The translations under genes and the position numbers were made by a program. Of a stretch of 64,000 nucleotides of DNA, positions 1 to 64,000 are shown one piece after another. The first letter of the stretch is position 1. The number at the start of each line of letters is the position of its first letter. Origin of the DNA: an uncultured Gemmatimonadaceae bacterium (GTDB taxonomy: Bacteria > Gemmatimonadota > Gemmatimonadetes > Gemmatimonadales > Gemmatimonadaceae); the NCBI GenBank assembly GCA_963751275.1, contig CAVVTZ010000009.1, forward strand, positions 480,001-544,000, given 5' to 3'. The notes under the pieces were generated by a model. That model did not search any database. It was not told the DNA's origin and worked only from the letters and a program-made list of their open reading frames with translations.

Positions 1-984
1 CGAGGGCGACACCGTCGCATCCGCCACCGACTGGAAGACGAGTGTGCGCGGGAATCCGCGCACCGGCCCCTGCGCTGACAGGCGTGAGAGCCGCGCCTCG
101 ATCTCCTGCGTGAGCTCATAGATCTGCTGTCCTGCGTTTACGGGGAACGACGCGTACTTGTACGGATCGTACTCGGGCGCGACGTCGAGCCAGGCGAGCT
201 TGCCGAGTCCCGGCAGCGCCGAGAGCCGCGACTGCCACTTCGCGAGGAAGGCGAGCTTGTCGACGCCGATCGCCGGCGAGAGCAGCACGAGGCCATCCAC
301 GCGCGGCAGGTCCGCGCCCTCGAGCCGCGCGAGCGCGTACTCCACCGAGAGTGCGGCGCCGGTGGAGAATCCCACGAGGTAGAGCGGCGCGCTCGCGCCG
401 ATCTTCTTCCGCACGTCACGCACCGCCATGCGTACTGCCGCGTCCCAATCCTGCCATCGCACGTTCTTGAGGGCCGCCGGCGCCGTGCCGTGCCCGGGCA
501 GCCGCAGCCCAACCACCCAGCAGCCGCGATCGTGCAAGCGGTCGCCGAGCGCGAGCAGGACGCGCGGCGAGTCGGTGAGTCCGTGCACCAGCACCGCCCC
601 GCAGCGCGGCTTGTCGATCGTGAGTTCGTACGTGCGGTTGCCATTCTCGGCGTACGACGTGGGATCCGACAGACTGCCGAGCGAGTAGCGGTTGAGCGTT
701 CGCCGGTCGGTCTCCGCAATGCGATCGTACACGTCGTGACGCAGTTCGCCGAACAGCCGCCCCTCGAGCGCGCGATACGCGTCGAGATCGCCCACGCGCG
801 TGCTGTCAGCGGCCGTGAATTCCTCGTCGAGCTGCGCCGTGTGCCACGGCTTGAGATCGGGAACGCGATGCACACCGAGCCACAGCGTGCCGGCGAAGAG
901 CATGACGATCGCACCGACGACGCCATAGGCAAGGAGCCGCAGCAGATGCGTCGCGAACGAGCGGATGACTTGTCGGCTGGCCAT
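1..984 (-). CDS. Alpha/beta hydrolase with N-terminal membrane anchor (runs off the window edge)
   Basis: Manual translation from ATG 984: hydrophobic N-terminus, LVHGLTDSP, GLRLPGHGT, nucleophile elbow VGFSTG, LVLLSPAIG. Not in the ORF track because there is no stop in the window. Confidence 0.85.
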   Translation of the reverse strand, partial: MASRQVIRSFATHLLRLLAYGVVGAIVMLFAGTLWLGVHRVPDLKPWHTAQLDEEFTAADSTRVGDLDAYRALEGRLFGELRHDVYDRIAETDRRTLNRYSLGSLSDPTSYAENGNRTYELTIDKPRCGAVLVHGLTDSPRVLLALGDRLHDRGCWVVGLRLPGHGTAPAALKNVRWQDWDAAVRMAVRDVRKKIGASAPLYLVGFSTGAALSVEYALARLEGADLPRVDGLVLLSPAIGVDKLAFLAKWQSRLSALPGLGKLAWLDVAPEYDPYKYASFPVNAGQQIYELTQEIEARLSRLSAQGPVRGFPRTLVFQSVADATVSPS

Positions 985-1040
985 GGGGCCGGAATATGCG
1001 CTGAAAGTTCAGCGCGCGCGATTCGCGCGGCGCGAGGGCA

Positions 1041-1135
1041 CCATCATGTCCATCATGTTCATCCTGTCAAAGCAGTTCGAGATCCTGATCCGGAACGACA
1101 CTACTTGAACAGGATGAACACGATGAACAAGATGG
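1041..1135. repeat. Imperfect inverted repeat of 9-bp-period CATCATGTTCATCCTGTCA units (REP-like)
   Basis: ccatcatgtccatcatgttcatcctgtcaa ... ttgaacaggatgaacacgatgaacaagatgg; same motif at 40979-41080. Confidence 0.75.
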
Positions 1136-1195
1136 AAGTGCGATCGCGAGCCGGAGGTAGTTCGAAGGTCGTACCATACGCCAACAACTAGACGC

Positions 1196-2044
1196 TTATC
1201 TGTCCGGGTCGACCATATCCTCGAACCGCAGCCACTTCTTGTAATAGTACAGATCGATGTACGTCGTCGGCCCCGTCCGGTTCTTGAGGATCGCGAGCTC
1301 CGTCGCTCCTTCGCTCCCGTACGCCGGGAAGTACAGCTCGTCGCGATAGAGTCCGAGCACCACGTCGGCCAATTGCTTCACCGCGCCCAGCGCGCCGAAA
1401 TCGTCGAGCACCGGCCGCATGTTCTCCCGCCCGGGCTTGAGCGCCGGCAAGTGCGACGTCACCAACAGCGCAACGCCGGAATTCACCGCGATGTCCTTGA
1501 GCCGCCGCACCGCGTGTGCGTGCTCCTCATCCTGCGCCAGCGCGCCGGTGGACACATGCTGCAGCGGATCGAGCACCACCAGCTCGACATGCTCGCTGCG
1601 CGCTACGCCCTTCGCGATCGCGTCGGGGCCGCCGCTCGGCATGCGCGCCACCTTCGGCAGCCGGTCGTGCATTCTGAGCGTGGCGGCGCCCACGCTCGCG
1701 CGCGTCTCATCGTCCATCTCGGCGCCGCGCAGCTGGTCGATGCTCGCGCGCCCCTCGATCGCGAGCGCCCGTTCCAGCACGCGCTCCGGCTCCATCTCCG
1801 CGCTGTAGAACTCCACCGCGCGCCCCGCCTCCGCCGCGCGCAGCGCGAACGCCAGCGCCAGCGCACTCTTGCCCACGCCCACGTCGCCGCCGAGCACCAC
1901 CAGGTCGCCGCGCCGCAGCCCGCCGCCCAGCAGCTTGTCGAGCGTCGGGAAACCGGAGGGCACCGTGCCTTCGGCGGGCGCGCCGTCGGCGACGGCGTCC
2001 GCCCGCTGCACCAGCTGTTTCAGTCGGGAGGGTCGGGGAGGCAT
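1196..2044 (-). CDS. DnaB-like helicase, C-terminal ATPase domain only
   Basis: GVPSGF-like start (TVPSGFPTLDKLLGGGLRRGDLVVL), Walker A GDVGVGKS, SAEM, VVLDPLQ, ADVVLGLYR, KNRTGP; only 282 aa. Confidence 0.85.
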   Translation of the reverse strand: MPPRPSRLKQLVQRADAVADGAPAEGTVPSGFPTLDKLLGGGLRRGDLVVLGGDVGVGKSALALAFALRAAEAGRAVEFYSAEMEPERVLERALAIEGRASIDQLRGAEMDDETRASVGAATLRMHDRLPKVARMPSGGPDAIAKGVARSEHVELVVLDPLQHVSTGALAQDEEHAHAVRRLKDIAVNSGVALLVTSHLPALKPGRENMRPVLDDFGALGAVKQLADVVLGLYRDELYFPAYGSEGATELAILKNRTGPTTYIDLYYYKKWLRFEDMVDPDR

Positions 2045-2050
2045 TTACGG

Positions 2051-2122
2051 ATTATAGATGGGGCGCCGGGTCGGGCAAGGGAGCCCGAGTCGTTGCTGAG
2101 CAAGGACGCGCACGGCTACATT
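2051..2122. promoter_or_regulatory. Divergent sigma70-type promoters for the dnaB-like gene and porX-like gene
   Basis: Minus strand TTGCCC-N16-TATAAT, 6 nt before ATG 2044; plus strand TTGCTG-N18-TACATT, 8 nt before ATG 2131. Confidence 0.55.
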
Positions 2123-2130
2123 CCGATACG

Positions 2131-3693
2131 ATGGCCCAACCCCTCAAGTCGGTGCTGTGGGTGGACGACGAGGCCGATCTCCTCGAGTCGCACCGCATCT
2201 ATCTGCGCGAGAAGGGCTTCGAGGTGGACGCCGCCACGAACGCCGATGACGCCGTCGAGATGCTTCGGCGGCGTCCTTATGGCATTGTCCTCCTCGACGA
2301 GCAGATGCCCGGCAAGCGCGGCCTCGAGGCCTATCGCGAGATCCGCGAGCTGGATCCGCTCCTGCCCATCGTGATGGTCACCAAGAGCGAGGAGGACGCG
2401 GTGCTCCGCGAGGCGATCGGCGTGGACGTGCGTGATTACCTCGTCAAGCCGATCAATCCGCGCCAGGTGCTCACGGTCATCACGCGTGTGTTGGAAGGCC
2501 CGCGCATCCGCGCGCAGGCGCTCTCGCGCGCGTTCGTCGAACGGTTCCGCGAGATCGAGCTCGAGCCCAAACTCACGCTCGACTGGCGCGGCTGGATCTC
2601 GCGCTATTCTGAACTCGCCGAGTGGGACATCGCGCTCGCGGACGCCAAAGAGCAGAGTCTGTACGACTCCCTGCAGGGACTCTATCCCGCGCTCCGCAAG
2701 GAATTCGCGAACTGGATGCGCGGCGAATATCCGCGCTGGCTCAAGAACCTGGAGAGCGACCGCCCGCCGCTCTCGGTGGATGTCGTGTCCGAGTTCCTGC
2801 TGCCCATTCTGGAGCGCTCGCGCGCTGCGGTCTTCGTCGTGATCGACTGCCTGCGTCTCGACCAGTGGATGACGCTCGCGCCGCTCCTCGCGCCGTGGTT
2901 CGATGTGGAGACCACGCACCATTTCTCGGTGCTCCCCACCGCCACGCCGTACTCGCGCAACGCGCTCTTCTCCGGGCTCTTTCCTGGCGAGATCGCCGCG
3001 CGCTTCCCCGACTGGTGGGGCGAGCGCGAGGACGAATCGCTCAACGCGCACGAGAAGCAGCTCCTCGAAGCGCACCTCGCCGAACTCAAGATCGACGTGC
3101 CGGTGCGCTACGATAAGATCTCGAGTGCGAATGACACCGCCGAGCTCGAGCGACGCGTGTCGGGCGCGATCGCGCACGAGGGCGTGAGCGCCTTCGTCTT
3201 CAATTTCGTGGACCTGCTCACGCACGGCCGCTCGGAGTCCGCGATCCTGCAGGAGGTCGCCAAGGACGAGATCGCCCTGCGCGCGCTTACGAAGCAGTGG
3301 TTCGAGCGGTCGGTGCTCTTCGCGCTCCTCAAGGAGGCCGCGCGCCGTCGCATCCCGGTGCTCGTCACGAGCGACCACGGCTCCATCCATTGTCACACGC
3401 CGGCCACGGTGTTCGCCAAGCGTGACGCCACCGCGAACCTCCGCTACAAGTTCGGCGAGGACCTGCGCGCCGAGCGCTCCGAGCACGCACTGCTCTTCGG
3501 GAACTCCGATGACCTGCGCCTCCCGCGGCGCGGACTCGGCGACAACACGCTGCTCGCCGTGGGCGACACCTTCTTCGTGTATCCCACCAAGCTGCGCGAG
3601 TATCAGTCGCGCTACCGCGGATCGTTCCTGCATGGCGGCGTGACGCCGGAGGAATGCATCCTGCCGGTGGCCCTGCTCACGCCCAAGAGCTGA
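2131..3693 (+). CDS. PorX-like response regulator (receiver plus PglZ/alkaline-phosphatase-family domain)
   Basis: REC motifs WVDDE, LLDEQMPG, YLVKP; PglZ motifs IDCLR, SVLPTATPYSRNALFSG, NFVDLLTH, TSDHG, FLHGGVTPEE. Confidence 0.88.
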   Translation: MAQPLKSVLWVDDEADLLESHRIYLREKGFEVDAATNADDAVEMLRRRPYGIVLLDEQMPGKRGLEAYREIRELDPLLPIVMVTKSEEDAVLREAIGVDVRDYLVKPINPRQVLTVITRVLEGPRIRAQALSRAFVERFREIELEPKLTLDWRGWISRYSELAEWDIALADAKEQSLYDSLQGLYPALRKEFANWMRGEYPRWLKNLESDRPPLSVDVVSEFLLPILERSRAAVFVVIDCLRLDQWMTLAPLLAPWFDVETTHHFSVLPTATPYSRNALFSGLFPGEIAARFPDWWGEREDESLNAHEKQLLEAHLAELKIDVPVRYDKISSANDTAELERRVSGAIAHEGVSAFVFNFVDLLTHGRSESAILQEVAKDEIALRALTKQWFERSVLFALLKEAARRRIPVLVTSDHGSIHCHTPATVFAKRDATANLRYKFGEDLRAERSEHALLFGNSDDLRLPRRGLGDNTLLAVGDTFFVYPTKLREYQSRYRGSFLHGGVTPEECILPVALLTPKS

Positions 3694-5522
3694 TGCGCGC
3701 GACACGATTCTATCCGCGCCTCATCAAGTTCCTGCGCCCGCACGGCTGGCGCATGGCGGGGAACATCATCTTTAATCTGATCGGCGCGGCGCTCGACGGT
3801 TATTCGTTCGCCCTGCTCATCCCCTTCCTGAACGCCTTGTTCAACCAGCCACCGCTCGTGGTCGGCCGCGGCTGGGTGAACAACTTCCTGCACTACACCA
3901 TCGGCGCATTGCTCGACCCCGACCACCCGATGACGTCGCTCCGCAACGTCATCGTCGTTCTGCTCGCCGTCGTCGCGGTCAAGAACATCTTCATCTGGCT
4001 CGCCAACGTCCTCGGGGCCGAGCTGCAGGAGTACGTCACGCGGGACATGCGCGACGCGGTGTACCACCATCTGGTCTCGCTCCCGATCCGGTATTTCACC
4101 AGCACCAAGGTCGGACAGATCCTCTCACGCGTGCTCAGCGATACGGAGCAGACCAAGGCGCTCGTCACCGAGGTCGTGACCAGGGCGGTGAATTCCGCCT
4201 CGCTCGTCATCGTGTACATCGCATACCTCCTCGGCATCTCGTGGCGGCTCACGCTCATCTCGCTCGTCATCGCGCCGCTCCTCACGCTGGTGCTCCAGCC
4301 GCTGCTGCGCCGGCTGCGCCACGGCTATCGCGTGCTGCGCAACGATCACGGCGAGATGATGAGCGTGTTGCAGGAGAGCGTCAGCGGCATCCGTCTCGTC
4401 AAGTCGTACGGCGCGGAGACCTACGAGGACGCGCGCTTCACCGGTGCCAGCTTCAAGTACTCGAGCGGCCTCGTGCGCATGGCGCGCATCTCGAACATCG
4501 CGCAGCCGCTCACGGAAGTGCTCGGGATGGTCATCGTCGCGGTGCTGCTCTGGATCGGGGCGCGCGAGGTGCTCATCGACAACTCACTCCAGGCGTCGCA
4601 GTTCATGGTGTTCATCGCCTTCGTGATGCGGCTGCTGCAGCCGATGAAGCAGCTCTCGCAGATCCCGGCCGTCGCGCAGAATTCCTTCGCGAGTGCCGAG
4701 CGCATCTTCCAGGTGCTGGATCATCCCACCGAGAAGGAACTCGACAAGGGCACTCGCGCGGTGGATGGCTTCCGCCAGTCCATCGTGTTCGACAACGTCT
4801 CGTTCGCGTACGACGACGAGCCGGTGCTCGGCAACATCCAGTTCGCCGCGAGGAAGGGCGACGTGATCGCGCTGGTCGGCGCGAGCGGGGCGGGGAAGAG
4901 CACGCTCGTCGATCTCATCCCGCGCTTCTACGATCCGACCAGCGGCCGGATCCTGCTCGATGGCGTGGACGTGCGCGAGATCACGCTCCCCTCGCTCCGG
5001 AACCTCACCGGGATCGTGAGCCAGGAGACGGTGATCTTCAACGAGAGCGTGCGCGCGAACATCGCGTACGGCCGCAGCGACCAGTACAGCGACGCGCAGG
5101 TCGAGGCGGCGGCGCGCGCGGCGAACGCGCACGCCTTCATCACCGAGATGCCCGACGGCTACGCGACCGCGCTCGGCGAACGCGGCGCGCGGCTGTCGGG
5201 CGGCCAGCGCCAGCGCATTGCGATCGCGCGCGCACTGCTCCTCGACCCGCCCATCCTCATCCTCGATGAGGCCACCAGTGCGCTCGACACCGAGAGCGAG
5301 CGGCTCGTGCAGGAAGCGATCGACCGCCTGCTCGAGGGCCGCACGGTGTTCGTGATCGCGCACCGCCTCTCCACGATCCAGCACGCCACCGAGATCCTCG
5401 TGCTCGACCGCGGCCGGGTCGTCGAGCGCGGCACGCACGACGAGCTGCTCGCGCTGCACGGCGCCTACCACCGGCTGCATGTGCTGCAGTTCGGCGACCG
5501 GGAGCGGGCCGTCCCTGTCTGA
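3693..5522 (+). CDS. msbA: MsbA-like ABC exporter (TMD plus NBD)
   Basis: [27 protein letters not shown]; multiple TM segments; ATG overlaps the porX stop (TGATG); adjacent to a lipid A acyltransferase. Confidence 0.8.
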
Positions 5523-6450
5523 CGATCGGCGTCCCACCCCCGCGCACCGCCTGGAGTACGGCGCGCTGCGCGCGATGCTCGCGGTGTTCGGAGCGTTCCC
5601 CTGGCGGCTCTCCACCGCGGCCGCCGGCTTCATCGGACGACTCGGCTACTCGCCCTTCCGCATCCGCCGCCGCGTGGTGGAGCGCCAGGTCGCGGCCGCC
5701 TTTCCCGGGCTCTCCGAGCGCGATGTGTCGAAGATCGCGCGCGCGTCGTACGACAACCTCGGTCGCGTTGCCGTCGAGGCCGCGCACCTCTCGCGACTCG
5801 GACCCGAACAGATCCTCGCGCTCTTCAGCGAGGTAACGGGCTGGGACGCCGTGGAGCGCGCCCGCGCGCGGGGCAAGGGGATCGTCTTCCTCACCGGGCA
5901 TCTGGGCAATTGGGAGCTGGCCGGCGCGATCGTCGCCGCGCGCGGCATCGCCTTCGACGCGATCGCACGCCGCATGGGCAATCCGCTCTTCGACGCCTAC
6001 CTCACGCGCACGCGACTGCGGCTTGGCATGAACATCGTGCCCGATTCAGAAGCGGTGCGCCGCGTGCCGCGCACCCTGCGCGCCGGCGGCGCGGTCGCGT
6101 TCCTCGCGGACCAGTCGGGACTCAATCTCGCTTCCACGTTCGTGCCCTTCTTCGGCCGCCCCGCGAAGACGCCGCGCGGGCCCGCGGTGTTCGCGCTGCG
6201 CTTCGACGCGCCCGTGATCTTCGGCGTCGCCACGCATTTCCCGGACGGACTATTCCGAATGGCCTTCGAGGAGATCCCGGTGGCGCGCACCGGCGACCTC
6301 GAGCGCGACACCGACGCGCTGCTCGCGCGCTACTCCGAAGCGCTCGAGCGCCACGTGCGCCTCGCGCCCGGCCAATACTTCTGGCAGCACAAGCGGTGGA
6401 AACGGCAGCCCGACACCACGCCGCCGGAGCTGCTCGACCCCACGCTGTGA
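5515..6450 (+). CDS. Lipid A biosynthesis acyltransferase (LpxL/HtrB family); start uncertain
   Basis: TGHLGNWE, LADQ, VPFFGRPA, PGQYFWQHKRWK. Confidence 0.88.
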   Translation: MSDDRRPTPAHRLEYGALRAMLAVFGAFPWRLSTAAAGFIGRLGYSPFRIRRRVVERQVAAAFPGLSERDVSKIARASYDNLGRVAVEAAHLSRLGPEQILALFSEVTGWDAVERARARGKGIVFLTGHLGNWELAGAIVAARGIAFDAIARRMGNPLFDAYLTRTRLRLGMNIVPDSEAVRRVPRTLRAGGAVAFLADQSGLNLASTFVPFFGRPAKTPRGPAVFALRFDAPVIFGVATHFPDGLFRMAFEEIPVARTGDLERDTDALLARYSEALERHVRLAPGQYFWQHKRWKRQPDTTPPELLDPTL

Positions 6451-6711
6451 CCGCGCCGCGCGAGCCGCGGTCGCGCCATCGCGAGCGGTTCATCTCGGCA
6501 TCGGAGCTTGGCGAGTACGCCTATTGCCGCCGCGCCTGGTGGCTCCGCGCGGTGCGCGGCGCGCATTCGGAAGAGCAGGGCACGCGATTCGACGAGGGAC
6601 GCGCCGCGCACGAGCGCCATGGCTACGGTCTGGTCGCCGCGCGCTCGTTCGCCATCGTGGCGCGTGCTGCTCGCCGCCGCGGCCGCGCTCTGGTTCTGGT
6701 TCGCGCGATGA
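6447..6711 (+). CDS. Cas4-like N-terminal half (first Fe-S Cys) with C-terminal TM helix; probable 1-bp insertion near 6663
   Basis: ISASELGEYAYCRRAWWL...EGRAAHERH; the +1 frame gives AIVAVLLAAAAALWFWFAR* with TGA overlapping the next ATG. Confidence 0.7.
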
Positions 6712-7215
6712 TCATCGCTGCGATCGCGCTCGCCGCCGCGAGCCTGCTCGCGATCGCGAGCATCGTGCTCTACCGGCGCGCCGGCATCCGCGGCCGCATC
6801 ATCGCGAGCGACGGCCCCGTGTCGCGTCCGTCGCGCGTGCTGCGCTCGGCGCGCCACGGCATCTCCGGCAAACCCGACTACCTCGTGATCGAGAGTGGCC
6901 GCGTCGCGCCGGTCGAGGTGAAGCCCACGCGCGAGAGCGATCGGCCGTGGCTGCGCGACGTGGTCCAGCTCGCGGCGTACTGCCTGCTCGTCGAGGAGAC
7001 GCACGAGGACTTCGCAGGCTATGGCTATCTCCGCTACGCCAACCGTACCTTTCGCATCGACTTCACTGATTCCATGAGGGACGAAGTGCTCCGCACCGCG
7101 AACGAGATGCGCACCGACCTCGGCGCCGAGGACGTCGATGCGAACCACCGGCGACCCGCGTCGCTGCGCGCGGTGCGCACTCCGCACGCCCTGCGGCCGT
7201 CCGGTGACTGCATGA
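6708..7215 (+). CDS. Cas4-like PD-(D/E)XK nuclease C-terminal half with N-terminal TM helix; probable 1-bp insertion at 7161
   Basis: MIIAAIALAAASLLAIASIVLY, then GISGKPDYL, PVEVK, QLAAYCLLVEE; removing T7161 gives NHRRPARCARCALRTPCGRPVTA* (CxxC...C). Confidence 0.78.
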
Positions 7216-8361
7216 GCTACGACGTGACCGCGTTGCGCGCGCGCGAATATCCGTGGGCCGAGCGCGGCGACGCCATCTGATCCGAACAACGCATCCACCG
7301 GCGCGCTGCCGGCGCGCACCGTGCGCGCGACCGCCGATTTCCACGCGCTGCGCGCCGAGCCGTGGCGGCTCAGCGATGATGCGCAGTTCGCCATCCTCCG
7401 CCGCACCCGCGAGCTCGCCGCGACGCTCATCGGCGCTACTCCCGATGAGATCGCGTGCATGTCGAACACGACGTACGGCGTGAACATCGCCGCGCGCTGC
7501 CTGCCATTGAAGGCTGGCGACGTCGTGCTCACCTTCGACCGCGAATTCCCCGCGAACATTTATCCCTGGATGGCGCTCGCGAAGAAGGGCATCACGCTGA
7601 CGCGCATCCCCACGCGCGACAAGCTCCCCGACGAGGACGCCCTCATCGCCGCGCTCGACGGCAAGAACGTGAGCGTCGTCGCGATCGGCTGGGTGAACTT
7701 CGCCACCGGCTTCAAGGCCGATCTCGCGCGCATCGGCCGCGCCTGCCGCGAGCGCGGCATCTACTTCGTGGTCGACGCGATGCAGGGACTCGGCGCCGCC
7801 ACGCTCGACGCGCGCGCCTGCCACATCGATATCCTCGCATGCGGCGGCCAGAAGTGGCTGCTATCCCCGTGGGGATCGGGCTTCACCTATGTCCGTCGCG
7901 AGCTCGTGCAGCAGCTCGAGCCCGAGGCCGTCGGCTGGATGGCGATGCGCGCCTCCGAGGACTTCACGCGCCTCGTGGATTACGAATTCGCCTTCCACGA
8001 CGACGCGCGCCGCTTCGAGGTGATCACCCTCCCCTTCCAGGATTTCGCCGGCTTCAACGCGAGCCTCGAGATGATGATCGAGCTCGGCCTCAAGGACATC
8101 GAGGCGCACGACGCCGCGTTGGTTGGTCAGGCCGTCGCGTGGGCGCAGAGCCGGAAGGACATGAAGCTCGTGACGCCAGCGGATCCCGCGCGCCGGGCCG
8201 GCATCGTCTCGATCGCGCCGCCCGACCCCGCGGCGACGTCAGCGCGCCTCACGAAGGCGAAGATCATCCACTCGCTGCGCGAGGGCGCCATCCGGCTGTC
8301 GCCGCATTGCTACAACACGAGCGCGGAGATTTCGCGCGCGCTGGAAGTCCTGGGCGGCTAG
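7212..8361 (+). CDS. Class V PLP aminotransferase / cysteine desulfurase-like (indel near 7280)
   Basis: NNASTGALP, NTTYGVN, EFPANIYPW, VDAMQGLG, CGGQKWLLSPWGSGF, IRLSPHCYN. Confidence 0.88.
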
Positions 8362-8567
8362 GAACCGCCGACGGCGAGTGTGACACCGCGGACGGCGTCT
8401 GTGACACCGCTGACGGCGCCTGTGACGTGTGCGACGTGTGGCAACGACCGCGGCGCGTGTAGTTGCTACACGTCTCACAGGTCACAAGCGCCCCCAGCGG
8501 CGTCACACTCGCCGTCCGCGGTGTCACACTCGCGGTCGGCGGTGTCATACTCGCCGCCGGCGGTTCC
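8361..8567. repeat. About 207-bp palindromic element built from 21-bp units
   Basis: Left arm ggaaccgcc-(gacggcgagtgtgacaccgcg)x3; right arm is the reverse-complement array ending ggcggttcc. Confidence 0.8.
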
Positions 8568-8614
8568 AATCTCGCCGTTCAATCAGTGCCAGACGTTGCC
8601 GTCCGAACGCGCCG

Positions 8615-8875
8615 TCAGAGTTTGATCCGGAGCCATCTCCGCCCCACGTACACTCCACCCGCCAGCATCCCCGCCTGTCCGAAGAACTGCACCATCCCGA
8701 ACGGCGTCGGCCCGTACGGCCCGCCGCCCTTCTCCTCGATCGCGCGCTCCTTCAACGGCCAGCCGACGATCTTGATCGCGGCGAGCCAGATCAGCATCGA
8801 CACGCCGACGATCATCGCGCTGCGCGCGAATGCCTCGGGCCACGACGGCGCGAGCCGCACGCCGCCGCTACTCAT
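8615..8875 (-). CDS. Small membrane protein
   Basis: Two hydrophobic segments; overlaps the upstream gene's stop. Confidence 0.6.
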   Translation of the reverse strand: MSSGGVRLAPSWPEAFARSAMIVGVSMLIWLAAIKIVGWPLKERAIEEKGGGPYGPTPFGMVQFFGQAGMLAGGVYVGRRWLRIKL

Positions 8876-9344
8876 CGCTCGCCTCCTGCTCCTCGACGGT
8901 GAACGCGCGCTGCCGCAGCGCCGCCAGCACCCAGCCCCAGTTCATCGCGAGATGCAGCCCGATCGCCACGAACAGCACGTTCGATGTCGAGTCGTGCAAC
9001 TCGAACCAGTCCCCGTCGTAGATCGTCGGCATCCCAGCCCAGGGGAGCACCACGCGCGACACCATGATGCCCGAGACGATCACGAGCACCATCGCGAGGA
9101 ACAGCCCCACGTTGATCGCATAGTTGATCCGCGTGCGCACGCTGCCGTTCGCGAACAGGCGCCGCGCCTTCGAGATGATCCAGTGCCAAGAGAGCAGCAT
9201 ATGGAGGATGAGCGGCACCGCGATCGCGATGCCGAGCACTTCGTGCGCCGCGACGCCGGTGATCCGCGGCGACTGGATGAGCAGGAAGAGCAGCAATAGC
9301 AGAACGTCGAGCCAGAGCGCGAAGGCGGTGCGGGACATTGGCAT
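8868..9344 (-). CDS. DUF4405-like cytochrome b-type membrane protein
   Basis: Four TM helices with His pairs (HEVLG..LH..LSWHWI; LHDSTS..LHLAMNW). Confidence 0.75.
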   Translation of the reverse strand: MPMSRTAFALWLDVLLLLLFLLIQSPRITGVAAHEVLGIAIAVPLILHMLLSWHWIISKARRLFANGSVRTRINYAINVGLFLAMVLVIVSGIMVSRVVLPWAGMPTIYDGDWFELHDSTSNVLFVAIGLHLAMNWGWVLAALRQRAFTVEEQEASDE

Positions 9345-9388
9345 GGTGTCAATTTACGCACGAGGCGCGATTTCGTTTCGCATGGCGA

Positions 9389-9417
9389 TTGACAGCGGCC
9401 GCGCCGTTCCGTATTCA
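9389..9417 (+). promoter_or_regulatory. sigma70-like promoter for the multicopper oxidase
   Basis: TTGACA-N17-TATTCA. Confidence 0.5.
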
Positions 9418-9443
9418 CCTCCAACTCCATCACCGGGTTCCCC

Positions 9444-11315
9444 GTGTTCCGTTCCGCCGCGCTGCCGCTCCTCGCGCTCGCGCTCATCGCGCCTGCGCCC
9501 ACGCCCGTCGCCGAAGCCGCGCCCAACCAGAACCGGCATCCCGCCGGCCGCTGGTCGCACGACACGCTCTTCGTGACGCTGGAGGCCCGCGCCGCGCTCT
9601 GGCGCATCGACGAGAACGACAGCCCGCCCGCGTTGGTCCAGGCATTCGCCGACGAGCACGGTGCGCCGTCCATCCCGGGTCCGCTCATCCGCGTGCGCGA
9701 GGGCGCGGTGATCGTCGCGACGGTGCGCAATGGGCTCGCGGACTCCACACTCATCGTGCACGGTCTCGTCGCGCATCCCGCCGCGCGGGACGACACCGTC
9801 CAGGTGCGACCCGGCGCTTCGCGCGATGTCATCTTCCGCGCCGGCGCTTCCGGCACGTACGCCTACTGGGCGACCTCGCGCCATTCCGCGTCGATCGCGG
9901 TCCGCAGCGGCCCCGACGGTCCGCTCGGCGGCGCCCTCGTGGTGGACCCCTCGGCCGGACCCGTGCCCGACGACCGCATCTTCGTCATCACGCAGATCGA
10001 CCTCGACCCCGACTCCACGCGCCCCAAGCCCAACTACGACCGCTTCCAGCTCGCGATCAACGGCCGGGCGTGGCCGTACACCGAGCGTCTCACCTACGCG
10101 CAGGGCGACTCCGTGCGCATGCGCCTGGTGAACACCGGCTACGAGTTCCACCCGATGCATCTGCACGGCTTCTACTTCCGCGTGGACAGCCGGAGCGGGC
10201 TCCTCGCCGACACGCTCTACGCGCCGGCGGACCGCCGCATGGTCGTCACCGAGCGCGTCGATCCCGGCACGACGATGTCGATGGTGTGGGTGCCGGACCG
10301 CGCGGGGAACTGGGTCTTCCACTGCCACATCTTCGCGCACGTGGAGCCCGACCTCGTCTATCCCTTCCCGGGCGACACCATCCCGCAGTACCCATCGCCC
10401 ACGGGCAAGGGGCCGATGGCCATGTCGGGGCTGATGCTCGGGATCACCGTGACCCCGCGCGCGGGCGCCGCGCCCGCGGCGCCCGCCGCGGAGCCGCCGC
10501 GACGGGATGTGCGCATGGTGCTGCGCGAGCTCCCGTACCTCGTCGACTCCGCGCCGGCCATCTCCGTCGCGCTGGGCGACACGGCGACCTTCGGGCGCGT
10601 CCGCCTCCCGCACGACATCCCCGTGCCGACGCTCGTGCTCACCCGCGGCCAGCCGGCGCGCCTCTGGGTCGTGAATCACATGTCCGGCCCGGCCGCGGTG
10701 CACTGGCATGGCATTGAGCTCGAGAGCTACTACGATGGGATCCCGGGCTGGAGCGGCGAAGGCACGCACGTCGCGCCGCTGATCGCCCCCGGCGACTCCT
10801 TCGCGGCGTTCATGACTCCGCCGCGCGCGGGCACGTTCATCTATCACTCGCACATCGAGAACGGGCATCATCTCGCCAGCGGGATGTACGGCGCGCTCAT
10901 CGTCACGGAGCCCGGCGTGCCGTATGATTCCACTCGCGACATCGTGCTCCTCTTCGGCGGCGGCGAGCTGCAGCCCGACCAAGGTCTCTACCTCAACGGT
11001 TCCCGCCTCCCGCCGCCGCGCGCGCTCAAGGCGGGAGTGGCCTACCGCGTGCGCCTCATCGACATCGCCGAGAACTACGGCGTGCGCGTCGCGGTCACCT
11101 TCGCCACGCAGCCCGTGCAGTGGCGCGCCATCGCCAAGGATGGCTTCGACCTCCCCGGGTCCCAACGCACCGTGCGGCCGGCGGTGCAGGTGGCGAACGT
11201 CGGCGAGACCTACGACTTCGAGTTCACGCCGGCCCGCCCGGGCAACTACTCCCTCGAGATCATCCGCCCCGCCGGCGTCGTGAGCCGGCAGCTCTGGCGC
11301 GTGAGCAAGCCCTAG
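9444..11315 (+). CDS. Secreted multicopper oxidase (four cupredoxin domains)
   Basis: Signal peptide; HPMHLHG, HCHIFAH, HWHG, YHSH, SGMYGALIV. Confidence 0.88.
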   Translation: MFRSAALPLLALALIAPAPTPVAEAAPNQNRHPAGRWSHDTLFVTLEARAALWRIDENDSPPALVQAFADEHGAPSIPGPLIRVREGAVIVATVRNGLADSTLIVHGLVAHPAARDDTVQVRPGASRDVIFRAGASGTYAYWATSRHSASIAVRSGPDGPLGGALVVDPSAGPVPDDRIFVITQIDLDPDSTRPKPNYDRFQLAINGRAWPYTERLTYAQGDSVRMRLVNTGYEFHPMHLHGFYFRVDSRSGLLADTLYAPADRRMVVTERVDPGTTMSMVWVPDRAGNWVFHCHIFAHVEPDLVYPFPGDTIPQYPSPTGKGPMAMSGLMLGITVTPRAGAAPAAPAAEPPRRDVRMVLRELPYLVDSAPAISVALGDTATFGRVRLPHDIPVPTLVLTRGQPARLWVVNHMSGPAAVHWHGIELESYYDGIPGWSGEGTHVAPLIAPGDSFAAFMTPPRAGTFIYHSHIENGHHLASGMYGALIVTEPGVPYDSTRDIVLLFGGGELQPDQGLYLNGSRLPPPRALKAGVAYRVRLIDIAENYGVRVAVTFATQPVQWRAIAKDGFDLPGSQRTVRPAVQVANVGETYDFEFTPARPGNYSLEIIRPAGVVSRQLWRVSKP

Positions 11316-12589
11316 CCGCGCACTCGCACCAGCACGTAGTCGCGCGCGCCCTTCTTGAGCAGCAGGTGCCGCCCGGCGAGCATCGCCGTCGCGTCGATGC
11401 TCCGCTCCTCGGCGCCGAGCTTGCGTCCATTCACCGACAGTCCGCCCTGCTCGAGCAGGCGCTTGGCCGCGCCCTTGCTCGCCGCGAGCTTCGCCGTCAC
11501 GAACAGTTCCGACGTCTCGAGTGACCCGTCCGCCGGCGCGCCGATCTCCACGAACGGCACCTCCTCCGCGAGCGCGCTGAGCGCCGCCGCCGAGAGCGAC
11601 GCCGCGTCCCCCTTCCCGAACAGCAGCCCCGACACCTCCACCGCCGCGCGCGCCGCCTCCGCGCCGTGCACGCGCTCCGTCACGTCGCGCGCCAGCGCCT
11701 GCTGCGCTTCGCGCTTCTCCGGGTGCTTGCTCACCGCGTGCTCGAGCGACTCGATCTCCGCGCGCGGCATCAGCGTGAAGAACTTGAGGAAGCGCCCCGC
11801 GTCACGGTCGTCGGCGTTCACCCAGTACTGGTAGAAGCGGTACGGGCTCGTCTGCTTCGGATCGAGGAACACCGCGCCCGATTCGGTCTTCCCGAACTTC
11901 GTGCCCGTCGCCGTGGTCACGAGCGGCATCGTGAGCGCGTGCGCCTCGTGCGCGTCCACGCGCCGGATGAGTTCGATCCCCGCGGTGATGTTCCCCCACT
12001 GGTCGCTGCCGCCGATCTGCAGCGTGCAGCCCTCGCGCCGGTGCAGCTGCAGGTAGTCGTACGCCTGCAGCAGCATGTAGCTGAACTCAGTGTACGAGAT
12101 CCCGCCCTCGAGGCGCGACTTCACCGAGTCCTTCGCCATCATGTAATTGATCGAGAAGTGCTTCCCCACATCGCGCATGAATTCCACCGCCTTGAGCGGC
12201 AGCAGCCACTCCGCGTTGTCGCGCATCAGCGCGCCGCTCGTACCCGGCGAGAAATCCAGGAAGCGCGCGAGCTGGCCGCGGATCGCCTCCGAATTCGCGG
12301 CCACCACGTCCGGCGTGTTGAGCTGGCGCTCCGCGGTCTTCCCGCTCGGATCGCCGATCATGCCGGTGCCGCCGCCGACCAACGCGATCGGCCGGTGCCC
12401 GTGGCGCTGCAGATGCGCCAGCACCATCACCGGCACGAGATTCCCCACGTGCAGGCTCGGTGCGCTCGGATCGAACCCGCAGTACGCCGTCACTGCGCCC
12501 GCCTGCAGCGCCGCGCCGAGCGTCTCCGTATTTTGATACAGAAGCCCGCGCCACTTCAGTTCTTCCAGTAGTGAATTCGTCCCCGTCAT
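11312..12589 (-). CDS. tyrS: Tyrosine--tRNA ligase
   Basis: YCGFDPSAPSLHVGN, QIGGSDQWGNI, KFGKT, C-terminal S4 domain. Confidence 0.97.
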   Translation of the reverse strand: MTGTNSLLEELKWRGLLYQNTETLGAALQAGAVTAYCGFDPSAPSLHVGNLVPVMVLAHLQRHGHRPIALVGGGTGMIGDPSGKTAERQLNTPDVVAANSEAIRGQLARFLDFSPGTSGALMRDNAEWLLPLKAVEFMRDVGKHFSINYMMAKDSVKSRLEGGISYTEFSYMLLQAYDYLQLHRREGCTLQIGGSDQWGNITAGIELIRRVDAHEAHALTMPLVTTATGTKFGKTESGAVFLDPKQTSPYRFYQYWVNADDRDAGRFLKFFTLMPRAEIESLEHAVSKHPEKREAQQALARDVTERVHGAEAARAAVEVSGLLFGKGDAASLSAAALSALAEEVPFVEIGAPADGSLETSELFVTAKLAASKGAAKRLLEQGGLSVNGRKLGAEERSIDATAMLAGRHLLLKKGARDYVLVRVRG

Positions 12590-12666
12590 GCGACAAACAT
12601 AGACCGCCGTGGCGCCGCTGTCATCTCGCGCGCACTGTGGCCCCTACGTAGTTTGCTCTTGTCGTC

Positions 12667-12692
12667 CCCGATTCCCGACTCCCGATTCCCGA
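12667..12692. repeat. Heptamer tandem repeat (CCCGATT/CCCGACT)
   Basis: cccgattcccgactcccgattcccga; also at 24727, 37226 and 48211. Confidence 0.75.
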
Positions 12693-12702
12693 GCCGTACA
12701 AG

Positions 12703-14869
12703 TTGACCCGTAACCCCCTCCGTCTGTCGTTCTGGCGCTCCCGCCCCACCCTCACGAAACGGGTGGTCTTGCTCGCGCTGTTCGGCCTCAGCTTCGGCGC
12801 CGGCGCTGCCGTCGCGTCCTGGACGCTCGTTTGCCGCGGCGGCGCCTGCCCCGACCCCCGCCAGCTCGACCAGTTCGCGCCGCGCCAGACCTCCAAACTC
12901 TATGCCGCCGACGGCCGCTTCATCTCCGAGATCGGACTCGAGCGCCGCACGCTCGTCCCGCTCAAGGAGATCCCTACCGTCGTGCGCGACGCGTTCATCA
13001 TCACCGAGGACAAACGCTTCTACGAGCACCACGGCATCGACTGGGTGCGCGTCTTCGGCGCCGCGGCGCACAACGTCGTCTCGCGAGACTTCGGCCAGGG
13101 TTTCTCCACGCTCACCATGCAGCTCGCGCGCAACGCCTTCCCCGAGAAGATCTCCCGCGAGAAGACGCTCACCCGCAAACTGCGCGAGACGAAGATCGCC
13201 CTCGAGATCGAATCGCTCTATCCGAAGGACAAGATCCTCGAGCTCTATCTCAATCAGATCTACCTCGGCAACGGCGCCTACGGCGTCGAGACCGCCGCGC
13301 AGCGCTACTTCGGCAAGTCCGTCCGCGACCTGAATCTCGCGGAGGCCGCCACGCTCGCCGCACTCCCGAAGGCGCCCGAGCGCCTCAATCCGCGCCGCTA
13401 TCCCGATCGCGCCATCCAGCGCCGCAACACGATCATCGGGCTCATGCGCAATGAGGGCGTCGTCAGCGAGACGGACGCGCGCCTCGCGCAATCCTATCCG
13501 CTCGATCTCGCCAAGAAGAGCGAGTCCGGCGAGCTCGCACCGTACTTCGTGGAGTGGGTCCGCCAGCAGCTCGAGGATCAGTTCGGCGAGAAGCTCTACT
13601 CCGACGGTCTCAAGATCTTCACCACGCTCGACATCGATGTGCAGCAGGCCGCCGAGCGGAACCTCGAACGCCAGCTCCGCGCCATCGAGGCGGGGAAATG
13701 GGGCGCGTATAAGCACACCACCTACGAGCAGTACCTCAGCCGCAGCCTCACCGACAGCGAAGGCGGCGAGTCGTCGCCGTATCTCCAGGGCGCCATGGTC
13801 GCGATGGACCCGCGCAACGGCGCCGTGCGCGCGATGATCGGCGGCCGCGACTTCGATGATTCCAAGTTCAATCGCGCCACGCAGGCGCTGCGCCAGCCGG
13901 GCTCCACCTTCAAGCCCATCGTCTACGCCGACGCCATCCACTCCGGCCTCTCCGCCTCGCACCTGCTCGACGACTCGCCGCTCACCCTCCCGCAGTTCGG
14001 CGGCACCGATTGGACCCCGCAGAACTACGACCTGAAGTTCATGGGCATCATGCCCCTGCGGGAGGCGCTGTACCTGTCCCGCAACCTCGCGACGATCCGC
14101 CTCGGGATCGAGCTCGGCCCGCAGAGCGTGATCGACATGGCGCGCAAGCTCGGCATCACCACGCCCATCCCGCCCTACCCGTCCATCTGACATCGGATCG
14201 GCCGATGTGTACCCGATCGAGATGATCGCGGCCTACTCCGCCTTCGCCACGCTGGGCGTGCGCACCGCGCCGCACGGCATCGTGCGGGTCGAGAACGCGA
14301 AAGGGCAGGTGCTCTGGGAAGGCACGCCTCTGCGCTACGACGTGCTCTCGCGCGAAGAAGCGTGGCTGATGGTGAACATGATGAAGGACGTGCTCTCCAA
14401 GGGATCCGCCGCCTCGGTGGGCGCATTGGGATTCAAGATCCCTGCCGCCGGCAAGACCGGCACCACCAACGATTACACCGACGTCTGGTTCATTGGCTAC
14501 ACCCCCGATCTCCTCGCCGGCGTCTGGATGGGTTTCGACCGTCCGCAGAAGATCCAGGCCAATGCCCAGGGCGGCCGCCTCGCCGCGCCGGCCTGGACCA
14601 GCTTCATGACCGAGGTCTACCAGCGCCGCCTCAAGCCGCCCGACTGGCCGCGCCCCGAAGCGATCATCACGCGCCAGATCGACGACTCCACCGGGCTCCT
14701 GCGCAATCCATTCTGCCCCGCCTCCGTGGTCACGAGCGAGTATTACATTGAAGGCACCGAGCCGACGAAGGAGTGCGACGTGCACACGCCCACCGGCACC
14801 GTCTCGCCGTTCGACACGCTCGTGGTCCCGCAGCTCAAGGTCCCCGGCTCCCCTCCGCCGCGGCGCTGA
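12703..14869 (+). CDS. Class A penicillin-binding protein (PBP1A); indel near 14190
   Basis: EDKRFYEHHGID, STLTMQLARN, RQPGSTFK, SRN, GKTGTTND across ORFs 12703-14190 and 14207-14869. Confidence 0.92.
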
Positions 14870-14873
14870 GCCG

Positions 14874-16187
14874 GTGATCCGCTACCACGCGCGCTGGGTG
14901 CTGCCCATTTCGCGCCCGCCCGTGGAGCGCGGCACGGTGGTCGAGCACAACGGGGTCGTCGTCTACGCCGGCCCGCGAGACGGCGCACCCCCCGGCGACG
15001 ATCGTGATCTTGGCGACGCGTATCTCCTCCCCGGGCTCGTCAACACGCACACGCACCTCGAACTCACCGCCTTCCACGGACTCATCACCGCGCCATCGTT
15101 CCGTGAATGGATCGTGACGCTCCAGGCCGCGAAGACGGCCGTGATGACGCGCGAGCGCTACCTCGATTCCGCGCGCGCCGGCATCGCCGACGGCCTGCGC
15201 GCCGGCATCACCACCTACGCCGACACCTGCGACTCCGGCGTCGCGCTCGAAGCGATGCGCGAAGCGGGCGTGCGCGGCATCATGTACCAGGAGGTGTTCG
15301 GTCCCTCGCCCGATCCCGCCGCCGTCGCGGAATCCGCGCGCGCCCTCGACGCCAAGCTCGCCGCGCTCGAGCCGCTCGCCACGGACATGCAGCGACTCGG
15401 CGTCTCGCCGCACGCGCCCTACACCGTGAGCGATCCCCTCTTCGCGCTCGTCGCCCACCTGGGCCGCCCGATCGCCGTCCACGTCGCCGAGAGCGCCGAA
15501 GAGACCGCGCTCGTCGCCGAAGGCGCCGGTCCGTTCGCCGAGGCGCTCCGCAAACGAGGCATCCCCGTGGCCGCGCGCGCCGCCTCGCCAGTCGCCCTGC
15601 TCGAAGAACTCGGCGTGCTGGCTTTTCGTCCGCTGCTCATCCACTGCATTCGCGCGTCGGGCGCCGATCTGCGCATGATCGCCGCGCATGATTGCGCGGT
15701 CGCGCACTGCCCGGCGTCGAACGCGCACCTCGCGCACGGCGTCGCCCCCGTCGCCGCGATGCTCGCCCTCGGCATTCGCACCGGCCTCGGCTCCGACTCC
15801 ATGGCGAGCAACGAACGCATGGACATCCTCGAGGAAGCGCGGCAGGCCGCCGCCAAACAGGCCGGCAAGATCACCGCGGCGCAATCGCTCGCGCTCGCCA
15901 CCCTTGGCGGCGCGAAGGCGCTCGACCTCTCCGATGTCATCGGCACGCTCGACGCCGGCAAACAAGCCGACCTCGCCGCCTTCCCGATTCTCGCGACTGA
16001 TCCCGGCGATCCCGTCGCCGCCCTCACCACCCCGCGCCCAGCGCTCGCCACGTTAGTCGCCGGCCAACCGAAACTCTGGGACTCTCGCCTACTCGCCACC
16101 GACGAAGGTCACCGCGCTCGCCTCGTCGAGATCTCCGCCGCCCTCCGGGCCCACCGCGACTCGTTGAGCCCGCAGTCTAACGTCTAA
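14874..16187 (+). CDS. Amidohydrolase (MtaD/SsnA-like deaminase family)
   Basis: PGLVNTHTHLE, SPHAPYTV, HVAES, HCPASN, GLGSDS, GKQADL. Confidence 0.88.
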   Translation: MIRYHARWVLPISRPPVERGTVVEHNGVVVYAGPRDGAPPGDDRDLGDAYLLPGLVNTHTHLELTAFHGLITAPSFREWIVTLQAAKTAVMTRERYLDSARAGIADGLRAGITTYADTCDSGVALEAMREAGVRGIMYQEVFGPSPDPAAVAESARALDAKLAALEPLATDMQRLGVSPHAPYTVSDPLFALVAHLGRPIAVHVAESAEETALVAEGAGPFAEALRKRGIPVAARAASPVALLEELGVLAFRPLLIHCIRASGADLRMIAAHDCAVAHCPASNAHLAHGVAPVAAMLALGIRTGLGSDSMASNERMDILEEARQAAAKQAGKITAAQSLALATLGGAKALDLSDVIGTLDAGKQADLAAFPILATDPGDPVAALTTPRPALATLVAGQPKLWDSRLLATDEGHRARLVEISAALRAHRDSLSPQSNV

Positions 16188-16246
16188 GTCTAGAGTCTAG
16201 GTCTGCTGTTCTAGCGAACCCGCCCACCCCCAAGGTATCTTAGACC

Positions 16247-17205
16247 ATGCATAATCCCGCCCCCAAAGGCGCCACCCAGTCCATTCTGGCGCGACGGCAA
16301 GCTCATTCCGTGGGCCGATGCCACGCTGCACGTGATGTCCCACGTCGTGCATTACGGATCGAGCGTCTTCGAGGGGCTGCGCTTCTACGAGACCCCCGGC
16401 GGACCCGCGATCTTCCGGCTCGACGATCACATGCGCCGCCTGATCGACTCGTGCAAGATCTACCGGATCCCCATCAAGCATTCGGCCGAGACGCTCGCGC
16501 AGGCCTGCGTCGATACCGTGGCCGCGAACGACATCCGCCACGGCTATCTGCGCCCGGTCGTCGTGCGCACCGGCGAACAGATGGGCGTCTTCGCCGCGGA
16601 CATCCCGGTGGAGACCTTCATCATCGCCTGGCACTGGGGCCGGTACCTCGGCGAAGATGCGCTCAAGGATGGCGTGGACACGTGCGTCTCCAGCTGGCGC
16701 CGCGCCGCGCCCGACACCTTCCCGGCGCTCGCCAAGGCCGGCGGCAATTACCTCAGCGCCTCGCTCTCCAAGATGGAGGCCCGCGGCGACAAGTACGCCG
16801 AGGGGATCATGCTCGACGCGATCGGCCACATCGCCGAAGGGGCGGGGGAGAACATGTTCCTGGTGCGCGACAAGATCGCTCTACACGCCGCCGCTCTCCG
16901 CCGGCATCCTGCACGGCATCACCCGCGATTCCTGCATGCGGATCGCCGCCGACTTGGGCTACGAGGTGCGCGTAGAGGCGCTTCCGCGCGAATTGCTGTA
17001 CATTGCGGACGAGGCGTTCTTTACGGGTACGGCGGCGGAATTGACACCGATCCGGTCCGTCGATCGTGTACAGTTGGGGGACGGGAAACCGGGGCCGGTG
17101 ACTCGCGCGATCCAGGAAGATTTCATGGGGATCGCGACCGGCAAGAAAGAAGACCGCTACGGGTGGCTGACTATGGTGCCCGAAACGGCCGCCGCTGCCC
17201 GATGA
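16247..17205 (+). CDS. ilvE: Branched-chain amino acid aminotransferase (indels near 16287 and 16878)
   Basis: HYGSSVFEG, AKAGGNY, EGAGENMF, ILHGITR, DEAFFTGTAAE. Confidence 0.92.
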
Positions 17206-17229
17206 GGGGCGCGGCGCGGTGAACGACTC

Positions 17230-17260
17230 CCGCCCCGGTTCATCGAGGCGGGCGTTTTTT
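17230..17260 (+). terminator. Probable intrinsic terminator after ilvE
   Basis: cccgcc...ggcggg hairpin followed by a T-tract. Confidence 0.45.
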
Positions 17261-17274
17261 CAGGAGGCTCAAGC

Positions 17275-17883
17275 GTGATCGTCGGCTGTCTTGCGCTGAA
17301 TGCTTCGTTCGAACCACTGACCATGGTCCCCATGCGTCGGGCGCTGCGGCTTGTGCTCGATGGCAAGGCCGAGATCGTGGAAGCGGACACCGGCAAGGTC
17401 ATCCGCTCGGAGCGGCTCACGCTCCCGCGCCCCGCGGTCATTCGCCTCGTGAAGTTCATCCACGTGCCGCGCCGCTTCCGCCGGCAGGTGACGAACACGT
17501 TCCTCTTCGCGCGCGACCGCTACCGCTGCCAGTACTGCGGCCGCTCCTCCATGGAGCTGCGTCCGCGCGAGTCGCTCACGCGCGACCATCTCGTGCCGCT
17601 CTCCCGCGGCGGCACCAACGAGTGGACGAACGTCGTGACGGCGTGCTCGCCCTGCAACACGCGCAAGGGGAATCGCATGGCGGAAGAGATCGGCATGCAT
17701 CCGCTCGTGCCGCCGGTGGAGCCGCACTTCGTGCACCTCAGTTGGGCCGTGCGCCGTCTCACCCCGGCGCAGTCGAAGTACATCAAGCTCTTTTACGGCC
17801 CCGAGACGCTGCACCAGGTGGAGGAGCTGGAGCACCGCCCGCACCACGGGCGCGGCGCTCCCATCCTGAAAGCCGGCGCCTGA
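17275..17883 (+). CDS. HNH endonuclease
   Basis: LALNASFEPL, RDRYRCQYCG, TRDHLVPLSRGG, NVVTACSPCNTRKG; GGAGG RBS. Confidence 0.92.
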   Translation: MIVGCLALNASFEPLTMVPMRRALRLVLDGKAEIVEADTGKVIRSERLTLPRPAVIRLVKFIHVPRRFRRQVTNTFLFARDRYRCQYCGRSSMELRPRESLTRDHLVPLSRGGTNEWTNVVTACSPCNTRKGNRMAEEIGMHPLVPPVEPHFVHLSWAVRRLTPAQSKYIKLFYGPETLHQVEELEHRPHHGRGAPILKAGA

Positions 17884-17895
17884 TCCCTCCGGCCG

Positions 17896-18558
17896 CTACT
17901 GCGGCCGGAACACCGCACTCCGCGCGCGGTACGTGCGCGTCTGCCCCCCCAGCAGCCGCGTGACCAGCGTGTTCGCGCCATGGCCGAGCGCGGCGCCGGC
18001 GTTCTCCTTCCCCTTCATCGCCGAGTCCGCGTCGCCGCTCAGCCAGCGCTTCACCTCGTCGATGTCGTTCACCGAGAGCATCTCGAGGTCGAGCGACGCG
18101 TAGTAGTAGTACTTCGCGTGTCCCGTGGGCGGCTGGATGTCCGGCACGAACGGGCGGGCCACGGCATCCTCGGCGTCCTTGAGTTCGGCGAACGTGCCGA
18201 GCGACTGCCAGCGTCCGGCGATGCGCGTGACCGTGTAGTGGCGCGCGAGCGGATCGTAGCTCACCACCACATCCCACTCCACGCTGCGCACGAGATCGTC
18301 GAAGAACCGGTTCGCCCTCCAGAGCTCCAACCGGAAGTGCAGGCGGGCCGGGAAGCCGCTGAACAGCAGTTCGCGCGTCGTGCGATCCGAGAGCATGCGC
18401 ACGCTGCGGAGCACCGGCGCTTCCTTCGCGCGCACGGAATCCGCCGGCAGGATGACCTCGAGCGCCGGCTCCGGCGGCGTGGCATGCTTGGGCGCCTGCG
18501 CCGCGACTCCGAGCGGGAGCGCGAGCAGCGCGAGAAGGAGCTGGGCGCGATGCGTCAT
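17896..18558 (-). CDS. Exported protein, DUF4390-like
   Basis: Signal peptide MTHRAQLLLALLALP; GFPARLHFRLELWR, VSYDPLARHY pattern; last gene of the ntrYX-like operon. Confidence 0.6.
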   Translation of the reverse strand: MTHRAQLLLALLALPLGVAAQAPKHATPPEPALEVILPADSVRAKEAPVLRSVRMLSDRTTRELLFSGFPARLHFRLELWRANRFFDDLVRSVEWDVVVSYDPLARHYTVTRIAGRWQSLGTFAELKDAEDAVARPFVPDIQPPTGHAKYYYYASLDLEMLSVNDIDEVKRWLSGDADSAMKGKENAGAALGHGANTLVTRLLGGQTRTYRARSAVFRPQ

Positions 18559-20288
18559 CAGAAGCGGTGCTGCAGGCGGACCACGAACTGCAGCGGCGTC
18601 TGCCAGTCCGTGAGCGACTTCGCGGTGTAGAGACCCAGCCAGCCCATGTCGAGCCCGACGCCCGCGTCGGTGCGGAACGTGTAGAGCGGCGGCAGCGTCC
18701 ACGTGCCGTAGCGCACGCCGCCTTCGGTGGATCCCGTCACCCAGCCGCGCCCCGCGTCGGTGAACACCACCCACGACATGGTCTTGCTCAGACGGTACGA
18801 CCTCGTCTCATTGTCCGCGCGCTGGCGCGGGAACAGCCGCAGCGTGAAGTCCGCGCGGTACTCCACCTGCGCGAGCATCATGCGCGAGCACTGCGCGGGA
18901 TTCCCGGCCGGTGCGCTGCTGTCCGCGCAGGTGAAGACGTTCGGCGTCAGCGGCTGGCGGAAGTTGTAGCCGGGCAGCGAGCCGGGGCCGCCCATGGAGA
19001 AGCGCCGCTCGAGCGGCAGGTCGCCGCCGCCGATCCCGGTGCCGAACACCAGCCGCAGATTGAGATGCCCCTGCGGTGACACGCGGTTGTACCGCCGGAC
19101 GTCGAGGAATCCGCGTCCGTACGTGAGCGCCTCGGGCGACGCGCTGTTCACCCGCGCGACGTCGCTCGCCGGCCCTTCGGTGAGCGATGAGGTCCAGCCG
19201 ACCTCGACATCCGCGTTCACGAGCCAGCCGAGGTACGGGTCGGCGTCGCTGTTCCGCGTATCGAGTTCGACGCCGCCGTCCACCTGGCGCAAGAGTCCCG
19301 CGTCGAGCTGCGGGTTGTCGCGCCATGGGTTCGACGTGTGGAACAGCGAGATCGGATCCTGCGCGGTGCGCAGCGCCCACCACGCCTGCGTGTACGTGAG
19401 CGTGAAGGTCAGCGGCCCGCGCAACAGCGAGCCCCACGCGCTGCCGCCCTGCGCGTTGTAGTAATCGCGCATGTCGTCGCGCACGCCGAAGCTGTACAGC
19501 GAGATCTCGGGGTTCGACACCTGCCAATCTTCCGCCGGCGCCACCAGATCGAAGCCACGCGCGCCGTACGCGAAGCCGTGCGCTTTCCCCTGCCTCACCT
19601 CGGCAGCGATGTCGTAGCCGAGGTTCGCGCTCGTCCACGCGAAGCTGTTCACCGAGCGGTAGATCGCGAGCCCGGTGAAGCTGAACTGCCCGAAGGACGG
19701 ATTCCGCCGGAGGTCGATCCCCACCATGACGGGCAATCCTTCGACGCGGTCGTACGTGCCGGCCTTGAGCGCGAAGCGCGTGCGCGCGGAGTCGTAGCGC
19801 GTTTCCCACCGGTGGAACCAGCCCTCCTCCGCGCTCGCCGTGTCCGGCGACGCGACCATTGCGTCGCCCTGCATCCGGTAGGCGAGCGTCTGCGGATAGA
19901 TGGCGACGCTGCCACCCACCGTCGCGCTGTCGCTCTTGTGGAGCGCGCCGCCCACGACGAACACGCCGCTGTCCACCACCGCGCCCGCGCGCAGATCGAG
20001 CGATCCATTGATCACCACCACGCTGCCGTGCACCGTGCCGGCGATCGCGAGCGCGCCGTCGCGCACCGCGACGTTCCCGTCCACGATGCGTCCCGCGGCG
20101 ATCGTGGTGTTCCCCAGCGCGCGCACGGCGGCGGGTTGGTTGTAGCGGTACGCCGCCTCGCCGGCCACGGCGCCCGGGAGCACGCGCGTGGTGTCGCGCG
20201 CCGTGTCGCCCGCCTGTGCCGTGAGCGCGCGCGGCGCGCACACGAGAGCCGCACCCAGGATCGCCGGCACGAGGCACGTGGAACGCAT
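18558..20288 (-). CDS. Omp85/BamA-family outer-membrane protein with N-terminal beta-helix (bactofilin-like) repeats
   Basis: Signal peptide; GNVAVRDG/GSVVVING/GVFVVGG repeats; ERRFSMGGPGSLPGY loop-6-like motif; C-terminal ..RLQHRF. Confidence 0.65.
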   Translation of the reverse strand: MRSTCLVPAILGAALVCAPRALTAQAGDTARDTTRVLPGAVAGEAAYRYNQPAAVRALGNTTIAAGRIVDGNVAVRDGALAIAGTVHGSVVVINGSLDLRAGAVVDSGVFVVGGALHKSDSATVGGSVAIYPQTLAYRMQGDAMVASPDTASAEEGWFHRWETRYDSARTRFALKAGTYDRVEGLPVMVGIDLRRNPSFGQFSFTGLAIYRSVNSFAWTSANLGYDIAAEVRQGKAHGFAYGARGFDLVAPAEDWQVSNPEISLYSFGVRDDMRDYYNAQGGSAWGSLLRGPLTFTLTYTQAWWALRTAQDPISLFHTSNPWRDNPQLDAGLLRQVDGGVELDTRNSDADPYLGWLVNADVEVGWTSSLTEGPASDVARVNSASPEALTYGRGFLDVRRYNRVSPQGHLNLRLVFGTGIGGGDLPLERRFSMGGPGSLPGYNFRQPLTPNVFTCADSSAPAGNPAQCSRMMLAQVEYRADFTLRLFPRQRADNETRSYRLSKTMSWVVFTDAGRGWVTGSTEGGVRYGTWTLPPLYTFRTDAGVGLDMGWLGLYTAKSLTDWQTPLQFVVRLQHRF

Positions 20289-21667
20289 CACGCGCCCCCC
20301 CACTCGATGCCGAGCCGCCGCATGCGGCGGTACAGGTTCGGCCGGTCGGTCTTCAGCCGCCGCGCGGCGTCGGCCACGTTGCCCTGCGCCATCGAGAGCG
20401 CACGCGTGATCAGCGTGCGCTCGAAGTCATCGAGCGCGTCGTTCAGCGGGCGGTCGAGCGATGGCTCGGGCAGCGGCGGTGCGCTCCCCGGCGCCCCGCC
20501 GCTGCGCACGGCCGGCAGCACCGCGGCGACATCGGCCGCGGTCACTTCGCCCTGCTGCAGGATGGCGAGGCGCTCCACCGTGTTCGCCAGCTCGCGCACG
20601 TTCCCCGGCCAGCGGTGGCGCGTGAGCAGCGCGAGCGCTTCCTCGCTCCACTTGGGCGCCGGCCGCCCCGCCCGCGCGCGGTACTGCTCGGAGAAATGCA
20701 GCACGAGCGGACGGATGTCGTCAGGACGCTCACGCAGCGGCGGCAGCGTCATGGGGATCACGTTGAGCCGGTGATACAGGTCCTCGCGGAACTTCCCCTC
20801 CGCCACGCCGCGGGCGAGATCCATGTTGGTCGCCGCGATGATGCGCACGTCCACCTTGATCGGCTTGCCGCCGCCCACGCGCTCGATCTCGCTCGCCTCG
20901 ATCGCGCGCAGCAGTTTCGCCTGCGCCTCGGCGCCCAGGTCGCCCACCTCGTCCAGCAGCAGCGTGCCGGTGTTGGCCAGCTCGAAGCGCCCGATCCGGC
21001 GCTCCGTCGCGCCGGTGAACGCCCCCTTCTCGTGGCCGAACATCTCGCTCTCCACGAGATCGCGCGGGATCGCCGCGCAGTTCACGCGCACGAACGGGCG
21101 GTCGCGCCGCGCGCTCCCGCGGTGGATCGCGCTCGCGACGAGTTCCTTCCCGGTGCCCGATTCCCCCATGAGCAGCACGCGCGCGTCCGTGGGCGCGATG
21201 CGCGCGATCATCTCGCGCACCTTCTGCATTGCCGCGCTCGTGCCCACCATCTCGCCGGTGAGGGCATAGTCCTCGCGCAGCGTGCGCGCCTCGCGGCGCG
21301 CCGACCGGAGTTCGAGCGCGCTGCGGAGCGCCAGCAGCACCCCCTCGGGCGTGAGCGGCTTCTCCAGGAACTGGAAGGCGCCGAGCTTCGTCGCGCGCAC
21401 GGCGTCGCTCAGCCCGGCGCGGCCGCTCATCATCACCACCGGCAGCTCTGGATAGCGCTCGCGCAATGCCGTCAACGTCGCCATGCCATCCATCGTGCCG
21501 GGCATCATGAGGTCCACGAGCACCGCGTCGGGCTCGCGCTCCAGCGCCGCCGCCAGCCCCGCGGCGCCGTCGCCGGCCTCGCGCACGGTGAACCCCTCGG
21601 TGCCGAGCAGCGCACCGACCATCCGACGAATGTTCGCTTCGTCGTCGATGATCAGGATCTCAGCCAT
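20288..21667 (-). CDS. Sigma54-dependent response regulator (NtrX/NtrC family)
   Basis: REC domain, GESGTGKE, GAFTGA, WPGNVREL, C-terminal Fis-type HTH. Confidence 0.93.
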   Translation of the reverse strand: MAEILIIDDEANIRRMVGALLGTEGFTVREAGDGAAGLAAALEREPDAVLVDLMMPGTMDGMATLTALRERYPELPVVMMSGRAGLSDAVRATKLGAFQFLEKPLTPEGVLLALRSALELRSARREARTLREDYALTGEMVGTSAAMQKVREMIARIAPTDARVLLMGESGTGKELVASAIHRGSARRDRPFVRVNCAAIPRDLVESEMFGHEKGAFTGATERRIGRFELANTGTLLLDEVGDLGAEAQAKLLRAIEASEIERVGGGKPIKVDVRIIAATNMDLARGVAEGKFREDLYHRLNVIPMTLPPLRERPDDIRPLVLHFSEQYRARAGRPAPKWSEEALALLTRHRWPGNVRELANTVERLAILQQGEVTAADVAAVLPAVRSGGAPGSAPPLPEPSLDRPLNDALDDFERTLITRALSMAQGNVADAARRLKTDRPNLYRRMRRLGIEWGGA

Positions 21668-21929
21668 TCAGCTTCTTCTCCGCCCCCACGCGCTCCGAGA
21701 GGAGTTTCGTCGTGAACCGCTGCCCCTCCGAGATGCGCTCCACTTCCACGGCGATCGAATCGATCGCTTGCTCCATCCGCTCGAGCCGCGCCATCGCCTC
21801 GGGCGGAATCGGCGGCAGCTCGGTCTTCCGGTTGGCGCGCTTGATGTACGCGATCGTGAGCGGCAGGCCGATGAACAGCGCCAGCGTGAAGATCATGCCG
21901 GCGATGGGAATCACGATGTCCTCATTCAT
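21660..21929 (-). CDS. Small single-TM coiled-coil protein
   Basis: N-terminal TM then ARLERMEQAIDSIAVEVERISEGQRF; overlaps both neighbours. Confidence 0.75.
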   Translation of the reverse strand: MNEDIVIPIAGMIFTLALFIGLPLTIAYIKRANRKTELPPIPPEAMARLERMEQAIDSIAVEVERISEGQRFTTKLLSERVGAEKKLNG

Positions 21930-23182
21930 GCGCTGCGCTCCCCTTCAGGTTTTTGATCGGCCGGCGTGCCACTCACCGGCAGGATGAACCGGATCTCCGT
22001 CCCATGCTCCTTGTCGCTCGTCGCGCTCACCGCGCCGCCATGCGCCAGCACGGTCTGCCGCGCGATCGCCAATCCCAGCCCCGTGCCTCCCGCCGTCGTC
22101 GTGTGGTACGGCTCCCAGATCGCCGACAGCCGCTCGGGCGGGATCCCCTTGCCGGTATCCACGACGCGCAGTTCCACCGCCGGCCGCCCATCGAGCACGC
22201 TGCGCGCCACGTGCACGCGCACCGACCCGCCGCCGCGGCACGCCTCCACCGCGTTCAGCAGCACGTTGCTCAGCGCGCGCGACAGCGCCTCGTAGTGCCC
22301 CGTGATCTGCGGTACGTTCTCATCCGCCTGCACGGTCACGGGCACCGCGCCGCCGCTCATCGCGCGGGCCGCCTCGCTCGCCAACTCCGCCACGTCGATC
22401 GCGGCCGCGGGCCCCTCGGGCAGCCGCCCGAACTGCGCGAAGCTCCGCGCCATCGCGTCGATGCGCTTGGTCTCGGTCTCGAGCACATCCACGATCTCCG
22501 TGAGCTTGGGATCCGCATCGCGCCGGAGCCGCGCGATCGCGAGACTGATGGGCGTCAGCGGATTCTTCAGCTCGTGCGCCACGCGCCGCGCCGTTTCGCG
22601 GAACGCTTCCAGGCGCTCGGCTTCGATCTCCCGCGCGCGCGCCGCAATGATCTGGTCGGCCATTTCGCGCATCCGCCGCCGCATCACTTCGAACTCCGGC
22701 GCGCCGCGCTGCGGCTTGCCCGCCGGCAGCGGCTGGCCGCGCGCCACCAGTTCGGTCCATTCCACCAGCTCGCTCAGCGGCCGGCTCAGCTGCCGGCTCA
22801 AGTGTCCCGCCGCGCGCCACGCCAGCAGCGCCAGGATCATCGAGCCCGCGATCGCCAGGATCACGATCGCCCCCGCCACGCGCGATGCGAGATATTCGTA
22901 GCGCCGCGCCTCGATGAGAGAATTCCCCAGCACCCGCTCGTGCTCGTCCAGCGCCGCGCGCTGCTCCGCCGTGAGCGGCGCCCCGCGCATCGACTCGATC
23001 ACCTTCCGGCCGCTCGCCTCCACCACCTCCCACGGCCGCTTCCCGCTCAGCACCGGCAGCACGGTGCTCACGCCCGCGGCCCCGCCGAGCAGCAGCACGC
23101 TCGTCGGCACCATCGCGAACAGCACGAGGTAGATCAGGACCCGCGTTCGGAACCGGGGCTGCTTCAATAGCGCTCCGTTCAA
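21926..23182 (-). CDS. Sensor histidine kinase (NtrY-like, HAMP)
   Basis: Two TM segments, AHELKNPLTPI, NAVEA, DTGKGI, GTGLGL. Confidence 0.92.
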   Translation of the reverse strand: MNGALLKQPRFRTRVLIYLVLFAMVPTSVLLLGGAAGVSTVLPVLSGKRPWEVVEASGRKVIESMRGAPLTAEQRAALDEHERVLGNSLIEARRYEYLASRVAGAIVILAIAGSMILALLAWRAAGHLSRQLSRPLSELVEWTELVARGQPLPAGKPQRGAPEFEVMRRRMREMADQIIAARAREIEAERLEAFRETARRVAHELKNPLTPISLAIARLRRDADPKLTEIVDVLETETKRIDAMARSFAQFGRLPEGPAAAIDVAELASEAARAMSGGAVPVTVQADENVPQITGHYEALSRALSNVLLNAVEACRGGGSVRVHVARSVLDGRPAVELRVVDTGKGIPPERLSAIWEPYHTTTAGGTGLGLAIARQTVLAHGGAVSATSDKEHGTEIRFILPVSGTPADQKPEGERSA

Positions 23183-23310
23183 AGCGTTTCTTTCTGCGAC
23201 ACCCCAATCTATGGATTCGTCACGCCTCGCGCGAAGAGGTGGGGGGCCGTTCTAACGTCCAATGTCGCGGTTCTAAACGCGTACGACCAACGACTCGTAC
23301 CCATGGCCTT

Positions 23311-23339
23311 TTGCCCCCGGGCGTTGTCCTCGTTACATT
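23311..23339 (+). promoter_or_regulatory. sigma70-like promoter upstream of the NYN gene
   Basis: TTGCCC-N17-TACATT. Confidence 0.45.
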
Positions 23340-23637
23340 AAGGAACCGATGCGCACCACGAAGACAGCTTGATGCCGTTCCGCTCGACCCATGAAAGCGA
23401 CGGCGCGCAGTTCGCGGGATTCGTTCCCGCGCTCGCGCCAACCGCTCCGGGTCGGCCGGCGTCACGCAGCAACGTGGGAGCGCTTGCGGCCAGACAATCG
23501 CCCGCCGCGGACGCCATCCAAGATCGCGACCGCACCCGCTGCTTCGAGCCCGTCTCGCTCCCATGGAGCGCTCAGGGGAAGCGGCGGCACGCCGGGCGAC
23601 CTGCCGCGCCTTTTCACACCGTCTCACCACCGAGTAC

Positions 23638-25371
23638 ATGACACCACGATCCAAGCGGCCACTGGGCGCCGCCGCTCACCGGCCGGCGGCCATCCGCCAG
23701 TCCGTCGCCCCCATGCACCGCGGACCACAGGCCAACATCCTGTCCGCCCCGATCCAGCAGCCGCCGTCGGCCTTCCATAGCGACTCCAGCGCCGCGCTCC
23801 TCATCGACTTCGACAACGTCACGATGGGGATCCGCTCCGACCTGGGCCACGAGCTCCGCAACCTCCTCTCCAGCGACATCATCAAGGGGAAGGTCGCCGT
23901 GCAGCGTGCCTACGCCGACTGGCGCCGCTATCCGCAGTACATCGTGCCGCTCGCCGAGAGCTCGATCGACATGATCATGGCCCCCGCGTACGGCAGCTCG
24001 AAGAAGAACGCCACCGACATCCGCCTCGCCGTCGATGCGATCGAGCTCGTCTTCACGCGCCCCGAGATCGACACCTTCATCCTCCTCTCCGGCGATTCCG
24101 ACTTCGCGAGCCTCGTCACGAAGCTCAAGGAGTACAGCAAGTACGTGATCGGCGTGGGCATCCGCGAGAGCTCGAGCGATCTGCTCGTGATGAACTGCAA
24201 CGAGTACTACAGCTACAACGCGCTCGCCGGCCTCGTGCGATCGGACGCGGAAGAGACCACGAAACGCGATCCATGGGAGCTGGTGCTCGAAGCCGTGCAG
24301 CGCATGAAGCGCAACGGCGACGTCATGCGCTCCGACCGCCTCAAGCAGGTCATGCAGGAGATCGACAACAGCTTCGACGAGGGCAACCTCGGCATGGCGA
24401 AATTCTCCCGCTTCTGCCAGGAAGCCGCGGCCAAGGGTCTGCTCAAGATCTCGCGCCTCGAGAACGGTCAGATGGAGATCGACGTGCCCGACGGCACGCC
24501 GGTGCTCCCACAGTCGCCGTCCGTGCTCCCCACTTCGGAGCGCCGCGCGGCCACCGCCGCCGGCACCCCCGAGAATCGCCGCCGCGGCCGCCGCGGCGGC
24601 CGTGGCCGCGGCCGCGATCGCGACGAGAACACCGCCGCCCGCCCCGAAATGGCCGACATGGCACCGGAGTTGGTGCCCGACGCCGCTCCGGAATTCGACC
24701 TCGAGCCGCGGGAAGTCGCCGTTGAGCGATTCCCGACTCCCGACTCCCGAGCGGTTTCAGTGGACGCCGAAATGTCCGGCATGCGTCTCAGTCGCGACGA
24801 AGCCTTCGCCCTCGTCCGCCGCGCCGTCGAGTCGCTCTCCAACGGTCCCAATGACACGGTGGCCGCGAGCCGCGTACGCGTCAAAGCCCGCGAGCTCCTC
24901 GGCCGCGACAGCGAGACGCTCAGCGAGCGCCACTTCCACCGCATCCTCCGCGACATGCACGACGCCGAGCAGATCGATCTCCGCAAGCGCGGTGACGACT
25001 ACGAGGTGTCGCCGTCGCCCGACGCGCCGCCGATCGCCGAGCAGCTCGCGGCGTCCGAGGCGGTCGCGGTGGCCGCGGCCGATGCGAGCCAGGCCGGCCG
25101 CGCCGCGTCCAACGCCGCTTCGCTGCGCCGCGGGATCCGCGGCCGCGGCCGTGGCAAGGGCGGCGCGAACGAACTGCCTCCGGGTCTTCTCTCGGTCGGC
25201 ATCGTCGATCACGGCACGCCGCTGGTCGTCGAGGTACCGGCCGATGAGGACGCCGACGACGAGAGCGAGGTCGCTCCCGCCGCCGTCGCCGGCGAGAAGG
25301 CGCCGGTGAAGCGGCGCCGCGGCATCCGCGGCGGCCGCGCGCGCAAGAAGAAGGAACCCGGAGCCGAATAG
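23638..25371 (+). CDS. NYN (LabA/DUF88) ribonuclease with OST-HTH-like domains and RG-rich tails
   Basis: LIDFDNV, RAYADW, KNATDIRLAVDA, LSGDSDF, FDEGNLGMAKFSRF. Confidence 0.85.
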   Translation: MTPRSKRPLGAAAHRPAAIRQSVAPMHRGPQANILSAPIQQPPSAFHSDSSAALLIDFDNVTMGIRSDLGHELRNLLSSDIIKGKVAVQRAYADWRRYPQYIVPLAESSIDMIMAPAYGSSKKNATDIRLAVDAIELVFTRPEIDTFILLSGDSDFASLVTKLKEYSKYVIGVGIRESSSDLLVMNCNEYYSYNALAGLVRSDAEETTKRDPWELVLEAVQRMKRNGDVMRSDRLKQVMQEIDNSFDEGNLGMAKFSRFCQEAAAKGLLKISRLENGQMEIDVPDGTPVLPQSPSVLPTSERRAATAAGTPENRRRGRRGGRGRGRDRDENTAARPEMADMAPELVPDAAPEFDLEPREVAVERFPTPDSRAVSVDAEMSGMRLSRDEAFALVRRAVESLSNGPNDTVAASRVRVKARELLGRDSETLSERHFHRILRDMHDAEQIDLRKRGDDYEVSPSPDAPPIAEQLAASEAVAVAAADASQAGRAASNAASLRRGIRGRGRGKGGANELPPGLLSVGIVDHGTPLVVEVPADEDADDESEVAPAAVAGEKAPVKRRRGIRGGRARKKKEPGAE

Positions 25372-25375
25372 CGCG

Positions 25376-26005
25376 GTGGGCGCTCCGCTCCCCGCCGCCT
25401 TCTACGATCGCGAGACCGAGCTCGTCGCCCGCGACCTGCTCGGCGCCGTCCTCCGGTGCGTCACGCCGGAGGGCGTCGCGTCCGGCCGCATCGTCGAGAC
25501 CGAAGCGTATCTCGGCGAGCACGATGCGGCGTGTCACGCCGCCGCGGGACGCACCGCGCGCACCGAGGTGCTCTACGGACCGCCGGGGCGCGCGTACATC
25601 TACTTCATCTACGGCATGTACTGGTGCGTGAACGCGGTCACGCGCGCGAACGGTCTGCCGAGCGCCGTGCTCATCCGCGCGATCGAGCCGCTCGCCGGCA
25701 TCGACCTCATGCGCGCGCGGCGTCCGGGTGCGCGCACGGCGCGCGACCTCACCAATGGCCCGGGCAAATTGTGCGCCGCGCTCGGCATCACCGGCGCGCT
25801 GCATGGCGTGTCGCTGCGGAATTCCGCGCTCACGATCCGCGCAGGCGACCCCGTGCCCGCCCGCCAGATCGCCGTCACGCCGCGCATCGGCATCGCGAAG
25901 GCCGCCGACTGGCCATTGCGCTGGACCGTGCGCGGCAATGAATTCGTATCGAAGGCCGTTCCGCGTTCCGCCACGCGCCACCACCGGAGAGTGACCGTCC
26001 CATGA
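25376..26005 (+). CDS. DNA-3-methyladenine glycosylase (MPG family)
   Basis: VARDLLG, GRIVETEAY, YGMYWCVN, AVLIRAIEP, TNGPGKLC, RIGI. Confidence 0.93.
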   Translation: MGAPLPAAFYDRETELVARDLLGAVLRCVTPEGVASGRIVETEAYLGEHDAACHAAAGRTARTEVLYGPPGRAYIYFIYGMYWCVNAVTRANGLPSAVLIRAIEPLAGIDLMRARRPGARTARDLTNGPGKLCAALGITGALHGVSLRNSALTIRAGDPVPARQIAVTPRIGIAKAADWPLRWTVRGNEFVSKAVPRSATRHHRRVTVP

Positions 26006-27248
26006 GACTCATCCCGCTCCTCGCGCTCACCGCCGCGCTCGCCGCGCGCGCGTCCGCCCAGAACCCGGCCGCCCCGATGAATCCACCGTCCGTCGCACCG
26101 ACCGGCGTCTCCGAGCGCGCGATGAAGATCTGGCGCGCGTCGATCGTGATCGACACGCACAACGACTTCCCGTCGAAGATGGCCGATGAGCACGTGAAGT
26201 TCGAGGACCGCCATCCGGCGGGCCCGGTCATGACCGACATCCCGCGCCTCTTCGACGGCGGCGTCACCGCGGTCTTCGCCTCCGACTTCGTGGACGCCAA
26301 GTACGCGCTCACGACGCCGAATTCGTCGTACGCGCGCGCGGTGGAGCTCGCCGACACCGTGCACGCGCTCGTGAAGCGGAATCCGAACACGCTCCTCTTC
26401 GCCACCACGGCCGCCGATGTGGAACGTGCCAAGAAGGAAGGGAAGATCGCGATCTTCATCGGCGTCGAGGGCGGCCACGCGATCGAGAACTCGCTCGCCA
26501 AGCTCGATGATCTCTACGCGCGCGGCGTGCGCTACATGACGCTCACTTGGAACAACGGGAACGAGTGGGCGGGCGCGGCGGCGGGCGTGAACAACACCAG
26601 CACCGGCGGCCTCACGCCCTTCGGCGTGCAGGTGATCCACGAGATGAACCGCCTCGGCATGTTCGTGGACGTCTCGCACGTCTCCGACCAGACCTTCTGA
26701 CGATGCGATCAAGGCCTCGAGCGTGCCGGTGATCGCGTCGCACTCGAGCGCCCGCGCGCTCTCCGACCATCCGCCGTAACCTGACCGACGACCAGCTCCG
26801 CGCCCTCGCGAAGAACGGCGGCGTCGTGAACGTGAACTTCTATCCGAGCTTCATCGACACGCGCTACCGGGAAGCCACCGCGGCCGCATCCGGCGCCGTC
26901 GCCAAGTGGCGCGACTCCGCGCTCAAGGCGCCCGGCGCCGACAGCGCGGCGGTCCGCGCCGAAGCGGCGCGACGCGATTCCGCCGCCGTCGCCGCCGTGC
27001 CGCTCCCCGCGCTCTCGGTGCTCCTCGACCACTTCGATCACATCGCGAAGGTCGCCGGCGTCGATCACGTGGGCATCGGCAGCGATTTCGATGGCATCGA
27101 GGTCGCCCCGCAGCAGATGGAGGATGTCTCGATGCTCCCGCGCATCGCACAGGGACTGCTGGACCGCGGCTACTCCGAGGCCGACATCAAGAAGATGATC
27201 GGCGGCAACATGATGCGCGTCATGAAACAAGTCCTCAAGCCGCACTAA
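26002..27248 (+). CDS. Exported membrane dipeptidase (M19); indel(s) near 26700-26745
   Basis: IDTHND, GVEGGH, RYMTLTW, DVSHVSD, HVGIGSDFDG. Confidence 0.9.
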
Positions 27249-27332
27249 CTACGAACGGCGCGTGTAGGGACTAGTACCGCTTGAGGGGCGCGTCTGGGAG
27301 GCAGCGTGTGGCGCGTCGGGTCTCGGATGCAG

Positions 27333-27368
27333 GAAGCGGCGGCGCGATCCGGTTCGCGCCGCCGCTTC
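27333..27368. terminator. Strong hairpin between convergent genes
   Basis: gaagcggcggcgcga-tccggt-tcgcgccgccgcttc. Confidence 0.55.
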
Positions 27369-27404
27369 ATTCGCGGGCTCAGCCCGCGCTGGTTCCGTGC
27401 CCGG

Positions 27405-28053
27405 TCAGTGTCCGCTGTCCGCCGACGGGCCGAAGTTCAAGCGCACGCCGCCTTCCAGCAGGTACGCCGCGCGCCCGTTCAGGATGAAGTTGCTCGGCGT
27501 CGGCATGTAGATGAAGTTGCCGAAGATCGCCACGCGCTTGAGCTGCGCGTGCACGCCCACCAGCAGATTGACCTGGATCCGCATCCTTCTCCTCGCTCAG
27601 GTTATGCTGCACCTGATCCCGCACGTTCGGGTTGAGGATCGAGTCGGTGATCGTCGCTTCGTGCGACAGGTTCATGATGAATCCGCCGCCCGCGTAGAGG
27701 TGCACGCCGCCCCAGGCCACCGGGAGCGCGATCACGTCGGCCATGACCTGCGTCATGTCCTTGATCTGCACGTTGTACGGGACGCCGTTGTTGTCCGTCA
27801 CCGACGCGCTGGTCGTGAAGAACGCCTGGCCCACCGAGAGATAGAGGCCGCCGCGCGTCTTCGTGATGAACCACTCGGCGTTGACCACGGGCGCCGTCTG
27901 ATTGGCGACGGTAGCCGTCGAGAACGACATGGCGCCGGCGTTCAGCCCCCAGAACCACGAATCGTTGAACAGGCGCCCTCCCTGAGCGGAGCTGGCCGAC
28001 GGCGCCAGTGCAACAAGGGCGAGACCGGATGCGAGCCACCGGACCATGCGCAT
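27405..28053 (-). CDS. Exported beta-barrel-like hypothetical protein (indel near 27585)
   Basis: Signal peptide MRMVRWLASGLALVALAPSASSA; alternating beta-strand pattern; ends LLEGGVRLNFG.. in the shifted frame. Confidence 0.65.
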
Positions 28054-28336
28054 GGTGAAGCTCCTCGTACGTGTGGTGTGAAGATCGGAAAAAGGACTGC
28101 TGTCGCCCGTCCCAAACCGCTCAAGATTCGAGACGGAGAAGCCGGGCACCGAACGCCGGATAACGAGGTCGATCATGTCACGGACGAGGCGAACTCCTCA
28201 GGCGTCACAGACTTGCCCGCTCTCACGAACCTGGTTTCTAACCCCCTCTGCTTGACCACCGTCGTCGCCGCCACCACTTTGCCCCGGTGAGCGACCGTCG
28301 GAGCGTCCCCTGACCCCTCTCGCTGCCTCGCCTGCC

Positions 28337-28654
28337 GTGGAGCAATTCCACAGCGCCGTCTACGGCACCGTCTTCGGACGACGCATGGACGTGGTGCACC
28401 GCTTGAACGCCGGTGACCGCCTGATCCTCGTGCCCGACGCCCCCGGCACCGACAATCCCGCCGTCTGGGTACACGCACGAGGCGGCGACGTCGTTGGGCA
28501 TCTCCCCTTCGCCATCTGCGGCTGGCTCGTCCCCTGGATGCTCGGCGGGGGCCGGTGCAGCGCCTCGGTCGAGAAGGTCGGGACGGACGAGACGCCCAGT
28601 TGGCAGCGCTTGATCATCCGGCGTCCGCTTCCTGGGACTCCCGGCGCGCGGCTG
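28337..28654 (+). CDS. HIRAN-like domain protein (boundaries uncertain)
   Basis: LNAGDRLILVPD..DNPAVWVH..DVVGHLP resembles HIRAN. Confidence 0.6.
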
Positions 28655-28662
28655 AGGTTACG

Positions 28663-29884
28663 TCAGCAGCCCCGCTTTCTTCCCCACGCGCTTGAACGCC
28701 GCCACCGCCAGATCGAGATCCTCGCGCGTGTGCGCCGCCGACAGCTGGCAGCGGATGCGCGCCGTGACCCTGCGGCACCACCGGGAAGCCGAAGCCCGTC
28801 ACGAAGACGCCCTCGTCGAGCAGCATCTCGCTCATCGCGGATCGCGGTGGCCGTCTCGCCGATGATGATCGGGACGATCGGCGTCTCGCCGTCGAGCGGC
28901 TTGAAGCCCGCCTCGGTCAGCGCCGCCGCGGAAGTAGCGCGCGTTGTCGTGCAGGCGTGCGACGCGCTCCGGGTGCCGTTCGATGCACGCGCACCGCCGC
29001 GAGCGCGCTGGCCGCCACGGTGGGCGGCAGCGCGTTCGAGAAGAGCTGCGGACGCGAGCGCTGCGTGAGCATAGTCGCAGAGCGCCGCCGAGCCGGCCGT
29101 GAAGCCGCCCGCCGCGCCGCCCAGCGCCTTGCCGAGCGTGCGACGTGATCACGTCCACCTCGCCGAGCACGCCGAAGTGCTCCGGCCGTGCCGCGCCCCG
29201 TCGCGCCGATGACGCCGGTGGCGTGCGAGTCGTCCACGACCACGCACGGCGTCGTGATCGCGCGCGATCTGCAGCAGCTGCGGCAGCTTCGCGATGCTCG
29301 CCCTCCATCGAGAAGATCGCCGTCGGTCCAGATCAGCCGGCGCCGCGCGCCCTTGGTCGCGCGCAGCTTCTCCTCGAGGTCGTCCAGGTCGCAGTGGCGG
29401 TACACGGCGGTCGTGCACTTCGTGATCGCCTTCGCGAGCCGGATCGAGTCGATGATCGACGCGTGGTTCAGCGCGTCGGAGACAGACGAAGTCGCCCTCT
29501 TCCACCACGGTCGCGGTGCAGCCCCTCGTTGGCGTTCCACGCGGAGACGAGCGACAGCGCCGCCTCGGTGCCCACGAAGCGCGGCGAGCGCCGCCTCGAG
29601 CTCGCGGTGCACGGTGAACGTGCCGCAGATGAAGCGCACGCTGCCCGTGCCGGCGCCGAACTTGTCGAGCGCCGTCGATGCCCGGCGCGGATCACGCTCG
29701 GCTCGTCGCACAGGCCGAGGTAGTTGTTCGACGAGAGGATCAGCACCTCGCCGCGCCCCTCCATCTTCACGTGCGCCGACTGCGGCGACGTCGAGGATAG
29801 TTGAGGCGCTTGTAGACGCCGTCCGTCTTGAACTGCGTCGAGCGCGGCCATGCAGCTCGCGCGTGAAGGAGGATTCGCGTTCAT
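28663..29884 (-). CDS. kbl: Glycine C-acetyltransferase (many indels)
   Basis: LSSNNYLGL, GTGSVRFICGT, SDALNHASIID, VDDSHATG, GFGFPVVPQG fragments; downstream of tdh. Confidence 0.88.
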
Positions 29885-29892
29885 CGGGATCC

Positions 29893-30941
29893 TCAGGCAC
29901 CGATGTCGAAGATGACCTTGCCCGCCGCGCCCGATCTTGATCGACGCGCGATGGCGTCGTCGAATCCGTCTCCAGCGGGAAGCGGTGCGTGATCACCGGC
30001 GCGCGGGTCGAACTTCCCCGACCGCAGGAAACGCGTCATCAGGTGCCACGTGTCGTACATCCGGCGCCCGGTCACGCCGTAGACGGTCACGCCCTTGAAG
30101 ATGAGCTCCGTCGGCGAAGTCGAACTCCATCGGCTTGGCCGGCATGCCGAGCATCTGCACGCGCCCGCCGGGCGCACGAGCTTGAATGCCTGGTGGATCG
30201 CGGCCGGCACGCCGCGACATCTCGAGCACCACGTCGACGCCGAGCCCGCCGGTCGCAGCCTTGCACGGCGGCCTCCGCCGTCCGTCTCGGATGGACGACA
30301 TCGTGCGCGCCCATCGCGCGCGCGAGCGCGAGCCGCGTGTGGTTCACGTCGCTCGCGATCACGCGCGACGCGCCGGCCGCCACGCAGATGCCGACCGCGA
30401 AGATGCCGATCGGGCCGCAGCCGGTGACAGCACCGTCGCGCCCGGGATCTCGGTGCGGTGAGCGCGGTGTGGAAGGCGTTCCCCATCGGGTCGTGGATGC
30501 CGCCGATCTCGATAGGAGATGTCGTCGTCCAGATGCCAGCACGTTCGTCGCCGGCATCGCGATGAACTCGGCGAAGCAGCCGTCGCGGTCCACGCCGATG
30601 ATCGCGCGTGTTCGGGCAGACGTGCGCCGTTGCCGGTGCGGCAGAGCATGGCAGTGTGCCGCAGACGATGTGCCCCTCGGCGGTCACGCGGTCGCCGACT
30701 TTCACGTCGCGTCACGAGCGTCCCGACCGCACCGACATTCGCCGGCGAACTCGTGGCCCACCGTGAAGGGCGGCTTGCAGCGCCCCTGCGCCCAGTCGTC
30801 CCATTCGTAGATGTGGACGTCGGTGCCGCACACGCCGGCGCGGCGTACGCGGATCAGGACCTCGTCGTCACGGATCGTGGGCTCGGGCACCTGCTTCATC
30901 ACGAAGCCCGGCGCCGCCTTCTCTTTCACGAGTGCTCGCAT
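29893..30941 (-). CDS. tdh: L-threonine 3-dehydrogenase (many indels)
   Basis: MRALVKEKAAPG, GVCGTDVHIYEWD, GHEFAG, GCGPIG, GVTGRRMYDTW, GKVIF. Confidence 0.9.
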
Positions 30942-31034
30942 GCGCCGAAAAATGCGCTCCGGGGGAACGCCCCGCCACCAGCGCCAATGATCCCGTCGCG
31001 CGCATGGCATTGATGCCGTGCCGGTTCAACCGAT

Positions 31035-31065
31035 GACTGTCGACTGTTGACTGTAGACTGTTGAC
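31035..31065. repeat. Heptamer tandem repeat GACTGTN
   Basis: gactgtc gactgtt gactgta gactgtt gac. Confidence 0.7.
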
Positions 31066-31091
31066 CGCACTTGGCAGTTGGACTCAGAGCC

Positions 31092-31120
31092 TTGCCGACC
31101 AAGGGAGTGCGGAACATACT
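31092..31120 (+). promoter_or_regulatory. sigma70-like promoter of the tldD/E operon
   Basis: TTGCCG-N17-CATACT. Confidence 0.5.
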
Positions 31121-31146
31121 CTCCGCTACCCTTTCACAACTGGGAT

Positions 31147-32787
31147 ATGAGTATGGACCCGACCTCCCGCCGCGAATTCCTCATCAAGTCCGGCGCCGCC
31201 GCGGCCGCCCTCGGCATCGCCTCCCTCGCCGAGAACGCCGCCGCGCAAACGCTCATTCTGCCCGGCGCGCCCGGCTCCGCCGGCGACGCCTCGATCAAGG
31301 ATCTCGCGCTCCTCGGCGTCGACGCCGCCAAGAAGGCCGGCGCGCAGTACGCCGATGTGCGCATCGCCCAGAACCGCAGCCAGCGCATCTTCACCCGCGA
31401 GCACCGCGTGCAGGCACTCGATGATTCCGAGACGTTCGGCATCGGCGTCCGCGTGCTGGCCAACGGCGCATGGGGCTTCGCCGCCGGCCGCGAGCTCACC
31501 AAGGACCAGGTGCTCGCCCTCGTGAAGCGCGCGATGGCGCAGGCGCAGGCCAACCGCACCGCGCTCGTGCCGGCCGGTCGTGCTCGCGCCCGGACGCCGA
31601 GGCACCAACGGCGCGTGGAAGACGCCCATCGAGACCGATCCCTTCACCGTTCCGATCGTCGACAAGGTCGCGCTGCTGCTCGCCGCGAACGAGGCGGCGA
31701 AGGTGCAGGGCGTCCGCAACGTCACCTCGAGCATGTTCTTCCTGCGCGAGGAGAAGACGCTCATGACGAGCGACGGCACGTACGTCGTGCAGACGATTTA
31801 TCGCACGCAGCCGTCGATGACCGTGACCGCCGTCTCCGAAGACCTCACCGACTTCCAGTCGCGCGCGGCGACCGACGTCGCGCCGATGGGGCTCGGCTAC
31901 GAGCACGTCGTCAGACGCGAAACTCGGCGAGAACGCGCCGCGCTGGGCAGACGACGCCGTGCAGAAACTCTCGGCCAAGCCCGTGGAGGTCGGGCAAGTA
32001 CGACCTCGTGCTGCATCCGTCGAACCTCTGGCTCACGATCCACGAATCGATCGCCCACCCGACGGAGCTCGATCGCGCGATGGGATACGAAGCCAACTAT
32101 GCGGGCACGAGCTTCGTCTCACCGCCGGAGAAGATGCTCGGCAAGTTCAAGTACGGCCCCGAGGTCATGAACATCCAGGGCGACCGCAAGCAGCCCGGCT
32201 CGCTCGCGGCGCGATCGGCTGGGACGACGAGGGCGTGCGCCCGACACCTTCGACATCATCAAGGACGGGATCGTGAACGACTACCAGACCACGCGCGAGC
32301 AGGCGCTCGTGGCTCGAGTGGTGGTACAAGAAGCAGGGCAAGCCCGGTCGCTCGCACGGCTGCTCGTACGCGCAGATCTGGTCCGACGTGCAGTTCCAGC
32401 GCATGCCGAACGTCTCGCTCTTCCCGGGCGAGAAGGATACAGTCGTGGGACGACCTGATCTCGGCGACGGACCACGGCATCGCGATCGTCGGCGACGGAT
32501 CGTTCTCGATCGACCAGCAGCGCTACAACGCGCAGTTCGGCGGCCAGTTCTTCTACGAGATCAAGGGCGGCAAGATCACCGGCATGCTCAAGGACGTCGC
32601 CTACCAGATCCGGACGCCGGAGTTCTGGGACTCGATGGACATGATCGGCGGCAAGAGCAGCTACCAGCTCGGCGGCGCGTTCGACGACGGCAAGGGGCAG
32701 CCCGCGCCAGTCGAACGCGGTGAGCCACGGCTGCGTGCCCTCGCGCTTCAAGCAGGTCAACGTCATCAACACCGGGAGGAAAGCTGA
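31147..32787 (+). CDS. TldD family metalloprotease 1 with Tat signal (indels)
   Basis: SRREFLIKSG..AAA signal; YADVRI; IHESIAHPTELDR; RMPNVSL; GKGQP. Confidence 0.88.
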   Translation: MSMDPTSRREFLIKSGAAAAALGIASLAENAAAQTLILPGAPGSAGDASIKDLALLGVDAAKKAGAQYADVRIAQNRSQRIFTREHRVQALDDSETFGIGVRVLANGAWGFAAGRELTKDQVLALVKRAMAQAQANRTALVPAGRARARTPRHQRRVEDAHRDRSLHRSDRRQGRAAARRERGGEGAGRPQRHLEHVLPARGEDAHDERRHVRRADDLSHAAVDDRDRRLRRPHRLPVARGDRRRADGARLRARRQTRNSARTRRAGQTTPCRNSRPSPWRSGKYDLVLHPSNLWLTIHESIAHPTELDRAMGYEANYAGTSFVSPPEKMLGKFKYGPEVMNIQGDRKQPGSLAARSAGTTRACARHLRHHQGRDRERLPDHARAGARGSSGGTRSRASPVARTAARTRRSGPTCSSSACRTSRSSRARRIQSWDDLISATDHGIAIVGDGSFSIDQQRYNAQFGGQFFYEIKGGKITGMLKDVAYQIRTPEFWDSMDMIGGKSSYQLGGAFDDGKGQPAPVERGEPRLRALALQAGQRHQHREES

Positions 32788-32791
32788 ACTC

Positions 32792-34176
32792 ATGACGCCG
32801 CGCTCGCTGTACGACTCCCGAGAACGCGCCGCTCTCGCGCGACGAATGCGCAGGCGCTCGCCAAGCGGACGATCGCCTTTTCGAAGGCGGAGCAGGTGCG
32901 CGTCACCATCCGCAACGGCTCGCAAGGCAATACGCGCTTCGCCGTCAATCAGGTGAGCACGGCCGGCGACATGAGCGACACGTCAGTCTCCGATGCACGG
33001 TGTCGTTCGGCAAGCGCGCGTCGAGCGCGAGCACCAACAAGCTCGACGACGCCTCCCTCAAGAACCTCGTCGCGCTCTGCCGAGCGACTCGCGCATCTCG
33101 CTCCCGAGGATCCGGAGCTCATGCCGGAGCTTGGGGCCCAGCAGTACGTGCCGGCCGACGGCTGGAGCGCCATCGACGGCCAATCTCGACGCGGCGGGGC
33201 GCGCGGCGGCGGTGCGCAGCGTCGCGACGCCGGCGCTCGATGCCGGCTTGGTCGCCACCGGCTTCATCGAGGCCGACGCCGACGTGCTCTCGGTCGCGAA
33301 CACGAAGGGCCTCTTCGCCTACGGCCGCCTGACCGGCGCGACGATGACGACCACCGTGCGCACCCCGACGGGCGCGGCAGCGGCTGGGCGGGCGCCTCGC
33401 ACTACGGATTCGACCAAGATCGATCCGCGGCGCGCTCGGCGAGCGCGCCGTCGAGAAGGCGCAAGGACTCCGTGGACGCGGTGGCCATCGAGCCGGGCAA
33501 GTACACCGTCGTGCTCGAGACCCGCCGCGGTCGGCAATCTCGTGCAGCTCCTCGGCTTCGCGCTCAACGGGCGCAGCGCCGACGAGGGCCGCAGCTTCTT
33601 CTCCAAGCCGGGCGGCGGCAACAAGATCGGCATGAAGGTGGTGGACGACCGCGTCACGCTCTGGTCGGATCCCGCCGATCCCGACGCGCGCGCGTACCCG
33701 TTCGCTCCCGACGGCCTCGCGATCGTCCAGCACGCCGTGGATCGACCAACGGCGTGTGCACGAATCTCTCGTACGACCGCTACTGGGCGCAGAAGCAGGG
33801 GAAGGAGCCGACGCCGTTCAGCCGCTCGCTGCACATGGCCGGCGGCACGTGCTCGGTCGAGGATCTCGTCGCGTCCACGCAACGCGGCATCCTCGTCACC
33901 CGCTTCTGGTACATCCGCCCCGTGGACCCGCGCACGATGCTGTTCACCGGGCTCACGCGCGACGGCACGTTCCTCATCGAGAACGGGAAGGTGACGCGTC
34001 CGATCAAGAATCTGCGCTTCAACGAATCGCCCGTGTTCATGCTCAACAACCTCGAAGCGATGGGCGAGTCCGTTCGCGTCGCCGCCAGCGAGGACAGCAG
34101 TCCCGGAGCCGCCATCGTCGTCCCGCCGATCAAGGCGCGCGACTTCACGTTCACCAGCCTGAGTGACGCCATCTGA
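32792..34176 (+). CDS. TldE/PmbA family partner 1 (indels)
   Basis: [50 protein letters not shown]. Confidence 0.85.
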
Positions 34177-35811
34177 TGACTGACCGCCGAGAATTCCTCA
34201 AACATAGCGCGCAGGTCGCGGCCGCGATCGCCGCCGCCAATGCGTGGAAGGTGACGGGAGGCGCGGGGCAGCTGCTCGCCGCGTCGGCCGCGCCCGCCGC
34301 GCCGCCGCTGCCCGATGCGACCATCAAGGCCCTCATGATGGACGCGCTCAACGCCGCGAAGTCCGCCGGGGCGAGCTAGGCCGATGTGCGCATCGGACGC
34401 CAGCAGCAGAATTTCGTCTTCACGCGCGACGACCATATCAACAACGTCGTGGACACCGATTCGGTGGGCTGCGGCGTGCGCGCCCTCGTCGATGGCGCCT
34501 GGGGCTTCGCCGCCACCCGGAACCTCACGACCCGCCGTCACCGCCGCCGCGAAGGAAGCGGTCGCCATCGCGAAGGCGAACAAGATGGCGCTCGACCGCG
34601 CGGCGGTGCTCGCGCCCGCGCCGGTGCTGCCCAGCGCCATCTGGAAGAGCGCCTACAAGACCGATCCGTGGGACGTCTCGGTGGAAGAGAAGGTCGACCT
34701 GCTCCTCGCGCGAACGCGGACGCACTCAAGACGCCCAGCGTGAAGTACGTGAACTTCAGCGGCCTCTTCTTCGTGAAGGAACAGCGCGACTACGCCAACA
34801 GCGACGGCTCGGTCACCTCCCAGACCGCCATCCGCAGCTGGCCGCTGATGCAGATCACCGCCGTCGCGCCGGATTTCTCGGACTTCCAGAACCGCGGCAA
34901 CGTCGTGCCGCCCCATGGGACGCGGCTGGGAATACGTCCTCGGCGCCGACCTTCCCGGCAACGCGGCCAAGTGGGCCGACGAGGCCGCGCAGAAGCTCAA
35001 GGCGAAGCCGGTGGAGCCGGGCAAGTACGACCTCGTGCTGCACCCGTCGCACCTCTGGCTCACGATCCACGAGTCGATCGGCCATCCCACGGAACTCGAC
35101 CGTGCGCTCGGCTACGAAGCCAACTACGCCGGCACGAGCTTCGTCGCGCCGCCGGAGAAGGTGCTGGGCAAGCTCAAGTACGGGCCCGAGTTCATGAATA
35201 TCCAGGGCGACCGCTCGCAGGAGGGCGGCCTCTCCACGATCGGGTTCGATGATGACGGCGTGAAGCCCAACGACTTCCTCATCATCAAGAACGGCATCTT
35301 CAATGACTACCAGACCACGCGCGAACAGGCGGAGTGGATCAGCTGGTGGTACAAGCAGAACAACACGGAGACGCGCTCGCACGGCTGCTCCTACGCGCAG
35401 GGCTGGGACAACGTCCAGTTCCAGCGCATGCCGAACGTCTCGCTGCTCCCCGGCGAGAAGGACCTGGTGTGGGAGGACCTGATCGCCGCGACCGACAGCG
35501 GCATCGCCATCATCGGCGATGGATCGTTCTCCATCGACCAGCAGCGCTACAATGGCCAGTTCGGCGGCCAGACCGCCTGGGAAGTGAAGGGCGGCAAGAT
35601 CGTCGGCATGCTCAAGGACGTCGCGTACCAAATGCGCACGCCCGATTTCTGGAACAGCATGGACATGATCGGCGGCAAGCGCGGCTATGAACTCGGCGGT
35701 TCCTTCTTCGACGGCAAGGGCCAACCCGGCCAGGTCAACGCCGTGAGCCACGGCGCCGTGCCCTCGCGCTTCAAACAGATCAACGTCATCAACACCGGGA
35801 GAAAAGTATGA
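34176..35811 (+). CDS. TldD family metalloprotease 2 with Tat signal (in-frame TAG at 34377 and indels)
   Basis: [11 protein letters not shown] signal; IHESIGHPTELDR; RMPNVSL; GKGQPGQ. Confidence 0.88.
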
Positions 35812-37213
35812 GCCGCCGCACTCGACCCCTCAGCCTGATCGAGCGCGACGCCCCCGCGGAATCGGCCGTGCTCTCGTCGGACGAATCGCAGCGCATCATC
35901 GAACGCTGCACGAAACTGTCGAAGGCGGACAGCATCGAGATCCAACTCGGATCGAACATCACCGGCAATACCCGCTTCGCGGCGAACCAGATGTCCACGT
36001 CGGGCAGCGTGTCCGATGTGCAGCTGGTGGTGCAGAGCAACTATGGGCCGAAGCACGCCGTGGTCGTGACCAACGAATTGTCGGACGACGCGATCGCGGC
36101 CGCTGTCAAGCAGTCCGAAGCCCTCGCCAAGCTCGCGCCGGATGATCCGGAGGCGATGCCGCCGTTGGGCCTGCAGAAGTACCTGCCCGTCGATGCGTGG
36201 TTCGACTCGACGGCCAAGCTGACGCCCACCGACCGCGCGAAGGTCGCCTTGGTCGCTCTGAGCAAGGCGCGCGCCGCGGGCGATCTCATGGCCTCCGGTT
36301 TCCTGCTCACGGGCGCGCAGTCCACGGCGCTCGGGAACAGCAAGGGGATGTTCGCGTACTTCCGCTCGACGAGCGCGAACTATCAGCTCACGGTGCGCAC
36401 GTCCGATGGGTCCGGCTCCGGCTGGGCCGCGCAGGACACGCAGGACTGGGCGCACTTCGATTTCAAGGGCGTCACCGAGCGAGCGACCGAGAAGGCGATG
36501 CTCTCGCGCAGCCCGGTGGCCATCGAGCCGGGCCGCTACACGGTGATCTTCGAGCCGCAGGCCGCCGGCGACCTGATCCAGCTCATCGGCAACCAGGCCG
36601 ACGCGCGCTCCGTCGGACGAAGGACGCAGCCCCTTCTCCAAACAGGGCAAGGACGGCGGCAACAAGATCGGCGAGAAGATCATGGATGAACGCGTCACGA
36701 TCTTCGCCGACCCGCAGGACCCGCAACTCCGCTCGCAACCCTTCGATGGCGACGGTCTGCCCCTCGGCCGCCAGGTGTTCATCAACAAGGGCGTGCTCAA
36801 CGAGCTGTACTACTCGCGCTTCTGGGCGAAGAAGATGAACAAGCCCGCCACCGGCCAGCCGCAGGCCATGAAGAATGGCCGGCTCCACGACCGGCACCAC
36901 GGTGGATGATCTCATCAAGTCCACGCCGCGGGGCATTCTCGTCACGCGGCTCTGGTACCTCCGTCAGGTGGACCCGCGCACCATCCTGTACACGGGCCTC
37001 ACCCGCGATGGCACCTTCCTGATCGAGAACGGCAAGATCAGCAAGTCGATCCGGAATTTCCGCTTCAACGATTCGCCGTTGTTCATGCTCAACAACCTCG
37101 AGATGCTCGGCACCGCCGAGCGGATCGGCGGCACGGAGCAGGGCGGCGACATCGTGATGCCGGCGATCAAGGTGAAGGACTTCAACTTCACGTCGCTGTC
37201 GGAAGCGGTATAA
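35808..37213 (+). CDS. TldE/PmbA family partner 2 (indels)
   Basis: [43 protein letters not shown]. Confidence 0.87.
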
Positions 37214-37225
37214 GAACCTGTTACA

Positions 37226-37284
37226 CGGGAATCGGGAATCGGGAATCGACAACGCAGTTTCGATTCCCGACTCCCGACTCCCGA
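37226..37284. repeat. Inverted pair of GGGAATC/GGGAGTC heptamer arrays
   Basis: cgggaatcgggaatcgggaatcg ... cgattcccgactcccgactcccga. Confidence 0.8.
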
Positions 37285-37295
37285 GAAAGAAGAAA

Positions 37296-37325
37296 AGGCC
37301 GGACGAGCAGTCGCTCGTCCGGCCT
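37296..37325 (-). terminator. Intrinsic terminator for the small minus-strand ORF (possibly bidirectional)
   Basis: aggccggacgagc-agtc-gctcgtccggcct with an A-rich flank (U-tract on the minus strand). Confidence 0.7.
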
Positions 37326-37351
37326 CATTCATTTATGACTGCAGTCGTTCC

Positions 37352-37507
37352 CTACGCTACACGCTTTTTGGTCGTCGGCGCCGGCAGTTCCGGCACTGCG
37401 CTCCACTCATAAGCCCAGAACAACGGCGGAGTCTCGTCGCGGTCTCCATTGGAGATCACAATGCCGAGGGGCTCAGGGGACTGGTGCATCTCTTTGCGTG
37501 CGGCCAT
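37352..37507 (-). CDS. Small hypothetical protein (51 aa)
   Basis: MAARKEMHQSPEPLGIVISNGDRDETPPLFWAYEWSAVP..; GAGGAG RBS upstream, terminator downstream. Confidence 0.6.
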   Translation of the reverse strand: MAARKEMHQSPEPLGIVISNGDRDETPPLFWAYEWSAVPELPAPTTKKRVA

Positions 37508-37695
37508 GGGAACTCTCCTCGAGGGAAAAGCCCCCGGAACGGTTCGAGGGCTCGCCGAGGTATAAAGCATCCCCCATGCCACGGAACAGCTAATTCGTAT
37601 GTAGTTGTCCTGGCAGTAGTTAGCGTCAGTCCTCAGTCTTCAATCGGCGTCCGCCGTTGCATTAAGACACGTCGCCCCAGCGCGATTCCGTGTCT

Positions 37696-38466
37696 TTACG
37701 CCACCTGTTTGCGGGCGAGGAAAGTCTCCGCACTCGTCCCGCCGCGCTCGATGGAAACATTCCAGCCGCGGTACACCGCACGCAGTTCCTCGATCGGCAC
37801 CAGCCGCACGCCGTGCGCGCTCGTCTCCACGAGGTGCACGCCACCGGCGGTCGTCGCGCTCTGCAGCAGCGCGATCGCGCGGCGCCGCTCATCGTCGGTC
37901 AGGCCGGAGAACGCGGCCGCCGCGCACACCACCGCGTTCAGCGGCATGTCGGGCGACCAGCTCGAGAGGTCCGCCACCAGGCCGCGGATCCGGCTCGTCA
38001 GCCCCACCTCGGCGGCCGCCGCATACACGCGCTCCATCGCTTCCTCTTCGCGGTCCAGCGTCGTCACGTCGCAGCCGTTCGCGGCGAGATAGAGCGTCGG
38101 ACCGTCCGCGCTCGCACCGGCCACGAGGATGTGCCCATCGGGGGAGCGCTTCACTTCGCGCACGAGCGCGCTGTCGGCGCGCATGCCCCAGCGCTCGGGC
38201 CGCTGGAAATCGGCGAGCGCCTTCACGCGCCGTTTGCGCCACGCGTCATAGCTGGGAAGGCGGAGCCGTGCCTTCACGATCCGGTCCACCTCGGCGCAGA
38301 GCAGCAGTTCCGTCAACGCGAGCTGCGCGGCATCCTCGAGCGCCTTCACTGCCTCGTCGCCAATGGCGAGGATCACGCGGCGCGGAACGGACTCCTTATA
38401 GTTCTCGATCTCGCGCTCGACGAAGATCTCGTACTCGTGCTTGAGCGACTGTTGGCGTTGGGCCAT
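37696..38466 (-). CDS. Class I SAM-dependent methyltransferase-like protein with N-terminal extension
   Basis: LYLAANGCDVTTLD, VADL, ATTAGGVHLV (TehB-like); degenerate motif I. Confidence 0.65.
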   Translation of the reverse strand: MAQRQQSLKHEYEIFVEREIENYKESVPRRVILAIGDEAVKALEDAAQLALTELLLCAEVDRIVKARLRLPSYDAWRKRRVKALADFQRPERWGMRADSALVREVKRSPDGHILVAGASADGPTLYLAANGCDVTTLDREEEAMERVYAAAAEVGLTSRIRGLVADLSSWSPDMPLNAVVCAAAAFSGLTDDERRRAIALLQSATTAGGVHLVETSAHGVRLVPIEELRAVYRGWNVSIERGGTSAETFLARKQVA

Positions 38467-38537
38467 TAGCACCGCGTGAGGTGTGGGCCGACAAGTCAAG
38501 CTATATCAATCTATTAGCCGCGCAAGAGATTGCGCCG

Positions 38538-39432
38538 CTACGCCGGCTCCACGTGAACGAGCACATCGCTGGCGCCAAACTGTTGCGATACGCGCCGCTC
38601 GACCTCATCGGCGACGACGTGCGCATCCGCCACGCTCGTCGCCGCGCCGACACCGATCGTGATCTCCGCGCTCATCAGCCCCGACGCCAACCGCCGCGAA
38701 CGCGCCGCGCGCACGTCGATCACGCCCGCCACCTCGAGCGCTGCGCGACGCAATTCCTTCGCGTCCACACCGCGCTCATCGACCAGCACCGGCACCGAGC
38801 CGCGCACGATCCGGTAGCCGTTCCACGCGATCACGAGCGCCACGAGGATCGCGAGCGCCGGGTCCACCGCGCCCCAGCCGAATCGCGTGAGCACCAGGGA
38901 GCCGAGCGCCGCCGCCGTGACGTAGATGTCGCTGTTCGTGTGCGCGGCATCGGCGAGCAGGAAGGGACTCGCCAACTCCTCGCCGCGCCGGCGCTCATAG
39001 CGCACCACGAACACGTTCACCGCCATCGTGCCGCCGATCAGCAGCAGCGAGGCGAGCGATGGGCTCTTCGGCTGGTCGCCCGAGATCAGGTGCCGCACCC
39101 CTTCACGCAGCAGCTCGAAGCACGGAGATGGACAGGAATCCAGCGATGCCGAGCGCGCCGAGCGTCTCGAACTTCGCGTGGCCGTACGGGTGGTCCTCGT
39201 CCGGCCCGCGCGCCGCGAGTCCCACCAACGCGATCCCCACCACGTTGTTCAGCAGATCGAGCGATGACTCCAATGCCGCACCGAGCACCGACAGCGCATC
39301 GGTGCGCACGCCGACCACGATCTTCACGCCCACGACGAGTGCGTTGAGCACGAGGATGAGCAGCAGCGTCGAGCGCACCGCGCGCGAGCGCGCGGCGTCG
39401 TCGGGGCGGGGAGCGGTGATGGGCTCGGGCAC
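38538..39432 (-). CDS. Cation diffusion facilitator transporter (indel near 39120)
   Basis: PDEDHPYGHAKFE, ADAAHTNSD, DVLVHVEP. Confidence 0.9.
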
Positions 39433-39438
39433 GCGCGA

Positions 39439-39516
39439 AGTGTGCCGCGGCGGCGGGTGGCGGTCAACTGCGGGCGCGGCCGCGCGGTTGACCTTTGCGC
39501 GCCGGCCGCCGAGCGT
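39439..39516. promoter_or_regulatory. Back-to-back promoters for the CDF gene and mutM
   Basis: Minus strand TTGACC-N17-CACACT-6nt-GTG; plus strand TTGACC-N17-GAGCGT-6nt-ATG. Confidence 0.55.
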
Positions 39517-39522
39517 TCAGCG

Positions 39523-40302
39523 ATGCCGGAGCTCCCCGAGATCGAGGCGGCCGCGGCGCAGTTGCGCGCGGCATTGCAGGGCGGCACGATCGCGATGATC
39601 GAGGTCGCGCACCCGGCGTTCGCGCGCCGGCTGCCGGCAAGAGCCGCGGGTGCACTCGCCGGCCGCGCCGTGGACGGCGTCGAACGGCGCGGCAAGCACC
39701 AGATCATCCGTCTCGCCGGCGGCGGCGTGGTGCTCGTGCACTTCCGGTTGAACGGCGAATGGGAGGTGGGGCGCGCCGGCGACGCGGTGCCGCGCTTCTC
39801 GCGCGTCGCGATCACGCTCACCAACGGCACGCGCGTGTCGCTCGTGGATTCGCGCGCGCTCTCCACGCTGGAGTTCGCGGCGACCGCCGAGGGGAAGCTG
39901 CCACGCATGGGACCCGAGGCCACGGATGCCGCGTTCACCGCCGACGCGCTCGGCGCCGCGCTCGCGCGGAAGAAGGGCGCGATCAAGCCGGCGCTGCTGG
40001 ACCAGCGCGTCGTGGCGGGGCTCGGCAACATCTACGCGGCGGAGGCATTGTGGCTCGCGCGGATCAGCCCGCTGGCGCCGGCGGCGAAGCTCGGCGCCGC
40101 GCGCCGCGCGCGATTGGTGAGAGCGGTCCGCGACGTGCTGCGCCGTGCGCCGTCCGGGCGCTACTGGATGAGTGACCGCGTCACGAATTGGCGCGTGTAC
40201 GACCGGGAAGGGGACCGCTGCCGCCGCTGCGGCGGGCGGATCCGGCGCATCGCGCAGGCAGGGCGCTCGACGTTCTATTGTTCATCGTGCCAGCGCCGTT
40301 GA
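39523..40302 (+). CDS. mutM: Formamidopyrimidine-DNA glycosylase (Fpg/Nei)
   Basis: MPELPEIE, RRGKH, LLDQRVVAGLGNIYA, C-terminal zinc finger CRRC..CSSCQ. Confidence 0.9.
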   Translation: MPELPEIEAAAAQLRAALQGGTIAMIEVAHPAFARRLPARAAGALAGRAVDGVERRGKHQIIRLAGGGVVLVHFRLNGEWEVGRAGDAVPRFSRVAITLTNGTRVSLVDSRALSTLEFAATAEGKLPRMGPEATDAAFTADALGAALARKKGAIKPALLDQRVVAGLGNIYAAEALWLARISPLAPAAKLGAARRARLVRAVRDVLRRAPSGRYWMSDRVTNWRVYDREGDRCRRCGGRIRRIAQAGRSTFYCSSCQRR

Positions 40303-40326
40303 ACCGTATCGAACCCGGAGGCCGTC

Positions 40327-40965
40327 GTGCGTAAATGGATCGCTCCGCTGCTGATCGTGGTGAGCGTCGTCTTCACCGCCGCCGTCTACAGCCAGCTGCC
40401 GGACCGCATCGCCACGCATTTTGGCGTGAATGGTCCCGACCGTTGGTCCGGCAAGTTCTTCGGCGCTTGGCTGTTCCCCGCCATCGCCTTCGGCATCTGG
40501 GCGCTTCTCATCACGATCCCGCGCATCGACCCGCACCGCGCGAACTACGCGAAATTCCAGAGCGCATACGACACGATCGTGATCGCGTCGGTGCTCGTCA
40601 CCGTGCTCGTACAGATCGCCGTCCTCGGCTCCGCGCTCGGCTGGCCGATCCGCGTCGAGACCATGGTGCCCCTCGCCGTGGGCGGACTGTTCATCGTGAT
40701 CGGCGAACTCCTGCCGCGCTCGAGTCCCACGTGGTTCTTCGGCATCCGCACGCCGTGGACGTTGTCGAGTGACACCGTCTGGCACCGCACGCACCGGGTG
40801 GGGGGATTCCTGATGATCGTCGCCGGTCTGCTCATCATGAGCCTGGCGTTCCTGCGGTCGCGCGCGGCGGTGTACACGGTGATCGCACTCACCGCGGCGC
40901 TGATCCTGGCGACGGTCCCGTATTCGTATTTCGTGTACCGCTCCGTTGGCGGGAGTGGGAAGTAG
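40327..40965 (+). CDS. SdpI/YhfL-family membrane protein (DUF1648)
   Basis: LPDRIATHFG, GIRTPWTLSSDTVWHRTHR. Confidence 0.9.
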   Translation: MRKWIAPLLIVVSVVFTAAVYSQLPDRIATHFGVNGPDRWSGKFFGAWLFPAIAFGIWALLITIPRIDPHRANYAKFQSAYDTIVIASVLVTVLVQIAVLGSALGWPIRVETMVPLAVGGLFIVIGELLPRSSPTWFFGIRTPWTLSSDTVWHRTHRVGGFLMIVAGLLIMSLAFLRSRAAVYTVIALTAALILATVPYSYFVYRSVGGSGK

Positions 40966-40978
40966 CAATGCCGAAGTG

Positions 40979-41080
40979 CCTGACAGGATGAACATGATGG
41001 TCATGATGAACGGCCTGCCCGGCTTCGGTGGCATCGCTGCGCGCACGGTACATCATGACCATCATGTTCATCCTGTCAGG
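40979..41080. repeat. Perfect 30-bp inverted repeat (REP-like) between convergent genes
   Basis: cctgacaggatgaacatgatggtcatgatg (40979-41008) / catcatgaccatcatgttcatcctgtcagg (41051-41080). Confidence 0.85.
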
Positions 41081-41097
41081 GAGTTCGTTCCCACGAA

Positions 41098-42261
41098 CTA
41101 GTCCATCGCCTCCACGAGCGCCCCCTTGAGATATCCCGACTCGGGGATCGTGAGCACCTCGGGATGGTCCAGCGGCTGGCCGCGGACCTCGCGCAGCGCG
41201 ATGCGGCGGCCGCTGTCGGCGGCGGCGCTCTCGAGCATCTCGAGGAAGCCGGCCTTCGAGAGATGGAAGCTGCAGCTCGCCGTGAACATCAACCCGCCGC
41301 GCTCGAGCAGCCGCATGCCGCGCAGGTTGATCTCCTTGTAGCCGCGGATCGCGGCCGGCAGCGCGCTGCGTGATTTCGCGAAGGCCGGCGGATCCAGCAC
41401 GATCGTCTCGTAGCGCGCGCCGGCCTTCTCCTGCGCGCGGAGGAACTCGAACGCGTCCGACTCCACGAAATCAATGTTCGTGAGGCCGTTGCGCTCGGCG
41501 TTCGTGCGCGCCCGCGCGAGCGCGGCGGTGCTCGTGTCGAGCGCCGTGACCCGAGCCGCACGCGTCGCGAGGTGGAGCGCGAACGAGCCATGGTACGCGA
41601 AGCAGTCGAGCGCGCGCCCGCGCGCGAGCGTGCCGATCAGCACGCGGTTCTCGCGCTGGTCCAGGAACGCGCCGGTCTTCTGCCCCTCCCAAGGCGCGGC
41701 GAGATACTTCACGCCGTGCTCGTTCACCTCGATCTCGCGCGGCACGTCGCCGGCGAGCACCGCGGTCTCGCGCGCGAGCCCTTCCTTGTCGCGCACGTGC
41801 GCGTCGTTGCGCGCGAGGATCCCCGCCGGCCGCACGACCTCGGTGAGCGCGCTCACGATCTCCGCACGGTATCGTTCGAGTCCGGCGCTCAGCAGCTGCA
41901 CCACGAGCCACCGGTCGTAGCGGTCCACCACGAGCGACGGACACCCATCGGCCTCGCCGTGCACGACGCGGTACGCGTTCGTCTGGCCCTCCAGCGGCGT
42001 GCGGCGCACCGCCGCCTGCGCGATCCGCGCGCGCCACCACGCCGCATCGATCGTCGCCTGCGGATCGCGGTCGAGGCGCCGCAGCACGATCTCCGACCGC
42101 GGACTCCACAGCGCCCAGCCCAGCACCGCGCCCCCCTTCTCGCGCACGCGCACCGCGCCCGGCGGTTCGCCCGGCTCCGTCACGAGATCGCTGCGGAAGA
42201 TCCACGGATGTCCCGCCGCCCACCGGCGCGCGCCGCGCGCGGACACCACCGCGTCGGTCAC
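41098..42261 (-). CDS. RlmI/RlmK-family rRNA methyltransferase
   Basis: GHPWIF, GQKTGAFLDQRENR, IVLDPPAFAK, TASCS, YLK. Confidence 0.9.
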   Translation of the reverse strand: MTDAVVSARGARRWAAGHPWIFRSDLVTEPGEPPGAVRVREKGGAVLGWALWSPRSEIVLRRLDRDPQATIDAAWWRARIAQAAVRRTPLEGQTNAYRVVHGEADGCPSLVVDRYDRWLVVQLLSAGLERYRAEIVSALTEVVRPAGILARNDAHVRDKEGLARETAVLAGDVPREIEVNEHGVKYLAAPWEGQKTGAFLDQRENRVLIGTLARGRALDCFAYHGSFALHLATRAARVTALDTSTAALARARTNAERNGLTNIDFVESDAFEFLRAQEKAGARYETIVLDPPAFAKSRSALPAAIRGYKEINLRGMRLLERGGLMFTASCSFHLSKAGFLEMLESAAADSGRRIALREVRGQPLDHPEVLTIPESGYLKGALVEAMD

Positions 42262-42884
42262 GCCGGTCCCTCCATCGCGGCGCGCAAGGCACGCGCCGCC
42301 GCCTCGGGATCGCGCGCGCCCATCACCGCGCGGATCACCGCCACGCCGGCCGCTCCCGCGATCATCGCGGCCGCGGCGTTCCGCGCCTCGATCCCGCCGA
42401 TCGCGACCGCCGGCAGCCGGCAGGCACGCGCCAGCCGCGAGAACGCCACCGGTCCGATCGCGCGCCCCGCATCCGCCTTCGAACTCGTGTCGTACAGCGG
42501 TCCGATCCCCACATAGTCCGCGCCACGCGCGAGCACCACCTCGGCATCGCTCCCCACACTCGCGCCGATGAGGAATCCCGGAGGCACCAATCGCCGCGCC
42601 GCGGCCGCGGGAAGGTCATCCGGTCCCACGTGCACCCCCGCTGCGCCCGCCACCAGCGCCACATCCAGCCGGTCGTTCACCACGAGCGGCACGCCGCGCG
42701 GCAGCGCCACCGCCATCGCGCGCGCCACTTCCACCAGCGAGCGCGCATCCGCATCTTTGAGCCGCAGCTGGATCATCGTCGCGCCGCCGCGCACCGCGGC
42801 CAGCGCGCGCCCGATGAGCCCCGAAGTGCCGTCGCGCAGATCGTCGGTGATCGCCACCAGTCGCAGCGTGTTCGCGTCCATCAC
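42258..42884 (-). CDS. thiE: Thiamine-phosphate synthase
   Basis: IQLRLK, VNDRLDVA, GVHVGPDD, DYVGIGP, TSSK, AIGGI. Confidence 0.93.
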   Translation of the reverse strand: MMDANTLRLVAITDDLRDGTSGLIGRALAAVRGGATMIQLRLKDADARSLVEVARAMAVALPRGVPLVVNDRLDVALVAGAAGVHVGPDDLPAAAARRLVPPGFLIGASVGSDAEVVLARGADYVGIGPLYDTSSKADAGRAIGPVAFSRLARACRLPAVAIGGIEARNAAAAMIAGAAGVAVIRAVMGARDPEAAARALRAAMEGPA

Positions 42885-42895
42885 ACCGCCCCGCC

Positions 42896-43270
42896 ATGAT
42901 CGAGCGACACGTTCGCGCCATTCGCGGCGCCACCACGGTGAAGGAGGACACGGCCGCCGCCATCAACGCCGCGACCCAGACGCTCCTGCGCGAGATCGCC
43001 ACGCGCAACAACATCGCGCCAACCGATGTGATCAGCGCGCTCTTCACCGTCACCTCCGATCTGCGCAGCGAGTTCCCCGCGCGCGCCGCGCGCGAGCTCG
43101 GCTGGCTCGACGTACCGCTCCTCTGCACCGTGGAGATCCCCGTGCCCGGCGCGCTCCCGCGCTGCATCCGCGTGTTGTTGCACATCGAGACGCACCGTCC
43201 GCGCGGCGCCATCGAGCACGTCTATCTCGACGGCGCGCGCTCCCTCCGCCCCGATCTCCTCCGCGACTAG
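42896..43270 (+). CDS. aroH: Chorismate mutase, AroH class
   Basis: VRAIRGATTV, FPARAAR, PRCIRVL, HVYLDGARSLRPD. Confidence 0.93.
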   Translation: MIERHVRAIRGATTVKEDTAAAINAATQTLLREIATRNNIAPTDVISALFTVTSDLRSEFPARAARELGWLDVPLLCTVEIPVPGALPRCIRVLLHIETHRPRGAIEHVYLDGARSLRPDLLRD

Positions 43271-43284
43271 CGCCGCCGCCGCGC

Positions 43285-44286
43285 TCACGGCTTCTTCGCG
43301 CGCGCGCGCCGCGCCAGGCGCACGGCCTCGGAATGCGCGCGCGAGTTCGACCGGAACTCGTGGTGCCCATCCGGCATCGCCACGAAGTAGAGGTACGGCA
43401 CCTTCGCCGGATACAACGCCGCCTCCAGGCTCGCGCGCCCCGGTGACGCGATCGGTCCCGGCGGCAGTCCCGGGTACTTGTACGTGTTGTACGGCGAATC
43501 CACGAGCAGGTCGCGGTAGTACAGCCGGTCGCGGTGCAGCCCCAGCGCGTACTGCACGGTGGGATCCGCCTGCAGCAGCATGTGCTTCTTCAGGCGGTTG
43601 AGATACACCGCCGCGATCACCGGCCGCTCCTCGGGCAGCACCGCCTCCTTCTCCACGATCGACGCCAGCGTCACGATCTGGTTCCGGCTCATGCCGAGCT
43701 CGACCAGGCGGTCGTTCCACGCCGGGTCCCAGACGCTCTCGAAGCGCCTGGTCATCTCGCGCACCGCCGTGCGCGGCGCGGTGCCATACCCGAAGATGTA
43801 CGTGTCCGGGAACAGATACCCCTCCAGTGTGGATGCGGGCACGTCGAGCTCGTTGCGCAGCGCGGTGTCGCGCACCGCGGCGTCCACGGAATCCTCCGGC
43901 GCGCCGAGCGCCTGCGCGAGCGCCGGCACGATCGCACTCAGCCCCCAGCCCTCGGGGATCGTCAGGCGGTTCTCGATCCCCTCGCCAACGCGCAGCGCGC
44001 GCACCAGCGCGGGCCAGCTGATGTCCGTGTGGATGGCGTAGTTGCCCGCCTTGATGTCCTTCGAGCCCCCGCTCATCCGCGCATACCAGCGGAAGAGGGT
44101 CGCCGAGGAGACCACGCCGTACTTCGCGAGCGAATCCGCGGTGGAGCGCAAGCTGGCGCCCGCCGGGATCGTCACGTGCGCCACCGGGCCCGTCAGTGGC
44201 CCGCTGCTGCACGCCGCTGCCGCGAGCATGCACGCGGCGCCGTAGGCCAGCGCGCGCCGCGCGCTACTCGGCGAGCCGGAGCGCAT
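43285..44286 (-). CDS. mltG: Endolytic transglycosylase MltG
   Basis: [45 protein letters not shown]. Confidence 0.93.
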
Positions 44287-44692
44287 GCTGAAGGAGGATG
44301 GTGGCGGCCAATGCATCCACGTCGCCTTTGCGTCCGCGCGTCGAGCCGCCCATCTCGCGCACCGTGCGCAGCGCCGCGGCCGTGGTGTATCGCTCATCCA
44401 CGAGCGCCACCGGCAGCCCGGTGCGCTTCTCGAGCTCGGCGGCGATCGCGCGAACCTCAGTGGCCCGCAGCGTGTCATCGCCGCGCTCATCCAGCGGCAG
44501 CCCGATCACGAACGCGCTCGCCTCGTGCGCCGCGGCGCGCCGCACCAGTTCGGCCACCGGCGCGCGCTTCCCCGCGCGGCGCACGATGTGCCCCAGCGGC
44601 GACGCGATCATGCGCATCGGATCGCTGAGCGCGAGTCCCACGCGCTTGTCGCCATAGTCGATCGCGAGGATCCGGCCCGGCTCGGTGGCCAC
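44264..44692 (-). CDS. ruvX: YqgF/RuvX
   Basis: [35 protein letters not shown]. Confidence 0.93.
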
Positions 44693-44694
44693 GC

Positions 44695-45980
44695 TCACGC
44701 CTCGTGCATCATGTCGAAGAATTCCTTGTTCGTCTTCTGGCGCGCCATCCGCTTGATGAGGAACTCGATCGCCTCGGCCTCCGGCCTGTCGCCGAGGAAA
44801 TTGCGGAGGAGGTACATGCGGTTCAGCTCTTTTTGGTCCAGCAGGAGTTCTTCCTTCCGCGTGCCCGAGCGGTTGATGTCGATCGCGGGATAGATCCGCC
44901 GCTCGGCGATCGCCGCGGTCGAGCACGAGCTCCATGTTGCCGGTGCCCTTGAACTCCTCGAAGATCACTTCGTCCATGCGCGATCCGGTCTCGATCAGCG
45001 CCGTGGCGACGATCGTGAGCGAGCCGCCGCCGTCGATGTTGCGCGCGCTGCCGAAGAACCGCTTCGGCTTCTGCATGCGCGCTGGAGTCCACGCCGCCCG
45101 AGAGGATCTTCCCGCCGTGCGGCATCACCGTGTTGTGCGCGCGCGCGAGGCGCGTGATCGAGTCGAGCAGGATCACCACGTCCTTGCCGTTCTCGACGAG
45201 CCGCTTCGCCTTCTCGATCACCATCTCGGCGACCTGCACGTGCCGGCTCGCGGGTTCGTCGAAGGTCGAGCTGATGACCTCGGCCTGCGGCACCTGCGCC
45301 TTGAAGTCGGTGACTTCCTCGGGCCGCTCGTCGATGAGCAGCACGATCAGCGTGACCTCGGGATGATTCTCGACGATCGCGTTCGCCATCTTCTGCAGCA
45401 GGATCGTCTTGCCGGCGCGCGGCGGCGCGACGATCAGGCCGCGCTGTCCCTTGCCGATGGGGGCGATGCAGGTCGATCACGCGCATCGAGAGATCGTCGT
45501 GCTTGCGATTCGAGACGCAGGCGGCGGTCGGGATAGCGCGGGCGCATCGTGTCGAACGTCGGGACGGACCTTCATCGTCTCCGGATCGGAACCGTTCACC
45601 GACTCGACCTTGAGCAGCGCGAGATAGCGCTCGCCCGGCTTCGGCGGCCGCACCTGGCCCTCGATCGTGTCGCCGGTGCGCAGGCCGAAGCGCTTGATCT
45701 GCGACGGGCTCACGTAGATGTCGTCCGGTCCGGCGAGGTAGCTCCAGTCGGGGCTGCGCAGGAAGCCGTAGCCCTCCGCGAGGATCTCGAGCGTGCCCTC
45801 GGCGCGCAGCATCGTATCCGTCTTGAGCAGCGCGTGCTCGATGCGAAGGATCAGGTCTTGCTTCCGAAGGCCCGAGACGCCGGCGATATTCAGGCCGGTG
45901 GCCATCGTCTGCAGATCGGGAACGGATTTGCGGCGGAGTTCAGCGATGTCCACGGCAGCGGGCGGGGGCGGGATCGTCAC
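44695..45980 (-). CDS. rho: Transcription termination factor Rho (indels)
   Basis: [48 protein letters not shown]. Confidence 0.95.
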
Positions 45981-46100
45981 GGCGCGGGAACGGATGCACG
46001 CGGAGCGCGTGCGGCGCGGGACGGCGGGAGAGCGACGGGCGGGGGAGGGGCGGAGGGTGGCGCACGGCCAAGCTATGTCGGAGCCGATGGAGGGTCAATA

Positions 46101-47030
46101 GTGGACGAAGTCGAGATCGTGGAAGCGGAGCCTGAAGAAGAGTGGGAGTGGCAGCCGCCGCGCGAGCGCTGGTGGCTGCACGGATTGCTCTTCGCCATCA
46201 CGCTCCTCTCGATGACCGTCGCGGGGGTGACGATCGCCGGGCACGGCTTCGACTGGAGCGCGCTGTCGCCGGCGTCGCTGCGACTCGGGCTTTCGTTCTC
46301 GCTGCCGGTGGCCGCGATCCTGCTCGCGCACGAATCCGGGCACTACTTCGCGGCGCGCCGATATCGCGTGGATGCGAGCCCGCCGTATTTCATCCCGTTC
46401 TGGCCCGACTGGAACCTGCTCGGCACGCTGGGCGCGTTCATTCGGATCCGCTCGCCGATCTTCGACCGGCGCACGCTGTTCGACATCGGCATTGCGGGCC
46501 CGCTCGCGGGCATGGCGGTGGCGCTTCCGGTGCTCTTTCTCGGCGTGGCGCTGAGCACGCCCGCGATGATGGCGGGCCGTCCGCTCGCGGATCAGATCAT
46601 CGTGTGGGGCGGCACGCCGCTCTACTTCGGCGACTCGATCATCATGTCGGTGGCACGCGCGGTGGCGGGGGTGCATGGGACGCTGATGCTGCATCCGGTG
46701 GCGGTGGCCGGCTGGGTGGGCCTGCTCGTCACGTCGCTGAATTTGCTGCCGCTCGCGCAATTCGATGGCGGCCACATCCTGTACGCGATGAGCGGGCGCG
46801 CGCAGCGTCTCACCGCGATCTACGTGTGGATCTCGCTCCTGGGATTCGGATTCCTCTGGCCGGGCTGGTGGCTGTGGGCCGTGGTCGCGATGGCGGTGGG
46901 GCGGGGCAGACTGTCGCATCCCGAAGTGCTCGCGCCCGCGATCCCGCTCGATCGGAATCGGCTGATCCTCGGGTGGGTCGCGATCGCGATCTTCGTCATC
47001 ACCTTCGCGCCGATGCCGATCGCGGGGTAG
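46101..47030 (+). CDS. Site-2 protease (M50)
   Basis: LAHESGH, AGPLAG, LNLLPLAQFDGGH. Confidence 0.9.
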   Translation: MDEVEIVEAEPEEEWEWQPPRERWWLHGLLFAITLLSMTVAGVTIAGHGFDWSALSPASLRLGLSFSLPVAAILLAHESGHYFAARRYRVDASPPYFIPFWPDWNLLGTLGAFIRIRSPIFDRRTLFDIGIAGPLAGMAVALPVLFLGVALSTPAMMAGRPLADQIIVWGGTPLYFGDSIIMSVARAVAGVHGTLMLHPVAVAGWVGLLVTSLNLLPLAQFDGGHILYAMSGRAQRLTAIYVWISLLGFGFLWPGWWLWAVVAMAVGRGRLSHPEVLAPAIPLDRNRLILGWVAIAIFVITFAPMPIAG

Positions 47031-47050
47031 AGCGGGCGTTCGACCTGGCG

Positions 47051-47641
47051 CTACTCTCCCTTCCGGCGCTGCTCCCTCCACATTTGCCCGCTGATCGATG
47101 TGACGGCGCTCGATTCCTCGGCGGTCAGATGGCGGAGTGGTTCCGCGGCCTTGTCGGGACTCTCCCTGTCCAGGTCGGGGAGTGTGATCACCCAATCGCG
47201 AAGAGTCGAATCGACGTCGAGATCATCGGGGTAGAACTTCAACGGTTTGTCCTTCGCCCGACTGGGCACGAGAAGAATCCACCGACCGGGGCCGGGGCCC
47301 TCGTCGCCACCGTCACCACCACCCGCGCGGAACCCCAAGATCTCGTCGCGCCGCAGCCGCCGGGGCTTCACGGGAAACGCGTCCCGAACCTCGATCGCAT
47401 CTTTGGTGAGAATCAGCTGCCACCGGGCCACATGCTGAAAGGTCCAGAACGCTCCCGCGAGGAGCAGCAGCCAAGTTCCTTCTAGTACTGCCAGTAGCGA
47501 GCCGCGGGGATGCTGGGTCTTCGAGAACAGAATGCCGGCTCCCAGGCCGATGACGAAGATGCTCGGCACCACTCGCAACACGATGCGGTTGGAGCGGCTC
47601 TGCCGGTACGTGTGCGGGGATGCGGCGGACTGAGATTCCAC
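47051..47641 (-). CDS. Hypothetical two-TM protein (start uncertain)
   Basis: Two hydrophobic helices followed by a soluble domain. Confidence 0.5.
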   Translation of the reverse strand: MESQSAASPHTYRQSRSNRIVLRVVPSIFVIGLGAGILFSKTQHPRGSLLAVLEGTWLLLLAGAFWTFQHVARWQLILTKDAIEVRDAFPVKPRRLRRDEILGFRAGGGDGGDEGPGPGRWILLVPSRAKDKPLKFYPDDLDVDSTLRDWVITLPDLDRESPDKAAEPLRHLTAEESSAVTSISGQMWREQRRKGE

Positions 47642-47740
47642 GATGCTGTCGACTCGGCGCGATGGAGTGTGACAGCATACGTAGGCCACGCTCTGCCGTC
47701 CAGCGCGGGCACGGTGCCGCGGCAATATGCGCGATGCACG

Positions 47741-47770
47741 AAGCCCCGCCCGTTGTTCCGGGCGGGGCTT
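47741..47770 (-). terminator. Hairpin terminating the tRNA cluster
   Basis: aagccccgcccg-ttgttc-cgggcggggctt. Confidence 0.6.
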
Positions 47771-47788
47771 CTGATCTCGATCGCGGAG

Positions 47789-47862
47789 TGCGCGAGGAGG
47801 GATTCGAACCCTCGACCTTCGGCTCCGGAGGCCGACGCTCTATCCAGCTGAGCTACCCGCGC
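47789..47862 (-). tRNA. tRNA-Arg(CCG)
   Basis: Cloverleaf; anticodon arm tcggc-ctCCGga-gccga; GGTTCGAATCC. Confidence 0.95.
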
Positions 47863-47902
47863 TCAACGCTTACCCGGAGCGGTCCACTGCTCCGTTCACA
47901 TA

Positions 47903-47980
47903 TGGTCGGGGCGAGTGGATTTGAACCACCGACCTCCTGGTCCCGAACCAGGCGCGCTAACCGGACTGCGCCACGCCCCG
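47903..47980 (-). tRNA. tRNA-Pro(CGG)
   Basis: cctgg-ttCGGga-ccagg; encoded CCA. Confidence 0.95.
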
Positions 47981-48013
47981 CCTGTGCCACCTCTCCATTC
48001 GATCGGTGGCGAA

Positions 48014-48090
48014 TGGTGCGCCCGGAGAGACTCGAACTCCCAACCTTCTGATCCGTAGTCAGATGCTCTATCCAATTGAGCTACGGGCGC
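48014..48090 (-). tRNA. tRNA-Arg(ACG)
   Basis: tctga-ctACGga-tcaga; encoded CCA. Confidence 0.95.
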
Positions 48091-48210
48091 CCGTCTGGAA
48101 CTTTCGATGTGCAAGCTACGACGGCGGCTGCGTCCGCATTGCAACGGACACACCCGCCGTTGGACTGCAAACTAGCGGCGCGCGAATGCGCGGTCAAGCG
48201 AAATTCACGC

Positions 48211-48274
48211 TCGGGAATCGGGAGTCGGGAATCGCCAGCGACGCAGGGAGTCGATTCCCGACTCCCGATTCCCG
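48211..48274. repeat. Inverted pair of GGGAATC/GGGAGTC heptamer arrays in a tRNA spacer
   Basis: cgggaatcgggagtcgggaatcg ... cgattcccgactcccgattcccg. Confidence 0.8.
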
Positions 48275-48284
48275 GGGTCGTTCA

Positions 48285-48358
48285 TGGGCGGTACAAGACT
48301 CGAACTTGTGACCTCCACGATGTCAACGTGGCGCTCTAACCAACTGAGCTAACCGCCC
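48285..48358 (-). tRNA. tRNA-Val(GAC)
   Basis: ccacg-ttGACat-cgtgg. Confidence 0.95.
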
Positions 48359-48497
48359 GGCAGTTGTCTAAACGCTAACGACTAACGACTCCCTAACAAC
48401 TGACGACTTCCTAACGTCCAACCACCGGTGTTCGCTGCCCGGCCCGCCGACAACCCGCAGAACAAAACGGGTGTCCAATACGTAGTAAATGTAGCGA

Positions 48498-48570
48498 AGC
48501 GGGAAACGGGACTCGAACCCGCGACCCCAACCTTGGCAAGGTTGTGCTCTACCAACTGAGCTATTCCCGC
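48498..48570 (-). tRNA. tRNA-Gly(GCC)
   Basis: caacc-ttGCCaa-ggttg. Confidence 0.95.
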
Positions 48571-48624
48571 GTTGACGCCGTTCCCATGTGGGAGGAACGA
48601 GGCCCGAGATGCACGATCGGCCAG

Positions 48625-48697
<73 letters not shown>

Positions 48698-48730
48698 TGG
48701 AGACCACCCGGATTCCGCCGGGAACCTCTA

Positions 48731-48759
48731 AGGCTAGGTATGGGTATATGGTCTGTCAA
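48731..48759 (-). promoter_or_regulatory. Promoter of the tRNA cluster
   Basis: TTGACA-N17-TAGCCT on the minus strand. Confidence 0.6.
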
Positions 48760-48926
48760 GCAATCTCAAGATCCGACTCTGGCGGAATCGCCAAAAAAGT
48801 GTATGTTAGCACGGCTCTCCCGACCCGCGAGTCAGTTAGGGGTCCCGAGGCCACAGCTTCCGCCGATCGTGACAGTCCACCGTCACTATCTAAATAGATG
48901 CACCACCGCAAGTTGAGGTTCCCACA

Positions 48927-49814
48927 ATGACCGAAGTCAAGCGCCGCCGCCGTCGCACGACCCCCGCCGGGATCGCGCCGAACGAGCCTGATCGCGATAT
49001 CCTCGACCAGTACCTCTACGAAGTCTCCACCTACCCCCTCCTCAAGGGCACGGCGGAGTTCGACCTCGCCCGCAAGATCCGCGCGGGCGACCAGGAGGCC
49101 CTTCAGGAGCTCGTGAAGCGCAACCTCCGCTTCGTGATCTCGGTCGCCAAGAAGTACCAGAACCGCGGCCTTCCCCTCATCGATCTCATCGGCGAAGGGA
49201 ATGTCGGACTGCTCACCGCTGCGCGGAAATTCGACCCCGACCAGGGCGTCAAGTTCATCTCGTACGCGGTGTGGTGGATCCGCCAGGCGATCCTCTCGGC
49301 GCTCGCGCGCCAGGGCCGCACGGTCCGCGTTCCGCTCAACCGCACGGCCGACCTCTCGCGCATCATCAAGGCCTCCGAGATCCTGCGCCAGAAGCTGCGC
49401 CGTGAGCCGAGTCCCGAGGAGCTGGCCCAGCTCACCGGACTCAGCGTGGACGTCGTGCAGTCGCTCGCCGCACTGAACACCGGCGACGTGCGCCTGGATG
49501 CTCCGATGGATCCCGACGGCGATCGCTCGCTCATCGAGCGCTTCGTCGCCGACGAAGTCCCGGATCCGGAAGAGGAAGCGATGAACCGCTTCGTCACCGA
49601 CGAGATCGAGACCGCGCTGGGCACGCTGCCGGCGCGCGACGCGAAGGTCCTGCGTCTCTACTTCGGTCTCGACGGCGGCCGCGAGCACACGCTCGAAGAG
49701 ATCGGCGCGATGCTCGGCGTCACGCGCGAGCGTGTCCGCCAGCTCCGCGACCGCGCCCTCAAGCGCCTCCGCGAAGGCGACGTCGGCAAGGCACTCGGCT
49801 CCTTCGCGGCGTAG
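48927..49814 (+). CDS. RNA polymerase sigma-70 factor (RpoD/RpoS-like, no region 1.1)
   Basis: NLRFVISVAKKY, DLIGEGNVGL, KFISYAVWWIRQAI, TLEEIG, TRERVRQ. Confidence 0.93.
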   Translation: MTEVKRRRRRTTPAGIAPNEPDRDILDQYLYEVSTYPLLKGTAEFDLARKIRAGDQEALQELVKRNLRFVISVAKKYQNRGLPLIDLIGEGNVGLLTAARKFDPDQGVKFISYAVWWIRQAILSALARQGRTVRVPLNRTADLSRIIKASEILRQKLRREPSPEELAQLTGLSVDVVQSLAALNTGDVRLDAPMDPDGDRSLIERFVADEVPDPEEEAMNRFVTDEIETALGTLPARDAKVLRLYFGLDGGREHTLEEIGAMLGVTRERVRQLRDRALKRLREGDVGKALGSFAA

Positions 49815-49838
49815 TTCTTCAGGAAGTAGGTAGTCAAG

Positions 49839-49875
49839 GCGGCGCGGGATCTCAGATCTCGCGCCGCTTCTTTTT
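49839..49875 (+). terminator. Intrinsic terminator after the sigma gene
   Basis: gcggcgcgggatct-c-agatctcgcgccgc followed by ttcttttt. Confidence 0.75.
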
Positions 49876-49924
49876 CATCGCCCGGTCGCGGGTCGGCCGC
49901 GGCTCCGACGCCTACGCGCTTACA

Positions 49925-50230
49925 CGCTTCGAGCCTCGCGGCTGAACTGCGCCGCGAGTCTCTCGCTACGCGCGACGGCGCCTTCGCCGCACCCGCCCCG
50001 CTCGCCGACGATGTCCCTTGAACCGCACGCGGAGCCGCAGTTTGCCCGCGCCTCCTCCTCTCCGAAGAACAAGGTGCCGCGCGTCTCCTGGCGGAGCCGA
50101 AATCAAGGCGCGGCCGGCACTCCTCGTGAACGCGGTGCCTCTAGATCTCCCGGCGGGCGGCGCGCTCCCGAGCGCGGCCTCAGCGAAAAGCGAGAGACTC
50201 GCGGCGCCGTTAGCCGCGAGGCTCGAAGCG
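49925..50230. repeat. REPIN-like element: two inverted arms of about 42 bp, each itself palindromic
   Basis: cgcttcgagcctcgcggctgaactgcgccgcgagtctctcgct (49925-49967) vs agcgagagactcgcggcgccgttagccgcgaggctcgaagcg (50189-50230). Confidence 0.75.
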
Positions 50231-50326
50231 GTTTGAGCGTCGGCCGCTGCGAGGGAGTGCGCCGCCCGCCGGACCCGCGCGATGCACCGATGCAGTTGTA
50301 GTTCCCCCGCCGCGCGCCGAAGGAGA

Positions 50327-51835
50327 TCAGTGCGACGTCGTATCCGATGACGCCGCCGGCGGCTTCTTCTTCGGATGGATCTTTCCATGCACGGTCCAGA
50401 TCAGGATCGTGCCGCACGCCGACTGCGATCCCTGGTACTGGATCGGCGTCGTCGTCGCGCTGTTGTACACCTCGATCGCCTCGACTTCGCTCGGCAGGAA
50501 CAGCTCGTCCGGGTTGTCATCGGCCGTCATGTTGTACTGCGTGCCGTCCACATACCACTGCGCCGATGAGCACGTCTGGTTCAAGCGGTTGGCCACCACG
50601 GTGTACTGCCCGTTGACGAACATCACCTTCATGCCGGGCGCCTGCCGGAAGATGTCGGTGATCGCGCCGTCATTCGCCGCATCGATCTGCTTCTTCGTGA
50701 AGTACGTGCCCAGTCCCGCCGCCTTCCGCTGATCGAACCCGGGGATGTCCGACGTCTCCTGCGCGCTCACCACGACCGGATCGAGCACCTGCGCGCGCGT
50801 ATCGAGGACCACGCTCAGGTGCGCCGCCTTCGCCGGCGTGAGATTCACGACGTACGTCTTCATCTGATAGGAGAGCAGCCGCACCTCCACCTTCTGCGTG
50901 CCGGCCGGCAGTCCGGTCATCTTGAAGTTCCCCTTGTAGTCGGCCTTCGCCGACCGCGACGTGCCCACCAGCAGCAGCTGCGCGCCCTCGAGCGGCTGTC
51001 CTTTTCCGTCGACGATGGAACCGGTGAGGACGCTCTTGCCGAGCGGCGCGTCCGGCGCCGCCGCCGCGCCGGCCACCGCTGCCGTGCCCGCGGCCGCACC
51101 CGTGCCCGGCGCCGGCGCGGCCGCCGCCGTTTGCGGCCGGTCGCCCACGAGGAATTCCTGCACCACGACGCCGTTCGGCTGGAGCAGGAGATCGATGAAG
51201 CCGCTCATCTTCGGCCGCTTGCGGGCTTGCGCGCGCAGCGGCAACTGCGCCGGCACGCCGCAGATCCGGTAGAGCCCGTTCGAATCGGCGAACACGCTCG
51301 CCGCCTGCGGCAGTCTCGAGATCGTGCTGTTGCCGATCGTCATCGCGGCCCATTGCACCACCACGAGCGCACCGGGCAGCGGCTTGTCGGCGTCGGCGTC
51401 ACGCACGTCGCCCATGATCAGCGTGCGATCGCCCCCGTTCGGGCTCGGCTGGCAGAACATGTCCACGATCGTCCGCCCCGACGGCACTGCGAGATCGACG
51501 ATCGCGGAGACGCCCTTCTCGAGCATCACGGAACGCGGCGGCGCGGCGATGCCGAGGGTATCGATCGCCGGATGGAAGAAGGAGAAGAGCCGGCGTCCGG
51601 TGCCGAGGCTGTCGAGGGGAATGCTGTAACGGCCCGCGCTGTCGCTCGTGGCGGTCAGCGTGATCCCCTCCACCACGATGGTCGCGCCGCGCAGCGGCCC
51701 GCCGTGCAGGCTGTCGTACACCGTGCCACTCACCGTCGGCGACGACGGAGCCGCGGCCGCGGCACCCGGACGCGCTTGCGCCGCCGCGCTGCCGGCGGCG
51801 GTCACGAGACACAGGAGCGGGATCAGTCGGCGCAT
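50327..51835 (-). CDS. Exported protein: carboxypeptidase-regulatory-like repeats plus TonB-receptor plug domain, no barrel
   Basis: Signal peptide; three GxVxD..PLxGA repeats; ITDIFRQAPG, YVDG, EVEAIEVY, CGTILIWT. Confidence 0.75.
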   Translation of the reverse strand: MRRLIPLLCLVTAAGSAAAQARPGAAAAAPSSPTVSGTVYDSLHGGPLRGATIVVEGITLTATSDSAGRYSIPLDSLGTGRRLFSFFHPAIDTLGIAAPPRSVMLEKGVSAIVDLAVPSGRTIVDMFCQPSPNGGDRTLIMGDVRDADADKPLPGALVVVQWAAMTIGNSTISRLPQAASVFADSNGLYRICGVPAQLPLRAQARKRPKMSGFIDLLLQPNGVVVQEFLVGDRPQTAAAAPAPGTGAAAGTAAVAGAAAAPDAPLGKSVLTGSIVDGKGQPLEGAQLLLVGTSRSAKADYKGNFKMTGLPAGTQKVEVRLLSYQMKTYVVNLTPAKAAHLSVVLDTRAQVLDPVVVSAQETSDIPGFDQRKAAGLGTYFTKKQIDAANDGAITDIFRQAPGMKVMFVNGQYTVVANRLNQTCSSAQWYVDGTQYNMTADDNPDELFLPSEVEAIEVYNSATTTPIQYQGSQSACGTILIWTVHGKIHPKKKPPAASSDTTSH

Positions 51836-51969
51836 GGGCGAAATCTCATGGCGGGGCCGTGCGATTGTCGAGGGGCGCTCACTCCGGCACGCCGCATCGC
51901 ATACGTACTACCCCGCTGCGGCGCTGGAGTGCGGTTTGCCGGGATGACGCCCGCGAGCCACATTGAGGG

Positions 51970-52746
51970 GTGATCGAATCTATCGGACGCGCGGTACGGC
52001 AGCAGGTCATGTCGCTGGGTCAGGTGGGCGAGTTCATCGCCGAGTCCGCCCGCGGGGTGCCGGAGTTCAAGACGTGGACGGTGAATGCCATGCAGCAGGC
52101 CCGCCGGCTCGGCGTCGACTCGATGCCGCTCGGCTTGCTCATCGCGGCCTTCACCGGCATCGTGCTGGCCCTCCTGGCGAATTACGCGCTCACCGGCGCC
52201 GTGCCGCTCTACTTCGTGGGCACGCTGCTCGAGAAGACCATCACGCTCGAACTCACGCCCGTGCTCACCGGCCTCGCGCTCGCCGGCCGCGTCGGCGCCA
52301 ACATCGCGGCGGAGATCGGTACGATGCGCGTCACCGAGCAGGTCGACGCGCTGGAGACGCTCGCCTACGATCCCTACGCCTATCTCGTGGTGCCTCGCGT
52401 GATCGCCGGCACCCTGATGTTCCCGATCGTCGTGGGCTGCGCCATGGTCGTCGCGATGATCGCCGGCTACATTGCGGCGCTCGGCATTGTGGGCCTCACC
52501 ACCGCCGAGTTCGAGCAGGGGGTGCGGCTGTTCTACGGGAATTTCGATGTGGCCTACGGGCTCGTGAAGTCGGCCAGCTTCGGATTCGCCGTGTCGCTCA
52601 TCGGCTGCATGGCGGGGTTCAAGGCGCGCGGCGGCGCGGAAGGGGTGGGGCGTGCCGCCACGAACGCCGTCGTCTACTCGGCCGTGATGATCCTGGTGCT
52701 CGACGCCTTCTGGGCGATGACTTGGCTGCAGGCGAGGTCCCATTGA
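51970..52746 (+). CDS. mlaE: MlaE-family ABC permease
   Basis: ELTPVLTGLALAGRVGANIAAEIGTMRVTEQVDALE; GGAEGVGRA. Confidence 0.93.
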   Translation: MIESIGRAVRQQVMSLGQVGEFIAESARGVPEFKTWTVNAMQQARRLGVDSMPLGLLIAAFTGIVLALLANYALTGAVPLYFVGTLLEKTITLELTPVLTGLALAGRVGANIAAEIGTMRVTEQVDALETLAYDPYAYLVVPRVIAGTLMFPIVVGCAMVVAMIAGYIAALGIVGLTTAEFEQGVRLFYGNFDVAYGLVKSASFGFAVSLIGCMAGFKARGGAEGVGRAATNAVVYSAVMILVLDAFWAMTWLQARSH

Positions 52747-53519
52747 TCCGACTCGACAACATCTACAAGTCCTTCGGCGAGAAGAAGGTGCTGCAGGGAT
52801 TCTCGCTCGACGTGAATGAAGGGGAGACGGTGGCGCTCATCGGCTTCTCCGGGAGCGGGAAGTCGGTCACGATCAAGCACATCGTGGGCCTGCTCGATCC
52901 GGATTCCGGCACCGTGACCGTGGACGGACAGGACGTGCCGAACCTCCCGCGCAAGGAGCTCTACGCCCTGCGCTCGCACATTGGCTACGTCTTCCAGTTC
53001 GCGGCGCTCTTCGATTCGCTGAGCATCGGCGAGAACGTGGCGATGGGGCTCCGCAAGCAGGGGACGCTGACCGAGCCGGAGATCAAGCAGCGCGTGGGCG
53101 AGGCGCTCGCGCTGGTCGATCTGCCCGACACGCAGGAACGCTTCCCCGCCGAACTCTCGGGCGGCATGCGCAAACGCGTCGGCATCGCGCGCGGCATCGC
53201 GCTCCGCCCCAAGTACATCCTGTACGATGAGCCGACCACCGGCCTCGATCCGGTCACGAGCGCGGTGATCGATGAGCTGATGATCCGGATGCAGAAACAG
53301 CTGGGCGTCACCGGCGTGGTGATCACGCACGACATGCGCAGCGCCTACCGGGTGGCGTCGCGGATCGCGATGCTCTACGAGGGGAAGGTGCAGCAGGTGG
53401 GCACCGTGAAGGAGATCCAGGAGACGAAGGACCCGATCGTGCGCCAATTCATCGAAGGCCGCGCCAGCATCGACCAGGAGAACGCCGCGCGGACCGGAGT
53501 GCCCGGAGGAGCGAAATGA
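52743..53519 (+). CDS. mlaF: MlaF-family ABC ATPase
   Basis: GFSGSGKS, LSGGMRKRVGIAR, LYDEPTTGLDP; TTG start. Confidence 0.93.
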   Translation: MIRLDNIYKSFGEKKVLQGFSLDVNEGETVALIGFSGSGKSVTIKHIVGLLDPDSGTVTVDGQDVPNLPRKELYALRSHIGYVFQFAALFDSLSIGENVAMGLRKQGTLTEPEIKQRVGEALALVDLPDTQERFPAELSGGMRKRVGIARGIALRPKYILYDEPTTGLDPVTSAVIDELMIRMQKQLGVTGVVITHDMRSAYRVASRIAMLYEGKVQQVGTVKEIQETKDPIVRQFIEGRASIDQENAARTGVPGGAK

Positions 53520-54526
53520 GACGCCAGGATGATTTCGTCGTGGGACTCGTGGTCATCGCGGCGGTGGTCGCGGTGACCGGCATGGCACTCTGGCTGAGCC
53601 GCGCGCAGTTCGGCGCCCGCTCGGCGCCCGTGGTCGCGCGGCTGCGCGAGGTGGGCGGCGCGCAGGTCGGGTCGCCGGTCGTCATCCGCGGCGTGGCGGC
53701 GGGGCGCATCACCGGGATCAACCTCGACGAGAAGACCGGCTGGGTGCTCGTGAAGATCGCCCTCGACAAGGGGATCACGCTGCCGCTCAATCCGGTGCTG
53801 CTCCTGAGCGAGGCGAGCATGTTCGGCCAGTGGCAGGCGACGCTCGAGGAACGCAGCGCCGCGCCTCCGAACACCGACGTGCAGGCGCAGCTCGATGACC
53901 CCGCGGCCCGGCTCAACGGCGCGATCCCCGGCGCCGTGCTTCCCGGCATTGGCGAACTGTCGGTGGTGGCGGGCCGCATCGCCGGCGACGTGGAGGCGGT
54001 GGCGCACCGCTTCGGCACGGCGTTCAGCGACAGCGCCGCGCGCGAACTGCGCGCCACGATCAAGAACATCAACAACACGTCGACCACGCTCAACGGCACC
54101 GTTCTCGAGCAGTCGAAGAACCTGGACAAGATCGCGGTAGAGTTGCAGCGGACGATCCAGACGATCGGCTCGGCCGCCGATGCGATCGACCGCACGGCGA
54201 GCCGGATCGACTCCTCCACGGCGAGCGGCCAGATCAAGGAGCTCGTCACCAATGCGCGACTCGCCTCCGCGGATCTGCGCGAGATGGCCGCGCGCCTGAA
54301 GAAGTCCGCCGGCCAGATCGACACGACGTCGCAGAGCTTCCAATCCACGATGACCCACCTCGACTCGGTGCTCGTGAAGGTCAATCGCGGGCAGGGGACG
54401 CTCGGGCTGTTGATCAATGACCCGCGCATGTATCGCGATGCGGACTCGCTGTTCGTCGCGCTGCGGGGCCTCGCCACCGACGTGAAAGCGCATCCCTCGC
54501 GCTATGTGAACGTGAAGATCTTCTGA
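53516..54526 (+). CDS. mlaD: MCE/MlaD-family protein with helical extension
   Basis: N-terminal TM, GSPVVIRGVAAGRI, GQGTLGLLIND. Confidence 0.88.
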   Translation: MRRQDDFVVGLVVIAAVVAVTGMALWLSRAQFGARSAPVVARLREVGGAQVGSPVVIRGVAAGRITGINLDEKTGWVLVKIALDKGITLPLNPVLLLSEASMFGQWQATLEERSAAPPNTDVQAQLDDPAARLNGAIPGAVLPGIGELSVVAGRIAGDVEAVAHRFGTAFSDSAARELRATIKNINNTSTTLNGTVLEQSKNLDKIAVELQRTIQTIGSAADAIDRTASRIDSSTASGQIKELVTNARLASADLREMAARLKKSAGQIDTTSQSFQSTMTHLDSVLVKVNRGQGTLGLLINDPRMYRDADSLFVALRGLATDVKAHPSRYVNVKIF

Positions 54527-54948
54527 TGCCGGCGTCGCGGACGCGCGAGGAGACGTCGGCGGGGGGCGTGGTGTACCGGATCGCCGGCGGGGCGCCGCAT
54601 TTCCTCCTCATCCGGGACAGCTACCAGAACTGGGGATTCCCGAAGGGTCATCTCAAACGCGGCGAGGCGCCCGCCGACGCGGCCGCGCGCGAGACGCGCG
54701 AGGAGACCGGGCTCCATGGACTGGCCCTGCGTGGCGAGCTCGGCGCGATCGATTGGTGGTTCCGTTTCCGCGGCCGCCGGATCCACAAGCTGTGCCACTT
54801 CTTCCTGTTCGAGAGCGCGGATGGGGAGACGACACCGCAGCGCGCGGAAGGGATCACGGAATGCGAGTTCCTGACTACCGACGAAGCCTTGTCACGCCTG
54901 TCGTACGCCAACGCTCGCGATGTGCTGACGCGCCGTCGAACATCGTGA
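54526..54948 (+). CDS. NUDIX hydrolase
   Basis: SAGGVV, WGFPKGHLKRGE...AARETREETG. Confidence 0.9.
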   Translation: MPASRTREETSAGGVVYRIAGGAPHFLLIRDSYQNWGFPKGHLKRGEAPADAAARETREETGLHGLALRGELGAIDWWFRFRGRRIHKLCHFFLFESADGETTPQRAEGITECEFLTTDEALSRLSYANARDVLTRRRTS

Positions 54949-54950
54949 GG

Positions 54951-55103
54951 GCGCGTCTAGCGACTAGTACCGCTGGAGAGCGCGTCTGGCAACTGAGCGT
55001 ATGGTACGCCAACGCGGGAGTAGCGGCCGCCACTCACGCCTAGGCGTACCATACGCTCAGTTGCCAGACGCGCGGTTACAGCGGTACTAGTTTCTACACG
55101 CGC
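54951..55103. repeat. About 150-bp palindromic element upstream of atpA
   Basis: Perfect 31-bp arms (54980-55010 / 55043-55073) plus ctagtaccgctg/cagcggtactag; diverged half copy at 27257-27317. Confidence 0.85.
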
Positions 55104-55174
55104 TCCTTGCAGTTAGGGAGTCCTTGTGACATTTTTCACAAGCTGGAACACGACCTCAATCTGAACTCCGAGTT

Positions 55175-56760
<1,586 letters not shown>

Positions 56761-56763
56761 CCC

Positions 56764-57627
56764 ATGGCCAGCGGACGGGAGCTCAAGGGACGGATCAAGT
56801 CCTACGAGGGCATGCGGAAGATCACGTCCACCATGGAGAAGGTGGCCGCGAGCAAGCTCAAGCGCGCGCTCGACCGCGTGGTCGCGGCGCGCCCGTACGC
56901 GCGCGCGCTGGCGGCGGTGATCGCCGATCTCTACACGCCCGCGCTCGCCGAGCAGTTCCCGCTGCTGCGCCAGCCCGTGAAGGTCAAGCGCGCCGCCGTG
57001 CTCGTGATCACGTCGAATCGCGGCCTCGCCGGCGCGTTCAACGCGAACCTCATCCGGGAAGGGATGACGCAGCTGCGCCGTCTCGAATCCGAGGGCGTCG
57101 AGGTGGAGCTGCACGTGGTGGGCCGCAAGGGCGCGGGCTACTTCCGCTTCGTGGGCCGCGCGCCCGCGAGCACGCGCACCGACATCGGCGACCGTCCCAC
57201 GTACGAGCAGGCCGTGGAGCTCGCGTCGCCGTTGACTGATGCGTTCATCGCGGGCCGTCTCGACGCGGTGTACGTCGTCTACTCCAAGTTCAATTCGGCG
57301 ATCTCGACGCCGCCCACCAGCGACCTCGTGCTCCCCGTCACGCCGCCCGCCCGCACCGGACCGGCGCGCGACTATCTGCTCTTCCCGGACGCGCCGGCGA
57401 TCCTGTCGGAGCTGCTGCCGGCCTATGTGCGCAACGCCGTCTATCGCGCGCTCGTGGAAACGGCGTGCGGCGAGCAGGGCGCGCGCCGCACCGCCATGAA
57501 GAACGCGACCGACAACGCAGGCGACCTGCTGGACATTCTTCGCCGTACTTACAACCGCGCCCGCCAGGCGCAGATCACGCAGGAGATCGCGGAGATCGTC
57601 GGCGGCGCCGAGGCGCTGAAGGGCTGA
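56764..57627 (+). CDS. atpG: ATP synthase F1 gamma
   Basis: [40 protein letters not shown]. Confidence 0.96.
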
Positions 57628-57668
57628 CGCCCTTCGCGCGATACGCAGCACTCAAGGGGATCCGAACC

Positions 57669-59088
<1,420 letters not shown>

Positions 59089-59096
59089 GAGCGTTC

Positions 59097-59354
59097 GTGC
59101 TGACGATCTCGGTGATCTCCCCCGAACAGACCCTGTATGAAGGGAGTGCAACTTCCGTCGTGGCTCCCGCGTATGACGGGGAAGTGGGTATACTTAGCGG
59201 CCACGCACCGCTCATGACGCTGTTGGGCAGCGGTACATTGCGCGTCATGAACGGCGCTGTGGAGGAGCGGTTCACCATCGAAGGTGGCTTCCTGCAGGTC
59301 GTGGACAATGTCGTCCGCGTCGTGACCGAGAAGGCGAGTCTCGCCACACGGTAG
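59097..59354 (+). CDS. atpC: ATP synthase F1 epsilon (short, beta-sandwich only)
   Basis: VISPE, GEVGILSGHAPL, GGFLQV; 85 aa. Confidence 0.92.
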   Translation: MLTISVISPEQTLYEGSATSVVAPAYDGEVGILSGHAPLMTLLGSGTLRVMNGAVEERFTIEGGFLQVVDNVVRVVTEKASLATR

Positions 59355-59382
59355 CATCACAACGTTCTCTGGAGACGATACC

Positions 59383-60018
59383 ATGTTGATTTCCCGCACT
59401 CGTACGCTGGCCGCGCTGGCGATCGGCGCGCTCATCACCCTTGCCGCGCCGGCGCGCGCGCAGGCGTGGCACTACCCCGCCATGCAGCCGGCCTCGCAGG
59501 AGCCCAATGAGGTCAACGTCCTGATCGCGGGCTTCGGCGGTGACTACGGCGAGTCGTTCGTCGGCCAGTACCGCTGGACCATGGACAAGCGGACGCAGCT
59601 GTGGGCCGACGTCGGCGTGTCCACGCCCACCGGCTCGACCCTGTTCGACATCGGCATCGCGGGCGGCTGGATGCTGCTGACGCCCACGCCCGACCGGCCG
59701 ATCGACCTGATGGCGACGCTCGGCGTGTACGGCGCGTTCGGCGACGGTTCCATCTGGCGCATTCCGATCGGCCTCAACGTCGGCCACACGTTCATCCTCG
59801 ACAACAAGCACGCGCTCAAGATCTTCGGGTTCCCGCGCCTCTCGATCGATTTCTGCTCGAGCAACTGCGGCACGAACGCGAACCTCAATTTCGACGCCGG
59901 CGCGAGCTATGACATCACCAGCGCCATGAGCGGCCGCGCGGCCTTCACATTCGGCGCGGTCGCCGAGGGCAGCTCGGACGCGGGCTTCGGGATCTCGCTG
60001 GCGTTCAAGACCAAGTAA
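59383..60018 (+). CDS. Exported beta-barrel-like hypothetical protein
   Basis: Signal peptide ending PARA; amphipathic strands; ends GISLAFKTK; GGAG RBS. Confidence 0.7.
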   Translation: MLISRTRTLAALAIGALITLAAPARAQAWHYPAMQPASQEPNEVNVLIAGFGGDYGESFVGQYRWTMDKRTQLWADVGVSTPTGSTLFDIGIAGGWMLLTPTPDRPIDLMATLGVYGAFGDGSIWRIPIGLNVGHTFILDNKHALKIFGFPRLSIDFCSSNCGTNANLNFDAGASYDITSAMSGRAAFTFGAVAEGSSDAGFGISLAFKTK

Positions 60019-60036
60019 CGCTCTACACGCGCGATC

Positions 60037-60073
60037 AAAGGGAGCGGGGCGCACGGCGCTCCGCTCCCTTTTT
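60037..60073 (+). terminator. Intrinsic terminator
   Basis: aaagggagcggggcgc-acg-gcgctccgctcccttttt. Confidence 0.8.
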
Positions 60074-60082
60074 CGTTCTACA

Positions 60083-60491
60083 GACCCCGAACGCCGTTAT
60101 TCGTCCCCCGAACTCCGTGAGGCGTGAGGCGTGCGACGAACTGACTGTACGGCGTCATTGGAGACCCTAACGCCGTGAGTCGCGACCCGAGCTCCGTGAT
60201 TCGTAACCCGAACACCGTTAGTCGTGAGTGCACTCACGGTGTTCGGGTGACCAATGACGCCGTACAGTCAGTTCGTCGCACGCCTCACGCCTCACGGTGT
60301 TCGGGTGACCAATGACGCCGTACAGTCAGTTCGTCGCACGCCTCACGCCTCACGGCGTTCGGGGGACCAATGACGCCGTACAGTCAGTTCGTCGCACGCC
60401 TCACGCCTCACGGCGTTCGGGGGACCAATAACGCCGTACAGTCAGTTCGTCGCACGCCTCACGCCTCACGGCGTTCGGGGGACCAATAACG
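60083..60491. repeat. Composite repeat: 58-bp tandem x4.5 (60233-60491) plus an inverted copy and 21-bp units (60083-60230)
   Basis: Unit ctcacggYgttcggg(t/g)gaccaatRacgccgtacagtcagttcgtcgcacgcctcacgc starting at 60233, 60291, 60349, 60407 and 60465; symmetry centre gagtgcactc. Confidence 0.9.
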
Positions 60492-60509
60492 TGATTTGGG
60501 GGTCGCCGT

Positions 60510-61804
60510 TCAGGTCTCGCCGCGCATGAGTTCGAGTACCATCTCGGTTGACCTTGCCGCCGCGCCGAGCCCGGCCCGCACCATTTCTCGCGCCGCGGCA
60601 CCCGCCGTTTCGCCGGCGCCCGTTCCACCGAGCCACGACACCAAGCGCGCGCCCAACTCATCGGAGCTCGCTGCGCTCGCTCCGCCCCCGCATTGGATCA
60701 ACAGGCGCGCGTCGCGGCTCATCACGAAGCGCGGCCCGAACGCCACTGGTGCGCCGTACGCCGCCGGCTCCAGCACCGAGTGCAGTCCGGCCGCATGGAA
60801 TCCGCCGCCCACGAATGCGCCCGTCGCGAGTGCATACAACTCGCCGAGTACTCCCACGCGGTCCACGATCACGACGTCTGCCGCACCCGCGCCCTCGGCG
60901 CTGAGGCGCGCGGTGCGCAGTCCCTGCTGCGCGGCGAGGCGCTCGAGTGGTTCGAGGTGCGCGGCCGTCGGTTCGTGCGGCGCGATGATCAGGCGGGCCG
61001 AGGGGATCGCCGCGCGCACGATCCGCCACGCGCTGAACAGGGGGGCCTCGTCCGCCGGCCAGGTGGAGCCCGCCACCAGCGTCGGCCGCGGGGAGACGAG
61101 CGGCGCGAGTAGCGTACCGCGCCGGTCGGCCGCGGCCGCGCGCATCCAGACCTGATCGTACCGCGTGTCGCCGGTGACCCGCACGCGTTCCGCTCGCGCG
61201 CCGAGCGCCGGTGAGCCGCGTCGGCATCCGCTTCATCGATCGCGCCGATCGCATCGAGCCGTGCGTACGCATCGCGCAGCACCGCGCGCGCGATCGGCGA
61301 GCGGCGCCCCGACGCGTCGCTCAGCGTCGCGCTGATGAGCCCCACGCGCACGCCGCGCGCCGCGGCCTCGCGCGTGAGCGTCGGCCACACATCGAGCTTG
61401 CTGAAGACGAGCGCGCGCGGCCGCAGCGCATCGAGCATCGCGCGCCCGTCGGCCGCGCGATCGAAGGGCAGATAATCCGCGCCATCCACGTCCAGCGCGC
61501 GCGCGAACGCCTCCGCGCTCGGCGAGAAGAACGTGTAGGCGATCTGCGCATCGGGGCGCTCGCGGCGGATCCGTTCCAGCACGGGCCGCGCCTGCAGTCC
61601 CTCGCCCACCGATGGCGCGTGCACCCAGAGCAGCGGCCGCGCCGGATCGCGCCGGTCCTTCGCCCACCGCTCCCATCGCGCGACCAGTCCCTTCCGCGCG
61701 GCGAACGTGCGCCGCGTCTTGCCGTCACCCGCGGGGGCGAGCTGCGCGCCGAGCTGCGCCGCGCGCGCCGCTCCCTCGTACAGCAGCTCGACCAGCGGAT
61801 GCAC
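60510..61804 (-). CDS. waaA: Kdo transferase (indels near 61190-61212)
   Basis: WVHAPSVGE, TFFSPS, YLPFD, TGDTRYD, VAGSTW, IIAPHEP, HSVLEPAAYG. Confidence 0.9.
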
Positions 61805-61815
61805 GAAACTGCGCG

Positions 61816-62454
61816 CTACGGCTTCGCGGCCGAGCGGGCGAGCGCGTCGTCGAGCGCCTGGCGGAAGACCGAGATCCCCGCCGCGCCGGCGAGCTTGCGG
61901 CCCCCGATCAGGAAGGAGGGCGTCGAGGTCACGCCCTGCTCCTTGGACTTGTCGATGTCGGCCTCGATCGTGGGCGTCATTGCGCCGGACTTGATGCACG
62001 CGTTCATGTCGGCCACGTTGACGCCCGCGCGTTTCGCGAGCGACTCGAACGCCGGCGCGGGATCGGCGAGACCTTCCCACGAACCCTGATTGTCGAACAA
62101 CAGGTCCGCCATCGGCCAGAACTTCCCCTGCGCCGCCGAGCACATCGCCGCCTGGGCGGCGGGCATCGCGTTCCGGTGCATCGGCAGCGGGAAATTGATG
62201 TACGCGAGGCGGATCTTGCCGGTGTCCACGTACTCCTTCTTCACGGCGGCGTACGTCGAATCATGCCACATCTTGCAGTACGGGCACTGGAAGTCGCTGA
62301 TCTCGATGAGCCACACCGTGGCCGTGGGGCTGCCCTCGATGCGCGCCCGATCGGCGCGGCGCGCCATGGAGTCGGCGGCGGCGTTCTGTGCGGCGGCGGG
62401 CGCCGCGGCGGTGAGCACGAGGGTGGCGGCGAGCAGGAGATGGGTTCGGGTCAT
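61816..62454 (-). CDS. DsbA-family thioredoxin
   Basis: Signal peptide; SDFQCPYC, FPLPMH, GVTSTPSF. Confidence 0.92.
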   Translation of the reverse strand: MTRTHLLLAATLVLTAAAPAAAQNAAADSMARRADRARIEGSPTATVWLIEISDFQCPYCKMWHDSTYAAVKKEYVDTGKIRLAYINFPLPMHRNAMPAAQAAMCSAAQGKFWPMADLLFDNQGSWEGLADPAPAFESLAKRAGVNVADMNACIKSGAMTPTIEADIDKSKEQGVTSTPSFLIGGRKLAGAAGISVFRQALDDALARSAAKP

Positions 62455-62460
62455 CAGGCC

Positions 62461-63678
62461 TCAGAAATCGGAATGGAGCCGCCGGAGCGCGTTCGTGCGG
62501 CCATCGAGCAGATAAGTATAGCTGTCCGTGGACACGATGCTGGCCGCGAAGCCGAGCTCGCGCGCGACGCCAATGGTGACGAGCGCGCTCCCGCGGAGAT
62601 CCACCACGTAGACGCCGTCGGGGCCAGCCGCGACGAACATCCGGGAACCCGCGATCGACACGTCATACGTGAAACGCGCGACGGTCCACGCATGCCCCGC
62701 CACCGGGTGCGCGGGATCGGTGACGTCGAACATGCGGACGCCGCGCTCGCCCACGGCGACGGCCACGCGGTTGCCAGCGGCGGCGATCTTGCGCGCGCCG
62801 CCGTCGATCCGCGACACCGAGAGCCGGACGAGCGAGTCGCCGTTCAAGCGGAGCGCGAAGAGCGAGTCATCGGTCGCGGCCCACACGATGCTCCGGGCGG
62901 TGTCGAGCGCGAGCGCGCGCACTGGCGCCGCGAGGGTCACGCCCGGCCACGCGAGCTCGCTGTCCGCATTCACCGGCGTGATGCTCACTCGGTCCCCGCT
63001 CGCCGAGATGACGTGCCCTCGCGTCGCGACCGCCGCGGCCACCTCGCCGGACAGCACGAGCAGGCCGGGCCCCTGCCGCGGCGGGAAGAGGTAGAGTCCG
63101 CTGCCAGTCCCCACGGAGAGCCACTCGGTTCGCGGAGAGATGGCCAACGTGGTGATCCCGATCAGTCCGCGCGCGCGCAGGTCGCCCGGGAGCAGGCTGT
63201 TCCGGGAGAAGAACGTTTGCACGCCCTCGCTGGTGCCGACGTCCACGAGCGAGTCGCGCGCCGTGAGCGCGATCGGATCGCCCGTGACGTCGATCCGGGT
63301 GCTCCCGACGGAGAGCGGACGCACACCACGGAATTGCACCGCATGGATCTCATCGTACTGTTTCCCGAGCAGGTAGCCGCCGAGGCTGCCGAGGATCAAG
63401 CCGCCGACGACGACCGAGTACGCGGTCGGTTTCTGCGACGAGCCGATGGCGAGTCCGACGCCGAATCCGACGAGCGCGCCGACCACGGCCATGGACTTCT
63501 TTCGAGGCGTGCGCCCCTGCTCCATGTACACCGTGTCGTTCTGCGCACGCGCCGGCGGCGCCGAGGCCGCGAGGGTCGCGGCGCAGACGAGGGCGACGGC
63601 GGTGTTCCGGCGGAGGGAGGGGCGAGCCGGGAGGTGCCGGCGGGAGCGGTCGACCGGGGGGTGACGAAATAGGATCAT
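62461..63678 (-). CDS. Exported glycine-zipper plus LVIVD/beta-propeller protein
   Basis: Gly-rich hydrophobic hairpin; VAVGERGVRMFDVTDPAHP, VAAGPDGVYVVDL. Confidence 0.7.
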   Translation of the reverse strand: MILFRHPPVDRSRRHLPARPSLRRNTAVALVCAATLAASAPPARAQNDTVYMEQGRTPRKKSMAVVGALVGFGVGLAIGSSQKPTAYSVVVGGLILGSLGGYLLGKQYDEIHAVQFRGVRPLSVGSTRIDVTGDPIALTARDSLVDVGTSEGVQTFFSRNSLLPGDLRARGLIGITTLAISPRTEWLSVGTGSGLYLFPPRQGPGLLVLSGEVAAAVATRGHVISASGDRVSITPVNADSELAWPGVTLAAPVRALALDTARSIVWAATDDSLFALRLNGDSLVRLSVSRIDGGARKIAAAGNRVAVAVGERGVRMFDVTDPAHPVAGHAWTVARFTYDVSIAGSRMFVAAGPDGVYVVDLRGSALVTIGVARELGFAASIVSTDSYTYLLDGRTNALRRLHSDF

Positions 63679-63796
63679 TCGGTGGGCTGGGGGTCGGAGG
63701 CGGTCGTACAGTATAGTAGGGAGCGTCGCGATCGGCGGACGATGGGGCCGTCCATTGGGGTAGTGTCCAATGCCGTGGACATCTTCTGACTACTTC

Positions 63797-63825
63797 TTGA
63801 CACACCCCGCACCCGTTCCTATACT
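63797..63825 (+). promoter_or_regulatory. Near-consensus sigma70 promoter for a transcript leaving the window
   Basis: TTGACA-N17-TATACT. Confidence 0.7.
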
Positions 63826-64000
63826 CGGAAGACAAGGCAGTAGGTCCGAACGGTTTGGCAGCCCGGGTCCACGGATTCCGGCGGCCAACTGGTGGGCCTG
63901 TTGCTCATCCTCGTATTTCTGCTTTCGGACTCAACCAGGGAGGTGCCCCGGAAGTCGCGAGCCCGGTCAGTTGGCTGCGACGCGAGTGCGCGCAGCTTGG

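Follow-up and report, generated by a model that had tools for sequence, protein, structure and literature searches.

The window analysed here, a 64,000-nucleotide stretch of DNA from an uncultured Gemmatimonadaceae bacterium, encodes two short, overlapping open reading frames (ORF1 and ORF2) carrying Cas4-type nuclease motifs. The genes and features of the locus are as follows:

3654..5522, + strand: ABC transporter, MsbA-like by position, with ABC_membrane and ABC_tran domains
5479..6450, + strand: lipid A acyltransferase of the LpxL family, directly upstream of ORF1
6447..6711, + strand: ORF1 (N-half), 87 aa in relatives, with N-terminal Cys motif, His helix and C-terminal transmembrane (TM) helix
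6708..6711, + strand: ATGA stop/start overlap, coupling ORF1 and ORF2
6708..7215, + strand: ORF2 (C-half), 168 aa in relatives, with N-terminal TM helix, nuclease motifs and three Cys
7212..8361, + strand: class V aminotransferase/cysteine-desulfurase-like gene, downstream of ORF2

ORF1 starts from a GTG at 6447 that overlaps the lpxL stop codon, its own TGA (6709-6711) overlaps the ATG of ORF2 (6708), and the ORF2 stop (TGA 7213-7215) overlaps the ATG of the aminotransferase gene. The pair forms part of a chromosomal msbA-like/lpxL housekeeping operon, the synteny of which is kept in relatives, and its close homologs are labelled Gemmatimonadaceae. The Cas4-type N-terminal motif within 6447-6711 and the GKPDY, EVK and QLAAY motifs within 6708-7215, which had been reported in a preliminary description of this DNA, are all present. 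Read from GTG 6447, ORF1 encodes ISASELGEYAYCRRAWWL..G...H..H, in which an ISASE-x5-YC motif with Cys1 of the predicted Fe-S cluster is followed by a G-x3-H-x2-H helix, the predicted source of the metal-site His. ORF2 encodes, in order, a TM helix, an Arg cluster, an invariant Asp35, GKPD (motif II), EVK (motif III), QLAAY and CxxC-x5-C, the last of which comprises the predicted Fe-S ligands Cys2-4 and in the window lies in a different frame, which closes with TGA 7213-7215.

The deposited frame, as previously described, gives one protein with a single internal hydrophobic stretch; it lacks the C-terminal Cys and runs to a stop at 7278-7280. Alignment with three same-genus relatives (86-87 % identity) places extra single bases in the window at ~6663 (ORF1), 7148/7149 (ORF2) and 7279 (aminotransferase). 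Removal of the ORF1 base yields the TM helix and the stop overlapping the next ATG, as had been proposed, while the surplus base of ORF2, formerly assigned to T7161, lies at 7148/7149 in this alignment. Where short-read contigs of ~90%-identical relatives cover the sites, bases 6663 and 7149 are absent in three of four runs and base 7279 in two of four, with one run barely covering the stretch. Furthermore, approximately fifty-five distinct window-private frame-changing indels, mostly +1, occur in the 53.7 kb that could be aligned with two relatives (a by-eye count from 83 listed events, including duplicates). Because so many similar private indels occur across the window, the three extra bases are, judging from the relatives, most likely assembly errors. 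The single-protein reading as deposited was rejected on account of these indels and of the relatives without the extra bases.

Conservation of the two-gene arrangement

Two polypeptides, each with its own predicted anchor, are the usual form in a large family. ORF2 is present in 6/60 relatives at seven loci, all of which have two ORFs (one N-half being cut by a contig end), and a phylum sample of 301 genomes contributed four more strong loci, all split. In the window's own family, 11/11 homologous loci have two ORFs; twelve weaker phylum matches read as ordinary Cas4 or Cas4-Cas1 and are excluded from these counts. All 120 listed of 427 ORF2 homologs carry an N-terminal hydrophobic window and CxxC..C, and none has the N-terminal Cys motif. 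The 112 ORF1 homologs, of median length 86 aa, all have the Cys motif, and 111 of them also a C-terminal hydrophobic window. Both the split and the two helices proposed in the preliminary description are thus widespread, and neither a single soluble homolog nor one with an unrestored Cys cluster occurs among the 120, each of which has the helix and three Cys.

A scan of GTDB genomes returned at least 582 relatives, of which the best eighty were taken (79 titled Chloroflexota). Of these best eighty loci, seventy-two have a separate ORF for the N-half upstream, none has it fused to the C-half and eight lack it nearby. An unrelated gene separates the halves in 25/72 loci (by-eye count), encoding an uncharacterised 210-aa protein in eighteen and an L,D-transpeptidase in seven. 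Five of the eight genomes with orphan C-halves were searched, and all five hold an N-half elsewhere, unlinked. Since the halves can be parted by other genes or unlinked altogether, they are separate polypeptides, and a programmed frameshift or read-through giving one chain can be rejected for the family. The halves also co-occur: in a 251-genome Chloroflexota sample, 71/71 genomes with an N-half match also have a C-half, and an N-half was found in 54/55 of those with a C-half at E<1e-50. Of ten further Chloroflexota genomes with a C-half, nine also have a divergent N-half, which in one of the nine is fused; the family counts exclude five weak matches on cas1-bearing contigs.

Similarly, an archaeal-type query recovered eighty metagenome loci, comprising seventy-two split and two fused forms and six too near a contig start, and C-halves of this archaeal-type clade are named from Methanothrix and Archaeoglobaceae. 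The split pair is also found on plasmids of Bacillus subtilis and of the Planctomycetes Paludisphaera and Singulisphaera. On the B. subtilis plasmid, NZ_OX419581.1, the two proteins are WP_144625283.1 and WP_144625286.1. The dN/dS values of ~0.1-0.3 for the whole ORFs in three close relatives indicate that ORF1 and ORF2 are both under purifying selection there. The N-half matches no Pfam family. The split pair with its predicted membrane anchors can be regarded as a real, conserved and apparently unpublished variant of the Cas4 family.

Complementarity of the halves and predicted membrane topology

The two halves align to successive parts of a single Cas4. In 8D3L, residues 3-48 of Cas4 are weakly matched by the ORF1 profile (E 1.3) and residues 104-202 by the ORF2 profile (E 9e-5), while positions 2-45 and 60-178 of TIGR00372 match ORF1 and ORF2, respectively. 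The separate halves score 56.2 and 21.8 bits on TIGR00372, both under the cut-off of 65. The raw window frame exceeds the cut-offs of both PF01930 (33.2 vs 22.7 bits) and TIGR00372 (66.4 vs 65), and natural fusions reach 97.3 and 92.5 bits on the latter. Among 304 C-halves, PD is conserved in 301, ExK in 302, QxxxY in 301 and the Cys cluster in 302, and G-x3-H-x2-H is present in 182/183 N-halves. Invariant residues include C27, W31, G51, H55 and H58 of ORF1, and D35, D57, E70, K72, Y91 and the three Cys of ORF2. The set of four Cys (one N-terminal, three C-terminal) is complete in ORF1 and ORF2 taken together and in natural fusions, but in neither ORF alone. The first ORF1 His aligns with His94 of Pcal_0546, proposed in the accessible text of PMC4176176 as a metal ligand equivalent to SSO0001 His62.

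A profile search against 1.84 billion proteins yielded, among the 150 matches listed, thirteen full fusions, which carry the N-terminal Cys motif, as well as one partial fusion. Two hydrophobic helices precede the nuclease core in nine of the full fusions (in two of these, only one window is above threshold), four in three and eight in one. One fusion cluster includes Methermicoccus shengliensis WP_052353351.1, the model of which (pLDDT 94.5, pTM 0.89) has a helix at 39-84 and a return helix at 88-119. This model superposes on 7MI4 with Z 20.4 and rmsd 2.9 over 186 residues (model range 6-266), spanning both halves, and on 8D3L with Z 19.8 and rmsd 3.6 over 192 residues. The natural fusion is thus predicted to fold as a single Cas4 domain with a helical hairpin, the Cas4 fold being seen in the model of this fusion and not in one of the window's pair. 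In the natural fusions, the TM hairpin has its loop at the position where ORF1 and ORF2 are split. In a quick, unrooted tree with a small outgroup and rows picked by similarity, a branch (SH-aLRT 99) separates fifty membrane-type rows from nine CRISPR-linked Cas4. The fusions are scattered among split forms in this tree, which suggests repeated fusion or fission in the history of the family; an earlier tree of 136 rows was poorly resolved. An architecture of complementary Cas4 halves, each with a predicted TM helix, is considered highly probable.

The TM helices were called from Kyte-Doolittle windows and not with a topology predictor. The side of a TM helix that is rich in K/R is the cytoplasmic one (positive-inside rule). 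K/R residues favour the side before the helix in 96/111 and 68/71 of the N-halves compared and the side after the helix in 113/113, 78/79 and 104/107 of the C-halves, a comparison biased by the short outer-side flanks. On the basis of this charge bias, the soluble parts of both halves would be cytoplasmic, and the even number of helices in the fusions likewise places both soluble parts on the same, cytoplasmic side. ORF1 is accordingly predicted as N-in/C-out and ORF2 as N-out/C-in. Tat or lipobox motifs occur in 2/304 sequences, and a secreted nuclease is disfavoured, with no positive n-region, Tat or lipobox pattern being evident.

Because both the Fe-S cluster and the metal site are divided between ORF1 and ORF2, the two products are likely to form an obligate heterodimer at the cytoplasmic face of the inner membrane. 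ORF1 would contribute the first Cys of the Fe-S 'staple' and the Mg/Mn-site His, and ORF2 the Asp, Glu, Lys, QxxxY motif and Cys2-4, with each half alone expected to be inactive. The two TM helices would pair as a hairpin, as in the natural fusions, and the long ORF1 helix, extending from the His into the membrane, would keep the head at a set distance from the bilayer. The cluster may be of the 4Fe-4S or 2Fe-2S type. However, some Cas4 enzymes are active without an Fe-S cluster, according to the accessible parts of PMC4176176 and PMC12501428, so that the sharing of Cys does not by itself force pairing. Furthermore, five fetched Chloroflexota members have lost the motif II Asp while retaining the Cys and TM helices, and catalysis is therefore dispensable in some lineages.

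Genomic context and candidate roles

Most neighbours of the pair are housekeeping genes, which vary from lineage to lineage, and neither a defence nor a competence context recurs consistently. In the eighty Chloroflexota loci, genes for translin (41), NAD kinase (40), a B-box membrane protein (35) and DUF3467 (24), together with recN (34) and ssb (17), are often found nearby, as is hisS, while Trm5 and aRF1 occur near the archaeal-type pairs. On the B. subtilis plasmid, which also bears Tcp conjugation and Flp pilus genes, the pair lies between a DinG-like helicase gene and hfq, thermonuclease and primase genes, and its neighbours on two planctomycete plasmids are DNA methyltransferase genes. 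Matches were found in 6/72,556 plasmid records and in 0/50,697 phage records; as viral contigs gave no more than one weak match, a phage origin was rejected. Thermonuclease was likewise discarded as a common neighbour, the candidate seen by eye in eighteen archaeal-type loci having no Pfam match or BLAST alignment to the plasmid thermonuclease. The PADLOC models returned only Cas4-type and weak DruK (E ~4e-8) matches, and the partner genes were not seen among the neighbours. No cas1, the absence of which was noted in the preliminary description, was matched in the window's genome either (83 % complete). The locus differs from a CRISPR adaptation module in that its neighbours are lpxL and an aminotransferase gene, and in that it comprises two ORFs with a helix each and not one soluble chain. 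It resembles 'solo-Cas4', being a Cas4-family gene outside CRISPR-cas loci and mobile elements, with a few members on plasmids.

By family precedent, the heterodimer would be a metal-dependent (Mg/Mn) DNase, probably a 5'-to-3' ssDNA exonuclease. Its substrate, the least supported step of the proposal, could be ssDNA entering by transformation or conjugation, or repair intermediates close to the membrane. The explanation as a whole, namely a heterodimeric Cas4-type nuclease processing ssDNA at the inner membrane face, is held tentatively, at slightly below an even chance, and a role in trimming or degrading ssDNA ends arriving at or held near the membrane is possible, though somewhat less secure. 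The plasmid neighbourhoods, together with recN and ssb in Chloroflexota, hint at such a role; the rarity of the pair on mobile elements, the want of a recurrent defence context and the five members without the catalytic Asp count against it. A bolder version is doubtful, in which two proteins encoded separately, and at times unlinked, share active site and cluster in a class ranging from Chloroflexota and Gemmatimonadota to archaea and the conjugative B. subtilis plasmid, and in which cutting is switched on only when the two TM helices pair, so that the enzyme would inspect DNA at its point of entry.

The most durable alternative, although an unlikely one, is that the same heterodimer is a housekeeping repair nuclease, Exo5/AddB-like and membrane-tethered, which acts on chromosomal replication or damage intermediates and is under SOS control in some lineages. 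Consistent with this, the pair is single-copy, chromosomal and stable in position within each lineage, and GIY-YIG nuclease and O6-methylguanine methyltransferase genes (seven each of the eighty Chloroflexota loci) occur alongside the thirty-four recN and seventeen ssb. However, recN and NAD kinase are a common housekeeping gene pair. A perfect GAAC-N4-GTTC box, which we take to be the LexA-type consensus, stands 118-119 bases upstream of the N-half in 3/70 loci, but is absent from the other sixty-seven and from positions 1-9000 of the window, and when one mismatch is allowed the box occurs in 8/70 loci against 109/1600 random places. Family-wide SOS control is thus not supported, and the patchy presence of the pair in the window's own family (6/36) also speaks against a housekeeping function.

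Less probable still is a membrane-anchored RNase with an RNase Y-like placement, acting in RNA turnover and, in Chloroflexota, together with translin. In 41/80 loci translin is directly upstream of the N-half, with which it remains at one locus where the C-half is unlinked, and it is found in 79/80 pair-positive Chloroflexota genomes versus 68/171 others (by-eye count), a co-occurrence which is confounded by kinship. The position of hfq after the pair in the B. subtilis plasmid would also fit this explanation. However, translin was found in none of five pair-positive genomes of the window's family, the window's genome included, and an obligate translin partner can be rejected. The characterised Cas4 proteins are, moreover, DNases in the accessible portions of PMC4176176 and PMC12501428.

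Two further explanations are both very improbable. In the first, the pair is a trans-acting CRISPR adaptation factor that trims prespacers at the membrane and passes them to Cas1-Cas2 encoded elsewhere. The closest solved folds are indeed adaptation Cas4 proteins, and cas1 is found in 62/80 pair-positive Chloroflexota genomes versus 51/171 others, a difference confounded by kinship. However, cas1 was not found in the remaining eighteen of these eighty genomes nor in 9/11 pair-positive genomes of the window's family, including ones that are 94-100 % complete, the neighbour clusters frequent at 160 loci include no cas genes, and the family holds its own side of the tree against the nine CRISPR-linked Cas4 (SH-aLRT 99). 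In the second, the pair is a non-catalytic or conditional Fe-S sensor or scaffold, whose hairpin and cluster report the envelope or redox state, with DNA cutting secondary or lost. The five Chloroflexota loci without the motif II Asp, the multi-TM fusions with four or eight helices and the envelope genes nearby (lpxL and the MsbA-like ABC gene in the window, L,D-transpeptidase between the halves at seven loci) are compatible with such a function, but the catalytic motifs are intact in the window and in ~99 % of the 304 C-halves. The least credible explanation is a pseudogene in the window's genome, or a true single-TM protein as deposited: although the case against the extra bases rests on the sequence of relatives, those at 86-92 % identity lack these bases, one of the ~55 similar private indels in 53.7 kb falls in the adjacent aminotransferase gene, and a single TM helix would leave Cys1 and the His across the membrane from the remaining motifs.

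If the heterodimeric nuclease reading holds, some of the 'solo-Cas4' genes without a known function would be explained as half enzymes. Many annotated Cas4 proteins of ~170 aa would be halves, with an 80-aa partner annotated as 'hypothetical', and work on them in isolation would be misleading. The division of an Fe-S cluster and a metal site between two membrane-anchored gene products would be an unusual design, and, should the membrane-gated version prove true, a widespread and undescribed class of two-subunit membrane nucleases would exist. Tractable forms include the single chain in the cultivated M. shengliensis and the split pair on a plasmid of the genetically tractable B. subtilis.

Comparison with known Cas4-type nucleases

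No description of a split or membrane-anchored Cas4 was found in the literature within reach, which largely excluded subscription journals and bioRxiv supplements. In their accessible text, PMC3424549 names no split or membrane-anchored Cas4, and PMC13621843 deals with a different family, DUF2779. The CRISPR-associated Cas4 proteins (TIGR00372, PF01930; 8D3L, 7MI4, 4IC1 SSO0001 and 4R5Q Pcal_0546) share the fold, the 1+3 Cys, the metal-site His and the PD, ExK and QxxxY motifs. The split family differs in having a hydrophobic hairpin inserted after the His helix and before the beta-sheet core, and in usually being encoded by two genes, sometimes unlinked, which are not in cas operons.

The solo-Cas4 proteins (Hudaiberdiev et al. 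2017, PMC5704561) have the same placement outside CRISPR loci. According to the accessible parts of that study, a monophyletic solo-Cas4 occurs in many Chloroflexi, and its Figure S1 includes Methermicoccus shengliensis, Euryarchaeota archaeon 55_53 and Singulisphaera acidiphila, in all three of which the split family was found here. Members are catalogued there as 'solo' or 'mobile' Cas4 and all are stated to have four Cys; the main text contains neither 'split' nor 'N-terminal', uses 'membrane' once in an unrelated sense and mentions no membrane anchor. The Solo-Cas4 of M. mazei (Rentz et al. 2025, PMC12501428) was purified as an oligomer, and 'membrane' and 'split' are absent from the accessible text of that paper.

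More distantly, AddB/AdnAB, Dna2 and human EXO5 share a related nuclease fold (Z 9.7-13.2) and the discontinuous 1+3 Cys cluster, termed an 'iron staple' in the accessible text of PMC4176176. These are helicase-fused or soluble single chains, however, and the matched chains have no membrane hairpin in the nuclease domain. The Argonaute-associated Cas4-family enzyme ACE1, on which the fusion model superposes with Z 11.4 and rmsd 4.4, is one chain and works with pAgo, whereas the frequent neighbours of the split pair include no pAgo. ACE1 and the S. elongatus cas4 (PMC12094033, PMC10653904) represent the closest functional parallel for an action on incoming DNA, as a CRISPR-independent Cas4-like nuclease which, in the accessible parts of these reports, lowers the transfer or maintenance of foreign plasmids.

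Architecture of the two halves among homologues

Among the Chloroflexota loci, a gene for an uncharacterised 210-aa protein lies between the N-half and C-half of the split membrane-anchored Cas4-like nuclease at one locus (L062:5348-5977) and at 18 others, and is doubled in tandem at two Chloroflexota loci. The protein gave weak HEAT/ARM-like matches (Adaptin_N, Cnd1 and DVU0298). In a Chloroflexota subgroup (L115-L127, L132 and L133), the N-half is longer by approximately 50 aa, with this insert separating the Cys motif from the His helix (G-x3-H-x2-H). The catalytic motif II Asp of the C-half is missing in five members of this subgroup, and in one (L126) the halves are re-fused. Four or eight hydrophobic helices separate the halves in the natural fusions P0326, P0360, P0371 and P0375, recovered by protein profile search, and these group with P0333 as a single well-supported clade in the tree. 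Directly 3' of the C-half at eighteen archaeal-type loci (L150:689-1420 and 17 others) is a protein with a hydrophobic leader, for which no Pfam match was found.

Plasmid-borne members

The Bacillus subtilis locus (L144/L146) is on a 63.6-kb plasmid (NZ_OX419581.1), which is typed as 'non-mobilizable' and carries Tcp conjugation genes. Flp pilus genes are also present on it, together with hfq and genes for a DinG-like helicase and a replication-relaxation protein. A second plasmid, pPL62-2 of Planctomyces sp. SH-PL62 (NZ_CP011275.1), encodes the following:

L147:5837-6336, family member, annotated as a 100-aa piece

It is preceded by an IS701 transposase and is possibly disrupted.

Assembly indels and neighbouring genes in the window

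Comparison with relatives revealed approximately 55 frame-changing indels private to the window's assembly (window 1-60000), most densely in 27500-37600. Further 'split gene' readings in the window should be compared with relatives before being trusted. Two genes near the pair are:

7212-8361, aminotransferase class V gene, one surplus base at 7279
2131-3693, PglZ-domain response regulator, directly 5' of the ABC transporter gene

In relatives, by contrast, the aminotransferase frame is uninterrupted from the ATG at 7212. The spacer 3' of this gene contains short repeated units (8239-8625) with a VTPRTASVTP-like translation, whose length differs from that in relatives. The response regulator is presumably PorX-like.
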